Source of the DNA: Blastocatellia bacterium
GTDB taxonomy: Bacteria; Acidobacteriota; Blastocatellia; UBA7656
Direction of reading: 5' to 3'
Assembly (NCBI GenBank): GCA_963765495.1
Contig: CAVXWP010000009.1
Coordinates: 768,001 to 832,000, forward strand
Length of the DNA stretch: 64,000 nt
The notes beneath the pieces were generated by a model, which saw only the letters and a program-made list of their open reading frames with translations, did not search any database and had not been told where the DNA came from. Numbering within the stretch: the first letter of the stretch is position 1; each line of letters starts with the position of its first letter. The position numbers and the translations under genes are program-made. Positions 1-64,000 of the stretch are shown piece after piece.

Positions 1-363
1 TCCGGCCAGATTGATCGCTCCCACCTGCGGCAGGGTTATCATTCCATCAGGCCCTATGATGTGCTTGCCCGAAAGCTCCGGGTGATCCCACACTTCGACG
101 GTTAATTCGTCCCCTGCGCCAAATGTGTATTCGCCCGCGCCTTCTGCCTCAAATTTCGCCAGCAACTCTGCGGGAGTAAACACGCTGCTCTTTTCAACAT
201 AGTGAAAATCGCCCTGCGGAGATTGCGAAGAGTTGGAACTGTTTTGCAAGGCAAGGCTCTGGCTCGACAGTGTAAGCAAAAGGCAGACGAGTGCGGCAGG
301 GCTTATTTTTTTATACGCGCGCGTGACGCATCTGATCAGATTACTCAAAGGCTGGAAATCCAC
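1..363 (-). CDS. Polysaccharide biosynthesis/export protein (Wza-like, Poly_export domain), runs off the window edge
   Basis: Manual minus-strand translation (not in ORF track): signal-peptide-like N-terminus, then EYTFGAGDELTVEVWDHPELSGKHIIGPDGMITLPQVGAINLAG. GTG at 363 is preceded by GGAGAAAGG. Confidence 0.85.
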   Translation of the reverse strand, partial: MDFQPLSNLIRCVTRAYKKISPAALVCLLLTLSSQSLALQNSSNSSQSPQGDFHYVEKSSVFTPAELLAKFEAEGAGEYTFGAGDELTVEVWDHPELSGKHIIGPDGMITLPQVGAINLAG

Positions 364-440
364 ACGGCTACCTTTCTCCGGTTTTCAGGAGGGTTCATAA
401 ACAGGGGAGGGGCAAAAGGCAAAAGCCGATTAACGAACCT

Positions 441-480
441 GAGAAACCTGTTGAACGTGGCCGGTTTCAACAGGTTTCTC
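441..480. repeat. Perfect 15-bp inverted repeat with 10-nt loop
   Basis: GAGAAACCTGTTGAA (441-455) / TTCAACAGGTTTCTC (466-480), in the putative leader of the export gene. Confidence 0.85.
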
Positions 481-527
481 TTCGCAGACATCAACGTCGT
501 TTCAAGAAAACGGGCTCAAAATGTTTG

Positions 528-542
528 GCAAAGGATGTACCA
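528..542 (-). promoter_or_regulatory. Sigma-54 (-24/-12) promoter for the polysaccharide export gene
   Basis: Minus strand reads TGGTAC-ATCCT-TTGC, matching TGGCAC-N5-TTGC. A candidate enhancer palindrome TGTA-N7-TACA lies at 677-691. Confidence 0.65.
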
Positions 543-946
543 CTCAATCCGGGTTGAGTTGATGAAGGTAATCAGAGATGTCCCGAATCGGTTAAATCAT
601 TCATACTTTACGGGCATTCCTGTAATAAATATCTGTTGTGCTCTCGCGCTGCGATATAGACAGAAGCAAGTGGAAGTGTAATTGCGCTACATGTTTTTGG
701 TAATGACCGTGGCTCAAATACCCATGAGATCGGGCGGATGATGCGTGATGCGTGATCGGTGAAGGGAATCACTGATGGCTCAAAGTACGCCAGAGATTTT
801 CTGAGAATCAAATGGTCCTGCTGCAATGCAACCCGTCAGATCCGATTGCTGTTGATTTCAGTATGCCGCTGGTTTATTCTCGATTCTCCCGCCTCGCCTG
901 TGTTTATCCGGACAGGCCGGGCGCTTGCGACTGGGGATAAATACTG

Positions 947-1858
947 ATGATGAAATCTCTCTTGCTTTATCTGTCAGGTAGCGAAGGTTTCAAGAAGTTT
1001 CTTACGCGTTTCAAATCTTTCAATAACGTCACCCATCGGTTCGTAGCGGGCGAAGAGCTTGCGGACGCGGTCGAAGCCGTCCGGGAACTCAACCGCAGGA
1101 GTATCTCCGCATCATTCGATCATCTGGGCGAATCAATAACGGTCGAAGCCGAGACACGCGACGAGGTAGACGAATACACGCATATCTTCGACAGCATAAA
1201 CGAACATGCGCTCGATTCAAACGCATCGGTCAAGCTGACTCAACTCGGACTCGACATCGATAAAGAGCTTTGCTATCAAAACACCCGCGCCATCGTTGAG
1301 GCCGCCGCCCGCTATAAGAGTTTTGTCCGCATCGACATGGAAGACTCGCCCAGAACCGATGCTACGCTTGAGATATTCACCCGCCTGCGACCGGAGTTTG
1401 ACAATGTCGGAATAGTTGTTCAGTCATACCTCTATCGCACCGAAAAAGACATAGAAAACCTGTTGAAACTGGGCGCGAGGATCCGCCTGTGCAAAGGCGC
1501 ATACGACGAACCTGAATCCGTAGCCTTTCCCAACAAAGAAGACGTGGACGCCAACTACGTAAAGCTGATGAAGATGCTGGTTGTATCAGGGATCTATCAC
1601 GGCATAGCCACGCACGATGAGAACATGATCGCGGCTACGAAGCAGTTTGTCGAAGAACGCAAGATAGATCGCGACAGGTTTGAGTTTCAGATGCTTTATG
1701 GAATCAGACGCGATTTACAGGAGCAACTCGTAGCCGATGGCTATCGCATACGCGTCTATGTGCCTTACGGGCGCTTCTGGTATCCGTACTTCATGCGGCG
1801 ACTGGCCGAACGCCCCGCCAATCTCTGGTTCGTCCTGAAGAATATTATGAAAGGGTGA
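947..1858 (+). CDS. Monofunctional proline dehydrogenase
   Basis: Motifs RFVAGE, SVKLTQLGL, RIDME, RLCKGAY, IATHD, EFQMLYG, YFMRRLAERPAN. Confidence 0.95.
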   Translation: MMKSLLLYLSGSEGFKKFLTRFKSFNNVTHRFVAGEELADAVEAVRELNRRSISASFDHLGESITVEAETRDEVDEYTHIFDSINEHALDSNASVKLTQLGLDIDKELCYQNTRAIVEAAARYKSFVRIDMEDSPRTDATLEIFTRLRPEFDNVGIVVQSYLYRTEKDIENLLKLGARIRLCKGAYDEPESVAFPNKEDVDANYVKLMKMLVVSGIYHGIATHDENMIAATKQFVEERKIDRDRFEFQMLYGIRRDLQEQLVADGYRIRVYVPYGRFWYPYFMRRLAERPANLWFVLKNIMKG

Positions 1859-1873
1859 GCGAAGGGATTTCAG

Positions 1874-2010
1874 AAGGGATGAGGGATGAGGGATGAGGGA
1901 TGAGGGATGAAAAGGACTGTAACGTCACATCTCAATTAAATGGGGAGAGGGAATACCGGGATGTTACCAGATGGTCCTTTTCATCCCTCATCCCTCATCC
2001 CTCATCCCTT
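1874..2010. repeat. Hairpin with heptamer-repeat arms: (GGGATGA)5-AAAGGAC ... GTCCTTT-(TCATCCC)4
   Basis: Read directly. Lies between convergent genes; same left arm at 40515-40556. Confidence 0.9.
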
Positions 2011-2015
2011 AAGAA

Positions 2016-3350
2016 TTAGGTTCCGATTCTCATCTCGAAAAGCGGATTGCTTAGCGAAGCGCTCGCGGTTTTTGCTGCGGCACGCTTCTGTTGGGCTTTT
2101 GGTTTGGCCGAGGCTTCCTTTATTACCTCAACGGCTTTCTTTAGTTGAACGTCTTCGACAGGTTGCTCTGGCGGCTTGGGCACGGTGGCCTGCGGCTGCT
2201 CGCCTTTATCATCGGCGGCCGAATCATCGTCGTCATCGCCGTCGGGCAGGACGACTTCCGCTTCCACCGGGCGGTCTACTTTGATTGATGGAGTGACCGG
2301 CTCTTCCATGAAAGGCTTGCCGGTGGCGGGCGCGTATTTGGCCGTCGTGATCAGCAGCGCCCCGCCGTCTGAAAGCGAGAAGAGTTGCTGGTCAGACCCC
2401 GCGCCGAAAGTGCGCTCGCCGACGACATCGCCGCGTTTCTGTTCGAGAACTGCCGCTGCGATGATCTCTGCCGGTCCAGCCGTAGAGCGATCCGTTACGA
2501 CGACCAGCGGCCCGTTGAATACGACCTTGCTCTCATCGGCGTTAAAGGCTTTCGCCTCCTTGCCGCCTTTGCCCACGATGCGCGCAAGCGGCCCCGAGCC
2601 TATGAAGAGGTTGGCAACAGCCACGCCTTCTTCGATCTTTCCGTTAGCCGCGCCGCGCAGGTCGAGCACAATCTTTTGAGCGCCCTTCGAGATCAGATCG
2701 TTTAGCTGCGATTTCACTTCGCCCGCCTTGCCTTCGACCATGCTCGTGACCTTTATATAGCCAATTCCCGGCTCTTCCACACGCGCTTCGATTGCGGGCT
2801 GAACTATCTTTGCGCGAGGCACCATGATCTTGTGCGACTGTCCCTGATGGAGTATGCGAACCTCGATCGAAGTTCCGGCCTGCCCGCTCAATAGTTGCTC
2901 GATGTCATACAGGCTCAGGTCTCTTGACGGCACTTTGCCTACATATTCTATGAAGTCGCCTTCGCGTATGCCTGCCTGCTCGGCGGGCGTTCCTTTCAAG
3001 ACCGAAACTACGTAAGCGTACCCGGCCACCTTCGACACTATCATGCCGGTCTGGGCGAGATTGGCTTTCGGGTCATACTGCTTGACCTGTTCGGGTGTCA
3101 GGTAGGCGCTGTAAGGATCAAGCCCTTCGGCAAGCCCGCGAAGGCTGCCGATTCTCACCTTTTCCAGGTCGGGCTGGTCAACATAATCGCGGATGATGTG
3201 GCTGAGCACTTCATCAAAGGTTGTTAATTGAGCGTATTGACTTCCGCGCGCCACCGCCTGGCCGGACTTCGACATAAAGCTGCCGACTATGGCATAAAAG
3301 GCGATGACCGTTGAGAAAACGACGATGGCGATTTTGGTTTTGAACTGCAT
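2016..3350 (-). CDS. S41 family C-terminal processing peptidase with PDZ domain
   Basis: LDPYSAYL, PDZ segment, GYIKV, VLDLRG, VVGERTFG. Start chosen at ATG 3350 after AAGGAG. Catalytic motifs look degenerate (TAGPAE, TFGAG instead of SASASE, TFGKG). Confidence 0.85.
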   Translation of the reverse strand: MQFKTKIAIVVFSTVIAFYAIVGSFMSKSGQAVARGSQYAQLTTFDEVLSHIIRDYVDQPDLEKVRIGSLRGLAEGLDPYSAYLTPEQVKQYDPKANLAQTGMIVSKVAGYAYVVSVLKGTPAEQAGIREGDFIEYVGKVPSRDLSLYDIEQLLSGQAGTSIEVRILHQGQSHKIMVPRAKIVQPAIEARVEEPGIGYIKVTSMVEGKAGEVKSQLNDLISKGAQKIVLDLRGAANGKIEEGVAVANLFIGSGPLARIVGKGGKEAKAFNADESKVVFNGPLVVVTDRSTAGPAEIIAAAVLEQKRGDVVGERTFGAGSDQQLFSLSDGGALLITTAKYAPATGKPFMEEPVTPSIKVDRPVEAEVVLPDGDDDDDSAADDKGEQPQATVPKPPEQPVEDVQLKKAVEVIKEASAKPKAQQKRAAAKTASASLSNPLFEMRIGT

Positions 3351-3617
3351 CCGTGACTCCTTATTAGGCGTTGAGCACATCATATATTAACCCGCACCCG
3401 AGTCCGGGCGCAAGGATTTAAGACTCCGCCTCAAGAGCCAAAGTATATTGATCATCAGAACCACCTGGTTTTGTGCCGGGTCATTGTCATAGCGCGACAG
3501 CAATTCACGGACATTTATTCCCTCCGTATTTCCCAGTAGATTGACTTGCTATCCAAGCTGCTATAGATTCACTGTCGGATCAACTCCGTCTCTCATCCTA
3601 AGATTGGATCCCAAGAG

Positions 3618-5177
3618 GTGTTTATGCGAGCTAGAATCATTCGCCTTTTTATTCTGGTGGTCTTCATCTCATTTGCTTTCGTTAGCATTTGTTTTAATAG
3701 CCAAGCACAGAAACCTGACTCCCGCTTTTCGCCGATGATCCCAAAAACCTGGGACGAAGCCGCGCTTGCCGATTGGGCAACGCCGGTCGCTGGATTGAAT
3801 GTGCGACCCACGCATATTTCGGCCAAAGAGTACTACTCCTTACCGGTGGAGAATCTGAGAACCTATCCGGTCTATGTCCCAGGCCGGGAGCCGGAAGGCT
3901 ATTGGGAGATGCTTCAGCGTGTCGGGCCACAGCCTTTGATTGAGCCCGAGAAGCTGAAGACCGAAGCTGACTGGATTGACGCGGGACGGAGAGTCTTCGA
4001 AGGAGCGGATGATTTGCACCTCCGAACTTTCGCCCCAGAGTTAATATCTACAGCCAGGAACCCTAAGACTTTTGAGGGGCGGCAACCGTTACCGGACGGC
4101 ACGGTATCAGATTTGCGATGGGTCCCGACGAAAAACGGGGTTGCTCTTTCCCTTTCAAATTGCACGAATTGTCACCTATTGCTTCTGCAGGATGGCACGC
4201 TCGTCCCTGGCGCCCCCACGTTCGCCAGGCCTAATCCCCCTGGCAGAAGCGGCCTGGTTCGCCCGCTACAAACTGCGGTGCGCTCCGTTACCGGAGCCCC
4301 GCCATTCCTTATGGGAACTGAGAGCTTTGGGACCTGGCTCTACCAGGCATACGGGGTTCCCTGGAAGGAGGACGACATCCACGAGCGAGTGAAGGCGATG
4401 TCGGAGGCTGATTACAACTTATGGATCAATGCCGCAGTGCGCGGCGGCGGCGTGCCGCGCTGGAATGGCAGCCCTTATTACCCGGCAAAGATTCCGGATC
4501 TGATCGGCATTAAGAACCGGAAATATTTAGATCATACGGCAACACACTTGCACCGCGGGATCGGCGACCTGATGCGGTATGCATCTCTGATTAGCTTCGC
4601 CGAAACGGCTGAGTTTGGCCGCTATCACATGCTATTGCCAACCACAAAGAGGGCTCAGGCGAGATTGTCGGATGAAGCGCTCTACGCGCTCGCGTTGTAC
4701 ATTTATTCGCTGAAGCCGCCTCCGAATCCGAACTCATTCGATGAGCAAGCGAAGGCAGGAGAAAAGATCTTCGCACGAGAGGGTTGCACGATGTGTCACA
4801 CGCCGCCGTTGTACACAAGCAACAAACTCACCCTCGCTGAGGGGTTCATCCCGCCGAAGGACGTGCCAGCGACACTCGACATCCTGCGGCTATCGGTCGG
4901 CACCGATACGGGTTTGGCGCTGGGAACGCGTAAGGGCACGGGTTATTACAAGGTGCCCTCGCTCAAAGGCGTATGGTATCGCGGACATTACCTGCACGAT
5001 GGGGGGGCGGCAAGTCTGGAGGAGATGTTCGACCCAGATCGCCTCAAAGAGAGCCATGTAGCTGGAGGATGGTGCCCACCTGGTACCCAAACCCATGCCA
5101 TCAAGGGTCACCCGTTTGGCCTAGACCTGTCAGAGGGGGAGCGTAAAGCATTGATCGCTTTCCTGAAGACGCTCTGA
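3618..5177 (+). CDS. Secreted di-haem c-type cytochrome (cytochrome c peroxidase/RoxA-like)
   Basis: Signal peptide; two CxxCH motifs (CTNCH, CTMCH); C-terminal YKVPSLKGVWYRGHYLHDG motif. Confidence 0.75.
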   Translation: MFMRARIIRLFILVVFISFAFVSICFNSQAQKPDSRFSPMIPKTWDEAALADWATPVAGLNVRPTHISAKEYYSLPVENLRTYPVYVPGREPEGYWEMLQRVGPQPLIEPEKLKTEADWIDAGRRVFEGADDLHLRTFAPELISTARNPKTFEGRQPLPDGTVSDLRWVPTKNGVALSLSNCTNCHLLLLQDGTLVPGAPTFARPNPPGRSGLVRPLQTAVRSVTGAPPFLMGTESFGTWLYQAYGVPWKEDDIHERVKAMSEADYNLWINAAVRGGGVPRWNGSPYYPAKIPDLIGIKNRKYLDHTATHLHRGIGDLMRYASLISFAETAEFGRYHMLLPTTKRAQARLSDEALYALALYIYSLKPPPNPNSFDEQAKAGEKIFAREGCTMCHTPPLYTSNKLTLAEGFIPPKDVPATLDILRLSVGTDTGLALGTRKGTGYYKVPSLKGVWYRGHYLHDGGAASLEEMFDPDRLKESHVAGGWCPPGTQTHAIKGHPFGLDLSEGERKALIAFLKTL

Positions 5178-5190
5178 ATAGTTTAAGATC

Positions 5191-5218
5191 ATTTCGCAGA
5201 ATGCCTGTAGTGCGAAAT
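5191..5218. other. dif/Xer-like 11-6-11 recombination site
   Basis: ATTTCGCAGAA-TGCCTG-TAGTGCGAAAT with imperfect inverted arms, 48 bp upstream of a tyrosine recombinase fragment. Confidence 0.55.
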
Positions 5219-5266
5219 TATTGAACCGATTTGACAGCTTTTGTAGTAGGCTGAAAACGTCTACTT

Positions 5267-5614
5267 ATGCGTACTCCATCCGCTAAAGCGAAATCTCAAA
5301 ATGGCCTGAAAGAGCTTATCTCTGCGACCACAAAGCTTTGGCGCAAGCATCATCTCACTAATGATCAAGCCCGCTATATCTCTAAAGAGGTCCGAAGGGC
5401 TTTGGGTATCGAGCGGGTAAAGTCTCGCAAGCGGATAGTCCAACGCCTATCGCGAGATGAGGAGCAACATCTCATCCAACACGCATATAAGCAAAGCGGA
5501 GAGCGCGGCCTATTGGTCAAGTCCCTATTCCAGACTGGTGCAAGAGTATCCGAGTTCGTCAACATCAAGGGGGAGGATTTCTTCTTTGAAGAGACAAATG
5601 GCTCCGGGGCCTGA
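5267..5614 (+). pseudogene. Truncated tyrosine recombinase/integrase
   Basis: Box I motif LFQTGARVSEFVNI is present; ORF ends before the HxxR and catalytic Tyr. Confidence 0.8.
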
Positions 5615-5646
5615 ATAGAACGGCAACTCGGCTTTAATCGCGCTCG

Positions 5647-5676
5647 TTGACACCTCGCAATCGCCCTACTTATACT
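5647..5676 (+). promoter_or_regulatory. Sigma-70 promoter, probably giving a leaderless ruvX-mltG transcript
   Basis: TTGACA-N18-TATACT ends 8 nt before ATG 5685; no Shine-Dalgarno sequence. Confidence 0.6.
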
Positions 5677-5684
5677 GAAAATTA

Positions 5685-6104
5685 ATGCGTGTGCTCGCCA
5701 TAGATTTCGGCACTAAAAGAATAGGAACGGCCGTATCGGACGCGCTAGGCATAAGCGTGCGTCCGGTAGAGACGATTCGCCGCTCGTCTTTGGGCAAAGA
5801 CCTTGACAGGTTAAAGTCGCTGGTCGAAGACCTTGAACCCGAGGCGGTCGTCGTGGGGTTGCCTTTAAGAATGGATGGCCGGATGGGCGACGCCGCGCTG
5901 TCGGTTATGCGGTTTGCCGAGCGGTTGCAGGTTGCGCTTTCCATACCCGTCTACACGCAGGACGAGCGATTGACCAGTTACGAAGCCGAACAGATGATGA
6001 TCGAACGCGGCATGGGGCGAGACGAGCGGCGCGCGCGCTCGGACCAGTTTGCAGCGATGATAATATTAGAGGATTACTTATCAACAGCCAGGATCAGGAA
6101 ATGA
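5685..6104 (+). CDS. ruvX: RuvX/YqgF pre-16S rRNA nuclease
   Basis: LAIDFGTKRIGTAVSD, VVGLP, DERLTS motifs. Confidence 0.95.
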   Translation: MRVLAIDFGTKRIGTAVSDALGISVRPVETIRRSSLGKDLDRLKSLVEDLEPEAVVVGLPLRMDGRMGDAALSVMRFAERLQVALSIPVYTQDERLTSYEAEQMMIERGMGRDERRARSDQFAAMIILEDYLSTARIRK

Positions 6105-7237
6105 ATTCGCAAGAACCGGAGGCAGATGCCTCAAGCATACAGATCGAGTCTGTAGCGCCGGAAACTCCCGCCGCCGCGCCTCCTCAAAAGCCGCGCCGCC
6201 TGCTTCGCTACGCGGCGCTCTTTTTACTCGCACTGATTCTGGCAGCGATAGCCGCAGGCGCGCTGTGGGTGAGGGGGGCCGTGGCCGGGCAGGTCGAGCA
6301 CTCTTCGGCAGACGAGATAATTTCAATAGAACCGGGGATGAGCACGCAGGCGATCATATCTCGATTGACCGCAGCCGGAATCGTTCGCCGCCCGAGAGTG
6401 CTCAGACTCTATTTGCGCGTCACGGGGCTGGGCGATAATCTCAAGGCAGGCGATTACAGATTCGACTCTCCGATCTCGCCGCTTCAGGCTATAGACAAAA
6501 TAAGGCGAGGCGATGTCTATCTCGAGCGCGTCACCATACCGGAAGGTTTCAATCGCTTCGACATAGCCGAGACGCTCGCGACAAAGACCGGCAAGGCCAC
6601 AAAGGAAGAGTTCCTCCACTTGATGGAAGACCAGACGCCGATTCTCGATATAGCACCGTCGGCGCGAAATCTTGAAGGTTATCTCTTCCCGGATACATAC
6701 TCTTACACATCAAAGACCACGCCCGAGGAATTGATTCTTTTAATGGTCAATCGCTTTAAGGAGGTATTCACGCCCGAATGGCAGGCGCGGGCGAGTGAAC
6801 TGGGGATGACAGTGCATCAGGTGGTCACGCTCGCCTCCATAGTCGAAGAGGAGGCGCGACTGCCCGAGGAGCGCCCGCTTGTCGCGTCGGTCTTTCACAA
6901 CCGTTTGAAAATAGGCATGCAGCTTGCGAGCGATCCAACCTTTATTTATGCCGCGATCCTGGCCAACGACTATGACGGGAACCCCAACCAGCCGCGCCAC
7001 CGCCGCCGGGACTCGCGCTACAACACTTATCTGTATCCGGGGCTTCCGCCCGGCCCCATAGCCTCGCCCGGTCGCGCTTCGCTTGAGGCGACACTCTTCC
7101 CGGCTGAAAGCGATTATCTCTATTTTGTAGTGAACGGGACCGGGGGACATCACAAGTTCTCGCGCACCTCGGCAGAACACGAAGCCGCGGTCGAAGAGTA
7201 CCGCAAGCTACAGCGCGAGCAACGCGGGCAGCAATAG
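6101..7237 (+). CDS. mltG: Endolytic transglycosylase MltG
   Basis: N-terminal TM helix; VTIPEG, LEGYLFPDTY, LASIVEEE, YNTY..GLPPGPIASPG. Confidence 0.95.
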   Translation: MNSQEPEADASSIQIESVAPETPAAAPPQKPRRLLRYAALFLLALILAAIAAGALWVRGAVAGQVEHSSADEIISIEPGMSTQAIISRLTAAGIVRRPRVLRLYLRVTGLGDNLKAGDYRFDSPISPLQAIDKIRRGDVYLERVTIPEGFNRFDIAETLATKTGKATKEEFLHLMEDQTPILDIAPSARNLEGYLFPDTYSYTSKTTPEELILLMVNRFKEVFTPEWQARASELGMTVHQVVTLASIVEEEARLPEERPLVASVFHNRLKIGMQLASDPTFIYAAILANDYDGNPNQPRHRRRDSRYNTYLYPGLPPGPIASPGRASLEATLFPAESDYLYFVVNGTGGHHKFSRTSAEHEAAVEEYRKLQREQRGQQ

Positions 7238-7245
7238 CCAAAGCC

Positions 7246-7302
7246 GTCAGTCTCCCGTTGTCCCTTGTTAAATTCTTCCACAACGGACAACGGGAGACTG
7301 AC
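7246..7302. repeat. 18-bp perfect inverted repeat of degenerate heptamer units; possible bidirectional terminator
   Basis: GTCAGTCTCCCGTTGTCC / GGACAACGGGAGACTGAC between convergent mltG and htrA. Confidence 0.8.
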
Positions 7303-7315
7303 AACCGACAGCTTT

Positions 7316-8455
7316 TCACCGAACAGTCTTCGGTCGTTCGCTGAGTCGCACCGGCAGGGTCAGGCGCTCGCTTTGACGCAACAATTCCAGTTGGACTGTC
7401 TGCCCGGGTTGCTTGTTCTGGAGAACGTGCTGAAGGTCGTCGTTTGATTTGATAGGTTGTTTGTCAATCGCAAGCAGCACGTCGCCCAGTTTTTCCAGAG
7501 CCATTCCATAAACCGTATCGCGCACCTCTGATCCGCGAACGCCCGCCGCCGCCGCGCCGCTGCCGCGATAGACATCGCCGATTATCAATCCCTCTTCAAC
7601 CGGCAAGTTTAGTCTTCGAGCCATCCTTCGGTTGAGCGGAATCAGCGAAACGCCAAGCCACGGGTGCGCGACATAGCCCTTAGAGATCAGATCGGGAATG
7701 ATCTTTTTGGCCGTGTCAACCGGGATGGCAAAGCCTATGCCCACGCTTCCACCCGACGGGCTGTATATCGCCGTATTGATGCCTATCAATTCGCCCTTCG
7801 CATTCAACAGAGGTCCGCCGGAATTGCCGGGATTGATCGAGGCATCGGTCTGTATTGCGCCCTCGATTGTGCGGCGCGAACTGGAATCGCGCAACGGTCG
7901 CTCGAGCCCGCTGATTATCCCTGTCGTCAGGGTTCGCTGAAGCCCGAAGGGATTGCCGATAGCCAGCACCTTCTGGCCTACTTCCAACCCCTGCGATGTG
8001 CCGAGCTTGACGGCAGTCAATCGGTCTCGCGGGGCCTTTACCTGTATGACCGCCAGATCGTTGTCGGGGTCTGTGCCTATGAGGGTTCCCGGATATTTAT
8101 CATCTCCGATCATCACCTCAAGCTGCTCGGCTCCCTGCACGACGTGGTTGTTTGTGAGGATATGGCCTTCCTGATCAATTATAGAACCCGAGCCGCTGCC
8201 TTCCTGCGGGTATACGCCGAACCATGTCTCAGTGTAGCTGCGGCTTGTGATGTTGACGACGCCGGGGCTGACCGTCCGATATATGTCGATGTTGTTCTGT
8301 TCGTCGGTTGCAACCGAGGGGTCGGCAATGGCGACAGGTTCTACGCTTGCGCCGCGCCGCTCCAATCCGAATTGCGCGAGCGTCACAAGCACCCCCGCGA
8401 TCACAGCCGAAAAAACTGCCAGCGCCGTAAGCTGCTTACCCGTGACCCGATACAT
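7316..8455 (-). CDS. HtrA/DegP-family trypsin-like serine protease with PDZ domain
   Basis: GSGSII, LTNNHVV, DLAVI, QTDASINPGNSGGPL. Start at ATG 8455 after AAGGAGG. Confidence 0.93.
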   Translation of the reverse strand: MYRVTGKQLTALAVFSAVIAGVLVTLAQFGLERRGASVEPVAIADPSVATDEQNNIDIYRTVSPGVVNITSRSYTETWFGVYPQEGSGSGSIIDQEGHILTNNHVVQGAEQLEVMIGDDKYPGTLIGTDPDNDLAVIQVKAPRDRLTAVKLGTSQGLEVGQKVLAIGNPFGLQRTLTTGIISGLERPLRDSSSRRTIEGAIQTDASINPGNSGGPLLNAKGELIGINTAIYSPSGGSVGIGFAIPVDTAKKIIPDLISKGYVAHPWLGVSLIPLNRRMARRLNLPVEEGLIIGDVYRGSGAAAAGVRGSEVRDTVYGMALEKLGDVLLAIDKQPIKSNDDLQHVLQNKQPGQTVQLELLRQSERLTLPVRLSERPKTVR

Positions 8456-8874
8456 AACTGCTTCCTCCTTTGAATCCATCTTTTCATTCAACCGGATGGC
8501 AATCTGCTCTTTCACCGATTGGTCTTTCCATCCCGACATCAATTATAACGCCTCTCCCCGAATTCTCGCTGCATCATTTTGCCTTCCCGAAGTTCACCCC
8601 TTGCTCATACGTGACTGAATTTTATCGGTCATTTCATTCACTTTGACCGAAAGCCGAGACGGCCGAAGGTACCCTGGTGAAGAGAGATATATTCCATATG
8701 AAAGAAGATTAAACGAGCAAAGAAAATCGCTCAGAGACAACTCGGTCGCGGTTTGGTGGGAGCTAAACCATTGCGTCTACAGGGTATATCTTATTTCGAG
8801 GCGAGGGCGAAGAAACGGTTTTTTGCGTATTGGACCGATCACGGCGCGCTTACCCGAAGGGGATGGCCGTTATT

Positions 8875-8890
8875 TGGTACATGGCTTGAT
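8875..8890 (+). promoter_or_regulatory. Possible sigma-54-like promoter for the S8 peptidase
   Basis: TGGTAC-ATGGC-TTGAT (non-canonical -12). Upstream palindrome TCGGTCA-N12-TGACCGA at 8625-8650. Confidence 0.35.
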
Positions 8891-9007
8891 AGTTATCTTG
8901 AGCGAGAGGCCAATCGAGAAATTCGGGTTGGGGATAGGGCGTAAGGCAGAAGGGTACAGAAGAGGATAAAATCTCAATTTAACAATCCTATTCTTAAACG
9001 AAAAATT

Positions 9008-11011
9008 ATGAAGAAGAATCAAGTCACAAATCAGAGACCGGGAGCCTTCAAGAGTTTTCTTATAGTAGCCTTGATGATATTGCTTCCCTTTTCGGGAATA
9101 ATATCAGGAGGGTTTGGAGCCAGCGTCTTAGCTCAAACTGGTTCCAGAAAACCGATTTCAACCAACGGCAACCCTCAAAACGGTGGTTCCAGGCCCCCGT
9201 CCGGCAATCAACCCGACACCAAGATTTCGCGTGACCTGAGAGTTTCGATAAACAATGACGCATCAAAGATGATGCGCGTAATCGTTCAGACCCAGACGCC
9301 TCCACAGAAAACAAAAGACTTTCTCACGGCTCTCAGTCGCACTGGCGGAACGATTCGCAAGAGCTTTACCCGGATCAATGCTGCGGTCGTAGAGATTCCT
9401 GCCGCCTCGGTTGATTCTCTTCTCTCTCGCACCGATATCAAGTTCATCTCTCCAGACAGACCTACCCAGGTATCGGGCCACGTAGAGGTTACGACCGGAA
9501 CCAGTCTGGCTCGGTCCTACGGCACACCCACTACAGGCGTGATTGACGGGCACGGCATAGGCATAGCGGTTCTGGACTCGGGCATCTACTCTGCCCACGA
9601 TTCTCTTCACTCTTCCACCCTGCAATCGAGAGTCGTGGCAAACGTAGATTTCACGGGCGAAGGAAGAACCGATGATCCGTACGGGCACGGCGCTCACGTG
9701 GCGACGCTGGCGGCGGGCAACAATGAGATTTCCGGCGGCGCATACACCGGGACCGCTCCGGCGGCCAACTTAATCAATGTAAGAGTGCTCGACTCTCAAG
9801 GACGGGGCACATCCTCGGCCCTGCTGAGCGGCATAGACTGGTGCATTCAAAACAAAAATACCTATAACATCAGAGTGATGAACCTGAGCCTGGGCACCGT
9901 GGCTGTTGATTCCTACGTCAACGACCCGATTTGTCTTGCCGTGCGTCAGGCGGTCGAAGCAGGCATAGTGGTTTGTGTGGCGGCGGGAAACCTCGGAAAA
10001 GATGAGAACGGAAACAAGATTTTCGGAGCCATTCACTCGCCGGGCATCGAGCCCTCGGTGATAACGGTCGGAGCAGCAAACACAAAAGGCACTGACTCTC
10101 GCAGCGACGACACGGTAGCGACTTATAGTTCCTGCGGGCCGACCAGAGGTTATTACACGGACAGCTACGGCGAAAAACATTACGACAACCTTATCAAACC
10201 GGACCTCATTGCGCCGGGCAACAAGCTTATCTCCGCCAAGTCCCCAAACAATTATCTGGTAACCACGCATCCCGAACTGGATGCGCTGGTGAGCCCGCTT
10301 TCCACCCGCAGCATGATGACCATGAGCGGGACCTCGATGGCAACGCCAGTCGTGAGCGGGGTGGTGGCGCTGATGTTGCAGAGGAACCCCGCGCTGACTC
10401 CGAATATGGTCAAGGCGATCCTCGAATATACGGCGCAGCCGCTGGCCGGATTCAGCACCATCGAGCAGGGAGCGGGGCTCTTGAACGTTGAAGGCTCTGT
10501 TCGACTCGCAGGGCTCGTCAGACCGGATTTTGCCGGGTTGCCCGCAGGCTCGCCCTTACTTACCGGCACGGCCCCCACCGAAGCGACTACGATTGCAAAC
10601 GAGACCTTTGTCTGGGGCGGCGGAATCATTCAGAAATGGAATTTCCTGACCGGGTCTAATCTGATAACCCAGTGCCAGGGGATTTACGGCACAGGCGTAA
10701 TCCTTTCGGATGGAGTAATACTTTCGAACGGAAGCTTCGTGCCCGACGGAGTATTGCTCTCGCAAGGCGTGATTCTTTCAAACGGAGTTATTCTCTCGGA
10801 TGGAACCACGTTGGGGAGCGGTCCTCTGCTGGCCGATTCCGTGTTGCTTGCGGATGGGACGATGTTTGCCGACGGAGTAATGTTAAGCGATGGAGTGCTC
10901 ATCGCTGACAGCATACTATCGGATACGACCGCCGCTCAGAGCGCCCTGTCCACACCCTACAATGGTGATGACGGACCGAGCTTAGTTCCCGTGCCGGACG
11001 GAAATCATTGA
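9008..11011 (+). CDS. Secreted S8 subtilase (AprX-like) with C-terminal hexapeptide repeats
   Basis: Triad motifs VLDSG, HGAHVA, GTSMATP; propeptide-like region; GVILSD-type repeats at the C-terminus. Confidence 0.92.
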   Translation: MKKNQVTNQRPGAFKSFLIVALMILLPFSGIISGGFGASVLAQTGSRKPISTNGNPQNGGSRPPSGNQPDTKISRDLRVSINNDASKMMRVIVQTQTPPQKTKDFLTALSRTGGTIRKSFTRINAAVVEIPAASVDSLLSRTDIKFISPDRPTQVSGHVEVTTGTSLARSYGTPTTGVIDGHGIGIAVLDSGIYSAHDSLHSSTLQSRVVANVDFTGEGRTDDPYGHGAHVATLAAGNNEISGGAYTGTAPAANLINVRVLDSQGRGTSSALLSGIDWCIQNKNTYNIRVMNLSLGTVAVDSYVNDPICLAVRQAVEAGIVVCVAAGNLGKDENGNKIFGAIHSPGIEPSVITVGAANTKGTDSRSDDTVATYSSCGPTRGYYTDSYGEKHYDNLIKPDLIAPGNKLISAKSPNNYLVTTHPELDALVSPLSTRSMMTMSGTSMATPVVSGVVALMLQRNPALTPNMVKAILEYTAQPLAGFSTIEQGAGLLNVEGSVRLAGLVRPDFAGLPAGSPLLTGTAPTEATTIANETFVWGGGIIQKWNFLTGSNLITQCQGIYGTGVILSDGVILSNGSFVPDGVLLSQGVILSNGVILSDGTTLGSGPLLADSVLLADGTMFADGVMLSDGVLIADSILSDTTAAQSALSTPYNGDDGPSLVPVPDGNH

Positions 11012-11057
11012 ACGGAAACGATTGAGACGGGCAACATCACAGGCCAGGGATAAACAT

Positions 11058-11098
11058 GGCGCGGCGGATTTATGTAAATCCGTCGCGCCTCTCTTTTT
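11058..11098 (+). terminator. Rho-independent terminator
   Basis: GGCGCGGCGGATTTA-TG-TAAATCCGTCGCGCC followed by TCTCTTTTT. Confidence 0.75.
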
Positions 11099-11181
11099 GT
11101 CCCGTTGATGGTTAAAAAGCGCGGCGCTTTCGATAAAGTTTTCCGCCCGGTTTAGCGTGTTTCGCGGACCTAAAATTTATT

Positions 11182-12045
11182 TCAGGACCGTTTCCGCCCG
11201 ATTGCCAGTATGTGCGCGCTTGCGCCGATAATCGACGGCTCATCTTCAACCCTTCGGATGGCGGCAAGCAATCTCTCGCGGCGAGCGGGGTTCTGCCACT
11301 GCTCATCAAAATTTTGCAACAGCCACGCGGGGCCTTCCACGCTCAGGCTATTTTCGTAACTTAACCCTGCATCCTCGAATTCAGACGCAATCTCGCCCGG
11401 GTGATGAAAATAAGCCGTTGTGAAATAGGCCGGGTGATTCGTGGGATTGCGGTGCTGGCCGTCTTTCAGGTCGCGCTCGACAATTTTCACAAACTCGGGG
11501 TCATCAAGAAAACCCTGACAAAGCCCGTCAAGCGTCGAGGCAAATCTCGATATGACCGCCGCGATTACGGCTCCGCCTTCGCGCACTACGCGCCTCGCCT
11601 CCGCGAGAGCCTGAATCCTTTCGCCTCGTTCGATCAGGTGGTAAAGCGGCCCGAGTAACAACACCGCGTCGGCGCTCGAATCGGTGCGCTCAAGGCGGCG
11701 CGCATCGCCTGTGTTGAGGCTTGCTACGGGATGCGCGGGTTGAGAGGCGGAAGCCTTGCGCGCCAACTCTACATGCAACGGCAAGGCATCTATCAGGTGC
11801 ACCTCGTAGCCCTTTCGGGCAAGCCAGCAGGCATAGACACCCGGCCCGCCTCCAACATCGACAACCACGGCGGGCGGCGAGGGCAAAAATCGCTCGATTA
11901 TTTCCCGCGTGCGCGCAAGCTCAAGCCGGCCCGACCCGCCTGTGAGCCTCTCCCCTTCATAGCCGCTTTCGTAATGATCCGACAAGGCTTCCGCGAGCGC
12001 CTTCTGTGATTCTGATGAATTCGACATGTTCTCTCTTTGCATCAC
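11182..12045 (-). CDS. Class I SAM-dependent methyltransferase
   Basis: VVDVGGGPG motif I; DAVLLLGPLYHL. Start may be slightly downstream. Confidence 0.9.
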   Translation of the reverse strand: MMQRENMSNSSESQKALAEALSDHYESGYEGERLTGGSGRLELARTREIIERFLPSPPAVVVDVGGGPGVYACWLARKGYEVHLIDALPLHVELARKASASQPAHPVASLNTGDARRLERTDSSADAVLLLGPLYHLIERGERIQALAEARRVVREGGAVIAAVISRFASTLDGLCQGFLDDPEFVKIVERDLKDGQHRNPTNHPAYFTTAYFHHPGEIASEFEDAGLSYENSLSVEGPAWLLQNFDEQWQNPARRERLLAAIRRVEDEPSIIGASAHILAIGRKRS

Positions 12046-12068
12046 GCATCGCCCATCGCGTCACTCGA

Positions 12069-13220
12069 TCAAGGCTTTATCGCCGCTTCGATCAGCTCTA
12101 TGCGCTCGCGTGGCGTTTCGCCGTCGCGTGGCGCTTTCTCTATCCTCTCCAGAACATCGAAACCGTCGATCATCTTGCCAAAGATCGTGTACTTGCCGTC
12201 GAGATGCGGGGCCGGGCCAAGCACTATGAAGAATGATGTGGTGGCCGAATCGGGGCTTTCCGTCCGAGCCATCGAGAGCACGCCCCGCGTGTGTTTTCTA
12301 AAGCTGAACTCGGCCTTGAGCGGATGGACCCAGCGATCAGCCGGGTGCGATTTTTGATCCACTCGCGTTTCTCCGAGACCGCCCTGAATGACGAAGCCCG
12401 GAATCACGCGATGAAAGGCCGTGTGATCAAACCACCCCGTCTGAACAAGCATCAGGAAGTTGCGTACGTGTTCAGGCGCGAGGTCCGGGTCAAGGCTGAT
12501 GGTAATATCGCCGAGGCTGGTCCTGAGCAACACATCCTTACGCATCTCTTCGACGGATGCGAACTTAAACGGCTCGACTCGTTCAGGCTCGATTTTGACG
12601 CTCGTTATTCTGATCGGAGTGATGGTCAGATTATCTTTGCCTGAGGGCGCAGCCGATATTTTGTCTACCACATCCATTCCCTCGACCACTTTGCCAAAGG
12701 CAGAGAACTTGCCGTTTAGCTGTGACTGCGGCGAAGAGCAGATAAAGAACTGCGCGCCGCCGCTGTTTGCGCGGTCGGGAACCTGTACGGCAGAGACGGT
12801 TCCGCGTTCGTGTTTGAGGTCGCTCACCTCATCGGCAACCTGATCGAGCCCCCCGCTTCCCCATCGCTCGCGTGGGGTCTTCGGGTCTTTGAGCAGAGGG
12901 TCGCCTCCCTGAATGATTCCGAGTTTGACTACTCGATGAAAAGCAGAGCCGTCATAGAAGCCCTCACGCGCAAGCTTTATGAAATGCTGGACGTGTTTTG
13001 GCGCTTTGTCTGGGAGGAACTGGAATCTGATCACGCCGAGTTCGGTTGTGATGACGGCTTCCAGATGGGCCGCATCGGGAGCCTCCACGGCTTCGGCCCC
13101 GGCGGGTTGAACCTCCCTTTTCTTGTGCTGGGCCGACGACAGACCGGGCGCGCACAATGCAAACAATAAAAAGATAATCACGTACGGGGTTATTACGGCA
13201 TCTCTTTTCACAATCCTCAT
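12069..13220 (-). CDS. Secreted peptidyl-prolyl isomerase with two cyclophilin domains
   Basis: Two copies of FHRV..G.(I/V)IQGG; SGGAQFFI and SATTSFFI; signal peptide. Confidence 0.92.
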   Translation of the reverse strand: MRIVKRDAVITPYVIIFLLFALCAPGLSSAQHKKREVQPAGAEAVEAPDAAHLEAVITTELGVIRFQFLPDKAPKHVQHFIKLAREGFYDGSAFHRVVKLGIIQGGDPLLKDPKTPRERWGSGGLDQVADEVSDLKHERGTVSAVQVPDRANSGGAQFFICSSPQSQLNGKFSAFGKVVEGMDVVDKISAAPSGKDNLTITPIRITSVKIEPERVEPFKFASVEEMRKDVLLRTSLGDITISLDPDLAPEHVRNFLMLVQTGWFDHTAFHRVIPGFVIQGGLGETRVDQKSHPADRWVHPLKAEFSFRKHTRGVLSMARTESPDSATTSFFIVLGPAPHLDGKYTIFGKMIDGFDVLERIEKAPRDGETPRERIELIEAAIKP

Positions 13221-13346
13221 TCAACATCACTCCTTGTGTTCGATCATCGAATTAGTGGTTTGAAATTCCAACCGGCGGCAAGTCAATTCTAACATCTTCG
13301 CCCGGAGCTTTCGACAACCGGGGAAATATATCAGGGTTCAGCAACA

Positions 13347-13413
13347 GCCACAGAGGCACAGAGACACAGAGATTTCTTTTTATCATTTCTCTGTGGCTCT
13401 GTGCCTCTGCGGC
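13347..13413. repeat. Hairpin with octamer-repeat arms (CACAGAGR)3
   Basis: GCCACAGAGGCACAGAGACACAGAGA ... TCTCTGTGGCTCTGTGCCTCTGCGGC. Confidence 0.85.
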
Positions 13414-13566
13414 AAAATTTCTCTTTCTGAACGCATACTCATATCCTTGAGAGAGGTCTTGTTGATCGTTGTGGATTACTATTGCCGCCGAGACGCTTTC
13501 GAAATACCATAGGGCTATCGCGCGATTGCCCCTGAGAACCTTTACAACTAATCAAGAGAGACACTC

Positions 13567-13980
13567 ATGAAACGGATGCTATCGATAATGGCAATGCTGT
13601 TTGCAATAACGCTTTGGGGTTGTGACGCGATAAAGACAGAACAGGCTCCGCACGTGACCGCGGGAAACGAAATGGCGGCAATGACGAGATTGCATGCAAT
13701 CGCCGCCGCCGAGGCCCAGTATCAGGCGACCGACGGCAGCGGCAATTTTGCCACGCTAGACGAGCTTATCGAAAAAGGCTTTGTCAGAGACCCATCGAGC
13801 GGCAAGTTGACCGGCTATCGCTTTACGGTCAAAGTCCGTGCGGGCGGGTTTAGCGCCACGGCGGTTCCCGAAAAATTTCCCATCACAGGCACGCGCTCTT
13901 TTTATGTGGATGAAACAAACGTGATGCGGGGCGCAGATAAAAGGGGTATGGAAGCCACAAGCTCAGACCCGACAGTCTGA
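13567..13980 (+). CDS. Putative lipoprotein with pilin-like C-terminal domain
   Basis: Lipobox-like LWGC; NEMAAMTRLHAIAAAEAQY...GYRF...TGTRSFYVDET resembles acidobacterial pilin-like head domains. Confidence 0.55.
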   Translation: MKRMLSIMAMLFAITLWGCDAIKTEQAPHVTAGNEMAAMTRLHAIAAAEAQYQATDGSGNFATLDELIEKGFVRDPSSGKLTGYRFTVKVRAGGFSATAVPEKFPITGTRSFYVDETNVMRGADKRGMEATSSDPTV

Positions 13981-14062
13981 TTCGTGATGCGTGATTCGTG
14001 ACTCACCAGCCTTGTTATCTTTAACAGGCAGTCTTCCTTAGAGTCACGAATCACGCATCACG
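13978..14062. repeat. Hairpin with CGTGAT(G/T) heptamer arms (22-bp perfect stem)
   Basis: CGTGATGCGTGATTCGTGACTC (13983-14004) / GAGTCACGAATCACGCATCACG (14041-14062). Confidence 0.9.
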
Positions 14063-14084
14063 GACGAGCGAAGCGAGTCGCGCG

Positions 14085-16377
14085 TTAACAGAAGTCGCTT
14101 ATCAGGACGGCATCTGTGGTCGAGGTGCCGCGTGAGCAGACAAACTGTTTTCCGTCCGGCGACCAGTCGAACGAAAAAATCAGGTCAGATTTAAAATCGG
14201 TCAACTGTTTAGACGGGCCGCCCTCTATCGGCTGAATCCAGATATTAGAGACTCCGTTGTGCGTCTCGACGTAGCTTATTGCGCGGCCATCCGGTGTCCA
14301 GCGAATCTCTCTGATCGGAGAACTGGCGACATCCAATATCTTTACAGGCTCTCCGCCCTCAAAGGGCAGAAGAGCTACATGGAATCGCGAGTTCGGTTGC
14401 TGAGACAGGTAATTGCAGGCTATAAGCTTTGCGTCGGGCGAGACGGCCGGTCTTCCCACCGTATCCTTGAAAGTCAGTTGTACGGGGTCGCCGCCTTCGA
14501 TAGGGACCCTCCACACGTGAACACCCTGCGGGGAATGCCGATAATAAACAACCCATTTGCCGTCAGGTGAACAATCGGGAATGCTCCCGCCATCGACTAA
14601 CTGTCTGGGGTCTGCGCCGTCGCTGTTCATTCTCCAGATGCTTGCCTGGTGCGAGCGATCAGAAGAGAAAACTATATAACGACCATCAGGAGAGACCGAG
14701 GGGAAACTATTGGAACCGGCATCCGAGGTCAGTTGTTTTTGCCCCGTCCCGTCCTCGCTCATAATCCATATATCCTGATTGCCGCTTGCCGCCGACTGGT
14801 AGACTATTCTGCCGTCAGGTGTCCAGCAAAGCCCCGCGTAATCGCTTGTTGCCGATGTGATCTTTTGAGCGCGGGTTTGATCTGCCTCAGGCACGATCCA
14901 GATATTTGCGGACTGCTCGCCCTGCACCGTTACAAGGGTTCGGGAATCTGCCGTAAGGCTCACGCCCATGTAACCGCTCAAGTCATTGGTAATCCTGTAG
15001 GCTTCGCCCTCCGGGTAAGATACGCGCCACAACTGCGGCTGACCGGCTTTCTCAATGGTCGATATAATCAGACCGCTCGCATCGGAAAGCCATGTAAAAG
15101 CTTCGACATAACCCCATTGCTTTTGAGAGAAAGCTTTCTCTGTGCCGTCATCTGCCCGCACTTCGATAAAACTCCTGTTGCCTCCGCCCACGCTGCCGCC
15201 TCTGGCAAAGCTGCCTTCAAGACAGACGATAATATTTCCGTCGGGCGACCACGCCGCTCCCGCCAGATACTCGGGCAGCGTACGCGAGGCAAGCGCACGC
15301 TCACCTGTTCCATCCGTGTTGATTACAACCAGACTTCTATTGAAATTCTCGTCCAGGCGAATGAGGGCGATCCGCTTCCCGTCAGGCGAAAAACTGATGT
15401 TGCTCAATGTGTCCTGTATGCTTATATCCGCGATCAGCTTTTTAGGCTCGCCTCCGAGGACCGTCATTTGATAGAGCGTGGCGCGCGGCTCGCCTTTCTC
15501 TCTCCCGAGGTAATAGATGTAGTTTCCATCACGTGAGAAGGCCAATCCCCGATAAGATCGGTCCCGGGCGGGCCGAAGTATCTGCACGTTGCTTGTCGTG
15601 GCCGCTTGCCTGAGCCAGAGACTCTGCCGTCCCGCATCGTCTATCACATAGATGATATATTTGCCGTCGGGCGAAATCGCCGCCCCCGCCAGATTGCCCG
15701 TCGATGTGAGCTTCGTCATGTTCATCGTCTGAAAAGGCGAGGACGTCTTATTTTCTTCGGGCTTTTGCCCGATGAATCGTGACAACGCAAAAGCGGTCCC
15801 CAAAACGACAACCGCGAGCAGGGTTAAGATGAGGGCCGCGCCTCTCTTATTGCGTTTGATCTCGCTGATGATCAGGTCAACCGAGGATATCGGGCGAGCC
15901 TCATCCGAAGCGAGAGTTTGAGCCGATACCTCGGCCGGGGTCTGAATCACGGTATCCCGGCCCGGGATAGGCGGCGCGGGCTTCCTGTTCGAATCGGCGC
16001 ACCCGCTGGTCATCGGTCATGAAGGTGGCGGGCAGCAATTTGATTGCAACGGGGCGGCCCAGCCTGCTGTCCTGCGCCAGATAGACTTCGCCCATCCCGC
16101 CTTTGCCGATCTTCGAGATTATCTTGTAAGGGCCTATGCGCTGGCCCGATTCCACCCCCGGCCCGGTTTCCGAAACCATCTCGGCCGCCGCTCCAAAGAT
16201 CAGCGATTCGAGGAAGCCGCCCGCTTCATCGTGGGCGGCCAGAAGCGATTCGACCTCTTTTCGAAGCGAGATGTCGTCTCCGCACATGCGGTCGAGCAGC
16301 ACGGCTCGCTCGTCAGATTTGTGCTCAAGCGCCGATTCCAGAATCTTATTGATCTGTTGCCATCGCTCGGGTGTCAT
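14085..16377 (-). pseudogene. Ser/Thr protein kinase-TolB-like beta-propeller fusion with internal deletion and frameshift
   Basis: MTPERWQQ...[12 protein letters not shown]...VAIKLL...RFEQEARAA breaks near 15970 and continues in another frame with linker, TM helix and PD40 (SPDG) repeats. HRD and DFG motifs are absent. Confidence 0.8.
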
Positions 16378-16517
16378 AGAGATCGTGATTCGTGATTCGT
16401 GACCTGATAGAACAAACGCACCTAGCTTATGCATTTGCCCGATGCGAGTCAATTAGAAGGTTATCGAGAACAATCCCTCCTGTCCCACAGGACCAGCATT
16501 TGATTCTCAGGAGATTC

Positions 16518-16586
16518 TTTGCGTGCTTCGCCTGCTCTGCGCCTCGGCGAGAAATAGGTGCTCGCCAGGGCGCAAAGCGCGCAAAG
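16518..16586. repeat. Degenerate hairpin with CTTTGCG/CGCAAAG-type repeat arms
   Basis: CTTTGCGTGCTTCGCC...GGCGAG / CTCGCC...CGCAAAGCGCGCAAAG; a similar element lies at about 35889-35938. Confidence 0.55.
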
Positions 16587-16735
16587 AGCTTCCTTAACAT
16601 AGATTATCCCCCGAAATAAGGCCCGACCTGCCGCTTTGAACCTGTTGCCGCCGGTTGACTACAATGCTAATTTCATGTTTCATGCTTGCTTGCAATTTGT
16701 AGAACAACATCTCTTGCTCAAGTAGAATACAGATA

Positions 16736-19108
16736 TTGTCTTCGATGACGAAAAACAACGGGCAGCAGCCCTCAAACGAATACTCTGCCCCCGCCGGGAC
16801 TTTCTGGCGGGTCGAGGGTAGTCTCCTGAATCTGAGCGCGGTGCGCCCGGTAGGCTTTTTCACCTGGAACGCTCAGAGCTTCCTCGAACGCTGGGCGCGG
16901 CGCTCAGGCGTGGCGCTGCTTGCGCTTGTGCGTCCCCTGCTCTACGCCACGAACCGCGTATTCGCCACCCGCGTGCTGCATTCGCTGCTGCGCGGAGTAA
17001 GCCAGGACCGCCTCGACCTTCTCGGCGAAGAGTATTTCAATTACATCCTCAGACCCCGGCTCAATCAGGAAAGCGTAGAAAAGCTGAGAGAATTGATGAA
17101 CGCGGGTGAAGACGTGATTCTGGTCTCGCAGGGGCTTGAGCACGTCATGCGCCCGCTTGCCGCATACCTCGGGGTCGGTCGCCTGGTAGCCAACCGGCTT
17201 GAGTTTCGCGACGGGCTCGCGACGGGCCGTTTGCTCGATCCGGTCATACGGCCTCGCGGAGGCTTTGCGCGTCTTGCCAGACGAAAGGTGGACGGGCGCA
17301 TCGCCCCGGAACGGATGGCCCGAGACCTCGGATTTTCCGGCGGGCCCGAGGCGCTCGGTCGCGCCATAATTCCTACGACCAGAAACCAGCATTTGCCCAC
17401 CCGCCCCATAGTGCTTTTCGACACCCGCAAACGGCTCAAAGAGTTTTCCGTAAAAGAGTCGCTTGCCGGGAAACACGTTTTGCTGATCGGGACCACCGGC
17501 TTTATCGGCAAGGTATGGCTGGCAAAAATTCTCAGCGAAGTCCCCGATATAGACAAAATATACCTGTTGATTCGCCGCCAGCGATCTACTCCGGCGCAAC
17601 GCCGTTTTGAAAAGATAGTGGAATCCTCTCCGGTCTTTGAGAGCTTCCACGAAAAGTACGGCGAAGATTTGCCGCGTTTCTTAGGCGAGCGAATAGAGGT
17701 GGTCGAAGGCGATGTGACGCTTGCGGGCCTCGGGCTTGAGGCGGAAACCAGAACGCGCCTGCTCGCCCGACTCGATCTTGTGGTCAACAGTTCCGGTCTC
17801 ACGGATTTCAATCCCGACCTGAGACTTGCGCTTTCAATCAACGTGGACGCGACGGTACACGTTCTCGACTTTATTCGCCAGAGCGACCACGCGGGCCTCC
17901 TCCACCTTTCTACCTGCTACGTAGTGGGGCAGAGAGACGGGCGGATACTGGAAGAGATTCGGCCCAACTACACCCCGGCGGGCGTTAAAGGTTTCGATGC
18001 CGAGCGAGAACGCGAGGCGCTTCACGCGCTGGTCAGAGAGATCGAAATCAGAAGCGAAAGCACCGAGGTCACCGAAGAGTTGCGCGCACAGGCGCGGTCA
18101 AAAGCGCCAAAAAATATCAGCGAAGAGGTGCTTGAGAACCACGTCCGAAAGTATCGCTCGCGCTGGGTGCGCGCTCGGTTGACCGAGACCGGGATGCGCA
18201 GGGCAAGAGAACTGGGCTGGCCCAATACCTATACCTTTACAAAGAGCCTGGCCGAATCGCTGCTGGCAAAACGCGGCATAGACCTGCCGGTTGCGATAGT
18301 GCGGCCCTCGATTGTAGAGACATCCACGCAAGACCCGTTCTGCGGCTGGAACGAAGGCGTAAACACATCAGCGCCGCTCTCTTATCTGCTCGGGACTTTC
18401 TTTCGCCAGCTTCCATCAAACGAGCGTAAGTGCCTTGATCTGATCCCCGTAGATATGGTCTCTCGCGGGATGTGTTTGATCTCGGCCGCGATAGTCAATC
18501 GGGTCCACAGCAGGGCATATCAACTGGCTACCTCGGCGGTAAATCCCTGCGACATGCGGCGCTGCATAGAGCTTACGGGGCTTGCCCATCGCAAGCACTA
18601 CCGCGCGCAGGAAGGCTTGGAGCACTGGCTGCGGCGCAGGTTCGATTCTATCCCCGTCTCCAAAGAGCGGTACGAGCGATTGTCTGCGCCGGGGCAGAAG
18701 GCCGTAGTTCATGCCATCCAGCGAATCAGCGCGCCGCTACCGCTCAAGCGTCCGCCCTTTGTGCGCACCGAACGCGACCTTGAACGCGTCGAGAAACTCA
18801 TAGAGCTTTACGAGCCGTTCATTCTCCATAACGAGCACGTCTTTGAAGCCGAGAATGTCGAGCTTTTATCGGAAGCCCTGCCCGAGCGGGAGCGCGAAGC
18901 CTTCAGCTATGACGCGCTTTCGATAGACTGGTGGGAATACTGGATCAATATCCACATCCCCGCGCTTAGGAAGTGGGCCTATCCCTTGATCGAGGGGCGG
19001 CCTCTTGAGTCTCGCCCGAGTCACGATTTTCACCTTCCGGCGCAACAGGCGCAACAGGCCGCTAAGGGAAACAGCAATCGCCTGAGCGATGAGCCTGTAG
19101 GGACTTAA
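16736..19108 (+). CDS. Fusion of a degenerate HAD-IB-like domain and a fatty acyl-CoA reductase (male-sterility family)
   Basis: HAD-like N-terminus ([20 protein letters not shown]) lacking DxD; FAR motifs [31 protein letters not shown]. Confidence 0.85.
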
Positions 19109-19113
19109 TCAGT

Positions 19114-20250
19114 ATGGCAATATTTCTAACAGGCTCGACGGGGTATCTCGGCGCTCACCTCGCGGCAGGCTTATTAGAGGGGCACGCCGAAAAGCTGAAT
19201 CTTCTGGTTCGCGCTAAGAGCGAGCGCGAGGCGGAAGAGAGATTATGGCGCGCCCTGCAACTGCACATGGATTTCCCGCGCTTTTATGACTTCCTGAAGA
19301 CCAGGATCAACATCTTTTGCGGCGATCTGACCGACCCGCGTTTTGGGCTTGAAGCAGATGATTATCTTCGCATGGCGAAGACCACGGATTCGATTATTCA
19401 TTGCGCCGCTTCGCTAAATCGCAAGAGCGAAAAAAGCTGTCTGAATGTAAACCTGAGGGGTACGCTCGAAGTAGTCAAATTCGCAGCCGCCGCCCGCGAC
19501 GATCACGGGCTTCGCCGCATCAGCCACGTGAGCACCGTGGCCGTGGCCGGGCATCGCAGCAATGAAGTGGTCAGGGAAGACGAGGCGATAGACTGGAACC
19601 GTTCCGATTATGACCCCTACGCCCGCACAAAGAAGTTTTGCGAGCACATGGTGGCGGAACTCCTGCCCGATGTGCCTCATACCGTATTTCGCCCGAGCAT
19701 AATACTTGGCGACAGCCGCTGGCCCGAAACCACTCAATTCGATATGGTGCGCTCATTTGTCTTTCTGGCCGGACTTCCCGTCCTGCCCTTTCGCGCCGAA
19801 GACCGCATAGACATAGTGCCAGTGGATTTCGTCGCCTCTTCAATCGTCGCGCTCCATCAAAAAGAGAAGCCCGATCACGATATTTATCATCTGTCGTCGG
19901 GGACAAGTTCTCAGACTTTTCGCGAGCTTACCGATGCGCTCGCGAGGGTCCGCGACAAGCGCGGGCCGGTCTTTTTGCCGAGCCTTGAGCGCCCCTTTAC
20001 GAGCGCGGTCAATTATCTGGCAAACAGACGCGGCACGACTCTCGGTTATGGAGCCTCGCTGCTGAAGGTCTTTATTCCTTATCTTGTGTGGAACACCGTA
20101 TTCGACAACACGCGAGCAGTTACGGAGACAGGACAGTCGCCCGCGCTGTTTTCCGACTACAGCTATGGCCTGTTGAAGTTCGCCAAAGAAGGCAATTTCA
20201 CATACGATTACAAGCAATGGCCGAGTGCCGTAGAGGAGTATGCCCGATGA
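19114..20250 (+). CDS. Extended SDR / thioester-reductase-like oxidoreductase
   Basis: [28 protein letters not shown] (YxxxK), FRPSIILG. Confidence 0.88.
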
Positions 20251-21659
20251 GCATGGATTTGATTTTAGAAGGCTGGGTGAGCGGTCTGATCGAAGTGACG
20301 CGACTTGGCTGGATGCTCGGAGCAGGGAGGAGGTGGACGCCAGGCGAAAAACTGAAGCTGTTGTTTACGGGCTACAACGGCACGCGAAACACGGGCGCGG
20401 ATGTGCGCGTGGAAGAGATGCTCCGCCAGATTCGCCACATACTTGGAGACGAGAATGCCCGGTTGAGCGTACTCAGTCAAAACTTCGACATGACCAGAGG
20501 CTATTTCGACAACGTCAAACAGGTCAAACTGCCCGACATCTTTCCGCCTTTCCTTTACCGCGAAGTGCGCAAGTATGACGGCGTGGTAGCGTGCGAAGGC
20601 TCTATGTTCAAGAGCAAGTTTGCAAACGCGCTGACCACGATGATGATAGGCTCGCTTGCCATCGCTTCATCGCAAAACAAGTTGAGCCTCGGCTACGGCG
20701 CGGAGGCCGGACACATGGACCCTACGCTTGCGAAGATGTGCAAGCGATACTGCAAGGATTCGCTCGTCATCACTCGCAACGAAGAATCGGCCACGGTGCT
20801 TGGCAAGCTCGGCGTATCAACAGAGCTTGGGACCGACACGGCCTGGACCTTTGAGCCGCACGGAAACGAATACGGGGAAATGGCGCTTAAGAAAGTCGGA
20901 TGGGACGGCAGCACGCCTGTTCTGATCGTCTGCCCCATCAATCCGTTCTGGTGGCCCGTGAAGGCATCGGTTGCCAAACGCGCCGCGCATCTTATGACCG
21001 GCGCTTTCAAGGAGAGCCACTACCGTTCGGTCTATTTTCACAATGCCGGGCCGAATGTGGATCGGGCCTACGAGCGTTATTTGAAGGCCATTTCGAACGC
21101 GGTTGACAGGTTTCGCAAAGAGAATCGGGTCTTCCCGGTTCTGGTAGGTATGGAGGCGCTCGATATGAAAGCCTGCAAGAGAGTCTCTGACCACCTCGGG
21201 GGCGTGCCCGTTTTCACATCTTATGAATATGACATGTACCAGCTTGTCAGCATACTTCGCTGCGCTCATATGCTGGTCTCTTCGCGGTATCACGGCATAG
21301 TGACGGCGATGCCCGCGCTTGTGGCCTCGGCCGGTGTGACTATGGACGAGCGCATACGTAATCTGATGCACGAGCGCGGGCACGAAGATTTACTGCTGAC
21401 CGTAGACGACCCGGACCTCGAAGAGAAGCTTCTGGTAGTGATGGGCAAATTGCAAAAAGAGCACGAATCGATACGCGACGGCATAGGGCGAACGGTTGCA
21501 AAAAACCTAAAGGTGATGGCTCGCATGGGAGTCTATTTCGAAGAACACGTGCAGAAGCGTTATCCCGAATTCCCAATACGCACAGGCATCCTGAGCTGGG
21601 AAGATTATCTGCCCCCGTTCAGCCCGAGCTTAAAGAAACTGGTCGAAAATTATGGGTAG
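20247..21659 (+). CDS. Polysaccharide pyruvyl transferase-family protein
   Basis: [12 protein letters not shown]-terminal motif, ITRNEES, VSSRYHG. Start ATG overlaps the upstream TGA. Confidence 0.7.
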
Positions 21660-21688
21660 TGGTCAGTGATCAATGACCACCGCTTGTT

Positions 21689-23335
21689 ATGAACTTTATC
21701 GAGAACATCTTTAATCGCCTCAGACAGACGCCCGAGAGAATCGTGTTGCAGGAGGCGCGGGACGGGCAGATAGTGGCGGCGGAGAGCAAAGAGTTGCTGG
21801 CGCTTATCCGCGCCGCCCGCGCTTTCCTGAGGGCGGCGGGTGTCGGAAAAGGCGACCGCTGCGGCCTGCTTGCCCATAACAGCATCCGATGGGCGGCGAT
21901 GGATCTGGCCTTGATGGCCGAAGGCATTATAGTAGTCCCGCTCTACGCACGACAGGCCCCGGCAGAGCTCGCCGCGATGATGAAAGATTGCAAGACCACG
22001 CTTGTTTGCTCGGGCGATGAGAGTCTTCGAGACGGCATACGGGAAGCCTGGCCCGACGCCCCCCCTGTAAAATTATTCGATGAGATTTTCGCTTATGATT
22101 CGGGCGATCTTACAGACGACCCGCTGCCGCTTGCCAATGCTGACCCGGTGACGATCATCTATACATCGGGCACATCCGGCGAGCCAAAGGGCGTAGTCCT
22201 GACCGCAGGCAACGTTACTTTTATGCTGCCCTGCACCAATGCGCGGCTCGATCTGCTTATGGGCAGACGGGCGGAAGCCGACCGCGTCTTTCATTATCTG
22301 CCTTTCTGCTTCGCCGGATCGTGGATACTGCTGCTCACAAGCCTCACGCGCAATAGTGTGCTCACGATCTCAACCGACCTCAACAAGCTTGTAGATGAGA
22401 TGAAACTGGCCGCGCCCAATTATTTCCTGAATGTGCCCGCGCTGCTTGAGCGCGTTCGCGCGGGTATAGAGAGCCAGTTGAAAGAGCGAGGCGGCGCGGG
22501 GCAGTTCTTATTTGAAAAAGGGAAGACGGCGTGGTTTCGCCATCAGGCCGAGCAATCGAGCCGTATCGACGGAGTGTGGCTGATGCTTGCCGGGAAGCTT
22601 GTCTTCCCGACCATAAAGGAAAGGCTCGGCCCGAATCTGAAGGCGCTGATCTGCGGGTCGGCCCCTCTCAGCCGAGAGACGCAACTCTTTTTCAGTATGA
22701 TAGACATCCCTGTTTTGCAGGTCTACGGGTTGACCGAAACTTCCGCTATCTGCACTATGGATCATCCGCATCAGGTGAGGCCCGGTCGCGTGGGGCCGGC
22801 CATACCCGGCATAGAGATGAAACTCGGCAAGGGCGATGAGATACTTGTGCGGGGGCCGCATATCTTTCCGGGCTACTGGAATCGCCCCGAAGAGACCGGA
22901 CGGGTATTGAATAATGGATGGTTCCACACGGGCGATCAGGGCGAGGTGGATCAATCGGGCAACTGGAACATCATCGGGCGCATAAAGAATCTGATTATCT
23001 TAAGCTCGGGTCATAACATAGCGCCCGAACCAATCGAAGAGATGATCCTGAAAGAGGTTCCGGCAGCCGGGCAGGTGTTGCTTGTTGGAAACGGGCGCAG
23101 CTATGTCTCGGCCATCGTGACCGGAGAGGTGAGCGACCGCGAAGTGGAAACGGCGCTTGACAGGGTCAATCCGCAGTTGCCCCACTACAAACGCATCCGC
23201 GCGTTTTACATATCGAAAGACCCTTTCACTATAGAGAACGGGTTGCTTACGGCCAACGGGAAATTGAAGCGCGATCTTATAACTGGGCATTACGGCGCTC
23301 AGATCGAAGCTCTCTATCGCAGCAAGAAGGCTTGA
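21689..23335 (+). CDS. Long-chain acyl-CoA synthetase (AMP-binding)
   Basis: [32 protein letters not shown]. Confidence 0.92.
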
Positions 23336-23342
23336 GGAACTT

Positions 23343-23567
23343 ATGATTATCAGTTTCGGCGATATTCGCCATCTTATACCGGCATACATATTCAACGAAT
23401 ACGGCCAGCTTACGGGCAACTACGTCTACGGCGACCAGATAGTGTGTGAAGTCGATCAGGGGCGCATAAAAATCTGGCTGAATCAGGACGCCTTTGACCA
23501 GAAAGACCCCGAAAGGCTGATATGCGATTATGATGAAACGACTCTGCGCAGTCAGAGCGCGGGCTAA
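23343..23567 (+). CDS. Small hypothetical protein inside the lipid operon
   Basis: 74 aa, GAGG RBS, fills the gap between flanking genes with 7 and 3 bp spacing. Confidence 0.6.
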   Translation: MIISFGDIRHLIPAYIFNEYGQLTGNYVYGDQIVCEVDQGRIKIWLNQDAFDQKDPERLICDYDETTLRSQSAG

Positions 23568-23570
23568 ATT

Positions 23571-24374
23571 ATGAACAGCTATAACGGCAAGACACTATCC
23601 TGGGAGGTGACAGACGGGTGCGTAGAGCTTAAGCTCCACCGACAGCCCTGCAACGAGATAGGCTCGATCACGCTTGAAGAGCTTGAGCGATTTGCAGAGG
23701 CGCTCGGCTCGCTTGAAAGCTACGCGCACGCGCTCATAATTCACAGCGCGGAAAAACCGGGCTTTTGCGCGGGCGCGGATTTGCGCGAGCTTTACTACCG
23801 CTCACAGGAGACGGCCGAGCCTGACCGCAATGCGGGCGTGCGCGATTTTCTGGAACGCATTCACCGCGTGATGAACCGGATTGACTCGACTCCGTTGACC
23901 ACAATAGCAGCGGTTCACGGAGTCACCTTTGGCGGAGGCTTCGAGCTTGCCCTTGTCTGCGATCTGATCATCGCAGACAAGATGGCGCGCTTCTGTTTTC
24001 CCGAACTCAGGCTTGGGCTCATTCCCGGTTTTGGCGGCATCCCGCGATTAAAGCGCGACCTCGGAAACGGCGTGGTGCGCGACCTGCTGCTGACGGGTCG
24101 AAGTATAAACGCGGCCAAAGCTCAGGCCGTGGGCCTTGTCAGCCAGCTTGCCGCCGAAGGAGAGGCGCTGCGGGTTGCGCGCGCGACCGCCGCGCAGATC
24201 AAGAAGTTTGATCGAGCCACAAGCGCCACGGCCAAGCATTTTATAAAGCCGATTCCCTACGAAGAGTTGCGACAGGAAATAGACATCTTTTGCGATCTGT
24301 TCACGCGCCCGGCAGTCGAGGCAGGGCTGCGAAAGTTTGTAGAAAGCACAGACGCGCTGCCCTACCTGCCGTGA
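23571..24374 (+). CDS. Enoyl-CoA hydratase/isomerase family protein
   Basis: FCAGADL, GGGFELALVCD, FPELRLGLIPG. Confidence 0.92.
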   Translation: MNSYNGKTLSWEVTDGCVELKLHRQPCNEIGSITLEELERFAEALGSLESYAHALIIHSAEKPGFCAGADLRELYYRSQETAEPDRNAGVRDFLERIHRVMNRIDSTPLTTIAAVHGVTFGGGFELALVCDLIIADKMARFCFPELRLGLIPGFGGIPRLKRDLGNGVVRDLLLTGRSINAAKAQAVGLVSQLAAEGEALRVARATAAQIKKFDRATSATAKHFIKPIPYEELRQEIDIFCDLFTRPAVEAGLRKFVESTDALPYLP

Positions 24375-24391
24375 TTGTGAGCAGCAGAGTT

Positions 24392-24506
24392 TTGTAGGGG
24401 CAGCCCGGATGAGTACATTTATTGTGGCTGCCCGAATCCGTCGTAAGCGCGATGACAGTCATCGCCCTTCGGGCGATCCGGGCGAGGACAAGCCTCGCCC
24501 CTACAA
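24392..24506. repeat. REP/REPIN-like element (GTAG-type)
   Basis: TTGTAGGGGC...GCCCCTACAA termini with internal palindromes GGGCAGCC/GGCTGCCC, ATCGCCC-TTC-GGGCGAT and GGGCGAGG/CCTCGCCC. Confidence 0.7.
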
Positions 24507-24519
24507 TCTGGAGATAAAC

Positions 24520-24762
24520 ATGCGAACACTTGAACAAACCACTGATGAGATACTTACGCTCGCGGCGACTCATTTCAAAGTCTCGCGCGAAGAGCTTGCG
24601 CCCGAAGACGATTTTTTCAAGAAACTCGGAATAGACTCTCTGCAAGCGCTCGAACTGCTCACCCGGCTTGAGAATCATTTCAACGTAGAGTTGCCCGATT
24701 ACGAGATTCAGGGAGTGACCGACTTTCACACTCTGGCCGATAGAATCCAATCGAGACTGTAG
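24520..24762 (+). CDS. Acyl carrier protein
   Basis: [11 protein letters not shown] phosphopantetheine motif; start at ATG 24520 after GGAG. Confidence 0.92.
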
Positions 24763-24766
24763 ACCG

Positions 24767-26479
24767 ATGCTCGACCTCAACATATACCAGTCCCTCGGCG
24801 CTGCGCTCAAAGACGCGCTTGAGCAATGGCCCTACGAGACCTGCCTGATCGAAGCCGACCGCGACCGCGAGAACTGCCGCCTGACTTACCGTCAGTTCAA
24901 AGAAGCCGCTCTCCCGCTTGCCGCATACCTTCAGCAGTCGGGGTTCAAGGCAGGTTCTCGGGCAGCCATCATAATGACAAATCAGTCGAAGTGGCTCATC
25001 AGCGCCTACGCCATATTTTATGCGGGCGGCGTTCTTGTGCCGCTCGATTACAAGCTGAGCGCCCGCGAACACCTGCAATTACTCGCGCATTCCGGGGCCG
25101 AAGTCCTCGTGGTCGAATACTATCTCTGGCGCGCGATAATCGCCGAAGAAGGGTTCAAAGACCTGAAGGCCCGGACCATCCTCGTCACCGAGGCACCGGC
25201 CAGGGCCGATCTTAAAGGGGCCGGGCGATGGGAAGAAGCCAGAGGCGCGAGCGAGCCGCAGTTTGTCGAGCGAGAGCGCAAAGACATGGCCTGCATAGTC
25301 TATTCGTCGGGCACAGGCGGCAGGCCGAAGGGCTGCGTGCTCACGCACGAAAACTATCTCGAACAATGCATGGCGCTCACATCGCTCTACCCGTTCTGGC
25401 CGGGCGTTCGTTACCTGAGCATCCTGCCTACGAATCACGCGATAGATTTCATGGTCGGTTTTATAGGCCCGTTCACCTGCGGCGCAGCCGTGGTTCATCT
25501 GCGCACGCTCCGCCCGGAGTATGTGCGCGAGGCGTTTCCGCGTTACAAGATCACCTACATGAGCCTCGTGCCTATGGTGCTGAAGAACCTCGAAAAGGGA
25601 TTGCGCGCCCGCTTTGATGAACTGCCCGCGACAAAGCGATTCGTGTTCAACCGGCTTCTGGGCATCAATCGCGGGCTTACGCGGAAGCGGCCAAATCTGA
25701 ATCTGAGCAGGCGGCTTCTCAAACAGGTGCACGAAGCATTCGGCGGAGAGTTGAAGTCGCTTTTCGTGGGCGGCGCTTTTATTGATCCGGGGACGTTGCA
25801 GTTTTTCTATGACCTCGGCATTCAGGTGTCGAACGGCTACGGACTGACGGAAGCGGGCACTGCCGTTACCTTAAACGATATGAATCCGTTTCGAGCAAAT
25901 ACGGTTGGGAAGCCTCTGCCGGGCATGGAGGTGAAGATAATAAATCCCGACGCGGAAGGCATAGGACAGGTGGCGGTTCGCAGCAAGACCGTGATGTCTC
26001 ATTATCTGGATGACCCGGAGATGACCGCCGAAACTATTGTGGACGGCTGGCTGATGACGGGCGATCTCGGACGCATTGACGACGCGGGCCACCTGCAATT
26101 ATTCGGGCGGGCAAAGAACATGATCGTCACCGAGGGAGGGAAAAACGTCTACCCCGAAGACATCGAATCGGCTTTTGAAGACGTGCCTGTAAAAGAGCTT
26201 TGCGTCTTTGCGGCAAACTATATCTGGCCCGAGCACACGATGACGGGCGAGCAACTGGTAATAGTGCTTGGACTTGAGCCGGGGCAGAAATTCACCGAAG
26301 AGTTGCGCGCAGTATTGATCGAGCGCAATCGCCGACTGCTCGATTACAAACGGATAAGCGGCTACGTTTTATGGACAGACGAGTTTCCGCGCACCGCCTC
26401 GCTCAAGATCAAACGCGGCGTTCTGGCGGAAGAATTGCGGAGCCGTCTCGACCGCCAAACAGCGCTGGTAGAACTGTGA
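24767..26479 (+). CDS. Second AMP-dependent acyl-CoA/acyl-ACP ligase
   Basis: [34 protein letters not shown]. Confidence 0.92.
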
Positions 26480-27375
26480 CGACACCGTACCTTGCAATAG
26501 TAAATCCGGCTGCCGGGTTTGGTCGCGCGGGCAAACTGGTAGGCCCCGCGCTCGACCGCCTGCGCGCCGAAGGCGTTGAGATTGAGGTGGTTGAAACCCG
26601 TTACGCGGGCCACGCTACCGAGATCACGAGAGAGGCTTACCGCGAAGGGCGCACGCGTTTTCTGGCCGTCGGGGGGGACGGCACCTCTTTTGAAATCGTA
26701 AACGGATTGTTCCCCGAAGCCGAAGGCAAAGAGCCTCCTGTGCTTGGCTTTTTGCCGCTCGGTACGGGCAATTCCTTCCTCAGAGATTTTTCCGAAGACG
26801 GACTCGCGCATGCCCGCCGCGCGCTCGTAGAGAATCGCTCGCGCCCGTGCGATGTCGTGCGGTTGACTCATAAAGAGGGCGAGATCTATTTCATCAATAT
26901 CCTGAGCCTCGGTTTCGTAGCCGATGTCTGTATGCTCGCCAATCGCCGTTTCAAACGCATGGGAGAGATGGGTTACATGCTCGCCGTAGTGCTTTGCCTT
27001 GCGCGATTCAGGCAGGGCGAATTTACCATGCGGGTGGATGGCGCAACCGAGCCCGACACTCATCGCACGGCGTTGCTGATATTCAACAACAGTAAATACA
27101 CGGGCGGCAAGATGATGCTTGCTCCAAACGCCGACACGAGCGATGGGTTGATCGACATAGTTCGATGGTCGTCGGGGCGCTTCGATTTTATATCGAATTT
27201 TTCCAAAGTGTATGACGGTTCGCACGTAAACCACCCGCTCGTATGGCAGGGCAGGGCAGGGCGCATTGAATTTGATTTCGACAGCCCGGTTGATGTGATG
27301 GTGGACGGCGAGGTGCTGACCCTGCAATTCAAATCGCTTGAAGTTCTGCCTTCGGCCCTGACGGTGATGGTATGA
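26476..27375 (+). CDS. Diacylglycerol/lipid kinase family protein (YegS/DAGK)
   Basis: [29 protein letters not shown] start overlaps the upstream stop. Confidence 0.9.
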
Positions 27376-28124
27376 AGAAAGTCTATCTGATCATACGCAG
27401 CATAATTGTATGGCTTGTGAGCGGTCTGCATTTTTTCACCGTTTGCAGCTTTCTGGTCCTGCTTGGCGCATTCATTGATCCGCGCAAAAACGACCGCCCG
27501 CAGCGATGGTTCTTTCGCAATATACTCAGGCTTGCAGGCGTGGGGTTCGAAGTAAAATACGCGCCCGGATTCGACCGCGAGCGCACGAGTTTTTTCGTCT
27601 GCAACCACATAAACATTTTCGACGCCTTTGTCATCTATTCCGCCATCCCTCAATTCGTGCGCGGGCTTGAGCTCGAATCCCATTTCAAAATCCCGGCTTA
27701 CGGCTGGATGATGAAACGTTTCGGCAACATCCCTGTGCCCGCCGAAAGCACGGCATCGGCGCTGAAAGAGATGATGAAACGCACGCGCCGGGCGCTCGAC
27801 GCGGGTGTGAGCCTGATTGTCTTTGCCGAAGGCACGCGCACCGTGACGGGCCGCGTAGGGCCTTTCAAAGAAGGCATCTTTCGCATGGCGATTCAATTCG
27901 GCTACCCGGTAGCGCCGATGAGCATTGTCGGTTCCTATGAATTCAATCGCAAAGGCGACTGGATGCTCTATCCTTCGAAGATAACCGTCTACATGCACGA
28001 CACAATCGAGACAAAGGGACTAAGCAAAAATGATGTAGAGGCGTTAAGGGATCGCGTGCATAAGATCGTTTCCGCGCCGGTTGATGAGCACTTCGGCATA
28101 GGCGCGAAATCGGAAGCGGTGTGA
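27372..28124 (+). CDS. Lysophospholipid acyltransferase (PlsC family)
   Basis: NHINIFD (HX4D), FAEGTRT, PFKEG. Confidence 0.9.
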
Positions 28125-28125
28125 T

Positions 28126-28203
28126 TTAGACAGGATTAACAAGATTAGATTGGATTGACAGGATTCTCTTTTAATCTTTGGAAATCCTGTTAATCCTGTC
28201 TAA
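28126..28203. repeat. Hairpin with nonamer-repeat arms (GACAGGATT-like)
   Basis: TTAGACAGGATTAACAAGATT ... AATCCTGTTAATCCTGTCTAA (20/21 match) between convergent operons. Confidence 0.85.
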
Positions 28204-28257
28204 GTATGGCCGTGCCTGTTCAGGTCGCTGGCTGTTTACTGAATCGACACATATTGA

Positions 28258-30276
28258 TCAACGAATTCCCGTTCGGAAGTCGCCCTGCATCACGGTTTGC
28301 CCGAGCAGGTCCTGTATCTCGATGTGGCGAATGGAGTCTATCTGCCCGGGCAAGGGCGGGAGCGGCTGTCCCACCCCGTCATTTGCAAACAGGACCCGCG
28401 CATATCCGAATCGAGCGGCTACCAGCCCGATTGTCACGCCGTCGGCCACTACGCGATAAGTCTCGCCCGAATTAAGGCCCTCGACCTCTATGCCTAAACG
28501 CTCGCGGTCGGATTCAATGCTTATCCGCGCCCGGCCTCCGGCATCCGCGAGCCCGAGCGTCGACGCGAGCCGCGCTTCTTTCTCAAGCGATCTGATAACA
28601 GGCTCCGGCCCCGGGCCATCTGTAGAGAAATCGCCTTGAAGGATGATTCTGCCCAGCGCGTCTCGCAACTCGACACGTTTTATAGTAGTCAGAGGATCGA
28701 GCGGCGCGGGCAGCGGAGCCTCTCCCGGAGCGGTCGAAAATTTGAATTTGAGACCGCCCAGACTGGCCGATAAATCCGCGCCTACTTCCCTGTCGTCTAC
28801 AAACAGATCATACGTAGAGCGGACGTTTAGGCCGATGGCTTCGAGGACGAATTCCTGCGTGCTTCCGGTGACGGTTATAGAGGCGCGGCCTCGCCCGCTG
28901 CCAACCGACGGGCCGCGCATAAGCTCAAGTTCGATGTGATTGAACGAAGGGCGGTCCTGAATAAGCTGGGCCTGGAGCGCGGCAAGCGGGTCGATACGCC
29001 CTTTGCCAAGCTTTCCGGCATATTCGGGATTGATGTCGTCAAGGTTTACGGCAGTGCCTGTTATGAGCCGGTCTACATCGGGAAATCTTGAATCCGCCGA
29101 GAGCAGGAGCGCGGCTTCTGCCGAAGCGAACGGCGCGGCGAAAGAGGTCCCGCTCCACCTCGCATAATTGCTCGGATCATCAGCGGGATCGGTGCCCGGA
29201 TACGCGCTTATGAGCTTGGTGCCGGGAGCGCACACGTCTACGTGTTTGCCGAAGTTTGAAAATTCGGATTTCCTGCCGTCCAGATTGATCGCGGCCACGG
29301 CTATGACATCGGGTGAGCTTGAAGGGTACATAGCGGGTTTTGCCGTATTGTCGTTCCCGACGGCGGCTACCATAACTATTCCGCGCTCCTTTGCATAATT
29401 TATCGCGTCTTCGAGCAGGGGCGATACTTCGGGCGAGCCGAGGCTGAGGTTGATCACATTCGCGCCGTGGTCCACCGCATATTTGATGGCGGCGGCTACC
29501 GTAAAAGCATCGCTCATGCCTTCGGGCGGGAAGGCGCGGACGGGGAGGATGCGGCAATCGGGCGCGAGCATATTGATGAGCCCGCCGATAAATGTGCCGT
29601 GCCCGGCGACGGTCGTTTCCGGGTCGTCGGCCTCTTCCGAGGGGTCGTTGTCGTTGTCTACGAAATCCCACCCGCGAGCGTCGTCTACGAGCCCGTCGCC
29701 GTCGTTATCAATCCCGTCTCCTTCGATGTCGGCATTGCGCCGTTCATCTTTCCAGATTTGACCGGCGATCTGGGGGTGAGCGAAGTTTATTCCCGTATCA
29801 ATAAGCGCGACTACTATATTTGCGCCTCGTGAACGAATGCTCACCTGTTCAAGCGCGAGCAGATCGAACAGCGCCTGTTGCGAGTTGTAATCAAGCAGAC
29901 TGAGGCCCGGAGAGGCGACGCCGTCCGGGAAGCTGAAGGTTGATCGCCCAAAGAGGCTCGGGCTTGTGATAACGGGGTTGAGCGAGGCGCTCAAAACGTC
30001 GCGGTCTTTGCTGAGTTTCTTGCGCCATTTCTTCTCCTTCTTCGCTTTTGGGGTCAGGAGTCTATAGAAATTGGTCCCATAAAGCCGCTCGATGGTCGTG
30101 GTGCCAAAACGCGCGTTTATTGCTTCAATCGAAGCGCCCGCCTTTATTTCGACCACGACTTCGCCCCTGCGGACATCCTTGTTGATTTCATCCGGCTGAC
30201 CTTCGGTTTGAGCCATCAGGGGCGTGGCCCCACCCAAAAGCAATATCAAAACAAGAACCGCATTTATCAGCTTCAT
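28258..30276 (-). CDS. Secreted S8 subtilase with duplicated C-terminal beta-rich domain
   Basis: Signal peptide; IDTG, HGTFIGG, WSGTSFAAP; DNDGDGLVDD calcium loop; two similar C-terminal units, each ending in QGDF. Confidence 0.9.
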   Translation of the reverse strand: MKLINAVLVLILLLGGATPLMAQTEGQPDEINKDVRRGEVVVEIKAGASIEAINARFGTTTIERLYGTNFYRLLTPKAKKEKKWRKKLSKDRDVLSASLNPVITSPSLFGRSTFSFPDGVASPGLSLLDYNSQQALFDLLALEQVSIRSRGANIVVALIDTGINFAHPQIAGQIWKDERRNADIEGDGIDNDGDGLVDDARGWDFVDNDNDPSEEADDPETTVAGHGTFIGGLINMLAPDCRILPVRAFPPEGMSDAFTVAAAIKYAVDHGANVINLSLGSPEVSPLLEDAINYAKERGIVMVAAVGNDNTAKPAMYPSSSPDVIAVAAINLDGRKSEFSNFGKHVDVCAPGTKLISAYPGTDPADDPSNYARWSGTSFAAPFASAEAALLLSADSRFPDVDRLITGTAVNLDDINPEYAGKLGKGRIDPLAALQAQLIQDRPSFNHIELELMRGPSVGSGRGRASITVTGSTQEFVLEAIGLNVRSTYDLFVDDREVGADLSASLGGLKFKFSTAPGEAPLPAPLDPLTTIKRVELRDALGRIILQGDFSTDGPGPEPVIRSLEKEARLASTLGLADAGGRARISIESDRERLGIEVEGLNSGETYRVVADGVTIGLVAARFGYARVLFANDGVGQPLPPLPGQIDSIRHIEIQDLLGQTVMQGDFRTGIR

Positions 30277-30288
30277 AATAACCTCGCA

Positions 30289-30404
30289 GCGATACGTGAT
30301 ACGTGATACGCGATACGTGATGCGTGATATGTGAAATTAGCACTGACCTGCAAAACAGTCGTTAACCTTAAAATTACGAATCACGTATCACGCATCGCGC
30401 ATCA
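30289..30404. repeat. Hairpin with CGTGAT(A/G) heptamer arms
   Basis: About 6 units GCGATACGTGATACGTGATACGCGATACGTGATGCGTGAT; opposing arm ATCACGTATCACGCATCGCGCATCA includes the CHAT gene stop codon. Confidence 0.85.
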
Positions 30405-33290
30405 ATTTGGGTTGCCCATCAAGACAAACGGAGCCCAGTAGTAAGGATGCCCATACATGTCTTTGAGGGCAAGTTGCGCCGCCCTGAGCGCCGCTCGTTT
30501 CGTAGCGCCTTCGCGCAAATGCCCGTACATCTCTTGCATAAATTCGGCCGTAGCCGTGTCGTTTGCCGCCCACAGGCTTGCGACAAGCGAAGGCGCTCCC
30601 GCATAGAGGAAGCCCCGCACGAGCCCGTGAAGCTCATCACCCGGAAAGACCATGTTTACTCCCGTGTGGCAGGCCGAAAGCGTGACCATCTCGGCCTTTA
30701 ATTCAAGCTCTAACAGACTGTAAAAATTCAGAGGCGAATCGGCGAGCTTCAGAAATGAAAACATGGGATTGTCCCGCCTGAAATATCCGTGCGAAGCCAG
30801 ATGAAGAAAACGCGCTCGCGGCGCGTGCTTCATGAGGTTGTCGCGTGTGGCATCGTCTCCGACAAGAGTCACAGCGCCGGGGAAGATTTTTCTGAGGGCC
30901 GAGACTTCAGCCTCTATGCTGGGCGTTTCCGGGTGCGCTACGCCAAGAGCCACCATATCGCATTTGAGATTCGAGATTTGAGATTCGAGATTTGAGCTTG
31001 CCCGAGCATCCGCGCTGATCTGATTGCCCCGGTCGCGGCAGAGCTTTAGCACGGTTGCGCTTGGCGCGTATGAAATTTCAAAGCGGTCAATCAGAAAACC
31101 GCGCCGGTCGAGCAGCGCGTGAAACGGCACATAATGCAGCGCCCCGTGCGGGATGATAATCAAGCGGTCGCCTTCTATGTAGGGTTCGAGCGGCGCAAAG
31201 ACCGCCTCAGATAACCGTATCAGATGCTGGTTGGTTGCGTGGTTGAGATGTTCGAAATGCTCGTCGGCAAACTCCGACCCGTAATTGAATTTCTCAAGCT
31301 GAAACCTGAGCCCGGCAAGCATCTTTTCCACCTCGCCCTTTGAGGCTACCTCACGCACTACCCTGATGCAGTCGCGGCCTACGATAAAGGCTGAGACTAC
31401 ATTTCCCGTTGTGAAGTATTCGATAGCCGTCTCGTCGGCTTCAAGCGAGCTTCGCAAATCCGATACGGAAGCCGCCTGCATGCGCTGCATCTCGGCAAAC
31501 TGAGAGCCGTCGGCCTCCATGCGGCGGAATAGCTCGGCTATACGGCGTTCGCAGTGCTCGACCTGGCGAGCATATCGCCCCGCAACGTGTGCCCTGCGCT
31601 GATTGCCCTTTTCATCTTCGAGTCTCGCCTGAGAGCTATACCAGTTCAAGTTTTCAATCAACGTGAGCAATCGCGTCCGTGCCTCGTCTTCGACAGGTCG
31701 GCGAGCGGTGGATTGCGGGTCGCGCAAGTATCTGGCGAGCAGGTCGGCGAGCGCCCGAGATTTCGACGATTCGACCAGACGGAATGCCTCTTCGACAAGC
31801 GGTTCCGTGCTTTGATCGAGGCACGCGCCGATAGCGTCTTCATACACCCCGATCTTATCGCGCAGGAAAGTAGCCTTGAATTCATCAGCGGCGATTCCGC
31901 CTCGCATCTGCTCTACGGTTCGAACCGCGATTTGAAATCTTTCGAGAGCCGCACGTATCTGCCCCCGGTCCCTCTCTATCTTTCCGATCAGATGGTGACA
32001 TTGATATGTGACCGAGGGGACGAGTTGCGCTGTCGCTCGGCCAAGCGCGGCGCGGGCCTTGCGAGCCGCTTTTTTACTGTCGCCCGCGAGGTATGCCGCC
32101 CGCGCCCCAAGCAACCTGGAGTAGGCGGCTCGGCCCGGGAGTTTCTGCCGCGAAAAGACTCTGAGCGCCGCGCCCGCCCGCGCGGCTGCCTCTGTGTGGT
32201 CGCCTCGCCGCAGAGAAAGCTCCGACAGATAAGTGTCTACTGTGGCGGCGAATGTGTTGTTGCGGTTGGCGGCAAACACCTCTCTTGCGCTTTCGAGAAA
32301 TAGGCCGGCCTGATCCAACTGTGCCAGCCCCATTGCCGCGAGCGCCCGCACGACGAGGGCCTGCGCGGATTCGTAAGGCGTGCCGATCTGGCTAAATTGA
32401 TCGTGCGCGAGCGCGGCGTGTTCGCTCGCGTCGTCGAATGAATTGAGCGCAAGCAGAATCTCGGCTATTTCGAGATTGCACCACGCCACAAGCCACTGGC
32501 TTCCGAACCCTGCTAGTTGCTCTCGCACGTTATAGTACCCGGCGAGCGCAGCGTTGTAATTTCCTCTGAGGAATTGAAGATAAGCGATCTTGGAGCGAGC
32601 CTGCGCCGCAAGCAGCGTCTGTCCCGCGTCTTCAAGTACAGAGGCGGCCTGCTCAAGCAAAGCCATTGCCTCAAGCGGGCGATCCATCTCAGCAAATATA
32701 TTTGAGCGATTGCCGTCAACGAGCGCGCACATGGTCGCCTCGTCTTTCGATTCCAGAATTTCGCGGGCCGTGTCGTAATGCGCGAGCGCCTTCTTATACC
32801 TGTCGAGCCGGTAATAGATATTGCCTACGTGGGTTTCAAGCTGGGCGAGATGGACCGGTTCGTTTTTCGCAAGCGCGCGTCTTGCCGTTCGGGCAAGGCG
32901 CAATGCGTCCTTGTAGCGGCCCATCTGTGTAAGGGCATCCACCTGCTGTTTTTGAAATATAGCCGCCTGCGTCCGAAGCCTTGCCGCAAGGAGTGCATCC
33001 ACCGCGCTTTCGAAAAGATTGTTTGCTTCGGTGTGGCGACCCGACAGGTGAAGCACGCGAGCGCGTCCGGCTCTGGCAAAGGCGGTCGAGACCGGATTGT
33101 TTTCTACTGCCGCGAGCTGATTTATGCGGTCGGCGAGGCGGGAGGCTGCGGCGAGGTCGCGGCCCGCAAGATGATCCACTTCCGATTTGAGGGCAGCAAA
33201 CACCTCTCGGCCGGCGCTCGGGCCATGCTCGCGCATAAACGCCTTCAAGTCCTCGGCGTTCATCAGCCTGTTGACGAGTTCGCTACTCAA
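30402..33290 (-). CDS. TPR-CHAT caspase-like protease
   Basis: Long TPR array; ESSKSRAL; IIPHGALHYVPFHAL; catalytic His (LHLASHG) and Cys (TLSACHTG); HPYYWAPF. Confidence 0.93.
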   Translation of the reverse strand: MSSELVNRLMNAEDLKAFMREHGPSAGREVFAALKSEVDHLAGRDLAAASRLADRINQLAAVENNPVSTAFARAGRARVLHLSGRHTEANNLFESAVDALLAARLRTQAAIFQKQQVDALTQMGRYKDALRLARTARRALAKNEPVHLAQLETHVGNIYYRLDRYKKALAHYDTAREILESKDEATMCALVDGNRSNIFAEMDRPLEAMALLEQAASVLEDAGQTLLAAQARSKIAYLQFLRGNYNAALAGYYNVREQLAGFGSQWLVAWCNLEIAEILLALNSFDDASEHAALAHDQFSQIGTPYESAQALVVRALAAMGLAQLDQAGLFLESAREVFAANRNNTFAATVDTYLSELSLRRGDHTEAAARAGAALRVFSRQKLPGRAAYSRLLGARAAYLAGDSKKAARKARAALGRATAQLVPSVTYQCHHLIGKIERDRGQIRAALERFQIAVRTVEQMRGGIAADEFKATFLRDKIGVYEDAIGACLDQSTEPLVEEAFRLVESSKSRALADLLARYLRDPQSTARRPVEDEARTRLLTLIENLNWYSSQARLEDEKGNQRRAHVAGRYARQVEHCERRIAELFRRMEADGSQFAEMQRMQAASVSDLRSSLEADETAIEYFTTGNVVSAFIVGRDCIRVVREVASKGEVEKMLAGLRFQLEKFNYGSEFADEHFEHLNHATNQHLIRLSEAVFAPLEPYIEGDRLIIIPHGALHYVPFHALLDRRGFLIDRFEISYAPSATVLKLCRDRGNQISADARASSNLESQISNLKCDMVALGVAHPETPSIEAEVSALRKIFPGAVTLVGDDATRDNLMKHAPRARFLHLASHGYFRRDNPMFSFLKLADSPLNFYSLLELELKAEMVTLSACHTGVNMVFPGDELHGLVRGFLYAGAPSLVASLWAANDTATAEFMQEMYGHLREGATKRAALRAAQLALKDMYGHPYYWAPFVLMGNPN

Positions 33291-33498
33291 GCTTTGGCTC
33301 GACTTTCGTCGAAGTGTTCAGGGCAAAATTGCAAGCCCCGGTAGAGCGGATTTGCAAGGACATAAATTCAAGTCCTCCCCCGGTTGTCGCGCCTGCGTCT
33401 CCCCAGCGCCGCGCCACATCTGAAAGTCCGCTCATCCGGGGCCTGTCTCCGGTTATTCACCGTCTCCGCCCGTGCGCTCAGGCGGGCCGAAAAAGCGA

Positions 33499-34116
33499 TC
33501 AACCTATCGGCAGATTCTCAATCATCACCGACGTTTCGCGGGTCTCTATTTGCAGGTCATAGCTGCCGCTTTCAATCGAAGAGAAGGCGAACTCTCCGAG
33601 ATCGTTTGTAAAGGTCGAGCGAATCCCTTCTTCACTTCCTGAAAGAGCGATTTCAAGCCCGGCGACGGATTCGAATTTGAACTCGCCTTCCTTGAGTATC
33701 TGCCCGCTCAATTCGGCCGTCTGTTGCCCCGTAGAGACTATCTGTAAATCAATGCTGAAGCTGCCCGCTCGAAATAGCATTTGATGGTCGGCGGATGCGG
33801 TCAATCGCACTCCCGAAAGGGCCGACCCTGCGAGACTGTCGAATATGAGCGAAGCCACTATGCGGCTGACGCGCTCGGTGAAGCGCGAAGGTCGGCTCGC
33901 GGTCTCAAATAATTTAACGGCGCGTTTCAAGACCCAGGGCGGCGGCTCAATGCTATCGTCGCTTGCGGCGATCACACTGACGCGCTCGTACCAGTCGCGG
34001 TCTGCGGCGCATTGCGCACAGCCCGAAACCAGATGCGCCGCGACCGCTTCGGCCAAAGCGCCGGACAGATGTCCGTCGAGGTAATCAATCAATTTTTCGA
34101 ATCCGGGGCAGTTCAT
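33499..34116 (-). CDS. zf-HC2 zinc-binding anti-sigma-like protein with C-terminal carboxypeptidase-regulatory-like domain
   Basis: MNC...LIDYLDG...AHLVSGCAQC; C-terminal LSGQI...TNDLGEFAFSSIESGSYDLQI; no TM helix apparent. Confidence 0.8.
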   Translation of the reverse strand: MNCPGFEKLIDYLDGHLSGALAEAVAAHLVSGCAQCAADRDWYERVSVIAASDDSIEPPPWVLKRAVKLFETASRPSRFTERVSRIVASLIFDSLAGSALSGVRLTASADHQMLFRAGSFSIDLQIVSTGQQTAELSGQILKEGEFKFESVAGLEIALSGSEEGIRSTFTNDLGEFAFSSIESGSYDLQIETRETSVMIENLPIG

Positions 34117-34261
34117 ATTCTTTCGCTCCTCTGCTGCCGAAGCCCTCTATCTGACCGCTGTAATAGATTGTTTGTTCTAAGTGTGACCGCGCAGTTCAGG
34201 TAATAGAGGGCCGGGAATACGGAAAAATACATGCGACGGCAAATTTTTATCCCGTGGGTTC

Positions 34262-34358
34262 CGTGATGCGATCACATGATTCGTGATTCGTGACTATACA
34301 GGTAGATCGCAGGTTCAAGAAAACTTGCAAGCCTGCTAAATCACGCATCACGCATCAC
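34262..34358. repeat. Degenerate CGTGAT-heptamer hairpin
   Basis: TGATTCGTGATTCGTGACT ... AATCACGCATCACGCATCAC immediately after the sigma gene stop. Confidence 0.75.
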
Positions 34359-34360
34359 TT

Positions 34361-34978
34361 TCAAATTTTTCCATCGAGCGATTTCTTCAGCTTTTCAAGA
34401 CACCTTGCCCGCGTCGGTCCCACAGAGGCTACGGGCATACGCATGCGGCGGGCTATATCGCCGTAGCTCAGGTTATCTTTCTCGTAAAAGAGCATCGTGA
34501 TGAGTCTGCGGCATCGGTCGGGCAAGGCCGTGATCGCCTGACGGATGATCTGTTGTTGTTCGATCTCTTCGCGCTGCTCGTCGGCCAGAGGCGCATCCGA
34601 AGCCAGTTCGCTCAACCGATCCCGTGGTTGATCCGGGTCGTGTCGCGAGGGCTGGCCCTCGCGCCGCCATCGGGCCGCCACGCGCCAGCATTCCCGCGTA
34701 GCCGTAGTCATCAGCCATGAACTTATCTTCTCGTGTTTGCGCAGAGTCGGGAGCCTTTCTATCATCACAAGACAGACGGATTGAAACACATCCGCCGCGT
34801 CAACGGTCGAAAACCCCATCTTTATCGGGATCGAATAGATCAATCGCTGATACCGAAATATCAGAGCCTCCCACGCCGCCGAATCGCGCTCAAGACATGC
34901 CGCAACGATTTCGGAGTCGCTCAACTGGGCGAAATCAACACTGCTCTCCGGTTTGACCTGATTGCTCATACCATTCAT
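34361..34978 (-). CDS. ECF sigma-70 family factor
   Basis: AWEALIFRYQRLIYSI, DAADVFQ, WLMTTATR, LSYGDIARRMRMPVASVGPTRARCLEKL. Start uncertain (34969 or 34978). Confidence 0.9.
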   Translation of the reverse strand: MNGMSNQVKPESSVDFAQLSDSEIVAACLERDSAAWEALIFRYQRLIYSIPIKMGFSTVDAADVFQSVCLVMIERLPTLRKHEKISSWLMTTATRECWRVAARWRREGQPSRHDPDQPRDRLSELASDAPLADEQREEIEQQQIIRQAITALPDRCRRLITMLFYEKDNLSYGDIARRMRMPVASVGPTRARCLEKLKKSLDGKI

Positions 34979-35202
34979 TTGCGCCGGGTTTGGGAGAGGG
35001 CGGCAAGAGGGCGAACTTTGCTTATCAAAGTGCCCCGTCGTTTTTGTAACACACCGATTCTGAGTTCGCAAGAATGTTGAATCTTCGCCGCCGGGATTCC
35101 CACGCTTCTTGATTCGCGCGCTTCTTGATTCGCGCGCTTCTTTGTTCAAATTCATTTCTGCCGGGCTCTTGCGGTATTATCTCGATATAAGGTTTAGAGG
35201 CT

Positions 35203-35865
35203 ATGTATATTCCCCGCGTCAAGATATGTTGCATAAGCAGTAAAGCCGAAGCCGAAATGGCGATTCGTTACGGCGCTTCGGCGCTCGGTCTGGTATCAAG
35301 CATGCCAAGCGGGCCGGGAGTGATTTCAGAATCGCTCATCGCAGAGATCGCCCGGGATCTGCCTCCGGCAATAAGCACATTTCTGCTCACAAGCCGTCAG
35401 GATGTCGCTTCGATCATCTCTCAGCAGAAAGAGTGCTGCGTCAACACGATTCAAATTTGCGACCGGCTCGAATCGGGCACCTATGACGAACTTCGCGCTG
35501 CGATGCCCGGCATTTCGATAGTTCAGGTCATTCACGTATCGGGGGAAGATTCTCTGGCCCAAGCTCTTCGGGTAGCGCCGCAGGTAAATGCTTTATTGCT
35601 TGACTCGGGAAATCAATCGCTTGCGGTAAAAGAGCTTGGAGGCACAGGCCGCACGCACGATTGGACCGTCAGCCGCCGCATTCGAGAAGCCGTCCGCGTG
35701 CCCGTGTTTCTGGCCGGAGGACTGCGGCCCGATAATGTGGCAGAGGCGCTTGCCCTCGTGCGCCCCTACGGGGTCGATATATGCTCGGGCGTGCGGACCG
35801 ACGGCAGATTGGATGAATCAAAACTCGCCCATTTCTTCGAACAGGTGCGAAGCGTCCGGCAATAA
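35203..35865 (+). CDS. trpF: Phosphoribosylanthranilate isomerase
   Basis: RVKICCI, LLLDSG, GGTGRTHDW, FLAGGLRPDNV, GVDICSGV. Confidence 0.9.
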   Translation: MYIPRVKICCISSKAEAEMAIRYGASALGLVSSMPSGPGVISESLIAEIARDLPPAISTFLLTSRQDVASIISQQKECCVNTIQICDRLESGTYDELRAAMPGISIVQVIHVSGEDSLAQALRVAPQVNALLLDSGNQSLAVKELGGTGRTHDWTVSRRIREAVRVPVFLAGGLRPDNVAEALALVRPYGVDICSGVRTDGRLDESKLAHFFEQVRSVRQ

Positions 35866-36101
35866 TCCCCTGATTTCTTTACGAAAAGCCTTGCGTCTTT
35901 GCGCGTAACAATCTCTTGCAATGACGCAAAGTACGCAATGAATTTCCCGAAAAAATTAGTTACTCTGGAATTATTTCGCAAACGCTTTGCCCCTGCTTCA
36001 ATCTGTTTGCTCTGATTGCAGCTTTGTGGTATTTGTTCCTGAGTACCGAGGTGCAGCAAGCTGTAACAGCCGTAAAATCAAACACCCGAAGATGACTCTA
36101 T

Positions 36102-36836
36102 ATGAATGATGGATGGAAGTGGCCCGGAGACGCGCTCGCGGCAATCAGCTTCACTTATGACGACGGCGTAGACAGCGCGCTCGATTCAGCCATGCCCGAT
36201 CTTGAAAAGGCGGGCTTTCGCGGCTCTTTTTATCTGCCTGTCGGTAATCCCGATGTGCCGAGACGCAAAGGCGATTGGAGAGACGCTTTTCTCAGAGGCC
36301 ACGAAATAGGCAGCCACACCGTAAGACACCCTTGCAGAGGCCCCGAGCACGAATACAACCTCTCGACCTATACGCCTCTTCGGATTCGCAACGAGATTCT
36401 TTCGGCCTCGACGTGGCTCAATCGCCACATAGGCAGCGACCCTTTCAGAACATTTGCCTACCCTTGCGGTCAAACGGCAATAGGCGACCCGCCCGATGAA
36501 GCCTCTTATACGGCGGCCGTTCGGGCATCGCATTTTGCGGCGCGAATGGCTCGCGGAGGCATCAATAACCCGGCAGTCGTATCCAGAAACCTCTTGAGGA
36601 TCGCCTCAAGCGCCATAGATTATCCTCACGCGCGTGAGCTTTCGCCCTTTATTCGATACTGTGAGCAAGCGGCAGATTCGAGAGGCTGGGGCGTGCTTCT
36701 GTTTCACGGCATTGGAGATGACTGGCTGCCTACCGAGCGGGACGTGCATCAGGGTATTATCGACTATCTCGCCGATGGGCGATTCTGGGTCGCCCCGGTC
36801 AGAGAGGTGGCAAGGTATATTGTCGAAGTTATGTGA
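36102..36836 (+). CDS. Polysaccharide deacetylase family protein
   Basis: SFTYDDG, HEIGSHTVRH, FAYPCG, LLFHG. Confidence 0.88.
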   Translation: MNDGWKWPGDALAAISFTYDDGVDSALDSAMPDLEKAGFRGSFYLPVGNPDVPRRKGDWRDAFLRGHEIGSHTVRHPCRGPEHEYNLSTYTPLRIRNEILSASTWLNRHIGSDPFRTFAYPCGQTAIGDPPDEASYTAAVRASHFAARMARGGINNPAVVSRNLLRIASSAIDYPHARELSPFIRYCEQAADSRGWGVLLFHGIGDDWLPTERDVHQGIIDYLADGRFWVAPVREVARYIVEVM

Positions 36837-36908
36837 AATGTTAGTCGTCCGAGAAAACTATTCTCGCGGCCTATTTCAACGCACCTTTGTTTCAAATCAA
36901 CCTTTGAT

Positions 36909-37052
36909 CAGCAATTCTCGGTTTAGAAATTCTGTCTTAACAAGAAGTGAACCACGAAATACACGAAGCACACGAAATAGAAGAATTATTCGTGTATTTA
37001 GTGTGTTTCGTGGTATATCCCGGTGCGATTTCCTCTAAACCGAGAATTGCTG
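36909..37052. mobile_element. 144-bp MITE with 19-bp perfect terminal inverted repeats and 9-bp target-site duplication
   Basis: TIR CAGCAATTCTCGGTTTAGA (36909-36927) / TCTAAACCGAGAATTGCTG (37034-37052); ACCTTTGAT at 36900-36908 and 37053-37061; internal hairpin of CACGAANNA nonamers. Confidence 0.88.
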
Positions 37053-37237
37053 ACCTTTGATATTGTTTTCGCATATCCTCCTGTAGGTCAAAGACTGAAT
37101 GGCTTTGTCTGAGCCAAAAAAGAGTTGCAGTTCTTGTATTTCAATTTGCAGAAGCGGCCTCCTGTGATAGGCTGTGTGCCCGTTGAGTATTCAGGGAAAC
37201 GGGTCTCAAGGGGCTTTATTAATCAGAGGATACTGAT

Positions 37238-38548
37238 TTGGCAACTCAGGAAATCTACACCAGTGATGTCGCTCGCCGCGCGCGACATCGCATCATGCGG
37301 CGCACGCTTCCTTATCTGTTTTTTCTCTATATCATCGCCTATCTTGACCGGGTAAACGTCGGGTATGCCACGCTTGAGATGAATACGGCGCTTGGCTTTT
37401 CGCCGGAGGTCTACGGGTTTGGCGCGGGCATATTCTTTGTTGGTTACTTCCTGCTCGAAATCCCCGGAACCATAATCGTCGAGCGATGGAGCGCGCGCAA
37501 ATGGATCGCCCGCATTATGATCTCGTGGGGGATACTGGCCGTACTCATGGGGTTCATACGGACCGAGACGGAGTTTTACTGGGCGCGTTTTTTACTTGGC
37601 GCGGCAGAGGCGGGGTTTTTCCCCGGCATCATCGTATATCTGAATCACTGGTTCCGTTATGAAGACAGAGCGAAGGCGGTGGCTCTGTTTATGGCGGCCA
37701 TCCCGGTTTCCTCGATCATCGGTTCGCCCATCTCCGGCGTGTTGCTTTCGGTAAACTGGCTTGGGCTGGCCGGGTGGCGATGGCTGTTCATACTCGAAGG
37801 AACGCCCGCAATAATATTCGGAGTAGTCACCATATTTTACCTGACCGACTGGCCGCATCAGGCTCGATGGCTCCCCGATGATGAGCGCGAGTGGCTTACA
37901 TCGGAGCTTGAACGCGAAAGACAATCAAAACATCTGACGCATTCCTACAGCATCTGGAAGGCGATGAGACAGCCGGAAGTCATAATACTCGCGCTGGCTT
38001 ATTTCTTTATCGTGACCGCCGTTTACGGCTTCGGTTTCTGGCTGCCTACCATCCTGAAGCGGCTTTCCGGGGAAACGAACCTGATGGTGACGATCATCGC
38101 CGCGCTTCCTTATCTGGTCGGATTCGTAGCCATCCTTCTGATAGGCTGGTCTTCGGACAGAACCCGCGAACGCCGCTGGCACACGGCCCTGCCTATGATT
38201 ATCGCGGGAGCGGGCCTTTTGCTGAGCGCCCTCACTCAGGGAAACACCGCGCTGGCCCTTGCTATGTTTTGCCTCGCCGCCGTGGGGCTGTACGGATACC
38301 TGCCCGGATTCTGGGCCTTGCCTACAAGCTTTCTGTCTGGGGCCGCCGCTGCGGCTGCCGTCGGGCTGATAAATTCGGTAGGAAACCTCGGAGGATTCGT
38401 AGGCCCCTTCATCGTTGGATACCTGACCGAGATGACGAAATCCTTCTTTGGCGGAATACTCTACCTGTCTGTGTCCGCCCTCGTCGCGGCGGGCCTGATC
38501 CTTGCCCTCAAAAAGAGAGGCCGGGGGCTCGAGGCAAGCGACCAGTAA
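37238..38548 (+). CDS. MFS transporter (ACS family, TtuB-like)
   Basis: YLDRVNVG, LLEIPG, RFLLGAAEAGFFPG, GLINSVGNLGGF. Confidence 0.92.
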   Translation: MATQEIYTSDVARRARHRIMRRTLPYLFFLYIIAYLDRVNVGYATLEMNTALGFSPEVYGFGAGIFFVGYFLLEIPGTIIVERWSARKWIARIMISWGILAVLMGFIRTETEFYWARFLLGAAEAGFFPGIIVYLNHWFRYEDRAKAVALFMAAIPVSSIIGSPISGVLLSVNWLGLAGWRWLFILEGTPAIIFGVVTIFYLTDWPHQARWLPDDEREWLTSELERERQSKHLTHSYSIWKAMRQPEVIILALAYFFIVTAVYGFGFWLPTILKRLSGETNLMVTIIAALPYLVGFVAILLIGWSSDRTRERRWHTALPMIIAGAGLLLSALTQGNTALALAMFCLAAVGLYGYLPGFWALPTSFLSGAAAAAAVGLINSVGNLGGFVGPFIVGYLTEMTKSFFGGILYLSVSALVAAGLILALKKRGRGLEASDQ

Positions 38549-38649
38549 CCGCCTCTTTGGAATAAATCAGATTGACAAGTTCGTTTGCAAACAGCGTTCT
38601 TTGCTAAAGGCAGTAGCTGTGATAAAAAATCTCTGGACGGGTTGATTAT

Positions 38650-39330
<681 letters not shown>

Positions 39331-39391
39331 CCTGTGGGAATCCCGCCGCTCAGGTTGATGAATTCTTCGCTTCAAGTTAGGCTCAAATAGT

Positions 39392-40528
39392 ATGAAGATA
39401 ACCATCATTGGAGGCGGACCTTCGGGCCTTTACTTCGCCGTCTTAATGAAAAAGCTCGACCCGGCTCACGAGATTACCCTGATAGAAAGAGACGGACCCA
39501 ACGACACATTCGGCTGGGGAATAGTCTTTTCCGATCAGACATTCTCTTATCTGGAAACGAGCGACCGCCAGTCGTTCGCCGAAATCATCAGAAGCTGCGA
39601 GACGTGGGATAACGTAGACGTGGTCCACCGCGACGAGCGAATCACGATTCGCGGCAACAGGTTTTCAGGCATCGCGCGACTGGCCTTTCTGCAAATCCTG
39701 CATCGTCGTTGCCGCGAACTTGGCATCGACCTGCGATTCAATACAAACGTCACCAGTGTTGAGGAACTGAGAGACGCGGATTTGCTTATCGGCGCAGACG
39801 GGGCAAACAGCCTTGTGCGGCGCACCTTTGAGGCGGCGTTTCAACCTACGCTTGAAACGGGAAAGAACAAATACATCTGGCTTGGAACGCACAGATTGTT
39901 TCACGGTCTGACGCTCACCTTCCGCGAATCTGAGGCGGGCCTGTTCATAGCTCATTCCTACAAGTTCGACAAGACAACCAGCACCTTCATAATCGAGTGC
40001 GGCGAAGATGTCTGGAAGAAGGCCGCGCTCGACGAGATGACGGATCAGGAGACCTGCCGTTATCTGGCCCGTGTCTTTGAGAAAGACCTTGAAGGGCACG
40101 CGTTGCTGTCGAACAACTTCGTCAGGTGGCTGAATTTTTTGCTGGTCAAAAATAAACGATGGCACCACAAAAACGTGGTCTTGCTTGGGGACGCGCTGCA
40201 CACGGCTCATTTTTCGATAGGTTCAGGCACAAAGCTGGCCCTGGAAGATTCCATCGCTCTGGCCCGATGCTTTGAAGCGAATTCGAGTGTTGAAGAGTCG
40301 CTCGCCCAGTTTGAGCGCACCAGAAAACCTGTCATTGACGAGTATCAGGAGGCAGCCATCTCAAGCCTTCTGGCATTCGAGAACGCCGAGGAAGATATGC
40401 ACCTCGACCCCATTCCTTTTGCTTATAAACTCATGACCAGAAGCAAGAAGATCAATTACGAAAAACTGAAGCGGAGAGACCCCGGCTTTATCGCCGCCTA
40501 CGATAAATGGGAGAGGGATGAGGGATGA
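39392..40528 (+). CDS. FAD-dependent monooxygenase (anthraniloyl-CoA monooxygenase/salicylyl-CoA hydroxylase N-terminal type)
   Basis: IIGGGPSGLY, DTFGWGIVFSD, GDALHTAHFSIGSGTKLALED. Confidence 0.88.
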   Translation: MKITIIGGGPSGLYFAVLMKKLDPAHEITLIERDGPNDTFGWGIVFSDQTFSYLETSDRQSFAEIIRSCETWDNVDVVHRDERITIRGNRFSGIARLAFLQILHRRCRELGIDLRFNTNVTSVEELRDADLLIGADGANSLVRRTFEAAFQPTLETGKNKYIWLGTHRLFHGLTLTFRESEAGLFIAHSYKFDKTTSTFIIECGEDVWKKAALDEMTDQETCRYLARVFEKDLEGHALLSNNFVRWLNFLLVKNKRWHHKNVVLLGDALHTAHFSIGSGTKLALEDSIALARCFEANSSVEESLAQFERTRKPVIDEYQEAAISSLLAFENAEEDMHLDPIPFAYKLMTRSKKINYEKLKRRDPGFIAAYDKWERDEG

Positions 40529-40629
40529 GGGATGAGGGATGAGGGATGAAAAGGACCGTAAAGATAGATTTGATGATAAAGGATACCGCATTAATCGGTG
40601 TGTCTCCTGACAATCCTTTTCATCCCTCA
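40515..40629. repeat. Second (GGGATGA)5-AAAGGAC hairpin element
   Basis: Same left arm as 1876-1917; short right arm TCCTTTTCATCCCTCA; supplies the monooxygenase stop codon. Confidence 0.88.
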
Positions 40630-40636
40630 AGCTGTT

Positions 40637-42121
40637 ATGTGGCACACTGAAAAACCGATACGGCATAAACTGTTGGAAGCGCGCTGGCCTACACGCCGAG
40701 AGGCGGCGCGCTCGATGTTGTTTTCTCCCGTACCTGTCGGGCAGGTCGTGCTTGAAAGCCGCACCTGGGTTCCGGCTATGGTTCCATGGCGCTCTACCGA
40801 AGATGGGTTCGTAACTCCAAATATTCTGGAATGGTACGGGCGGTTTGCCGAAGGGCGTCCGGGGGCCATCGTGGTCGAAGCTACCGGCATACGCGACATA
40901 GCCAGCGGCCCGCTGCTTCGCATAGGGCACGACCGTTTTATTCCCGGCCTTCGCGAACTTGTCGAAACCGTTCGCAGGGCCTCGGGCGGCCACACTCGCC
41001 TCTTTATTCAAATCATAGATTTTCTCAGCGTAAAGCGCCGCCCTCAAAAAGAGAAATACTTCGAGCGATTCTTTCAGGTCACAAACCGCCATCGCCGCGC
41101 CCTCGCCAAAGTGACGGGCGAGCCCCGGTGGAAGAGCGCAAACGATGATGATGTGCGCGCTTATTTGAAGGACGCGGCCGAAGAGGTTTTGGATGGTGTT
41201 CTGAATGAGCGGGAACTTGAATCACTCCGCTACGGCTATCGCGAGCGCGTCACCGACACGCATCTTGCGCATATCCTCGAACTGCCCCGGGTGTTGCCGG
41301 AAATATTCGCAGCCGCAGCCCTCCGCGCTCGCCTCGCCGGGTTCGACGGCGTAGAACTTCATTACGCGCACGCCTATACGATGGCCTCATTTTTAAGCGC
41401 GAAGAACAACCGCGAAGACGGTTACGGCGGGCCGCGCGAAAACCGCGTGCGATTGCCTCTGGAAGTTTATCGAAAGGTGCGCGAGCGGGTGGGGGCCGAC
41501 TACACCGTAGGCGTTCGCTTTCTCGGCGATGAGGTGATCGAAGGCGGGAGCGATCTGGATGACGCCATCTATTTCGGTCTGGAATTTGCCCGCGCAGGAT
41601 TCGACTATCTATCGGTCTCAAAAGGAGGGAAATTCGACGACGCGAAACAGCCTAAAGTCGGAAACGCGGTTTATCCTTACACGGGGCGAAGCGGGTATGA
41701 GTGCATGCCCACGGTGCTGTCGGACGAACGCGGGCCGTTTGGCCGCAACGTCCCGCTCGCGGCGGCGATCAAACAGACGGTGAACGCGGCTGATTTTTCT
41801 ACGCCTATAGTCACCTCAGGCGGGATAGCCACTTTCGATCAATCCGAAGCGATACTGCGCCGGGGAGAGGCCGACATCATAGCTGCCGCGCGACAGTCGC
41901 TTGCCGATCCTGACTGGTTTCTGAAGATGCGACAGGGGCGCGGAGGCGAAATCCGCCGTTGCGAATTCACTAATTATTGCGAGGGCCTGGATCAGATGCA
42001 CAAACAGGTGACCTGCAAGCTGTGGGACCGCGTGCAGATTGATGAACCGGGCATCACAAAAAGCGATGACGGTCGTCGCCGACTGGTCGCGCCCGCGTGG
42101 AAGGGCGAACAGGAAACTTAA
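40637..42121 (+). CDS. NADH:flavin oxidoreductase (Old Yellow Enzyme family)
   Basis: IVVEAT, AGFDGVELHYAHAY, DGYGGPRENR, ARQSLADPDW, CEFTNYC. Start moved to ATG 40637, downstream of the repeat. Confidence 0.88.
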   Translation: MWHTEKPIRHKLLEARWPTRREAARSMLFSPVPVGQVVLESRTWVPAMVPWRSTEDGFVTPNILEWYGRFAEGRPGAIVVEATGIRDIASGPLLRIGHDRFIPGLRELVETVRRASGGHTRLFIQIIDFLSVKRRPQKEKYFERFFQVTNRHRRALAKVTGEPRWKSANDDDVRAYLKDAAEEVLDGVLNERELESLRYGYRERVTDTHLAHILELPRVLPEIFAAAALRARLAGFDGVELHYAHAYTMASFLSAKNNREDGYGGPRENRVRLPLEVYRKVRERVGADYTVGVRFLGDEVIEGGSDLDDAIYFGLEFARAGFDYLSVSKGGKFDDAKQPKVGNAVYPYTGRSGYECMPTVLSDERGPFGRNVPLAAAIKQTVNAADFSTPIVTSGGIATFDQSEAILRRGEADIIAAARQSLADPDWFLKMRQGRGGEIRRCEFTNYCEGLDQMHKQVTCKLWDRVQIDEPGITKSDDGRRRLVAPAWKGEQET

Positions 42122-42122
42122 A

Positions 42123-42242
42123 ATGTCACAAACTGAAATCGACGAAGCAGATTATAAAGACTTCGATCGGGTCAGAGAGCAGTTTCCCGCGCTTCGAGAT
42201 AAAGTCTTTCTCGACGCGGCCTGCGTGATGCGTGAGATTTGA
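42123..42242 (+). pseudogene. N-terminal fragment of a class V aminotransferase/cysteine desulfurase-like gene
   Basis: FDRVREQFPALRDKVFLDAA, then the frame runs into a CGTGATG repeat and stops. Confidence 0.7.
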
Positions 42243-42304
42243 GATGTCCGGCTAATAAGGAATTTGCCTTTAAGGTCACGCATCACGCATCACGCATCAC
42301 GAAT
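42224..42304. repeat. CGTGATG-heptamer hairpin
   Basis: CGTGATGCGTGA ... TCACGCATCACGCATCACGCATCACGAA. Confidence 0.8.
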
Positions 42305-42305
42305 T

Positions 42306-42677
42306 CTAAACTTCGTAAGTCGCCGATGTCGAAGGAGTTTCCCATACGCGCACCTTGTAAACCTTCACCCGGTCGTCGTTGATCTGTTCGGCTATCTTGT
42401 GAAGTATGAAACCGGCCAGATGCTCGGATGAGGGGTTCATCTCGATGTCGAAGGGCTTAAGCTCGTTAAGATTCTGATGATCGAGAAAGCGCATGACCTC
42501 CCGCGCAGCCGCTTTCAACTCTCTGAAATCAACCAGCATGCCTATATCGTCCAGCCGTTCACCGCGCACATAAACTTCGACCTTCCAGTTGTGGCCATGC
42601 AGGTTTTCGCATTTTCCGCGATACCCGCGCAAGGCATGAGCGGCGGAAAACTCTTCTTCGATCATCACCTCGTACAT
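42306..42677 (-). CDS. queD: 6-carboxytetrahydropterin synthase
   Basis: FSAAHAL, CENLHGHNW, LDHQNLN, PSSE, VWET. Confidence 0.93.
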   Translation of the reverse strand: MYEVMIEEEFSAAHALRGYRGKCENLHGHNWKVEVYVRGERLDDIGMLVDFRELKAAAREVMRFLDHQNLNELKPFDIEMNPSSEHLAGFILHKIAEQINDDRVKVYKVRVWETPSTSATYEV

Positions 42678-42720
42678 TATTTAATCCTCTTCATCCAACA
42701 AGCTTGTGAGGCCGCCTGCC

Positions 42721-43545
42721 TTAACTCCGGCTGACCTCTTTCAGTTTTATGTCGACCGTCGTGCCTGCGGTCTTGATCTTTGCGCGAACCGGAATGCGGT
42801 CGGCGTCCTCTGATACCCATATGGTCATCTCTCCGCTGTGGCGAACGTAGCGACCATCAAAGGCCTTCACATCCAGCCGCATGGTCTTGAATTTCCCCGC
42901 ATCCACTTTTATTTCTTCCTGCTGGTCGGCTACGACTTCGATGGTATAAGTCTTAGCGCCGTCGCTCAAGGGCAACGATATCGTTTCACCCGGCTTCATC
43001 TGCTGGGTTCGTACGAAATAGATAGCCGAAAGCACATCCAGTACCCAGGAGGGCGACGCTCCTTCTTCAACAGTCGGCTCGCTCGATTCATCTGCAATGT
43101 TTCTGTCAATGTAAGTCACGCGCCCGGTTTCCCGGTTTACGATGGATTTCTGCAATCGCCTGCGGTTTCCCTCCTCGATTTTAGTCGTGGAGGTGTAAAG
43201 CCCTATGTCTTTGGGAAAGACAACCGATGTATAACTGTTGTCGAGTTTGACGCCGAAGAGTTTAGGAAAGAACCCCCTGGAAACGGCTCTGGCATTGAGT
43301 TCCAGAAACCCGGGTTTTTGAGCCTCAGTGGGTTTCGCCACTCTAAGCGTGATTTCGCCTATCGTGCCTGAAAATATGAGCTTTGAAAAACTGGCGTCAT
43401 AAACAAGCGTCTCGCCCGGCTGGAAGGGAAGCGGCTCAATTACCGCAGGCCCCTTCGCATCCTTTTCGACATCGGCCTGAGCGCCGATAAGAGTTGCTGC
43501 TTGAATGAATACTAGTATTAAGGCTAAAAACATCTTTTCTCGCAT
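42721..43545 (-). CDS. DUF3108-like secreted protein
   Basis: Signal peptide; PFQPGETLVY, DVLSAIYFVR, IKVDAGKFKT, IWVSEDADRIPV. Confidence 0.75.
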   Translation of the reverse strand: MREKMFLALILVFIQAATLIGAQADVEKDAKGPAVIEPLPFQPGETLVYDASFSKLIFSGTIGEITLRVAKPTEAQKPGFLELNARAVSRGFFPKLFGVKLDNSYTSVVFPKDIGLYTSTTKIEEGNRRRLQKSIVNRETGRVTYIDRNIADESSEPTVEEGASPSWVLDVLSAIYFVRTQQMKPGETISLPLSDGAKTYTIEVVADQQEEIKVDAGKFKTMRLDVKAFDGRYVRHSGEMTIWVSEDADRIPVRAKIKTAGTTVDIKLKEVSRS

Positions 43546-43581
43546 AATACTTATTATACCCGTTCTGCCTGTGCGGGTGCA

Positions 43582-44190
43582 TCAACCGCCGGTAGACAGA
43601 AAAAATTTGACCAGAAGCAGCGCGTAGACGATCACAAATCCGAGCCCTGCTCGATACTCGCGATGATGCAGATAGCGCTTGAGATCAAAGCCCTTGCGAG
43701 CGCCGGGTATAGACTTGATTCCCTCTGAGGAGGAAGCCTGATAGGGTGTAATCCGAGGCAGAAAAAGCGGCACATTCCGGCTATAGTGCTCATATTCGCC
43801 CGGAAACAGTTCTCGTACGGTATCGGCTTCGGCAAACATCACAGGCACGTAAATCAGCAGATATAGCGCGATGAAAAGGGCTACGAACCATAGCGCCCCC
43901 GTGCCGACCGCTACCCCCGCGCCCAGCAAAAGAGTGCCGAAATAAAGCGGATTGCGGGTGTGCGCGTAAGGCCCCCGAGTGGCCAGTTCCTGATTCTTTT
44001 TCAAATGCCCCGAAGCCCATGCGCGCAGGGCGAGGCCGGTAAGGGCGATGACGGCTCCGGCTATGAGTGTAAGGCTGGTCGGTCGGGCCGCTATCACAAA
44101 AAGAGGGGCCATTGCGAATCCGGCGGGCACCCTGATTCTTTGCGCCAGGGCACGGAGATGGATCATCTTTTCTTCACTTGCCTCAAACAT
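43582..44190 (-). CDS. Isoprenylcysteine carboxyl methyltransferase/PEMT family membrane protein
   Basis: LRAWASG, LATRGPYAHTRNPLYFG, YSRNVPLFLP. Start 44190 or 44166. Confidence 0.85.
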   Translation of the reverse strand: MFEASEEKMIHLRALAQRIRVPAGFAMAPLFVIAARPTSLTLIAGAVIALTGLALRAWASGHLKKNQELATRGPYAHTRNPLYFGTLLLGAGVAVGTGALWFVALFIALYLLIYVPVMFAEADTVRELFPGEYEHYSRNVPLFLPRITPYQASSSEGIKSIPGARKGFDLKRYLHHREYRAGLGFVIVYALLLVKFFLSTGG

Positions 44191-44204
44191 AGATTTGGCT
44201 GATG

Positions 44205-45320
44205 TCAGATTCGAATTGCAGGTTCGGCGAGTCGCGCCGAGACAGCCTCTGTGACGGCGCTGACCGGGATGTCCATACATTGCCAGTGCCAGCATTTACG
44301 GCGATGGCACTCGTCGCGGCACCAGAGGTCGCGGCCTACCGTCAGATCGCGTTTGTCGAAAGGGCCGTTGCGCTCGGGAGATGTCGGGCCGTAAATGCCG
44401 ACTATGGGAGTGCGGCAGGCAGCCGCCAGATGTAGCGGCCCTGTGTCGCCGCCTACGAATAGCTCCGCCCGCCGGGCAAGAGCCGCGAATTGCTTTAGCG
44501 ATGAGCGAAAGGGGCGGGCCGCGCCTGTCCGCGAACTGGCCGCTACAGCTTCGGCCAGCGCCTCCTCGCCCGGCCCGTAGGTTACAAACGATACGATCTG
44601 GCGCTCCGTCCACAACCAGTCCGCCACCTGTCCGTAACTCGAAACCGGCCAGAGCTTTGTCGGCCAGCCGCCGCCCGGGTTGAGTATGGCAAACCGTCTG
44701 CCTCGCTCGTTGATGGTTTCCATGACATAGCCTTCGTCTTCGCTGGGGATGACGATGGGAAATTCGTAGGCGGGCTGGCCAGACCGGGGATGAGTTATTC
44801 CTGACGCGCACGCGACATTCGGAGAATTTACGGCGAGGGAATCAAGGGCCGCACGGGCCAGCGCAAGATTCTTGTCAATAACATGTTTAATCTCTGCCGT
44901 CTTTACTTGATTGTTTAGAAAAAGACGACTTGCCTTTTCGCGCAGCTCGCCTGTTTCAAACCCCATCCGGCTCGCCGCCCTTGAGGCAGCCACGACCAGC
45001 CCGGATTTAATAAGCCCCTGAAAATCTATGGCAACATCTATTGAGGATCGGGATTCATTTTTTAAGCCTCCCCGAACACGCCCGATCTGCTCACGGATGT
45101 CCGCAATAGTTGCATCGTTTAGCGGGCGCTTGCGCCAGGCGCGGGTGTCAACCTCTATCAATTCATCTATGGCGGGACAGTCTTTAAGAATGGCGCTCGC
45201 ACGCCGCTCTACCACCCACGAGATGTGAGCGTCAGACAAATTTCGCCTGATCTCAGCCGCCGCCGGCAGCGTATGAACCACGTCGCCTATCGAACTGAGC
45301 TTGACTATCAATATTTGCAT
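44205..45320 (-). CDS. LPS heptosyltransferase I-like glycosyltransferase (GT9)
   Basis: MQILIVKLSSIGDVVH, IDFQGLIKS, PTKLWP, GGDTGPLHLAAA, YGPTSP. Confidence 0.9.
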   Translation of the reverse strand: MQILIVKLSSIGDVVHTLPAAAEIRRNLSDAHISWVVERRASAILKDCPAIDELIEVDTRAWRKRPLNDATIADIREQIGRVRGGLKNESRSSIDVAIDFQGLIKSGLVVAASRAASRMGFETGELREKASRLFLNNQVKTAEIKHVIDKNLALARAALDSLAVNSPNVACASGITHPRSGQPAYEFPIVIPSEDEGYVMETINERGRRFAILNPGGGWPTKLWPVSSYGQVADWLWTERQIVSFVTYGPGEEALAEAVAASSRTGAARPFRSSLKQFAALARRAELFVGGDTGPLHLAAACRTPIVGIYGPTSPERNGPFDKRDLTVGRDLWCRDECHRRKCWHWQCMDIPVSAVTEAVSARLAEPAIRI

Positions 45321-45625
45321 CGTATCCGGGTAAATAGAGACTTTCGAAAAATCGCAAAGAGAGATTATACCACCTACCTCCCTCCTTAATTCATTACCCG
45401 AGTCGGCACAAGTACTGAAAGCGGCAACTGCTTCCGCCCGGATTTCTCTAATCCTCAATTCCAAAAATTGGTAACACTTTTGGCCACTCATCTGAAATGA
45501 TCCGGCAGATACATTACTCCGTTTCCATATGTTTTGTAATATATAAATCATTCAAATTTGGCAATTTATCTTACTTAAGTCTTCTTTTACAGATGTTTTC
45601 CGGATGTGGCAGTGGTTGTTGGTTA

Positions 45626-45763
45626 TCCAAATATTTGGAATTTAATTCAAATATTTGGATAAATTCAATAAAATTGATCTTCATTGAGGAACAAGAGAAA
45701 GCGAGCTAAATAGAGTTATAGCTAAGTTAAGCTCCCAAACGGGTTTTCAGGTATAGGAATTGC
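45626..45763 (+). promoter_or_regulatory. Sigma-54 promoter with paired palindromic enhancer (receptor 1)
   Basis: TCCAAATATTTGGA (45626-45639) and TTCAAATATTTGGA (45646-45659); GG-TATAGGAATT-GC at 45750-45763. Confidence 0.7.
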
Positions 45764-45959
45764 CTGTATTGAACCGACTCAGGGGACATCCAGAGAGATT
45801 ATGGGGCAATGCAACAAAGGTACTCACCGACTTTAGATACGAGTGTATTTGGTCAAGCACAGGCTCCATTTTTATCAGTATTTCAAGGATAAGCTACTCC
45901 CCAAACTCTGTCGGTGAGCAAGACCAAACAATTCAACTATTTATGAAGGAGGAGAATCC

Positions 45960-48900
45960 GTGAATAGAATCCTATCGATAAAAGGTTCTTTCCGTAAGGT
46001 GAGCAGCTTTCTCATGCTCATCGCTCTCCTGATCGGCCCCGGCTCTGCATTTTCAGCCCTGGCCTCTTCTCAGGAGATTTCCGGTAGCATTCAGGGGACG
46101 GTCAAGGACCCGGCCGGAGCAGTCATCCCCGATGCTTCCATCACTGCTACGAGTGATAGACAAACCTTTAAGACCACATCCGACTCTGCTGGCAACTACA
46201 CCATCTCGGCCCTCCCGCCGGGCAATTATGTAGTTACGGCATCGGGCTCCGGCTTCAAGTCGGTCAAGCGCGAGAATGTGCCTGTCGTACTTGGAAAGAC
46301 CTTGCAGGTAAACTTCGACATGGAAGTTGCTGTAAGTGGAGAAGAAGTGACGATCACGGCAGCCGACGAGCCGCTGGTGGACGTGACCTCTACAAAGACG
46401 GCTACAAACGTGACCCAGCAAGAGATCAACGTCATACCGAAATCACTCAACTTCTCTTCGCTGATTCAGGTAGCCCCCGGAACCCGCGCTGAATCGAAAT
46501 CAGGTGGATTCCAGATTGATGGAGCATCCGGCTCAGAGAACGTCTTTATCGTAGACGGCGTGGAAGTTACCAGAATTGACGATGGAACTCTTGGCCGAAC
46601 CAAGAACATTCCGAACGATTTCGTAAAGGAACTTCAGATCAAGAGCGGCGGATATGAAGCAGAGTACGGCGGAGCGACAGGCGGAGTTGTAAACGTAGTG
46701 ACCAGAGGTGGGACGAATGATTTCCACGGGGAACTGCGATTCGAGTACACGTCTGACACGTTCCGAGCCGAAGACAACCCGACCTTGAGGCTTGCTCCGC
46801 AAGATACAGACACATTCGAGTACTTCCATAACCGGGACGGGAAGGACAAGACACGATTTTTCAGCCCGATCATCAACATCGGCGGGCCGATAGTCAAGGA
46901 TCACGTATGGTTCTACACGAGCTATGCGCCACAGTACACAAGGACGACACAACGGACCGATCTAATCCGTGTCAACCCGGGCGTGGGAGTAGATTCGCTC
47001 GACACTCGCTTTATCACGACGCGAGAAAAAATCGACTACTTCCTGGGACGGCTTGACTGGGCCGCAAGCGACAGGCTTTCGGTATACGGCAACTTTATCA
47101 ACAGCCCGATCAAATCCGAAGGTCAGCAACTGGGCGCTGAAGTCACAGGCTCTACGGCCTTCAATGACATTCGACTCGGCGAAAAAGGCGGCTACGTCCC
47201 GGCGTGGCAGGCAGCATTCGGAGTGAACTATTCGGCGACGGATCACCTGATCCTGAGCTTCCGAGGCGGCCACACCTATCTCAACGATAAGGGCGGTTCC
47301 TACGACATTCCCGTAGGCATCCCGCTCTACACGATATCGGCTGCCTGCGCTCCTCCGCTCAACGGATGCGCTGCCGGTTCAACAGCTACGGGCACGCCGA
47401 TCATACAGACCAACTTTGCAACGGCCTTCAACATCACTCGCCGTACGAACCTCAACTTTGATGCGACCTACATCACGAGGTTCCTCGGCCAGCAGCACAC
47501 CTTCAAGGGTGGCTATCAGGTCAACCGCCTCAGCAACAAGGTCAACGAAGGCTATCAGGGCGGGATCATCAACTTCTACTTCAATCGTTCATATCTGGGC
47601 GAGCGAGGAACCTATGGTTATTATCGAACGACCGACTTCGGAACCGTAGGCGATGTCAACAGCAAAAACCAGGGTTTCTTCGTTCAGGATCAGTGGCAGA
47701 TTCATCCTCGCTTGACCGCAAACATCGGTCTCCGCATTGAGAATGAGTTCCTGCCCGCATTCCCGATTGACACAACCTTCCACCCGACCATTCCAGCCGA
47801 CGCGCAGATTTCGACCAAGCCGATTGATTTTGGCTGGGGCGACAAGATCGCGCCGAGAGTCGGATTGGCCTGGGATGTATTCGGAACCGGAAAGCTGAAA
47901 GTCTACGGCAGCTTCTCAATATTCTATGACACGATGAAGTATGAGCTTCCACGCGGCTCGTTCGGCGGCGATCACTTCATCAGAACATGGTACACGCTCG
48001 ATACACCGAACTTCACGAGCATCAATCTCGGCAACACGCCGGGCAACATCATCGACGGACCGCTTGATTTCCGCGTACCGTCAAACGTAGTGCTTGCCGG
48101 TGAGCGGCCCACGATTGACCCGAACCTCAAGCCCACTAAAGAGCGAGAGTACACCTTTGGCGGCGACTATGCGCTGGGCACAAATCTTGTTGCAAGCGCA
48201 CGATTCACCCGCAAGAGGCTTGACCGAACGATAGAAGACATCGGTGGGCTCGACGCGGCGGGCAACGAAGTGTACACGATAGGCAACCCGGGATTTGGAG
48301 TATCGATAACGGACTTCAATCCGCCGACGCCGAAGGCGGTACGCGAGTACACAGGGTTGGAATTGAGGCTCGACAAGAGGTTCACAAACAACTGGTACGC
48401 GAATCTGTCGTACACCTACAGCAAGCTGTATGGAAACTACTCCGGGCTGGCCAGTTCGGATGAGAATGGACGAACAAGCCCGAACGTAAACCGCTACTTC
48501 GATTTACCGGAGCTTGTGTATGACACACATGGACAGCAGGTACTCGGCCGGTTGGCAACGGATCGACCGAACACGTTCAAGGCATTTGCCAGCTATCAGT
48601 TCCACTACTGGGGAATGAGTACGGACATCGGCGGTACGCAGTTGATCTACCAGGGCATACCGATCTCGACGATCCTATCGGAGCACGTCGGAGGGGGCGG
48701 AGCGGAAATCTATCCCGAAGGCCGAGGCGATCTGGGGAGAACAGAGGCGTTCACACAGACTGATCTGGTGATCAATCACCTGATCAAGCTGACGGAGAAT
48801 GTGAAGCTGCGTTTCTCGATGAACGTATTCAATCTGTTCGACGAGAGAAACCAGACCAACATCTTCGCCAACTATCTTGCGGCGGGCCAGGTAGTGCAGT

Positions 48901-49073
48901 ACGGAAATGCAAATGATTCGTTTGATGTAGCATTTCCGATCTTCATCAACTCGAACGGAGATTGGCAGCAGAGAATCGCGAATCAGGGTCTGGTTGTTGA
49001 CCCCCGGTTTGGCCAGGCCAACACCTTCCAGGCACCGCGCGAAGCTCGCTTCGCAGTCGGCGTCCAGTGGTAA
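45960..49073 (+). CDS. Oar-like TonB-dependent receptor with N-terminal carboxypeptidase-regulatory domain
   Basis: Signal peptide; GSIQGTVKDPAGAVIP; IDGASGSENVFIVDG; YEAEYGGATGGVVNVVT; FFVQDQWQ; C-terminal aromatic residue (VQW); AAGGAGG RBS. Confidence 0.92.
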   Translation: MNRILSIKGSFRKVSSFLMLIALLIGPGSAFSALASSQEISGSIQGTVKDPAGAVIPDASITATSDRQTFKTTSDSAGNYTISALPPGNYVVTASGSGFKSVKRENVPVVLGKTLQVNFDMEVAVSGEEVTITAADEPLVDVTSTKTATNVTQQEINVIPKSLNFSSLIQVAPGTRAESKSGGFQIDGASGSENVFIVDGVEVTRIDDGTLGRTKNIPNDFVKELQIKSGGYEAEYGGATGGVVNVVTRGGTNDFHGELRFEYTSDTFRAEDNPTLRLAPQDTDTFEYFHNRDGKDKTRFFSPIINIGGPIVKDHVWFYTSYAPQYTRTTQRTDLIRVNPGVGVDSLDTRFITTREKIDYFLGRLDWAASDRLSVYGNFINSPIKSEGQQLGAEVTGSTAFNDIRLGEKGGYVPAWQAAFGVNYSATDHLILSFRGGHTYLNDKGGSYDIPVGIPLYTISAACAPPLNGCAAGSTATGTPIIQTNFATAFNITRRTNLNFDATYITRFLGQQHTFKGGYQVNRLSNKVNEGYQGGIINFYFNRSYLGERGTYGYYRTTDFGTVGDVNSKNQGFFVQDQWQIHPRLTANIGLRIENEFLPAFPIDTTFHPTIPADAQISTKPIDFGWGDKIAPRVGLAWDVFGTGKLKVYGSFSIFYDTMKYELPRGSFGGDHFIRTWYTLDTPNFTSINLGNTPGNIIDGPLDFRVPSNVVLAGERPTIDPNLKPTKEREYTFGGDYALGTNLVASARFTRKRLDRTIEDIGGLDAAGNEVYTIGNPGFGVSITDFNPPTPKAVREYTGLELRLDKRFTNNWYANLSYTYSKLYGNYSGLASSDENGRTSPNVNRYFDLPELVYDTHGQQVLGRLATDRPNTFKAFASYQFHYWGMSTDIGGTQLIYQGIPISTILSEHVGGGGAEIYPEGRGDLGRTEAFTQTDLVINHLIKLTENVKLRFSMNVFNLFDERNQTNIFANYLAAGQVVQYGNANDSFDVAFPIFINSNGDWQQRIANQGLVVDPRFGQANTFQAPREARFAVGVQW

Positions 49074-49106
49074 GAGAGTAGTCTTATTAAGTGAAATTCT
49101 TTTCAC

Positions 49107-49142
49107 TTGCCCGCCCTCTCAGTGAGGGCGGGCAATTTTATT
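49107..49142 (+). terminator. Rho-independent terminator
   Basis: TTGCCCGCCCTC-TCAGT-GAGGGCGGGCAA-TTTTATT. Confidence 0.75.
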
Positions 49143-49404
49143 GAGTGCCCGCCTTATTACGAGCCTCGATTATTCTCGCTTCGCAGCAATAGCGTTTTAT
49201 ATGAATGGTTGGGAATGGGAGTCAGAGGCGGGGTCGCATCGACCTGTTGAAATATCGGGCAGGTAGTCGGTAATGACCGGCAGAGAGCGAGATAACCTCG
49301 CCGATTATGCTTTTGTGGATGAGCGAAAGTGACCCTTCTTTTAGCGATCACTTTCCATGTCGCTCGCTACTTTCTCAGCCGCTACTTTCTCAGTCGCGGG
49401 GCGG

Positions 49405-50424
49405 TCAATTCTTTTGATTTGCTTTCTCGCGCAACTGCACGATCAGGCTTTCGTATTTCTGACGCTGAGCCGTCTGATGCTCAGTCGGCGGGATGGTCTT
49501 CAAATAAGCATCCAGGACATCGGCCGCTTCTTTATACTGCTTGTTGTCGCTATAGAGAGTGGCGAGATAGAGGTAGGCATCTTTTACATCTTCCCCGCCG
49601 ATTTCAATAGCTTTTTTCAAAAACTGCATAGCTTCCATTTTTGTATCCTTTGCCTGAGCCAGGACTATTCCCAGTTGCATATTTGTATAAGCCGAATCGG
49701 ACTTGAGTTCCACTGTGCGCCTGAGCATCTCTATCGCACGGTCTCGCTCGTTCAAACTGAAGAGAGTATAACCGAGCAGGTAACAGCTCTGCCAGCTGTC
49801 CTTATTTACTTCGACTGCGTGTTCAAGAATCGGCCTTGCCGCCTCGAACTGATTGCGCTTTACATATTCGAGTCCCATCACCTCAAGCGCGTCATAGTAA
49901 TCGGGAAAGATTTTGACCGAACTCTTAAAAGCCGCAATCGCCTCATCGAAAGAGCCCTGTTCCAGGCTTTTCACGCCTTTAAGGTATTCATCTTTGGCTT
50001 TAGCCGGGACATCCTGATAAAAGACCAGACCGGGCGACGCACCCGCTTTTTCGTCTCGTTTTGCCTCTTTTACTCTCAGCACGAAATCAACGCGGAAGAC
50101 CTCGCCGCCCCGATTGCTGACGGTAAAGGGGTTGACCTCGACTCTCTCGGTTTGCCGCTCGAAATCCGATCCCGCAGGCTCGACCCTCACATAGAAGGTC
50201 CCCGCAGTCAGGTTGTTAAACCTGTAGCGCCCGGCGCTGTCGGTATAGACCATTCTGAGTTCCGAATAGCCTTCGTTGAGAAGCGATACGCGGGCATTTT
50301 GATAGGGTTGATTCTTGGTCGTAGTGACCCGCCCGTCTATGGTATTGCGCCCCTGAAAAGCAGAACTGCCGATCAGAGGTTGCCAAAACGTGAGTGCTAG
50401 CGCGATGAAAAAAACTGCTGGCAT
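49405..50424 (-). CDS. Secreted carboxypeptidase-regulatory-domain + TPR protein (paralogue 1)
   Basis: NTIDGRV...YTDSAGRYRF...GGEVFRVDF...FPDYYDALE, then TPRs. Start taken at MPAVFF. Confidence 0.8.
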   Translation of the reverse strand: MPAVFFIALALTFWQPLIGSSAFQGRNTIDGRVTTTKNQPYQNARVSLLNEGYSELRMVYTDSAGRYRFNNLTAGTFYVRVEPAGSDFERQTERVEVNPFTVSNRGGEVFRVDFVLRVKEAKRDEKAGASPGLVFYQDVPAKAKDEYLKGVKSLEQGSFDEAIAAFKSSVKIFPDYYDALEVMGLEYVKRNQFEAARPILEHAVEVNKDSWQSCYLLGYTLFSLNERDRAIEMLRRTVELKSDSAYTNMQLGIVLAQAKDTKMEAMQFLKKAIEIGGEDVKDAYLYLATLYSDNKQYKEAADVLDAYLKTIPPTEHQTAQRQKYESLIVQLREKANQKN

Positions 50425-50545
50425 AACTTTAATTCTCCAGGTTCCGTCGTCCACAAAATATGATGAGTGATTGGTTGAACACATTCTATCAGAAAAGCTC
50501 TTGCGGTTCTATTTATGATTGAGAGAGAAAGCGGGTGGGCAAAGA

Positions 50546-50588
50546 ATAAAAATGGTTCGAGTCGGCAAAAACTTCGCCGACTCGAACC
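50546..50588 (-). terminator. Terminator hairpin for paralogue 2
   Basis: GGTTCGAGTCGGC/GCCGACTCGAACC preceded by an A-run on the plus strand. Confidence 0.7.
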
Positions 50589-50625
50589 TGTTACTGTCGA
50601 GGCCGCAGGCGCTGCTGTATTCAGA

Positions 50626-51675
50626 TCACTTCTTTGTCGCAGCCGCTTTCTCTCTCAGTTTTTCTACAATCTTTTTGAACTGTTCGATCTGGGCTTGAAC
50701 TTTCTGGTCGCCGTTTTTCGGGAGGGTTTTAATATAAGCCTCAAGCGCGTCGGCCGATTCGCTATATTGCTGATTCAGATTATACAGCTTGGCAAGTTCG
50801 AAATAGGAATCGGGCACCTGGCTGCCCGCCGCATCGGCGACCTTCTTCAGTCTCTGAATCGCCTCTTCCCGTGTTGTCTTGTCTTCGGCCAGCGTCATCC
50901 CGAGCCGCATGTTGGCGTTTATCGAATCGGGGTTTAGTTCAAGCGCCTTTCTGAGCGCGCCTATGCCCTCCTCTCGTTGTTTCAATTCAAGCAGGGTGAC
51001 GCCGAGCGAGTAAAAGGCCCTGTAGGCATCTTTATTTATCTCAACTGCGTGAGCCAAAAGCGGGCGCGCAGCCTCATATTCTTGTCGTTTGAGATACTCT
51101 GTGCCGAGCATTTCAAGAGCGTAAAAGTAATCCGGGAAAAGCTCTATGGCCTTCTTCAGCGAGGCCGCCGCCGAATCGAAATCATTCTTATCGAGGCTCT
51201 TCATACCTTTCATAAACTCTTCCCTGGCAGGGTCCGGGATTTCCTGATGAAAGGTTGTGGCGTCTGCGCCCGTTGGACCTTTGGCGGCGTTCGTGGTTTT
51301 TGGCTGGAATCTGAACTCGACCCTGAATATCTCACCGCCGCCCGTGGTGCTCATGCCGATAGGGTTGACTTCGACCCTTTCGGTCTGCTGATCGTATTCG
51401 CCTCCGATTGGTTCTACCCTGACGTAAAACGTTCCGCGCGGCACGCCCTGCAATCGGAAGCGCCCGGCTCCGTCCGTGTAGGCCAGCCTGAGTTGGCCGT
51501 AGCCGTCATCCAAAAGAAAGACGCGGGCATTTTCAAGACCCTGATTGTTACCGACCGTCACCCGACCTTCGATAGTGTTAGACGAAGGCCGAATACTTGT
51601 ATCCTGAAGGATTGGATTGATCGTTCCGCCAAAACCGACAAAGACCGATAAGCTGAAGAGAAAGACTAGAAACAC
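50626..51675 (-). CDS. Secreted carboxypeptidase-regulatory-domain + TPR protein (paralogue 2)
   Basis: NTIEGRV...YTDGAGRFRL...GGEIFRVEF...FPDYFYALE, then TPRs. Confidence 0.8.
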   Translation of the reverse strand: MFLVFLFSLSVFVGFGGTINPILQDTSIRPSSNTIEGRVTVGNNQGLENARVFLLDDGYGQLRLAYTDGAGRFRLQGVPRGTFYVRVEPIGGEYDQQTERVEVNPIGMSTTGGGEIFRVEFRFQPKTTNAAKGPTGADATTFHQEIPDPAREEFMKGMKSLDKNDFDSAAASLKKAIELFPDYFYALEMLGTEYLKRQEYEAARPLLAHAVEINKDAYRAFYSLGVTLLELKQREEGIGALRKALELNPDSINANMRLGMTLAEDKTTREEAIQRLKKVADAAGSQVPDSYFELAKLYNLNQQYSESADALEAYIKTLPKNGDQKVQAQIEQFKKIVEKLREKAAATKK

Positions 51676-51915
51676 GGTGAAATCCTCCTAAAGAAATGTA
51701 TTTGCGGATGCGAAGAAACTGCTAAACGGCGCGCCTATTCTAGCAGATATGTCGATACCAATCTATCAGGGTCAGGGCAAAATCAGCGCCGTCGAGCCAT
51801 CTGCGGCAAATCTCGCTCCACGAAGGGAGAAGGACTTCAAGTCGCAAGGGATTTGTCATTTTCATTGAGCCTGGCTCAAAGCCGCCACCTACTGGCGGCA
51901 ATAGATAAAAGATCA

Positions 51916-52052
51916 TCCAAAATTTTGAATGAAATTCCAAAATTTTGGAAAGCCTACGAACTTTACAAACGAATGGAAAGAGGCTGAAAAGAGCTAAGTA
52001 AAAGATATTACTATCTTAACCTGAAACGCTGAATCTTGGGTATCAAAGTTGC
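51916..52052 (+). promoter_or_regulatory. Sigma-54 promoter with paired palindromic enhancer (receptor 2)
   Basis: TCCAAAATTTTGAA (51916-51929) and TCCAAAATTTTGGA (51936-51949); GG-TATCAAAGTT-GC at 52039-52052. Confidence 0.7.
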
Positions 52053-52207
52053 CAGGAAGGGCGGCTACGGGGAATTCCTATAATATTGCGAATGAACAAA
52101 ACCGAGGCTCCGAACTTCGCAGTAGGATAGGAAAGCTACTTCCCAATCTTAGCTAGAGATCAAAGACCTAAAATTTAGGATATCTGTATTTAGAAGGAGG
52201 AGAATCT

Positions 52208-55200
52208 GTGAAAAGAGTTTCATCACTAAGAGGTTATTACCGTAAGGTGAGCAGCTTCTTTTTGCTCTTGGCTCTCTTGATCGGCCCCGGCTCTGCATTC
52301 ACAGTGCTGGCGTCGCAGGAGGTAAGCGGCAATATCGAAGGTACATTGAAAGACTCAAGTGGAGCGGTCATCCCCAATGCAGCCGTCTCTGCAACGAGCC
52401 CGCAGCGCACCTATAACGCAACCACCAATGACGAGGGCTATTACAGGTTTAACAACCTGCTGCCGGGCGTCTATACGGTCACGGCCAGCGGTACCGGCTT
52501 TGGCACGGTCAAGCGAGATGAAGTAACGGTCGAGCTTGGGCGCACGCTGCAAGTAAACTTTGAATTGAAGCCTGTTGCTTCGGGTGAGTCGGTCACTGTA
52601 ACCGCGTCAGACGAGCCAATCGTTGACATTACCTCGAGCAAAACGGCCACCAACATCAGCAAAGAGAAGATTGACATCCTGCCGAAAGCCAGCCTCAACT
52701 TCTCATCCGTGATTGATGTCGCTCCCGGCGCTCGCAACGAGCCTCGTTCGGGGCAGTTCCAGATTGACGGCGCGTCAGGCTCCGAGAACGTCTTTGTTAT
52801 CGACGGCGTCGAAGTCACTCGCGTCATCGGTGGTACGCTTGGCTCGACCAAGAACATACCCGTTGATTTCGTTCAGGAAGTTCAGATCAAGAGCGCCGGT
52901 TATGAAGCGGAATTCGGCGGCGCGACAGGCGGCGTTATCAACGTCGTGACAAAAGGCGGAACCAACGAGTTCCACGGCGAGGGTCGTCTTGGAGTACAGC
53001 TCCGACACCTTCCGCGCCGAAGACAACCCGACTCTGAGGATCGTTCCGTCCGACCCGACGGCGCAGACCTTTGAGTATTTCAATAATCCGAGCGGCAAGG
53101 ATGATACACGGTTCCTGAATCCGACCTTCCTGCTCAACGGACCGATCATCAAGGACAAGCTCTGGTTTTCAATCGGAGCCGCGCCCGAATACACCAAGAC
53201 GACCCGACTGGTTCGCCAACTCACTCCCGTCATCTCGGGTGATCCCACAAGAACTCTGATCAATTCACGCCCGATTACCCAGAGAGTGCGCAACGATTAC
53301 AACATCGTTCGTCTTGACTGCCTCGCCGTCGAGCAAGCTGTCGGTTTACGGCAACTTCATTCACACTCCTTTGAAGACCGAAGGGATCTTGAACTTCGGC
53401 TCTTTCACTTCCGGGTTCGATACAACAAGCGCTACTACGCTTACCGAATCCGCGTTATGATTTCCAGGGCGGTTACACCCCTGCATGGCAGGCTTCTTTT
53501 GGCGCGAACTATAGCGTCACCCCGCACCTGATCGTCGCTTTCCGAGGCGGCCACACATACTTTAATGACAAGGGCGGCAGCTATGACATCCCGGTCAATA
53601 CGCCGAACCTGATCATCAGCGTTCCGTGCACTTCGACCAGCAACAATGCCGGCCCGTCCAACTGCACGCCGTTTACGACCTGCAACCGGTGCGAGCATCG
53701 TCACAAACCAGACGACCTCGTTCGACATCACTCGTCGTACGAACCTCAACTTTGACGCCACCTACATCGGTCGCTTGCTCAATCAGCAGCACACGATCAA
53801 GGGCGGCTACCAGACAAACAGGATCAGCAATGATGTTTTGTTCGGTTTTTCAGGTGGCAGATTCCAGTTCGTCTTCGGACGAGCCAGACCCAGCGGACCG
53901 AGGTACCTACGGATATTACGTTGCTGACGAGTTTGCGCGTTCAGGGTAAGGTCAGCAGCAGCAACCAGGGCTTCTTTATTCAGGACTCCTGGCAGGTTCA
54001 TCCGCGTCTAACTCTGAACCTCGGTCTGCGCGTCGAGAGTGAATTCCTTCCTTCGTTCCCGATTGACCGCGCCGGTCACCCGGATATTCCCGAAGGTCAT
54101 CGAAGCCTCAACCAAGCCGATTGATTTCGGATGGGGCGACAAGATTGCTCCGCGTATCGGCGGCGCGCTTGACGTTTTCGGCGATGGCCGATTGAAGATT
54201 TCCGGCAGCTACTCGGTATTCTTTGACACGATGAAGTACAACCTGCCGCGCGGTTCGTTCGGCGGCGAAATCTTCCTCCGCACTTTCCGCGAACTGAATA
54301 CGGCTGATGTCTCGGGAATCAGTCTCACGAATCAGCCCGGCAGAATCATTTCGAAGGTCCGGCAGACCTTCGCTTCCCGGCCAACGTCAATCTGCCCGGC
54401 GAGCGTCCCGGCATCGACCCGGACCTCAAACCGTATCGCGAGCACGAGTTCTCTTTTGCCGGCGATTACACTTTCGGTCGCGACCTCGTTGTCGGCGCGC
54501 ATTTCACCCGCAAGGTGCTTGATCGCGCAATCGAAGACATAGGCGGCGTCGACCCGGTAACGGGAACCGAATTCTTCACAATCGGCAACCCCGGTCGCGG
54601 GATTGCCGTGGATGCATTCGATCCTCCGACACCGGATGCGATTCGTGAATACACCGGATTAGAGCTTCGCGTTGACAAACGCTTCTCGAATCACTACTAC
54701 TTCAATGGTTCTTACCTGCACAGCAAGCTGTATGGTAACTACTCCGGTCTTGCAAGCTCGGACGAAAATGGTCGTACGGACCCGAACGTCAACCGCTACT
54801 TCGATCTGCCGTTCCTGAACTTCAACACGGATGGCTCGGTGCAAAAGGGTCGCCTGGCGACAGACCGCCCGAACACCTTCAAGTTCTTTGGTGGCTACCG
54901 TGGAGATTTCAACCTGTTCGGTAAAGGCATGAGCTTTGACGTAGGCATTGGCGAGCGCATTTATCAGGGTATCCCGCTCTCGACAGAAGTTCCGACATGG
55001 TTGAAGCCGGAAGCGGCGCGGCGGCATTTCTTGCCGGACGTGGCGATGTCGGTCGGACCCCCTGGTTTACGCAGACCGACGTGCTCTATACCCACTATAT
55101 AAACGTGAGCGAAAATGTGAAGCTTCTGTTCCGCATCAACGTGAACAACCTGTGGGATGAGCGCAATGCGACGGATCAGTTCCGCACCCTGCTCGGACCC

Positions 55201-55362
55201 GGCCAATCGCTGTTCTACCCGGATCTTGCGACCTTTACATCGGGTCAGGATTTCCGGCAGCGGATTGCCGACCAGCATCTGGTCACAGACCCGCGCTTCC
55301 TCCAGCCGAACGTCTTCCAGACACCGCGTGAGGCGAGGATCGCTTTCGGAGTCAAGTTCTAG
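52208..55362 (+). pseudogene. Second Oar-like TonB-dependent receptor, about 9 frameshifts (pseudogene or sequencing artefact)
   Basis: Fragments are colinear with the 45960-49073 paralogue from N-terminus to C-terminal PREARIAFGVKF. Confidence 0.85.
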
Positions 55363-55394
55363 TACTGAATCTCAGCACAAGAACTCTTCTTGTC

Positions 55395-55425
55395 GGCCCG
55401 TCCTCGAAAGGGGACGGGCTTTTTT
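55395..55425 (+). terminator. Rho-independent terminator
   Basis: GCCCGTCC-TCGAAAGG-GGACGGGC-TTTTTT. Confidence 0.85.
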
Positions 55426-55523
55426 GGGTCTGTAGTAGACCTCAATCAAGTAGACAGGGGATTTCAGGCGAGGCTTTCACTGTCTGAAGGTGTTTATGCT
55501 GAAGAATTACTGTGTGGAAAGGT

Positions 55524-56585
55524 TTATGATCTGGCCTTCTGTCTCATTTGATCGAGGACTTTTTTATACCGTTCGCGTAACTGCGTTTCGGCTTCGGGAT
55601 TGAGCTTGATATAGGTTTCCAAGGCGCTGACCGCTTCCTTATATCGTTCCTTCTCGGCATAAAGCTTTGCCAGATAGAGATAAGCGTCTGGAACCTGCTT
55701 TCCGGCCAATGCTGCCACTTTCTCGAAAGATTTTAGGGCTTCTGCATAGGTCTCCTTGTTATTGACTAAAATCATCCCCAATCGCATATTGGCATTGATC
55801 GAATTGGGATTTATTTCAATCGCCCGGCGCAGCGCCTTGACCCCCTCATCCGCCTGTTTAAGCTCAACACGCGCAACCCCAAGATAGTAATAGCTGGGCC
55901 AGGCATTTTTGTTGATTTCTGTAGCGTGCTCAAGTATCGGCACTGCCGAGTTGAAATCGTGTCGTCTCACGTATTCTGAACCGAGTTGCTCAAGAGCGTC
56001 ATAGTAATCCGGGAACAACTCAAGGGCCTGTTTCAGCGATTCAATCCCCCTATCGGCATCGTTCTCTTCTATGCTTTTTATGCCGGCGGCATATGCTCTC
56101 CTTGCCGCCTCGGGCACTTCCTGATAAAAGACGGCTTCGCTTGATCTCGCAGTAGCGCCACTCTTTTCATCGCCCGGCAGTCTTCTCGGCTTCAGTATAA
56201 AATCCGTGCGGAATATCTCTCCGCCTCTCCCGCCGCTCCGGCCATTTATGGCCACGGCTTCGATTCGTTGTGATTGTCGCTCGTACATGCCATCGGTCGG
56301 GTCTACCAGGATATTGTAAGTGCCTGATGCGACTCCCCTGAAGGTGAAGCGCCCGGAACCATCCGTATAAACAGTGGCGATTTCAGAGTATGCATCGTTT
56401 TGGAGAAAGACGCGCGCGTTGACTATCGGGCGGCGTTCAGGCGTCATGACCTGCCCGTCAATTGTGTTTCGCGCTTGAGCGATTGCGCCCACGGAAAAGA
56501 ACTGTCCGCCCGCAAATACCATAGCGATAAACAATGATGTAATCACGTGCTGTACCTCCCGCAAAGCGATTGATTTGAACGGCAT
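55524..56585 (-). CDS. Secreted carboxypeptidase-regulatory-domain + TPR protein (paralogue 3)
   Basis: NTIDGQV...YTDGSGRFTF...GGEIFRTDF...FPDYYDALE, then TPRs. Confidence 0.8.
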   Translation of the reverse strand: MPFKSIALREVQHVITSLFIAMVFAGGQFFSVGAIAQARNTIDGQVMTPERRPIVNARVFLQNDAYSEIATVYTDGSGRFTFRGVASGTYNILVDPTDGMYERQSQRIEAVAINGRSGGRGGEIFRTDFILKPRRLPGDEKSGATARSSEAVFYQEVPEAARRAYAAGIKSIEENDADRGIESLKQALELFPDYYDALEQLGSEYVRRHDFNSAVPILEHATEINKNAWPSYYYLGVARVELKQADEGVKALRRAIEINPNSINANMRLGMILVNNKETYAEALKSFEKVAALAGKQVPDAYLYLAKLYAEKERYKEAVSALETYIKLNPEAETQLRERYKKVLDQMRQKARS

Positions 56586-56802
56586 CTGATCTGTGCGACG
56601 GGCGGCCTGATCCTCAAGACCGGCTTTATCTCGTCATCTATGTCGGATTTCAAAGATAAGGCAAGACCTGTTTTTGCCGCGAACTCAGTATTGGAAGAAA
56701 GATCATTCTAGCAGAAAAGGAAGCAATCACTCTACACTGTATTGCGCAAACCGCACGGTCATCACTCTCCTGCTTTTTAATTCGTATCGGCGCGGGTGAA
56801 AC

Positions 56803-58758
56803 TCAACCTTGAGAAGATTCTCCCTTGAGCCGGGCGCGCAGTGTTTCAAGATGCTGGGTCTCTCTTGCCGCGTCCGGCGCGTTCGGTTGTAGTTGCAAGT
56901 ACCGGCTCAATTGCTCTACGGCTTCCTGCACTCGCCCCCTATCGGAATAAGCATAGGCCAGAAACTTATAGGTCTCGGCGTATTCGGGCTCTTGCTGCCG
57001 CGCGATTTCGAGAAAACGTATGCCGTTTTGCGCGTCGCCCTCCTTGATATAGGTCGCGCCCATGTGAAAGTTGCTTATGAACAGGTCGGGCTGAATCGCC
57101 AGCGCGCGCGCGAAAAAAGCGCGTGCGCGTGCATAGTTCTTCAATTCGGTATCGAAGGTATAGACGTGTCCGAGCGTATCCCACAGCGCCGGAGATCTAT
57201 CATTCAGGCTCAGGCCCTTCTCAGCCAACTCGATGGCCCGGTCGAGATGCGAGCGATCTTTCGTTTGCGTGTACACCTCGATATGCGCCGGGGGCAGATT
57301 GGTCAAAACTATATAGTTGCTTGGATCAATCTCCAGACATTTTTCAAGTTCTTCAACGGCTTTGTCATATCGTTTCTCTTTTATGTATTTGTGGCCGAGT
57401 ATGTAGTGAGGCATTAGCTGTTCGTCCGCCACCTCCAGACCGTGGGTATAAAGCGCCATATCATCCTTCCATACAGGATTCTGGGCGAGGGATTTCCCGG
57501 TCATTAAGAGGCAGATGATTGCTACGATTCCCGCCTGTGCAACCTTGCGATTGCCGATGGAAAACCATTCTTCAAACGGCACTTTCACAAGCGCCAGAGC
57601 TATCAGTAAAGAAAACCCGATTGAAGGCAAATAGACGTAACGCTCCTGCACCATGAAGGCTTCGGCGAAGGCGCGAAGATTCAACACAGGCAGCAGGTGG
57701 ATTGCAAACCACAGCAGGCCGAATCGAGCGATCTGTGATCTTCGCAAAGGCCACATCCCGAGCGTGAGTGCGATCAGCCCGACGGCGGGCAAAATGAAAC
57801 GCGCGCTCAACGCGCTTTGAACCATAGGCGTTTCATGGAATAAAGAAAGATCAACAGGCCAGAACAAAAGCCCCAGATACTTGCAGATTACCAGAGGAAT
57901 TGTCAGCACAACTTCCAGGTTAGTGCCGTGCGTAAATGAACCGTCATTGAGCCAGAACCCTAAAGCGTTGCGCCTACAGACGAGGTAGAATGCTATGGGC
58001 ACTATGAATATCGCCGCATTGATCGCCGACTGTTTTATCCGCTCCAGAAGAGGCTTTTCCAGATTGATGACGAATATTTCGTAGGCCGCGATGAAGATCG
58101 GAAGAGAGATGGCCGACTCTTTTGTGAAGGCCGCCAGCAGGAAAAAACCAAACGCTCCCGCCAGATATTTCGATCCCCCTTTTTCGCGATAGATCATGTA
58201 GAGATAAAATGCCGCCAGCATAAATACAGCGAGCAGAGGATCGCTGATGCCGCAAAGCCAGGCTATTGATTCGCTCCGCAAAGGGTGAACTGCGAACAAG
58301 ACCGCCGCAATCGCCGTCATCTTCAGGTCGCCCGTGATTCTTTCAAGTATCAGGAATGCCAGATAAACGACCAGCAGATGGACGAGTATATTGGCTACGT
58401 GCCAGCCGAACGGGTGGTCTTCAAACATCCACCAGCAGACCATCTGGTAAACCGCAAACACCGGGCGGTAATATGCCGAAGTGGGGCCTGTGTCTTTGTT
58501 CGGATCCTTGTCCTGAAGCACACGGTAAAACCATAGCTCTTTTGTGAATACCGTGGGTATATTGGAAAAGTTGCGAACGAGTTTATTTTCAAGGATAAAA
58601 GTATTGTCGTCGTAGGCGAATTGATTAAAGACCGAGTTTGAGAATGCCAGAAACGTGATGCCAAGTATTATCCCTATCACCCATCGCCGTGTAGTATGTG
58701 ACTCTGAAACGGCGTGCCGACGTTCCTTCTTTGTGCGCACGCGACTCTTCTTGCCCAT
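56803..58758 (-). CDS. TMTC-like GT-C membrane glycosyltransferase with C-terminal TPRs
   Basis: FAYDD loop, YYRP, HPLRSESIAW, KESAI, ERYVYLPS; many TM helices followed by TPRs. Confidence 0.8.
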   Translation of the reverse strand: MGKKSRVRTKKERRHAVSESHTTRRWVIGIILGITFLAFSNSVFNQFAYDDNTFILENKLVRNFSNIPTVFTKELWFYRVLQDKDPNKDTGPTSAYYRPVFAVYQMVCWWMFEDHPFGWHVANILVHLLVVYLAFLILERITGDLKMTAIAAVLFAVHPLRSESIAWLCGISDPLLAVFMLAAFYLYMIYREKGGSKYLAGAFGFFLLAAFTKESAISLPIFIAAYEIFVINLEKPLLERIKQSAINAAIFIVPIAFYLVCRRNALGFWLNDGSFTHGTNLEVVLTIPLVICKYLGLLFWPVDLSLFHETPMVQSALSARFILPAVGLIALTLGMWPLRRSQIARFGLLWFAIHLLPVLNLRAFAEAFMVQERYVYLPSIGFSLLIALALVKVPFEEWFSIGNRKVAQAGIVAIICLLMTGKSLAQNPVWKDDMALYTHGLEVADEQLMPHYILGHKYIKEKRYDKAVEELEKCLEIDPSNYIVLTNLPPAHIEVYTQTKDRSHLDRAIELAEKGLSLNDRSPALWDTLGHVYTFDTELKNYARARAFFARALAIQPDLFISNFHMGATYIKEGDAQNGIRFLEIARQQEPEYAETYKFLAYAYSDRGRVQEAVEQLSRYLQLQPNAPDAARETQHLETLRARLKGESSQG

Positions 58759-59216
58759 TTGATACCTGTATTTGAAGTGATGTTAATTAATTCCCTAAAT
58801 TCACTTGCCCTGGTAATTTATTGTGCGGGAAATGTTATCGCAGCCTATGAGGGGTGTCAAATGGGTGGAATACGTATGCCTCGCGTTTATGGTTGAATGA
58901 AATTTCCTCAACGATCTTGCCGGGAGCTGAGCTTTGGATGGGACGCTACTTGACGAAACTGCTCCCGGCTAAGTAGAGTAAGGCGCACAGCAGGAATAGG
59001 ACTGATAGAGCCTGTTTCATAATTCTGAGCGTCCTTTCGAATGCTAAAACCGAGAGTCGTTATGGACAGTTTTTAGAAACGAATGCATTGCTCCTCATCG
59101 GGCAGTGGAATTCCTGATCTGAAAATGCAAGAGTCTGTGGCAGGGCTCGCCGAGAAAACAGACCCGTTGCATCGGTGAAGTATGATCAATCGGGGTAATC
59201 AAGGGGTAGTTCCTTA

Positions 59217-59966
59217 ATGAACATCAATGAGTATGAAGAGATGTACAGGCTTGAGAATTTTTACTGGTGGTTTGTCGCCCGCCGAAAGTTGCTCAGACAA
59301 TTAATCACGGAGATTGTCGGCAAACTCGATAAACCCGCTATTTTGGATGTAGGTTGTGGGACCGGCATGAATTTTTCGATCCTCTCACAATTTGGAAATA
59401 CCTTCAGCAGCGACGCATCGGAAGAGGCGCTTAAATTCTGCAAGTCGCGATCCATGAACGGCCTTGTTTGTTCCCGATCCGAAGCGCTTCCTTTTTCCTC
59501 AGAGAGCTTCGATATAATAACCGCGCTCGATGTGCTGGAGCATATTGATGACGATCTGAAGGCGATGGGAGAGTTGCGGCGCATCATGAAGAGCGAAGGG
59601 AGGCTGGTCATTACGGTTCCCGCTCACGGGTTTCTCTGGAGCGAACACGACGAAGCGCTGCATCACAGACGCCGCTACTCGGCTTCCGAACTCAGAAACA
59701 AACTGGTTGCTTCGGGCTTTAAGGTAGAGCAGATGAGCTACTACATAACGATTCTCTTTTTCCCGATTCTCGTCATGCGTTTCCTTCAAAGCCTGCGAAA
59801 GAATTCAATCTATCCTAAGACATCTCACATCATCTTGCCGGGCTGGCTAAATTCTTTTCTGATAGGTCTGCTCGATTTCGAACGGATATTGCTCAAGTGG
59901 ATTCGCCTTCCAATCGGCGTCTCGATAGTCTGCCTCGCAAGAAAAAGCGACGACCATTCTTCCTGA
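59217..59966 (+). CDS. Class I SAM-dependent methyltransferase
   Basis: ILDVGCGTG, LDVLEHI, WSEHDEALHHRRRY. Confidence 0.9.
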   Translation: MNINEYEEMYRLENFYWWFVARRKLLRQLITEIVGKLDKPAILDVGCGTGMNFSILSQFGNTFSSDASEEALKFCKSRSMNGLVCSRSEALPFSSESFDIITALDVLEHIDDDLKAMGELRRIMKSEGRLVITVPAHGFLWSEHDEALHHRRRYSASELRNKLVASGFKVEQMSYYITILFFPILVMRFLQSLRKNSIYPKTSHIILPGWLNSFLIGLLDFERILLKWIRLPIGVSIVCLARKSDDHSS

Positions 59967-60211
59967 ATCCAACCGAGGACAATTTTGAGCCGCTATTGGC
60001 CCCTCCTGCCGCCTTATCGCCCTGCCTTCGACCAGCAAAAGGCGGGGAGAGAAGCCTCCTGCATTTGATTTGAAAAGCCGCCTTTTTGGGATTAAAGTGG
60101 CCTTATATTGCTTACTTGAGCGAAGCGGACTGCTTGTGAAGGTTCCAGAGCATTGTTTATCAGAGCATTGTTTAAACGGTCTGGCGTGCCGGACCCCACG
60201 AAAGGCCAACG

Positions 60212-61708
60212 ATGAATATCTTACTTTTATCAATGCCCGACTCATTCGAGCACATGCCGACAGTCGCCATAAGAATGCCCAACGGAGCGCTCGCCTCACT
60301 TGCCGGCAACATAGACGCGCATCATAGAGTCGCAATCGCAGACCTCGTGCTTGCCCAACGAAATGTGCGCGAGACCGTCGAGCGGCTTGTGCGCGAGACC
60401 CGACCCGACCTCCTCGGGCTTTCGATCATGTCGTTTCAGCGCAAGACCGCCAAAAAGATCATAGATTTTGTGCGCTCGATCAGTCCCGGTCTGCGCGTAG
60501 TCGTGGGCGGGTATGATCCGAGCCTTGCCGCCGAAGCCTATACCGATCAGGGTTCCGGCGAGGTCGATTTTATAGTGCGCGGCGAAGGCGAGATCACCTT
60601 TCGCGAGCTTTTGCGCGCTGTGGAAAATGAAAGCGGGTTTGATCATATTCAGGGTCTCTCATACAGAAGCGGCGACCGCTTTTATCACAACCCGGAACGC
60701 GCGGTAAGTTCACTTGAAGGCGCGGAGATTCGCCTGCCCAACCGCGCATCTCGCGTGCTTCATGGCTACACTATGCTTGGCCGACAGGTCGATGTGATAG
60801 AGACCTCGCGTGGCTGCACCTTTGATTGCAGTTTCTGTTCGATCATCGAGATGCACGGACGTAATTTTCACACCTATTCTTTTGATCGCGTAATCGCCGA
60901 CATACGCGATGCCTGTGCGCACGGCGCGCGCTCGATCTTTATCGTGGACGACAACATAACGCTCAACGTGCGGAGGTTCGAAGCCCTTTGCGAGGCGATC
61001 ATCGAAGCCGGGCTGAATCACATCGATTACATCGTGCAGGGGATGACTTCGGCAATCGCCAACCACGGCGAAACACTCGCCCCGTTGATGCGAAAAGCAG
61101 GATTTCGATATGTCTTTCTCGGCATCGAAAACATACTCGAAGATGATCTTCAGTTCCTGCGCGCAAGCTCGAAAAACAGCAAACGCGAGCAGGGGCACAG
61201 GACGGGCAACGCGACCTTGCAGGCCATAGAGTATCTCCACCGGAACAAGATGTATGTCGTCGGCGGGTTGATAGTGGGAAACCCGGACGACACCCGCCAG
61301 TCCATCGAAGCCAATCTGAAATTCGCCCGGCGCTATATTGACTGGCCTTACATCCAGCACCCGACGCCTTATCCCCGCACTCCTATGACGAAAGAGTTTC
61401 GAGACCGTGGATTGATAATCAATGAAAACCTTGAAGAGTACGACGGGACCACGGCAGTTGTAAAAAGCGAGCACCTGTCGGCCGAAGAGATCGAATTCAT
61501 GCGGTGGAAAGAGGATCGCTGGATGAAGGTGCGCCACATGCCCGTAGCGCTCTTTCACGACCCGGTCTTTGTCTTAAAGAACGCGCCGCAGATGTTTGCG
61601 CATACTTTCCGTGGCAGTACGATCAAGACCGTGATCGGGCTTGAAGACGAGCGCAAGGCATTCGAGCGATACCGCGCCCTCAGAAAAGCCGAGAGAGCCT
61701 ATATCTGA
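60212..61708 (+). CDS. B12-binding radical SAM protein (BchE-like)
   Basis: N-terminal cobalamin-binding region (VVVGGYDPS); ETSRGCTFDCSFC; VDDN; FLGIE. Confidence 0.9.
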   Translation: MNILLLSMPDSFEHMPTVAIRMPNGALASLAGNIDAHHRVAIADLVLAQRNVRETVERLVRETRPDLLGLSIMSFQRKTAKKIIDFVRSISPGLRVVVGGYDPSLAAEAYTDQGSGEVDFIVRGEGEITFRELLRAVENESGFDHIQGLSYRSGDRFYHNPERAVSSLEGAEIRLPNRASRVLHGYTMLGRQVDVIETSRGCTFDCSFCSIIEMHGRNFHTYSFDRVIADIRDACAHGARSIFIVDDNITLNVRRFEALCEAIIEAGLNHIDYIVQGMTSAIANHGETLAPLMRKAGFRYVFLGIENILEDDLQFLRASSKNSKREQGHRTGNATLQAIEYLHRNKMYVVGGLIVGNPDDTRQSIEANLKFARRYIDWPYIQHPTPYPRTPMTKEFRDRGLIINENLEEYDGTTAVVKSEHLSAEEIEFMRWKEDRWMKVRHMPVALFHDPVFVLKNAPQMFAHTFRGSTIKTVIGLEDERKAFERYRALRKAERAYI

Positions 61709-61724
61709 CAGAGATCAAACCGGG

Positions 61725-62993
61725 CTATTTTATCTTGATTACCGAGATTGTGAGGTCGTCTTCGGGGCCGCCCGCCTCCGATGAGAATTCCCGCACCGCG
61801 TTTACGACAGCCTGGCAGATTTCGTGTGCGCGGAGGCTGGCTGTTTCACGCACGACCCGTTCCAGCCCCTCGATCTCGAATGCCTCGTCGCGTTCGTTTG
61901 CGGCTTCGGTCACGCCGTCGGTGTAGAGCACGAGTATGTCGCCCGACTGGAAGTCTACGACCGATTCCGAGTAATGGGAGTCTTCAAATATGCCGAGCGG
62001 GAGGCCCCCGTCTTTAAGCAGCTTGCTTGTCGAGTCGGCGCGCAGGAGCAGGGGCGGATTGTGACCCGCGTTGATGTAGAGCAGTCGTCTGTTGTCCGGG
62101 TCTATCAACCCATAAAAAGTAGTGATATAGCGATCACCTGCCGTAGTCTCGTAGATCAGGCGATTCACCCGCGCCATCACAACTCGCATGGCCAGTTCGT
62201 TCATCACAGTGGCGTGAATGTATGCCCGGAAAGTGACCATTATGAGCGCCGCCGCAAGCCCCTTGCCCGAAACATCCGATATCAATATGCCGAGTCTCTC
62301 CGAGACCGAATCTATAAAATCGAAATAATCGCCCCCGACTTCGCGCACAGGAATCGTGGTGCCCGCGATGTCGAATCCTTTTATGAGTGGAAAGGCACGC
62401 GGCAGCAGGCTTTCGACCACCTTGCGCGCAAGCTCGATCTCGCTTTCGGCCCGCCTTTGCCGCATAACCTGACGATAAAGCATGGTGTGGTCGATTGCAG
62501 AAGCGGCCAGAGAAGCAAACATCGTGAGGAGTTCAAGGTCGCGCTCGTCATAGCAATTGATCCTGTCGGATTCCAGATTTATAGCGCCTATGACTTTACC
62601 GTCGGCCCGAATGATGGGGGCGGCGATCTCGGAAAGAGTTTCGGCGCGGGCCTTGACGTAGCGCTTGTCACGCTTTACATCGTTTACCACCTCTCCCGTG
62701 CCGTGCTCTATCACCCAGCGGATTATGCCGCTCGGAGAGGCGAGATAATCTTCGACTATGGCCGAGGGGGGATAGCCGCGAGCCTTCAATTCATAAACGG
62801 CCTCGGTCTTTGAATCCACGAGGCAGACGACCGCCGCCGAATACTCCATCAACTCTTCCAGAGAATCGAATATAGTTTCGGTCACTTCATCGATATCGGG
62901 CGAGGAACTGATTTTTCGCACCGCCTGAATGAGCGTTTCGATCCTCTTTTCGGTCACAGCCATCTGTGTAGTCTCAACTCTGCCTGCGGTCAT
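61725..62993 (-). CDS. GAF + SpoIIE/RsbU PP2C phosphatase
   Basis: GAF domain; VGGDYFD, DVSGKG, NAGHNPP, YTDGVTE, DDLT. Confidence 0.92.
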   Translation of the reverse strand: MTAGRVETTQMAVTEKRIETLIQAVRKISSSPDIDEVTETIFDSLEELMEYSAAVVCLVDSKTEAVYELKARGYPPSAIVEDYLASPSGIIRWVIEHGTGEVVNDVKRDKRYVKARAETLSEIAAPIIRADGKVIGAINLESDRINCYDERDLELLTMFASLAASAIDHTMLYRQVMRQRRAESEIELARKVVESLLPRAFPLIKGFDIAGTTIPVREVGGDYFDFIDSVSERLGILISDVSGKGLAAALIMVTFRAYIHATVMNELAMRVVMARVNRLIYETTAGDRYITTFYGLIDPDNRRLLYINAGHNPPLLLRADSTSKLLKDGGLPLGIFEDSHYSESVVDFQSGDILVLYTDGVTEAANERDEAFEIEGLERVVRETASLRAHEICQAVVNAVREFSSEAGGPEDDLTISVIKIK

Positions 62994-63075
62994 AATCGCA
63001 AAACAAATATGCTAGATGCTTGCGCCCGTAATAGCAAGAGAAGACCTGCATGATTTTTGTCGGTGGTAATCTAAT

Positions 63076-63103
63076 TTGCCTCTCGCTTGAAAAGGAGTAT
63101 AAT
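63076..63103 (+). promoter_or_regulatory. Sigma-70 promoter
   Basis: TTGCCT-N16-TATAAT upstream of the FecR gene. Confidence 0.5.
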
Positions 63104-63211
63104 CGCCCTGAACGGGGTGTTAATTTTAAGAATAAAGTTTTAACCGTCTCAGCCCTGCTGATGTTGGAGACACAAGAGAAAATCCCGGCGGGCTTTGCAA
63201 GAGGAGGGCGT

Positions 63212-64000
63212 ATGAAATTCTATAGAATCAACCTGGCAGCACTGGCCATTCTCTTCGTGTTCTCGACCGCCTTCGGACAATCGCGCAAGCCAATCTCGCC
63301 CGAAGAGCAGAGCCAATACCTTGTCTCGATCAAGGCCGGCGCTATCAATTTTGCCGAAGGCGATGTCTCTTTCAAACGCGACGAAACCGGCTGGGGCACT
63401 CTGATTATGGGCGATGATCTGCGCGACGGCGATGTGGTGAAGACCGGCGCGGACGGCCACGTAGAGATATTGCTCAATCCCGGTTCTTATCTGAGGTTGA
63501 GCGAAAACACCGAACTCGTCTTCACAGACACGGCCCTTGACGCCCTGAACCTTAAACTCGTCAGGGGCGCGGCCATCGTAGAGGCATCCGTGGTCGAAGA
63601 ACCTATAGCGGTTGTGACCTCCGGCGCGGAATATTCCATACAGGAAAAAGGGCTTTATCGGATCAATGTGAATCAGGACGGAAGCTCCGAAATCTTTGTT
63701 CGCAATGGCAAGGTTATGGTGGCGGGCACAAAGGTCAAAAAAGGCAAGAAGGCTTTGATCGCCGGTTCCACGCCGGTCGTTACAAAGTTTGATAAGAAGG
63801 AAGAGACCACTTTTGACCTCTGGAGCAAGGACCGCGCCAGGACTCTGATAGCGGCAAACAAGCAGTTGTCGAATCGAAGGCTGAAATCGACTCTCGCAAA
63901 CTCCAATGTCTTAGGCATGTGGCTGTACGATCCAGTGATGGGTTTTTGCACATTCCTGCCCGGGTATGGTGGTTTTTCTTCACCATACGGATGGGGTTAT
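63212..64000 (+). CDS. FecR-domain secreted protein, runs off the window edge
   Basis: Manual translation: MKFYRINLAALAILF...KAGAINFAEGDV...LRDGDVVKTGADGHVEILLNPGSYLRLSENT; GAGGAGG RBS. Confidence 0.82.
   Translation, partial: MKFYRINLAALAILFVFSTAFGQSRKPISPEEQSQYLVSIKAGAINFAEGDVSFKRDETGWGTLIMGDDLRDGDVVKTGADGHVEILLNPGSYLRLSENTELVFTDTALDALNLKLVRGAAIVEASVVEEPIAVVTSGAEYSIQEKGLYRINVNQDGSSEIFVRNGKVMVAGTKVKKGKKALIAGSTPVVTKFDKKEETTFDLWSKDRARTLIAANKQLSNRRLKSTLANSNVLGMWLYDPVMGFCTFLPGYGGFSSPYGWGY

Follow-up and report, generated by a model that had tools for sequence, protein, structure and literature searches.

The closest described counterpart of the locus reported here is the elbA–E cluster of M. 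xanthus (MIBiG BGC0000871), in which ElbD joins fatty acyl reductase (FAR), acyl-CoA synthetase (ACS), acyl carrier protein (ACP) and acyltransferase (AT) domains. According to a review (PMC9131029), genetic evidence from M. xanthus shows a requirement for ElbD in forming alkyl and vinyl ether lipids, and the ACS and ACP activities of the enzyme have been demonstrated in vitro; the same review calls its mechanism unresolved. Subdivision-4 Acidobacteria, Poribacteria and others have been reported to carry fused or two-piece elbD clusters, and a preprint describes ElbD either as fused or as divided between its reductase and A domains (bioRxiv 10.64898/2026.06.23.733905). The Blastocatellia are subdivision 4, from which both ether lipids and elb genes have been reported (PMC13159169, PMC10087280); homolog names place the organism studied here in this class. 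An elbD homolog does not always appear to be a sign of ether lipids: Pontiella has such homologs, yet ether lipids are reported as undetected there (PMC11868695).

Here we describe an operon from a soil acidobacterium whose genes are related to elb but encode separate enzymes together with additional ones, and which therefore probably makes an ether-type membrane lipid through partly unknown chemistry. No description of its nine-gene architecture, and no match to a characterised pathway, was found in the literature searched.

Ten packed reading frames in a lipid-type operon

The window, a 64,000-nt stretch of a Blastocatellia bacterium contig, contains ten densely packed open reading frames on the forward strand, with successive intergenic distances of 5, −4, 29, 7, 3, 34, 4, −109 and −4 nt. 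Domains were called with Pfam and NCBIfam, and sequence motifs were checked separately.

16736–28124, + strand: operon of ten ORFs (ORF layout)
16736–19108, + strand: g1, ElbB-like, probably pseudo-HAD domain fused to an alcohol-forming-type FAR (Pfam, NCBIfam)
19114–20250, + strand: g2, stand-alone thioester reductase, an extended SDR of NRPS/PKS R-domain type (NAD_binding_4, TIGR01746)
20247–21659, + strand: g3, pyruvyl-transferase-family protein with a GT-B fold, signature gene of the operon (PF04230)
21689–23335, + strand: g4, acyl ligase 1, similar to FadD11/long-chain acyl-CoA synthetases, with AMP-binding and AMP-binding_C_3 (Pfam, NCBIfam)
23343–23567, + strand: g5, 74-aa orphan ORF between g4 and g6 (GAGGAA upstream; no family)
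23571–24374, + strand: g6, crotonase-fold enoyl-thioester hydratase/isomerase (ECH_1, 134 bits)
24409–24762, + strand: g7, dedicated ACP, 117-aa ORF (PP-binding, 50 bits)
24767–26479, + strand: g8, acyl ligase 2, nearest counterpart of the ElbD adenylation domain (AMP-binding, 239 bits)
26371–27375, + strand: g9, soluble DgkB/YegS-type lipid kinase (DAGK_cat and YegS_C)
27372–28124, + strand: g10, PlsC-type acyltransferase, hydrophobic at the N-terminus (Acyltransferase, 73 bits)
− strand: flanking genes, unrelated (PD40/WD40 protein with a Ser/Thr kinase fragment; subtilase; CHAT-TPR protein)

The original prediction of ten tightly coupled genes is confirmed, and its list of reductases, ligases, crotonase, ACP, kinase and PlsC is borne out by Pfam and NCBIfam. 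Its statement that no ketosynthase is present also holds for the operon in the window; in one relative (L090), a FabH-like gene (KAS III) sits between the crotonase and ACP genes, and another (L119) has an added NMO-type gene and desaturase fusion. Promoter and terminator scans of the operon gave signals no richer than those in shuffled sequence, so a single transcription unit is not defined by such elements.

The predicted HAD–FAR fusion is present in g1 as far as its domains go: a HAD part at approximately residues 20–215 (PF12710, 46 bits), NAD_binding_4 at 251–578 (175 bits) and Sterile at 682–747 (41 bits), with the FAR motifs GTTGFIG and YTFTK and a start at TTG 16736 or ATG 16745. The HAD catalytic residues, by contrast, are missing. 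Motif I reads WRVEGS, and motif IV is lacking in 14/14 acidobacterial copies compared with six ElbB sequences. Because Arg replaces the nucleophilic Asp of motif I in all 27 copies, the HAD part is probably a pseudo-phosphatase rather than a phosphatase. The second reductase, g2, scores 163 bits with NAD_binding_4, 145 bits with TIGR01746 and 110 bits with the MxcG R-domain, carries GSTGYLG and YARTK, and was the only FAR-type gene found in the genome besides g1.

Both ligases carry recognizable motifs: TSGTSGEPK and YGLTE in g4, and a 14-residue motif and TGDLG in g8. In g6 we identified by eye the FCAGADL motif and the segments GGGFELA and FPELRLG, which we take, after rat enoyl-CoA hydratase, to be the oxyanion motif and both Glu positions. 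The ACP has a DSL motif with Ser77 and lies directly upstream of ligase 2 in every case. Its first 28–37 residues are not conserved: the conserved part begins near Met38 (24520) and alignments to relatives start at residues 27–48; with Met38 as the start, the 34-nt gap to g6 becomes 145 nt. The kinase g9 has a GGDG motif and scores 141 bits with TIGR00147 (cut-off 118.65), its long ORF overlapping g8 by 109 nt, and g10 has HINIFD (HX4D), FAEGTR and, by eye, a membrane-anchor-like N-terminus.

A nine-gene unit in two phyla

We compared the operon with 34 related loci, 18 acidobacterial (13 from other families and 5 from the same family) and 16 myxococcotal. The order and content of nine genes recur across these loci in Acidobacteriota and Myxococcota, so the grouping is not due to chance, and the co-occurrence expected by the original prediction is widespread. 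Its ten-gene unit stands as ten packed ORFs and loses g5 as a conserved member: g5 has no Pfam or NCBIfam family, no usable match in a protein atlas (recognition 1776) and no homolog in any of the 34 loci even at E=10, which sets the conserved unit at nine genes. In two loci (L123 and L096), g4 abuts g6 and leaves no space for g5.

The gene order is identical in the five same-family loci, and g1–g4 occur in 13/13 loci from other acidobacterial families. The reductase g2 and ligase g4 are present in 18/18 acidobacterial loci each, and in 15/16 and 9/16 myxococcotal loci, where the FAR and g3 occur in 16/16 each and the ACP and g8 in 11/16. The crotonase is found in 11/13 other-family, 3/5 same-family and 14/16 myxococcotal loci, the kinase in 8/13, 1/5 and 9/16, and PlsC in 3/13, 1/5 and 8/16; some related loci stop at contig ends, which bears on the kinase and PlsC absences. 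Where present, these two genes hold the same position and order in both phyla.

The signature gene g3 was found in 15/401 sampled Acidobacteriota genomes and 33/301 sampled Myxococcota genomes, and 13 of the 41 genomes of the window's own family carry the operon. This patchy spread, in family and phylum alike, indicates that the operon is an accessory trait and not a membrane feature general to the class.

Relation to elb genes and pyruvyl transferases

Module by module, the operon is homologous to ElbB and ElbD. Identities range over 24–38% for the FAR, adenylation, ACP, PlsC-type and ElbB-type HAD modules: 29–37% between the g1 FAR and the ElbD N-terminus, 29–38% between the g1 HAD and the separate ElbB gene, 29–34% over more than 90% of the length between g8 and the ElbD A domain (26–30%, a lower value, for g4), and 24–34% between g10 and the ElbD AT domain, part of these HSPs being short. 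A DgkB/YegS-type kinase gene adjoins canonical elb clusters too (L012, L022 and L023).

The domain-by-domain comparison also shows where the operon departs from the predicted split ElbD. Four separate genes stand in place of a single ElbD of 1,450–1,600 aa; the HAD, unlike ElbB, is fused to the FAR and lacks motif IV as well as the Asp of motif I. Neither ElbC (Lar_N) nor an ElbE-type SDR was found in the operon: g2 shares only 22% identity with ElbE, and Lar_N in the window's genome is confined to a single gene on another contig, a weak match to ElbC. Conversely, the stand-alone thioester reductase, g3, second ligase and crotonase are additions with respect to elb. Nor is the operon a plain cut-up ElbD: in the FAR tree, its FARs group in their own clade (SH-aLRT 99), separate from fused ElbDs.

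The two systems occupy the same phyla and are seldom found in one genome. Of 401 Acidobacteriota genomes, a single ElbD-type FAR is present in 78 (14 operon-type, 62 fused and 2 stand-alone), the 14 operon-type genomes being the same 14 that have a close g3. Fused ElbD occurs in 0/14 carriers versus 62/387 non-carriers in this phylum, and in 2/33 carriers (G477 and G637) versus 90/268 non-carriers in Myxococcota, a depletion that is not absolute and is counted over related, non-independent genomes. Within Myxococcota, g3 was absent from 5/5 canonical-ElbD genomes, and full-length ElbD from 10/10 operon carriers.

The signature gene g3 was predicted to be GT-B-like and pyruvyl-transferase-like, and structural matches and retained signature residues support this. 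Its AF2 model (pLDDT 94.9) matches GT-B proteins with Z up to 23, the two-domain GT-B-like fold being shared with the ketal pyruvyl transferases of PF04230 (E. coli WcaK, Paenibacillus CsaB and S. pombe Pvg1p). In hhalign, g3 aligns to WcaK with 96.9% probability (E 1.3e-10, 270 columns), including R177, the DTAW motif, R347-x-H349 and R369(K), which are invariant or almost so across 43 homologs. Judged from their motifs and spacing, the Arg, DTAW, Arg-x-His and Lys/Arg elements correspond to the PEP-binding R148, R306, H308 and K328 of CsaB (PMC10435577).

There are also differences from these enzymes. Identity is approximately 20%, the PS_pyruv_trans score (33 bits) is barely above its cut-off (25.3), and the CsaB model gives 64 bits, far below its own cut-off of 213. 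Residues 1–103, the N-terminal acceptor-side region, do not align to WcaK, and g3 has lipid genes rather than polysaccharide genes as neighbours. Pvg1p (5ax7) is absent from the best 50 structural matches, which are UDP-GlcNAc 2-epimerases and GT4 enzymes. The genome has no PF04230 match besides g3, which is 64–83% identical to same-family and other-class copies, falling to 46–54% in Myxococcota.

Two further systems share parts with the operon. The peroxisomal ether-lipid route of eukaryotes (FAR1, GNPAT, AGPS and alkyl-DHAP reductase) and MXAN_1674–1676 of M. xanthus, compared here following PMC9131029, likewise have a Sterile-domain alcohol-forming FAR, a PlsC/GNPAT-type acyltransferase and an SDR reductase, but Pfam finds no AGPS-type flavoenzyme among the operon genes; no HGD-D (PlsA/Ger-type) gene was found in the window's genome. 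Carboxylic acid reductases and NRPS-like A-T-R systems also combine a ligase, carrier protein and thioester reductase, and carboxylic acid reductase (NCBIfam) is among the weak matches of g2, g4 and g7, at 75–139 bits versus a cut-off of 1300 and with the parts as separate proteins.

A candidate ether-lipid route and its alternatives

We put at roughly even odds (about 0.5) that the nine-gene operon is an alternative to fused ElbD, most likely one that converts fatty acids to the precursor of an alkyl (ether-type) glycerolipid. From the established domain identities, intact catalytic motifs, ElbB/ElbD homology, two-phylum conservation and rare co-occurrence with fused ElbD, we infer all substrates, products, the order of steps and the ether-lipid identity of the product. 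The lack of any other FAR and of an HGD-D gene in the window's genome, and the ether lipids and elb genes reported from Blastocatellia, also favour this reading. Ligase 1 would form acyl-CoA, and ligase 2 would charge the dedicated ACP, as the homologous domain does in ElbD. The g1 FAR and g2 would reduce the thioesters to fatty alcohol or aldehyde, with the ElbB-like domain of g1, likely no longer a phosphatase, probably giving the reductase a module for binding or docking. The alkyl chain and a three-carbon backbone would then be joined, with participation of g3, as a membrane-facing PEP-type GT-B transferase, and the hydratase g6. Finally, the kinase g9 would phosphorylate the neutral product and PlsC would acylate it, and the resulting ether analogue of phosphatidic acid could feed phospholipid synthesis; the presence of kinase and PlsC is consistent with a glycerolipid built from a non-phosphorylated alkyl intermediate. 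Against this reading, a simple ElbD-like route needs no second reductase, second ligase, crotonase or pyruvyl-transferase-like enzyme, and the missing ElbC and ElbE types, the patchy spread, the many loci lacking PlsC and kinase and the Pontiella example also speak against it.

An alternative that we consider unlikely is that the operon makes a glycerol-free or pyruvylated lipid instead of an alkylglycerol. The crotonase would supply a 3-hydroxyacyl thioester, which the two reductases would take on to a long-chain 1,3-diol or hydroxy-alcohol. On this diol g3 would form a pyruvate ketal, the reaction that its relatives carry out on the 4,6-diol of sugars, and kinase and PlsC would decorate leftover hydroxyls. 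The retained PEP-site signature of g3, the apparently complete hydratase motifs of g6 and the KAS III, NMO-type and desaturase genes of the two extended relatives, suggestive of chain tailoring, fit such a route. DAGK_cat family kinases, moreover, are not known to be confined to diacylglycerol. However, Pfam finds no acyl-CoA dehydrogenase or other source of an enoyl substrate in the operon, the literature searched contains no report of such a lipid, and the ElbB/ElbD homology with rare fused-ElbD co-occurrence points to the physiological role of ElbD.

Improbable, in our estimate, is a free fatty alcohol, aldehyde, wax-like compound or small NRPS-like metabolite or signal, with kinase and PlsC as loosely associated housekeeping genes and no membrane lipid. 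In its favour, the constant core comprises the pseudo-HAD, the FAR, the reductase, the transferase and a single ligase, kinase and PlsC are often missing, the spread is that of an accessory trait, and antiSMASH labels fused elbD-like clusters of sponge symbionts NRPS-like BGCs in one report (PMC9426513). The fixed placement of kinase and PlsC across two phyla, the overlap of the kinase gene with ligase 2 and the anchor-like N-terminus of g10 argue against loose association, and by Pfam the operon in the window encodes no wax synthase, thioesterase or exporter.

That unrelated lipid genes lie side by side here by chance and without joint function, a reading for which the promoter and terminator scans leave room, is extremely improbable and already contradicted by synteny: the genes lie on one strand with gaps of 3–34 nt or overlaps, their order is identical in 34 loci of two phyla, and HAD and FAR form one fused gene in Acidobacteriota and separate yet adjacent genes in Myxococcota.

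A conserved nine-gene unit

Window positions 16736–28124 are filled by ten ORFs on the + strand, which are separated by gaps of 3–34 nt or overlap briefly and are bounded by unrelated − strand genes, convergent or divergent with them. The domains assigned to these ORFs in the original prediction are borne out by Pfam and NCBIfam searches, as follows.

Genes of the lipid operon (window 16736–28124; Pfam and NCBIfam)
g1, + strand: HAD, NAD_binding_4 and Sterile domains (FAR)
g2, + strand: thioester reductase
g3, + strand: weak PS_pyruv_trans match
g4 and g8, + strand: AMP-binding ligases (ligases 1 and 2)
g5, + strand, 74 aa: no family
g6, + strand: crotonase
g7, + strand: ACP
g8: see g4
g9, + strand: DgkB/YegS-type lipid kinase
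g10, + strand: PlsC-type acyltransferase

Catalytic signatures are intact in g2, g4, g7, g8, g9, g10 and the FAR part of g1, which is of the FAR type (PF07993, 175 bits; PF03015, 41 bits) and carries the motifs GTTGFIG and YTFTK. In g6, both hydratase Glu positions were seen on inspection by eye, the motif being assigned without computation.

To follow the operon in other genomes we used g3 as a probe because it is the most distinctive gene. It matched 15 of 401 sampled Acidobacteriota genomes, 14 of them closely (64–100% identity). The co-occurrence elsewhere that a conserved cluster would entail was found in both Acidobacteriota and Myxococcota, where the gene order recurs. In all 13 acidobacterial loci from other genomes, some of which stop at contig ends, g1, g2, g3 and g4 stand in the same order; a crotonase ortholog follows in 11 (a divergent crotonase in one more), ACP and ligase 2 in 9, the kinase in 8, PlsC in 3 and g5 in none. 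Within the window's own family, g3 occurs in 13 of 41 genomes and 8 of 20 genera, consistently within genera; five same-family loci keep the window's gene order, L123 with the full set of nine.

Among 301 sampled Myxococcota genomes, 33 have a g3 homolog (43–58% identity), in MAGs named as uncultured Sandaracinaceae, Myxococcales and Myxococcota. We fetched 16 of these loci and compared them by tblastn. FAR and transferase are present in 16, the reductase in 15, the crotonase in 14, a HAD-like gene in 13 (plus L119, a second locus in its genome, by Pfam), ACP and ligase 2 in 11, ligase 1 and the kinase in 9 each and PlsC in 8; all modules in the window's order occur in 4. What the loci minimally share is the pseudo-HAD domain, FAR, reductase and transferase, together with one or more ligases and, in most cases, the crotonase.

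The conserved unit is therefore nine genes, the ten ORFs without g5: the prediction of a ten-gene operon holds for these nine and fails for the 74-aa ORF, which is absent from all 34 related loci. No match to g5 was obtained there even at E=10, which excludes it as a real conserved gene, and g4 and g6 abut in several relatives; on these grounds we regard the ORF as either spurious or specific to its lineage.

Going by the names of homologs, the source organism belongs to Acidobacteriota, class Blastocatellia. Its genome (7.3 Mb, 98% complete) holds the stretch in a context without compositional support for recent horizontal acquisition: operon GC (0.555–0.574) lies inside the range of the surrounding window, and operon presence tracks genera within the family. 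The stretch was found in one sequencing run only, of soil-metagenome DNA, and there was no RNA run among the listed sequencing runs holding it. Scans for promoters and terminators showed no enrichment over shuffled sequence; one sigma-70-like site lies at 16636–16665, upstream of g1.

Three features of gene layout were also recorded. The long ORF of g9 overlaps the end of g8 by 109 nt (26371–26479) in another frame. In same-family and myxococcotal loci, L123 and L111 included, tblastn alignments of g9 reach residues 1–5, with g8/g9 overlaps of about 75–105 nt; the long overlap may itself be conserved, or conservation of the g8 C-terminus may simulate it. Upstream, the − strand gene at 14085–16452 appears as two overlapping ORFs in different frames, one of 183 aa that covers no more of a protein kinase domain than its initial 48 positions and one of 642 aa forming a PD40/WD40 beta-propeller, and may be a frameshifted or broken Ser/Thr kinase gene. 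Downstream, the − strand at 28258–33290 encodes a subtilase whose prodomain is fervidolysin-like, followed in this listing by a TPR-CHAT protein of 962 aa.

Relation to the elb genes

The longer relatives of g8 are mostly proteins of 1,400–1,650 aa with NAD_binding_4/Sterile, AMP-binding, PP-binding and Acyltransferase domains, the architecture of ElbD from the ether-lipid (elb) genes of Myxococcus xanthus, and include proteins of Minicystis, Persicimonas and Pyrinomonadaceae. An alignment of ten such proteins was used to retrieve canonical loci from named genomes, of which 11 were compared by tblastn. Domain by domain, the proposed likeness to ElbD stands for the FAR, adenylation (A) and acyltransferase (AT) domains in this comparison. 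The FAR part of g1 matches the ElbD N-terminus (29–37% identity) and its HAD part a separate upstream gene, ElbB (29–38%); the A domain is closer to g8 (29–34%) than to g4 (26–30%), and g10 matches the AT domain (24–34%). Whereas ElbD is one polypeptide, the same four modules here lie on g1, g8, g7 and g10. No ORF in the window's genome joins a FAR to other ElbD domains, the FAR-type matches being g1 and g2 only, and its PlsC matches fall in ORFs of at most 453 aa.

The remaining genes differ. By Pfam, in canonical loci L012 and L018, ElbB is a HAD protein (PF12710), ElbC a Lar_N protein (PF09861) and ElbE an SDR of the NAD-dependent epimerase/dehydratase type; in L012 a DAGK-type kinase adjoins the cluster. 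The operon, in contrast, has no ElbC: the genome's single Lar_N gene lies on another contig, C8, with 24% identity to ElbC over 131 residues. In place of ElbE stands the NAD_binding_4 thioester reductase g2, whose 22% identity to the ElbE of L012 over 205 residues led us to reject it as an ElbE ortholog; tblastn at 1e-5 gave no match in the ElbE region of the 11 loci. We likewise rejected g3 as an ElbC equivalent, because ElbC is a Lar_N protein, and by tblastn g3, g5 and g6 have no counterpart in the 11 loci. From the homology to ElbB and ElbD and the weak ElbC and ElbE matches, the operon is therefore judged to share the ElbB and ElbD modules, without ElbC and ElbE, and to add four enzymes (thioester reductase, transferase, a second ligase and crotonase).

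The HAD part has diverged from ElbB in a specific way. When g1 copies were aligned with six ElbB proteins, all 14 acidobacterial copies had (F/Y)WR(V/I)EGSL where ElbB has D-x-(D/E)-G-T, so that motif I reads R-V-E-G against D-x-[DE]-G and the nucleophilic Asp, kept in 6 of 6 ElbB sequences, is replaced by Arg. The same Arg occurs in 13 of 13 myxococcotal HAD-like genes (F-x-R-x-(E/D)-G), 12 of them separate genes and one (in L115) fused as in Acidobacteria. In the aligned g1 copies a linker takes the place of the acidic motif IV region, and motif IV is missing from all 14 acidobacterial and all 13 myxococcotal sequences. Thus, whereas ElbB is a HAD phosphohydrolase with catalytic motifs, the operon's protein keeps the PF12710 fold and has lost them. 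That the fold is kept, separate in one phylum and joined to the FAR in the other, suggests a non-catalytic partner of the reductase.

The two arrangements rarely share a genome. When the FAR part of a Pyrinomonadaceae ElbD was searched against the 401 Acidobacteriota genomes, 78 of them had a match, exactly one each.

ElbD-type FARs among 401 Acidobacteriota genomes
Fused ElbD: 34 genomes; 56–79% identity
Divergent fused ElbD: 28 genomes; 29–35% identity; includes G049, flagged unpublished
Operon-type FAR: 14 genomes; ORF of 781–822 aa
Stand-alone FAR: 2 genomes; ORFs of 545 and 566 aa

The 14 genomes with an operon-type FAR are the same 14 that have a close g3. Fused ElbD occurs in 0 of these 14 carriers versus 62 of 387 non-carriers; in Myxococcota, where a fused ElbD ORF (at least 1,200 aa) is found in 92 of 301 genomes, it occurs in 2 of 33 carriers (G477 and G637) versus 90 of 268 non-carriers. 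These counts are given without a statistical test because related genomes are not independent. Direct checks found g3 in 0 of 5 canonical-ElbD genomes and full-length ElbD in 0 of 10 carriers. Among the families of the window's class, one has fused ElbD in 27 of 27 genomes, and the operon occurs in three others. The divergent fused ElbD ORFs (1,445–1,508 aa) belong to families different from those with the Pyrinomonadaceae type.

In a maximum-likelihood tree from a quick search, built on 39 FAR domains with g2 as outgroup, all 27 operon FARs form one clade (SH-aLRT 99), within which Acidobacteriota (100) and Myxococcota (87) are each monophyletic, and fused ElbD FARs fall outside. The root is unresolved, so the tree does not give the direction, fission or fusion. 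The operon is a real, conserved and distinct lineage related to elb, with new components and a predicted lipid product.

Our literature search found nothing relevant on pyruvyl transferases together with ether lipids or with FAR, ACP or Acidobacteria; Sinninghe Damste et al. 2018, the paper cited for the presence in soil Acidobacteria of elb genes and of a split form, may have depicted part of the architecture before. According to the literature, elbB–E occur in subdivision-4 Acidobacteria (PMC13159169, PMC10087280, PMC11868695), and section 14 of a preprint describes a variant split between reductase and A domains in Poribacteria and soil Acidobacteria (bioRxiv 10.64898/2026.06.23.733905). 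The word 'pyruvyl' is absent from the main text of that preprint and from PMC9426513; the preprint's main text likewise lacks 'crotonase', 'enoyl-CoA' and 'thioester reductase'. A review (PMC9131029) assigns ElbC no known function. The ElbC genes at L012:5502-7100 and L018:6208-7959 encode Lar_N (lactate racemase N-terminal domain) proteins (E about 1e-38), and the search found no paper linking ElbC with lactate racemase.

The transferase g3 and the predicted lipid

The PF04230 match of g3 scores 32.9 to 33.7 bits against a gathering cut-off of 25.3. Its assignment as CsaB was rejected, because the CsaB equivalog model, whose cut-off is 213 bits, gave a score of 64. Among 21 relatives PF04230 had no match at E 1e-30, a threshold too strict to pick up even g3-type genes. 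Across acidobacterial classes the g3 homologs share 64–83% identity, and an AlphaFold2 model built with 43 homologs (pLDDT 94.9) has a predicted GT-B fold, in agreement with the GT-B-like transferase originally proposed. The best structural matches are UDP-GlcNAc 2-epimerases (Z 23), with GT4 enzymes such as PimA and MGD1 at Z of about 20; Pvg1p (5ax7) is not among the best 50, by Foldseek and on a second look, where other GT-B proteins score Z 19–23. Sequence searches of the PDB gave no match to g3, whether as a single sequence or as a profile; what the profile did hit, with E of 0.08 and above, was chance.

The family profile of g3 aligns with E. coli WcaK over 270 columns (hhalign probability 96.9%), matching R177, G-x-DTAW, R347-x-H349 (R-L-H in WcaK) and R369 (Lys in WcaK). 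All of these are invariant or almost so within the family; for R177, R347-Y-H349 and R369, conservation among the 43 homologs is 90% or more. According to PMC10435577, CsaB and Pvg1p bind PEP through an Arg, an Arg-x-His and, some 20 residues further on, a Lys, and the g3 residues correspond to CsaB R148, R306, H308 and K328 by motif and spacing, not by superposition. The N-terminal, acceptor-side 100 residues of g3 do not align with WcaK. Polysaccharide pyruvyl transferases have a saccharide acceptor, which may be lipid-linked, and lie in polysaccharide clusters, whereas g3 is found among fatty-acyl enzymes at 34 of 34 loci. With the PEP residues conserved and the N-terminus unaligned, g3 is therefore probably a divergent enzyme of the pyruvyl-transferase family that still uses PEP, on a non-saccharide acceptor.

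Homology, conservation and distribution are what these comparisons establish; from them we infer substrates and products. The best-supported reading, to which we give a probability of roughly one half, is that the operon would stand in for ElbD on the way to an alkyl glycerolipid. As alternative products, a diol or pyruvate-ketal lipid seems unlikely, and a non-membrane alcohol or aldehyde somewhat more so.

A bolder but unlikely scheme, which would fit all the conserved genes, has PEP as the source from which the ether bond and the glycerol backbone are both made de novo. The FAR would yield a fatty alcohol, onto which g3 would move the enolpyruvyl group of PEP to give an O-alkyl enolpyruvate, an ether-forming step with neither AGPS nor a radical enzyme. 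A ligase would then thioesterify the carboxylate to ACP or CoA, the crotonase would hydrate the 2-alkoxy-acrylyl thioester and the stand-alone thioester reductase would reduce the product to an O-alkylglycerol, to be phosphorylated by the kinase, acting as an alkylglycerol kinase, and acylated by PlsC. This scheme would use each conserved enzyme once, account for a kinase alongside a dead phosphatase domain and fit the minimal set of FAR, reductase, transferase, one ligase and crotonase. Its weakness is the ether position that it implies, C2 of the C3 unit, where sn-1 is usual. The lactate-racemase family acts on 2-hydroxy acids; ElbC belonging to that family, a C3 2-oxy-acid intermediate could be common to the operon and canonical elb.

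Alkyl ether bond formation in aerobic bacteria is an unsolved question. Most ElbD steps are still uncharacterised according to the review (PMC9131029), and debate continues over which genes form ethers in Acidobacteria, from which the brGDGT palaeoclimate markers are suspected to come (PMC10087280, PMC13159169 and PMC11868695). The operon would offer ElbD chemistry as separate enzymes, each expressible alone, and its four conserved extra enzymes hint at how the backbone gets attached. It also supplies a candidate alkylglycerol kinase and a candidate non-saccharide substrate for the pyruvyl-transferase family. Since soil Acidobacteriota and Myxococcota with the operon mostly lack fused ElbD, marker screens based on ElbD alone would misscore them.

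Variants among related loci

Several relatives carry lineage-specific insertions inside the operon: a FabH-like KAS III between crotonase and ACP (L090:9236-10240, genome G016), a DUF4199 protein between g1 and g2 (L090:3294-3800) and, in same-family genomes, a DUF4126 membrane protein between crotonase and ACP (L123:5376-5966 and L127:12145-12753). L127 also has a 4.8-kb insertion between crotonase and ACP and a g3 homolog split over two frames (residues 1–345 and 343–469; G742:C3:1019881-1021288), and may be a decaying copy.

L119, the second copy in myxococcotal genome G587, has a reduced order of an NMO-type gene, HAD, FAR, transferase, crotonase, ACP and ligase 2, without the thioester reductase and ligase 1; there, a 779-aa ORF overlaps the ligase 2 match, its sole reported Pfam domain being FA_desaturase at residues 531–755. 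In one acidobacterial genome the gene immediately preceding g1 encodes a myo-inositol-1-phosphate synthase (L094:14056-15498), and in another two tyrosine-recombinase genes follow the operon (L096:11443-13783). Distant g3 homologs (37–41% identity) stand without other operon genes at L103 and L104, one of them adjoining a patatin-like phospholipase and an MFS transporter.

Follow-up and report, generated by a model that had tools for sequence, protein, structure and literature searches.

A conserved ECF sigma, zinc anti-sigma, TPR-CHAT and subtilase cassette of the ECF54 kind in a Blastocatellia bacterium, with a predicted contact between anti-sigma and protease

A 64-kb window of contig CAVXWP010000009.1 from a Blastocatellia bacterium (GCA_963765495.1), which is the whole stretch of DNA analysed here, contains one of three copies of a self-contained sigma factor cassette of the ECF54 kind, in which a TPR-CHAT protease would cut an anti-sigma-like protein (ASF) to release the sigma factor; we put the chances of this reading at about even. 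The host, with a genome of 7.3 Mb (G000), is a soil acidobacterium carrying a conserved four-gene sigma/anti-sigma/CHAT/subtilase switch. The gene set itself is not new. It corresponds to the neighbourhood that Casas-Pastor et al. (2021) and a review (PMC8999054) report for ECF54 in Actinobacteria, and the earlier note overstated the case in calling it an uncharacterised system. What is new is that the protein at position +1 is, by profile and model, a class-I zinc anti-sigma, that a contact between its beta-sandwich and the CHAT protein is predicted, and that an ECF-type promoter stands after the sigma stop codon, with the same promoter type before a DUF1800/DUF1501 operon in three genomes. 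The zinc anti-sigma, the predicted docking surface, the promoter and the outside operon turn a bioinformatic neighbourhood into a testable circuit; our literature searches found no experiments on any ECF54-type cassette.

Gene calls on the window placed all four ORFs on the minus strand in the order sigma, ASF, TPR-CHAT and S8, with domains that agree with the first description of the region as four consecutive same-strand genes. The sigma factor (34361..34978, 205 aa) matched Sigma70_r2 (3.4e-8), Sigma70_r4_2 (2.7e-5) and TIGR02937 (1.9e-22; 79.7 bits, with the cut-off at 42.9), as an ECF (group IV) sigma-70 factor does. ASF (33499..34116, 205 aa) is composed of a zinc anti-sigma domain (residues 1–74), a linker (75–83) and a CarboxypepD_reg-like beta-sandwich (84–204). 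The TPR-CHAT protease (30402..33290, 962 aa, TTG start) carries about 11 TPR pairs (24–464), a helical linker and the CHAT domain at approximately 620–960. The S8 subtilase (28258..30276, 672 aa) has a signal peptide, read by eye as had been claimed before, a fervidolysin-type propeptide (Fervidolysin N-prodomain, PF22148), a catalytic domain (Peptidase_S8, PF00082; 5.5e-43, 147.8 bits) and, at its C-terminal end, about 230 aa for which no family match was found. The residues D160, H226 and S378, which form the Asp/His/Ser triad in the S8 order, and N308 were invariant in 21/21 subtilases.

The conservation of this neighbourhood, proposed earlier as a check, was followed within and beyond the host genome. 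A genome search found three paralogous complete modules with identical gene order, and all four genes were present in the same order in 19 of 21 related loci, the other two being cut by contig ends; gene order could thus be judged on the 19 loci of sufficient length, and 19/19 agreed. In 15 of the 21 loci every gene was closest to one and the same paralogue of the three, which fits inheritance as whole units. Among 20 distant Acidobacteriota loci the sigma gene was found in 20, CHAT in 18 and S8 in 15, in several gene orders, S8 being absent from 5. Relatives of sigma and of ASF adjoined each other in 21/21 near and 20/20 distant loci. Counting against our reading, two genomes of one genus (G041 and G057) have sigma and ASF without a neighbouring CHAT gene, although both encode a full-length CHAT orthologue elsewhere. 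The copy numbers of ASF and full-length CHAT also run parallel, with three of each in the host genome and seven against at least six in G291. Because the module occurs in three paralogous copies and is conserved in near and distant loci, the linkage is far beyond chance, and a merely fortuitous adjacency of the four genes was rejected. The related records were labelled Blastocatellia or Acidobacteriota, with matches across several Acidobacteriota classes. As separate observations, ASF-related clusters in the ESM Atlas were named Chloroflexota, Armatimonadota and Acidobacteriota, which we take as leads only, and the distant ASF representative P0148 returned four proteins when used as a query.

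The anti-sigma assignment of the small protein, suggested earlier from the letters of the DNA, was supported by structure prediction and by family profile. The AF2 model of ASF (pLDDT 89) consists of four helices (6–74), the linker (75–83) and the beta-sandwich (84–204), and the family profile matched in the PDB the anti-sigma domains of RsiW (7.8e-6), the N-terminus of DdvA (6.7e-5), ChrR (1.4e-3) and RslA (1.7e-3). When the model was compared with the PDB by Foldseek, nothing matched at E<=0.001, and ChrR came up only weakly. The zf-HC2 domain claimed before holds at the level of the family, where it was matched by 13 of 50 members (CarboxypepD_reg by 38 of 50), but not for the window's own copy, which stays below threshold in Pfam zf-HC2 at E<=0.01. 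Residues H28, C33, C36, D93, R104, G138, Q139 and F176 were invariant in 50/50 family members, and position 3 was Cys in 35/50 and His in 11/50 (Cys or His in 46/50). The protein therefore shows the helical domain, the Cys/His-His-Cys-Cys site and the gene adjoining an ECF sigma that define a class I ZAS. The canonical zinc anti-sigma motif is H-x3-C-x2-C, and the spacing in ASF is H-x4-C-x2-C. As the earlier note had it, the protein appears soluble with a beta-sandwich, no transmembrane segment or signal peptide being seen by eye in either ASF or CHAT; the Ser/Gly/Ala-rich linker of that note falls elsewhere in the model, where residues ~94–110 form a loop within the sandwich and the interdomain linker is 75–83. 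Taken together, profile and model indicate that ASF is a cytoplasmic class-I zinc anti-sigma with the C-terminal beta-sandwich as a family-specific extra domain. A close parallel in architecture is offered by soluble zinc anti-sigma factors that end in a sensor domain, such as ChrR/SigE of Rhodobacter sphaeroides (PDB 2q1z, 2z2s), where an N-terminal zinc anti-sigma domain is likewise joined to a C-terminal beta-rich domain in a cytoplasmic protein encoded beside its ECF sigma; ASF, however, ends in a CarboxypepD_reg-like sandwich instead of a cupin, and a protease partner is genetically linked.

This assignment bears on the ECF54 group, to which the module is likened on its gene neighbourhood. 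The ECF54 context (Huang et al. 2015, as cited in later works) and the module described here both combine an ECF sigma with a +1 protein of the CarboxypepD_reg type, a subtilase and a TPR/CHAT protein, with variable gene positions in both. According to Casas-Pastor et al. 2021 NAR (supplementary file 1, part 14), ECF54 is 100% Actinobacteria and is marked by a 'lack of putative AS factor', whereas the present module is found in Acidobacteriota (Blastocatellia and other classes) and its +1 protein is assigned as a zinc anti-sigma. The predicted ECF54 promoter given there, GTATCAG at -35 and CTCC at -10, is similar but not identical to the GTAyTTT / CTCy found here, and it lies before the sigma gene in ECF54 and after it in our loci. 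The review (PMC8999054) and the Casas-Pastor supplement propose a regulation of ECF54 by proteolysis in which CHAT and/or the subtilase would act on the sigma factor directly or control its stability, with no anti-sigma involved. The window's sigma ORF, which could extend N-terminally up to 35155, would suit such a scheme, yet the alignment with homologues starts only near residue 15 of the 205-aa form, and they do not have this extension in common. The anti-sigma domain of the +1 protein, seen in both profile and model, also speaks against it, and a subtilase bearing a signal peptide would not meet a cytoplasmic sigma factor. We therefore regard direct proteolytic control of the sigma factor as improbable for this module.

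The TPR-CHAT protein, described earlier as a 962-aa product with an intact His/Cys dyad, stood up to closer analysis. Its CHAT domain matched PF12770 at 9.8e-64 (216 bits, with the cut-off at 24), TPR_12 was also matched, and the dyad of H834 and C874 was invariant in 22/22 homologues. The folds nearest to the AF2 model (pLDDT 79) were separase, Csx29 and DdvA, so that the protein has a separase/Craspase/DdvA architecture; against Csx29 (chain 8eey_B) the model gave an E of 3.3e-14 at 15% identity. The contact between CHAT and the anti-sigma, which had been suggested as a test by multimer modelling, was predicted as direct when the CHAT protein without residues 1–103 was folded with ASF without its zinc domain. 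The complex scored 0.61 (runs 0.61, 0.61 and 0.60) against 0.00 for the best control; of 157 solved complexes 116 attain this mark, as do 2 of 215 mismatched pairs. At least 46% of contacts recurred among the runs, and the partner pLDDT was at least 74. Since sequence searches of the PDB found no complex like that of CHAT and ASF, the prediction is unlikely to reproduce a structure already known to the predictor. In the model, the most conserved face of the sandwich (D93, Q112, D123, G138, Q139 and G174-E175) is predicted to dock on two invariant CHAT helices (659–688), and the interface draws on family-invariant residues of both proteins. As a point against cleavage of ASF, the confident predicted contacts lie on these helices beside the protease domain and do not reach H834 or C874, and the invariant R104 of ASF lies outside them. 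If the sandwich docks in this way, ASF would bridge the sigma factor and the protease; cleavage of ASF by CHAT is plausible, though inferred.

The gap after the sigma gene contains an ECF-type promoter-like element, TGTATTTTT-N14-CTCTATTACC (34199..34231, minus strand), some 80 nt before ASF begins. In 24/24 loci the gap between the sigma gene and its downstream neighbour held exactly one such site, with the motif TGTAyTTTT-N14-yTCyA, which suggests that an ECF-type promoter directly after the sigma stop codon faces ASF-CHAT(-S8). When the 7.3-Mb genome was scanned with a position weight matrix, the top three sites were one on contig C4 (281278–281309) and two module sites, including 34199–34231; the site of the module copy on C2 reached only 14.5 bits, and strict patterns of the C2 type gave no second site across the genome. 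Five genomes yielded 2, 2, 2, 1 and 0 matches to a pattern for the promoter subtype, against 0 for the reversed control, and all three non-module sites of this subtype, in three genomes, lay upstream of DUF1800 orthologues with 64–65% identity. From position, geometry and conservation we infer that the promoter belongs to this sigma factor, and the DUF1800/DUF1501 envelope operon, which lies elsewhere in the host genome, is the one putative regulon member found outside the cassette. In the fullest form of the mechanism set out below, the regulon (subtilase and DUF1800/DUF1501) would offer the first functional handle on two large families of unknown function. Lower matrix matches of 21.8–23.2 bits were seen before a YceI-like gene (C8:609941) and near a DUF1385 gene (C1:1117381).

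A mechanism can be proposed from these elements. In the resting state, the zinc helical domain of ASF would keep the sigma factor bound, and its sandwich would do so for the protease. Once the TPR array reads a cytoplasmic signal, CHAT would become active, and oxidation of the zinc site may contribute; CHAT would then cut ASF at a flexible segment, for which the variable linker 75–83 and the loop 94–109 with the invariant R104 are candidates. The anti-sigma remnant would be degraded and the sigma factor freed, which would transcribe new ASF and CHAT as a feedback, the envelope-directed DUF1800/DUF1501 genes and probably the subtilase. The same components could be arranged otherwise, with ASF as a redox or metal sensor of the RsrA/ChrR kind that frees the sigma factor uncut, the sandwich as a securin-like inhibitor or tether of CHAT, the freed CHAT cleaving other targets, and CHAT and S8 as outputs. 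The conserved zinc ligands, the profile matches to ChrR and RslA, and the predicted contacts beside and not inside the active site are in favour of such a sensor, as is the oxidation of the zinc domain discussed for DdvA in PMC11506125. The ECF-type promoter upstream of ASF-CHAT points the same way, as it would make CHAT part of the regulon. Some family members (for example P0249), however, are without the Cys ligands and still keep the sandwich, the sensor gives no role to the invariant exposed R104 or to the flexible linker, and nothing points to other CHAT substrates; we consider it rather unlikely, though the strongest of the alternatives. The cleavage of ASF thus remains our preferred reading. 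In its fullest form, a wholly cytoplasmic three-protein switch in which a TPR ligand makes CHAT cut ASF at the G-x-R104 loop or the adjacent linker, and which would be a CRISPR-independent counterpart, possibly a forerunner, of Craspase and DdvA over several phyla, it is tentative and falls short of an even chance.

The relation to Craspase and DdvA is one of likeness. According to PMC10028731, Csx29 cleaves the sigma inhibitor Csx30, and in type III-E Craspase (Cas7-11/Csx29/Csx30/CASP-sigma), as proposed here, the target of a TPR-CHAT protein of similar fold is a protein that inhibits an ECF-type sigma. The module differs in being without Cas7-11 and crRNA in the window and in having an ASF of the class-I zinc type, unrelated to Csx30. 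The Csx29 model NF041237 gave 49.9 bits on the TPR-CHAT protein against a cut-off of 300, and no Csx30 chain was among the 18 PDB matches of the ASF profile at E<=1. Within the 64-kb window there were no Rfam matches, no CRISPR-like array was found, and the PADLOC Cas/CRISPR models had no match on the 42 longest ORFs. The earlier claim of absent Cas genes and arrays thus holds for the window, and the label Craspase-like is an analogy and not a membership. In DdvA of Myxococcus xanthus (PMC11506125; PDB 8rlz, 8rot, 8rw5) a zinc anti-sigma domain is combined in one protein with a TPR-CHAT of the separase/Craspase type with a His/Cys dyad, and a self-directed cleavage is proposed there to free the sigma factor. 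DdvA is a single transmembrane chain whose dimeric TPR-CHAT is periplasmic and has no three-helix motif, and RseP is needed. In contrast, our module has two genes whose products, both apparently cytoplasmic and without a transmembrane helix by eye, are predicted to be joined through a beta-sandwich not described for DdvA in that source. DdvA/DdvS regulates a defence island, whereas our module has a subtilase and no defence island. Craspase, DdvA and ECF54, which have been studied separately, can be linked as versions of a common theme in which a TPR-CHAT protease controls an ECF sigma, and the present module brings this theme to the Acidobacteriota, which are abundant in soil and little studied.

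These parallels also bring up a role in anti-phage defence or conflict, as an analogue of Craspase without CRISPR whose TPR-CHAT protein would sense an invader and switch on a defence regulon. The resemblance to Craspase and to DdvA/DdvS, the regulator of a defence island (PMC10028731 and PMC11506125), and the multiplication of modules within genomes (three in G000, seven in G291) speak for it. The flanks of the three module copies, however, consist of unrelated housekeeping genes, and PADLOC had no match on sigma, ASF or CHAT and only a generic subtilase model on S8, so that a defence island has no contextual support. The whole-unit inheritance fitted by 15 of the 21 loci and the DUF1800/DUF1501 envelope operon as the one putative regulon member found outside the cassette also argue against it, and there is little probability that the module serves defence; proteolytic release of the sigma factor from ASF is preferred.

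The noncoding parts of the cassette contain further features. A simple sigma-70 scan upstream of the window's sigma gene called no promoter, and an element TTGCGA-N17-TACAAA was read there. Of 22 gaps before S8, 9 carried a sigma-70-like extended -10 of its own, where shuffles gave an expectation of 2.8; together with the loss of S8 from 5 of the 20 distant loci, this counts against a firm place for the subtilase in the proposed pathway. An inverted repeat of heptamer units (34262..34358, minus strand), read from the sequence directly after the sigma stop codon, is possibly a terminator or insulator; it was not among the results of the terminator scan. A long inverted repeat of GATACGT heptamers lies between CHAT and S8 (30289..30404), and an inverted repeat with 21-nt arms, 95% complementary, lies downstream of S8 (28126..28203) as a candidate terminator for both S8 and the convergent gene.

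Four consecutive open reading frames, all on the minus strand, span positions 28258–35155 of the window. They encode a sigma factor (34361–34978, with a frame that could extend to 35155) carrying Sigma70_r2 and r4_2 domains and matching TIGR02937 at 1.9e-22; a 205-aa anti-sigma-like protein, named here ASF (33499–34116); a 962-aa TPR-CHAT protein, named CHAT (30402–33290), with a CHAT domain at 9.8e-64 and TPR_12; and a 672-aa subtilase, named S8 (28258–30276), with Peptidase_S8 at 5.5e-43 and a fervidolysin-type propeptide. The reading frames and the Pfam and NCBIfam domains agreed with the four same-strand genes described in the earlier note. The genome, of 7.3 Mb in 17 contigs, has its nearest relatives labelled as Blastocatellia of the phylum Acidobacteriota.

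These genes had been put forward as the best candidate for an uncharacterised system. A similar neighbourhood is described for the ECF sigma group ECF54, which Casas-Pastor et al. 2021 list in their supplement as 100% Actinobacteria; in the group's entry there, the +1 position always holds a CarboxypepD_reg protein, the other neighbours given are a subtilase and CHAT as well as TPR proteins, the predicted promoter is GTATCAG / CTCC and a 'lack of putative AS factor' is recorded. The description is repeated in a 2022 review, in which proteolytic control without an anti-sigma is proposed (PMC8999054). Thus, the gene set of the window is a known neighbourhood, here in another phylum. The literature search for experimental work returned only papers on Craspase (type III-E) and on DdvA of Myxococcus xanthus, and ECF54 classifications.

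The linkage of the four genes (hereafter the cassette) was examined by searching the genome with all four proteins in tblastn, and three complete cassettes in identical order were found on contigs C9 (the window), C15 and C2. The C15 and C2 copies are 57–64% identical to that of the window in sigma, 52–53% in ASF, 57–63% in CHAT and 45–47% in S8. Their flanking genes have nothing in common: trpF-like, deacetylase, MFS and acyltransferase genes lie beside one copy, SSB and a copper ATPase beside another, and an M1 peptidase and an additional ECF sigma beside the remaining one. An unrelated ECF sigma gene (L009:6180–6761) lies immediately upstream of the C15 cassette. When the ASF alignment was scanned against one genome per species, 21 near loci were obtained, and all four genes occurred in identical order in 19 of them, the remaining two hitting a contig edge before CHAT. 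In 15/21 loci every gene was nearest to one and the same paralogue of the three, and in the six mixed loci the differences mostly did not exceed a few percentage points; the cassettes therefore behave as units. A profile of 50 ASF sequences (E ≤ 1e-8) matched 99 of 401 Acidobacteriota genomes, mostly as generic zinc-finger matches, and 25 genomes by row count had matches covering the beta-sandwich. Among 20 distant loci with such matches (ASF identity 26–32%), sigma adjoined in 20, while CHAT was present in 18 and S8 in 15, in varying orders such as sigma-CHAT-ASF-S8 and CHAT-S8-sigma-ASF. The two that lack CHAT come from a single genus, with a full-length CHAT orthologue elsewhere in those genomes. 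The conservation of the neighbourhood, proposed as a check, was borne out. The cassette is markedly expanded in G291, a 4.7-Mb genome of the same class, where ASF genes number 7 and full-length TPR-CHAT genes at least 6, mostly neighbouring each other, on several contigs. A cassette 53–62% identical to the Blastocatellia ones is present in L016 (CAZJQQ010000069.1), labelled 'uncultured Clostridia bacterium', which is probably a binning or labelling problem.

The AF2 model of ASF (pLDDT 89) contains four helices (6–13, 19–30, 34–52 and 60–74), a low-confidence linker (75–83) and a beta-sandwich (84–204). The family is large, with 593 representative clusters at E ≤ 1e-10. Its profile matched the solved anti-sigma domains of RsiW (7.8e-6), the DdvA N-terminus (6.7e-5), ChrR (1.4e-3) and RslA (1.7e-3), and its sandwich part matched NOMO-type and CarboxypepD_reg-type domains. 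Of the zf-HC2 domain and beta-sandwich claimed earlier, the sandwich was recovered in the model, but zf-HC2 was reached in 13/50 family members and not in the copy of the window, where of the two models CarboxypepD_reg alone (38/50 in the family) was matched, and weakly. Residues H28, C33 and C36 are invariant in 50/50, position 3 holds Cys in 35 members and His in 11, and the non-zinc positions D93, R104, G138, Q139 and F176 stay invariant in sequences of as little as 27% identity; the linker (71–84) is variable. The profile matches and the model together identify ASF as an anti-sigma factor.

In the CHAT model (pLDDT 79), about eleven TPR pairs are followed by a helical linker and then the CHAT domain. 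Among solved structures, its fold is closest to those of human separase, Csx29 and DdvA (12–15% identity). The His/Cys dyad was found intact as noted earlier, H834 and C874 being invariant in 22/22 homologues. In S8, D160, H226, S378 and N308 are kept in 21/21, and a typical signal peptide was read by eye, as had been reported. A 14-nt tandem repeat of 2.5 copies (30962–30996) lies within the CHAT gene at about residues 768–775, a low-confidence stretch of the model. Elsewhere in the window, another S8 subtilase (667 aa) and a protein with a protease-like domain matching PADLOC RT-Protease_XI models are encoded on opposite strands about 0.5 kb apart (7316–8542 and 9008–11011), and this pair is unrelated to the cassette.

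The proposed structure prediction of the CHAT/anti-sigma pair was carried out with CHAT residues 104–962 and ASF residues 75–205, alongside three controls. Docking was predicted with a score of 0.61 (runs 0.61, 0.61 and 0.60) against 0.00 for the best control, a mark of 0.61 being reached by 116/157 solved complexes and 2/215 mismatched pairs. At least 46% of contacts agreed between runs, with partner pLDDT of at least 74. The confident interface joins CHAT 659–688 to ASF 91–94, 110–114, 121–125, 137–148 and 173–175; it includes the invariant F663, Q664, E666, K667, F668, G671 and F679 of CHAT, and the invariant D93, G138 and Q139 and near-invariant Q112, D123 and G174 of ASF. Neither R104 nor the linker of ASF was seated in the active site in this model. 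By the prediction tool's own reading, the model is support for, rather than proof of, binding between CHAT and ASF. We infer a signal and cleavage of ASF by CHAT: ASF would hold sigma and CHAT together as a bridge, and activated CHAT would cut it, an arrangement to which we give an even chance. By analogy, the cassette may work like Craspase, in which Csx30, an inhibitor of CASP-sigma, is cleaved by Csx29 (PMC10028731), and like DdvA, a fusion in which a membrane helix connects a zinc anti-sigma domain with a periplasmic TPR-CHAT, and for which self-cleavage has been proposed (PMC11506125). The Craspase-like character claimed earlier survives as this analogy but not as membership, since the cassette falls outside both systems by their membership tests and CHAT was ruled out as a Csx29 orthologue (NF041237, 49.9 bits where the cut-off is 300).

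Directly past the sigma stop codon and ahead of the next gene, one copy of the motif TGTAyTTTT-N14-yTCyA lies in 24/24 loci (34199–34231 in the window); we infer its use as a promoter by sigma. With a weight matrix from these sites, three hits stood out in the genome, namely C4:281275 (34.5 bits) and the C15 (33.9) and C9 (32.7) cassettes; the next hit reached 23.2, and the site within the C2 cassette itself only 14.5. Searched with the pattern of the subtype found in the lineage of the window, five genomes gave 2, 2, 2, 1 and 0 sites, and the reversed control 0. Each of the three non-cassette sites lies about 80–280 nt upstream of an orthologous DUF1800 gene (64–65% identity). On C4, the window-subtype promoter precedes an operon (G000:C4:281278–285531; L032:4004–8256) for DUF1800, Tat-signal DUF1501 and a last protein with a CxxCH motif and a hydrophobic N-terminal segment, and the site is kept upstream of the DUF1800 orthologues of two other genomes. 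An extended −10-like TGnTAnnnT precedes sigma genes in 19/24 loci (4.2 expected from shuffles), and a simple sigma-70 scan called no promoter upstream of the window's sigma gene. The same element is enriched in CHAT-S8 gaps (9/22 loci; 2.8 expected from shuffles), and therefore S8 may also be transcribed independently. Upstream of sigma, the element TTGCGAAC-N12-GTGTGyTACA (35043–35071, minus strand), not called by the sigma-70 consensus scan, is kept in M9, L012, L013 and L015, four loci from the lineage of the window.

A fifth gene between sigma and ASF, immediately behind the ECF-type promoter, was seen in 6/21 related loci (L015:1819–3081, L012, L013, L016, L027 and L029, in the last broken into two ORFs), five of which are nearest to the window's cassette for most genes; tblastn of the whole genome found no copy in that of the window. 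Its product of about 350–490 aa bears a signal peptide, and its tandem repeats, each about 60 aa long, give a CusF_Ec/DUF5666-like match. Tandem heptamers (GATACGT, TGATGCG, AGGGATG and GGGATGA) occur between genes at 30289–30404, 34262–34358, 1875–1910 and 40509–40549, the first two arrays building long inverted repeats. Comparable palindromes with different units, such as CTGAGTG (L012) and GAAGCCA (L019), occur in related loci, and the arrays look like a lineage-wide class of intergenic repeat.
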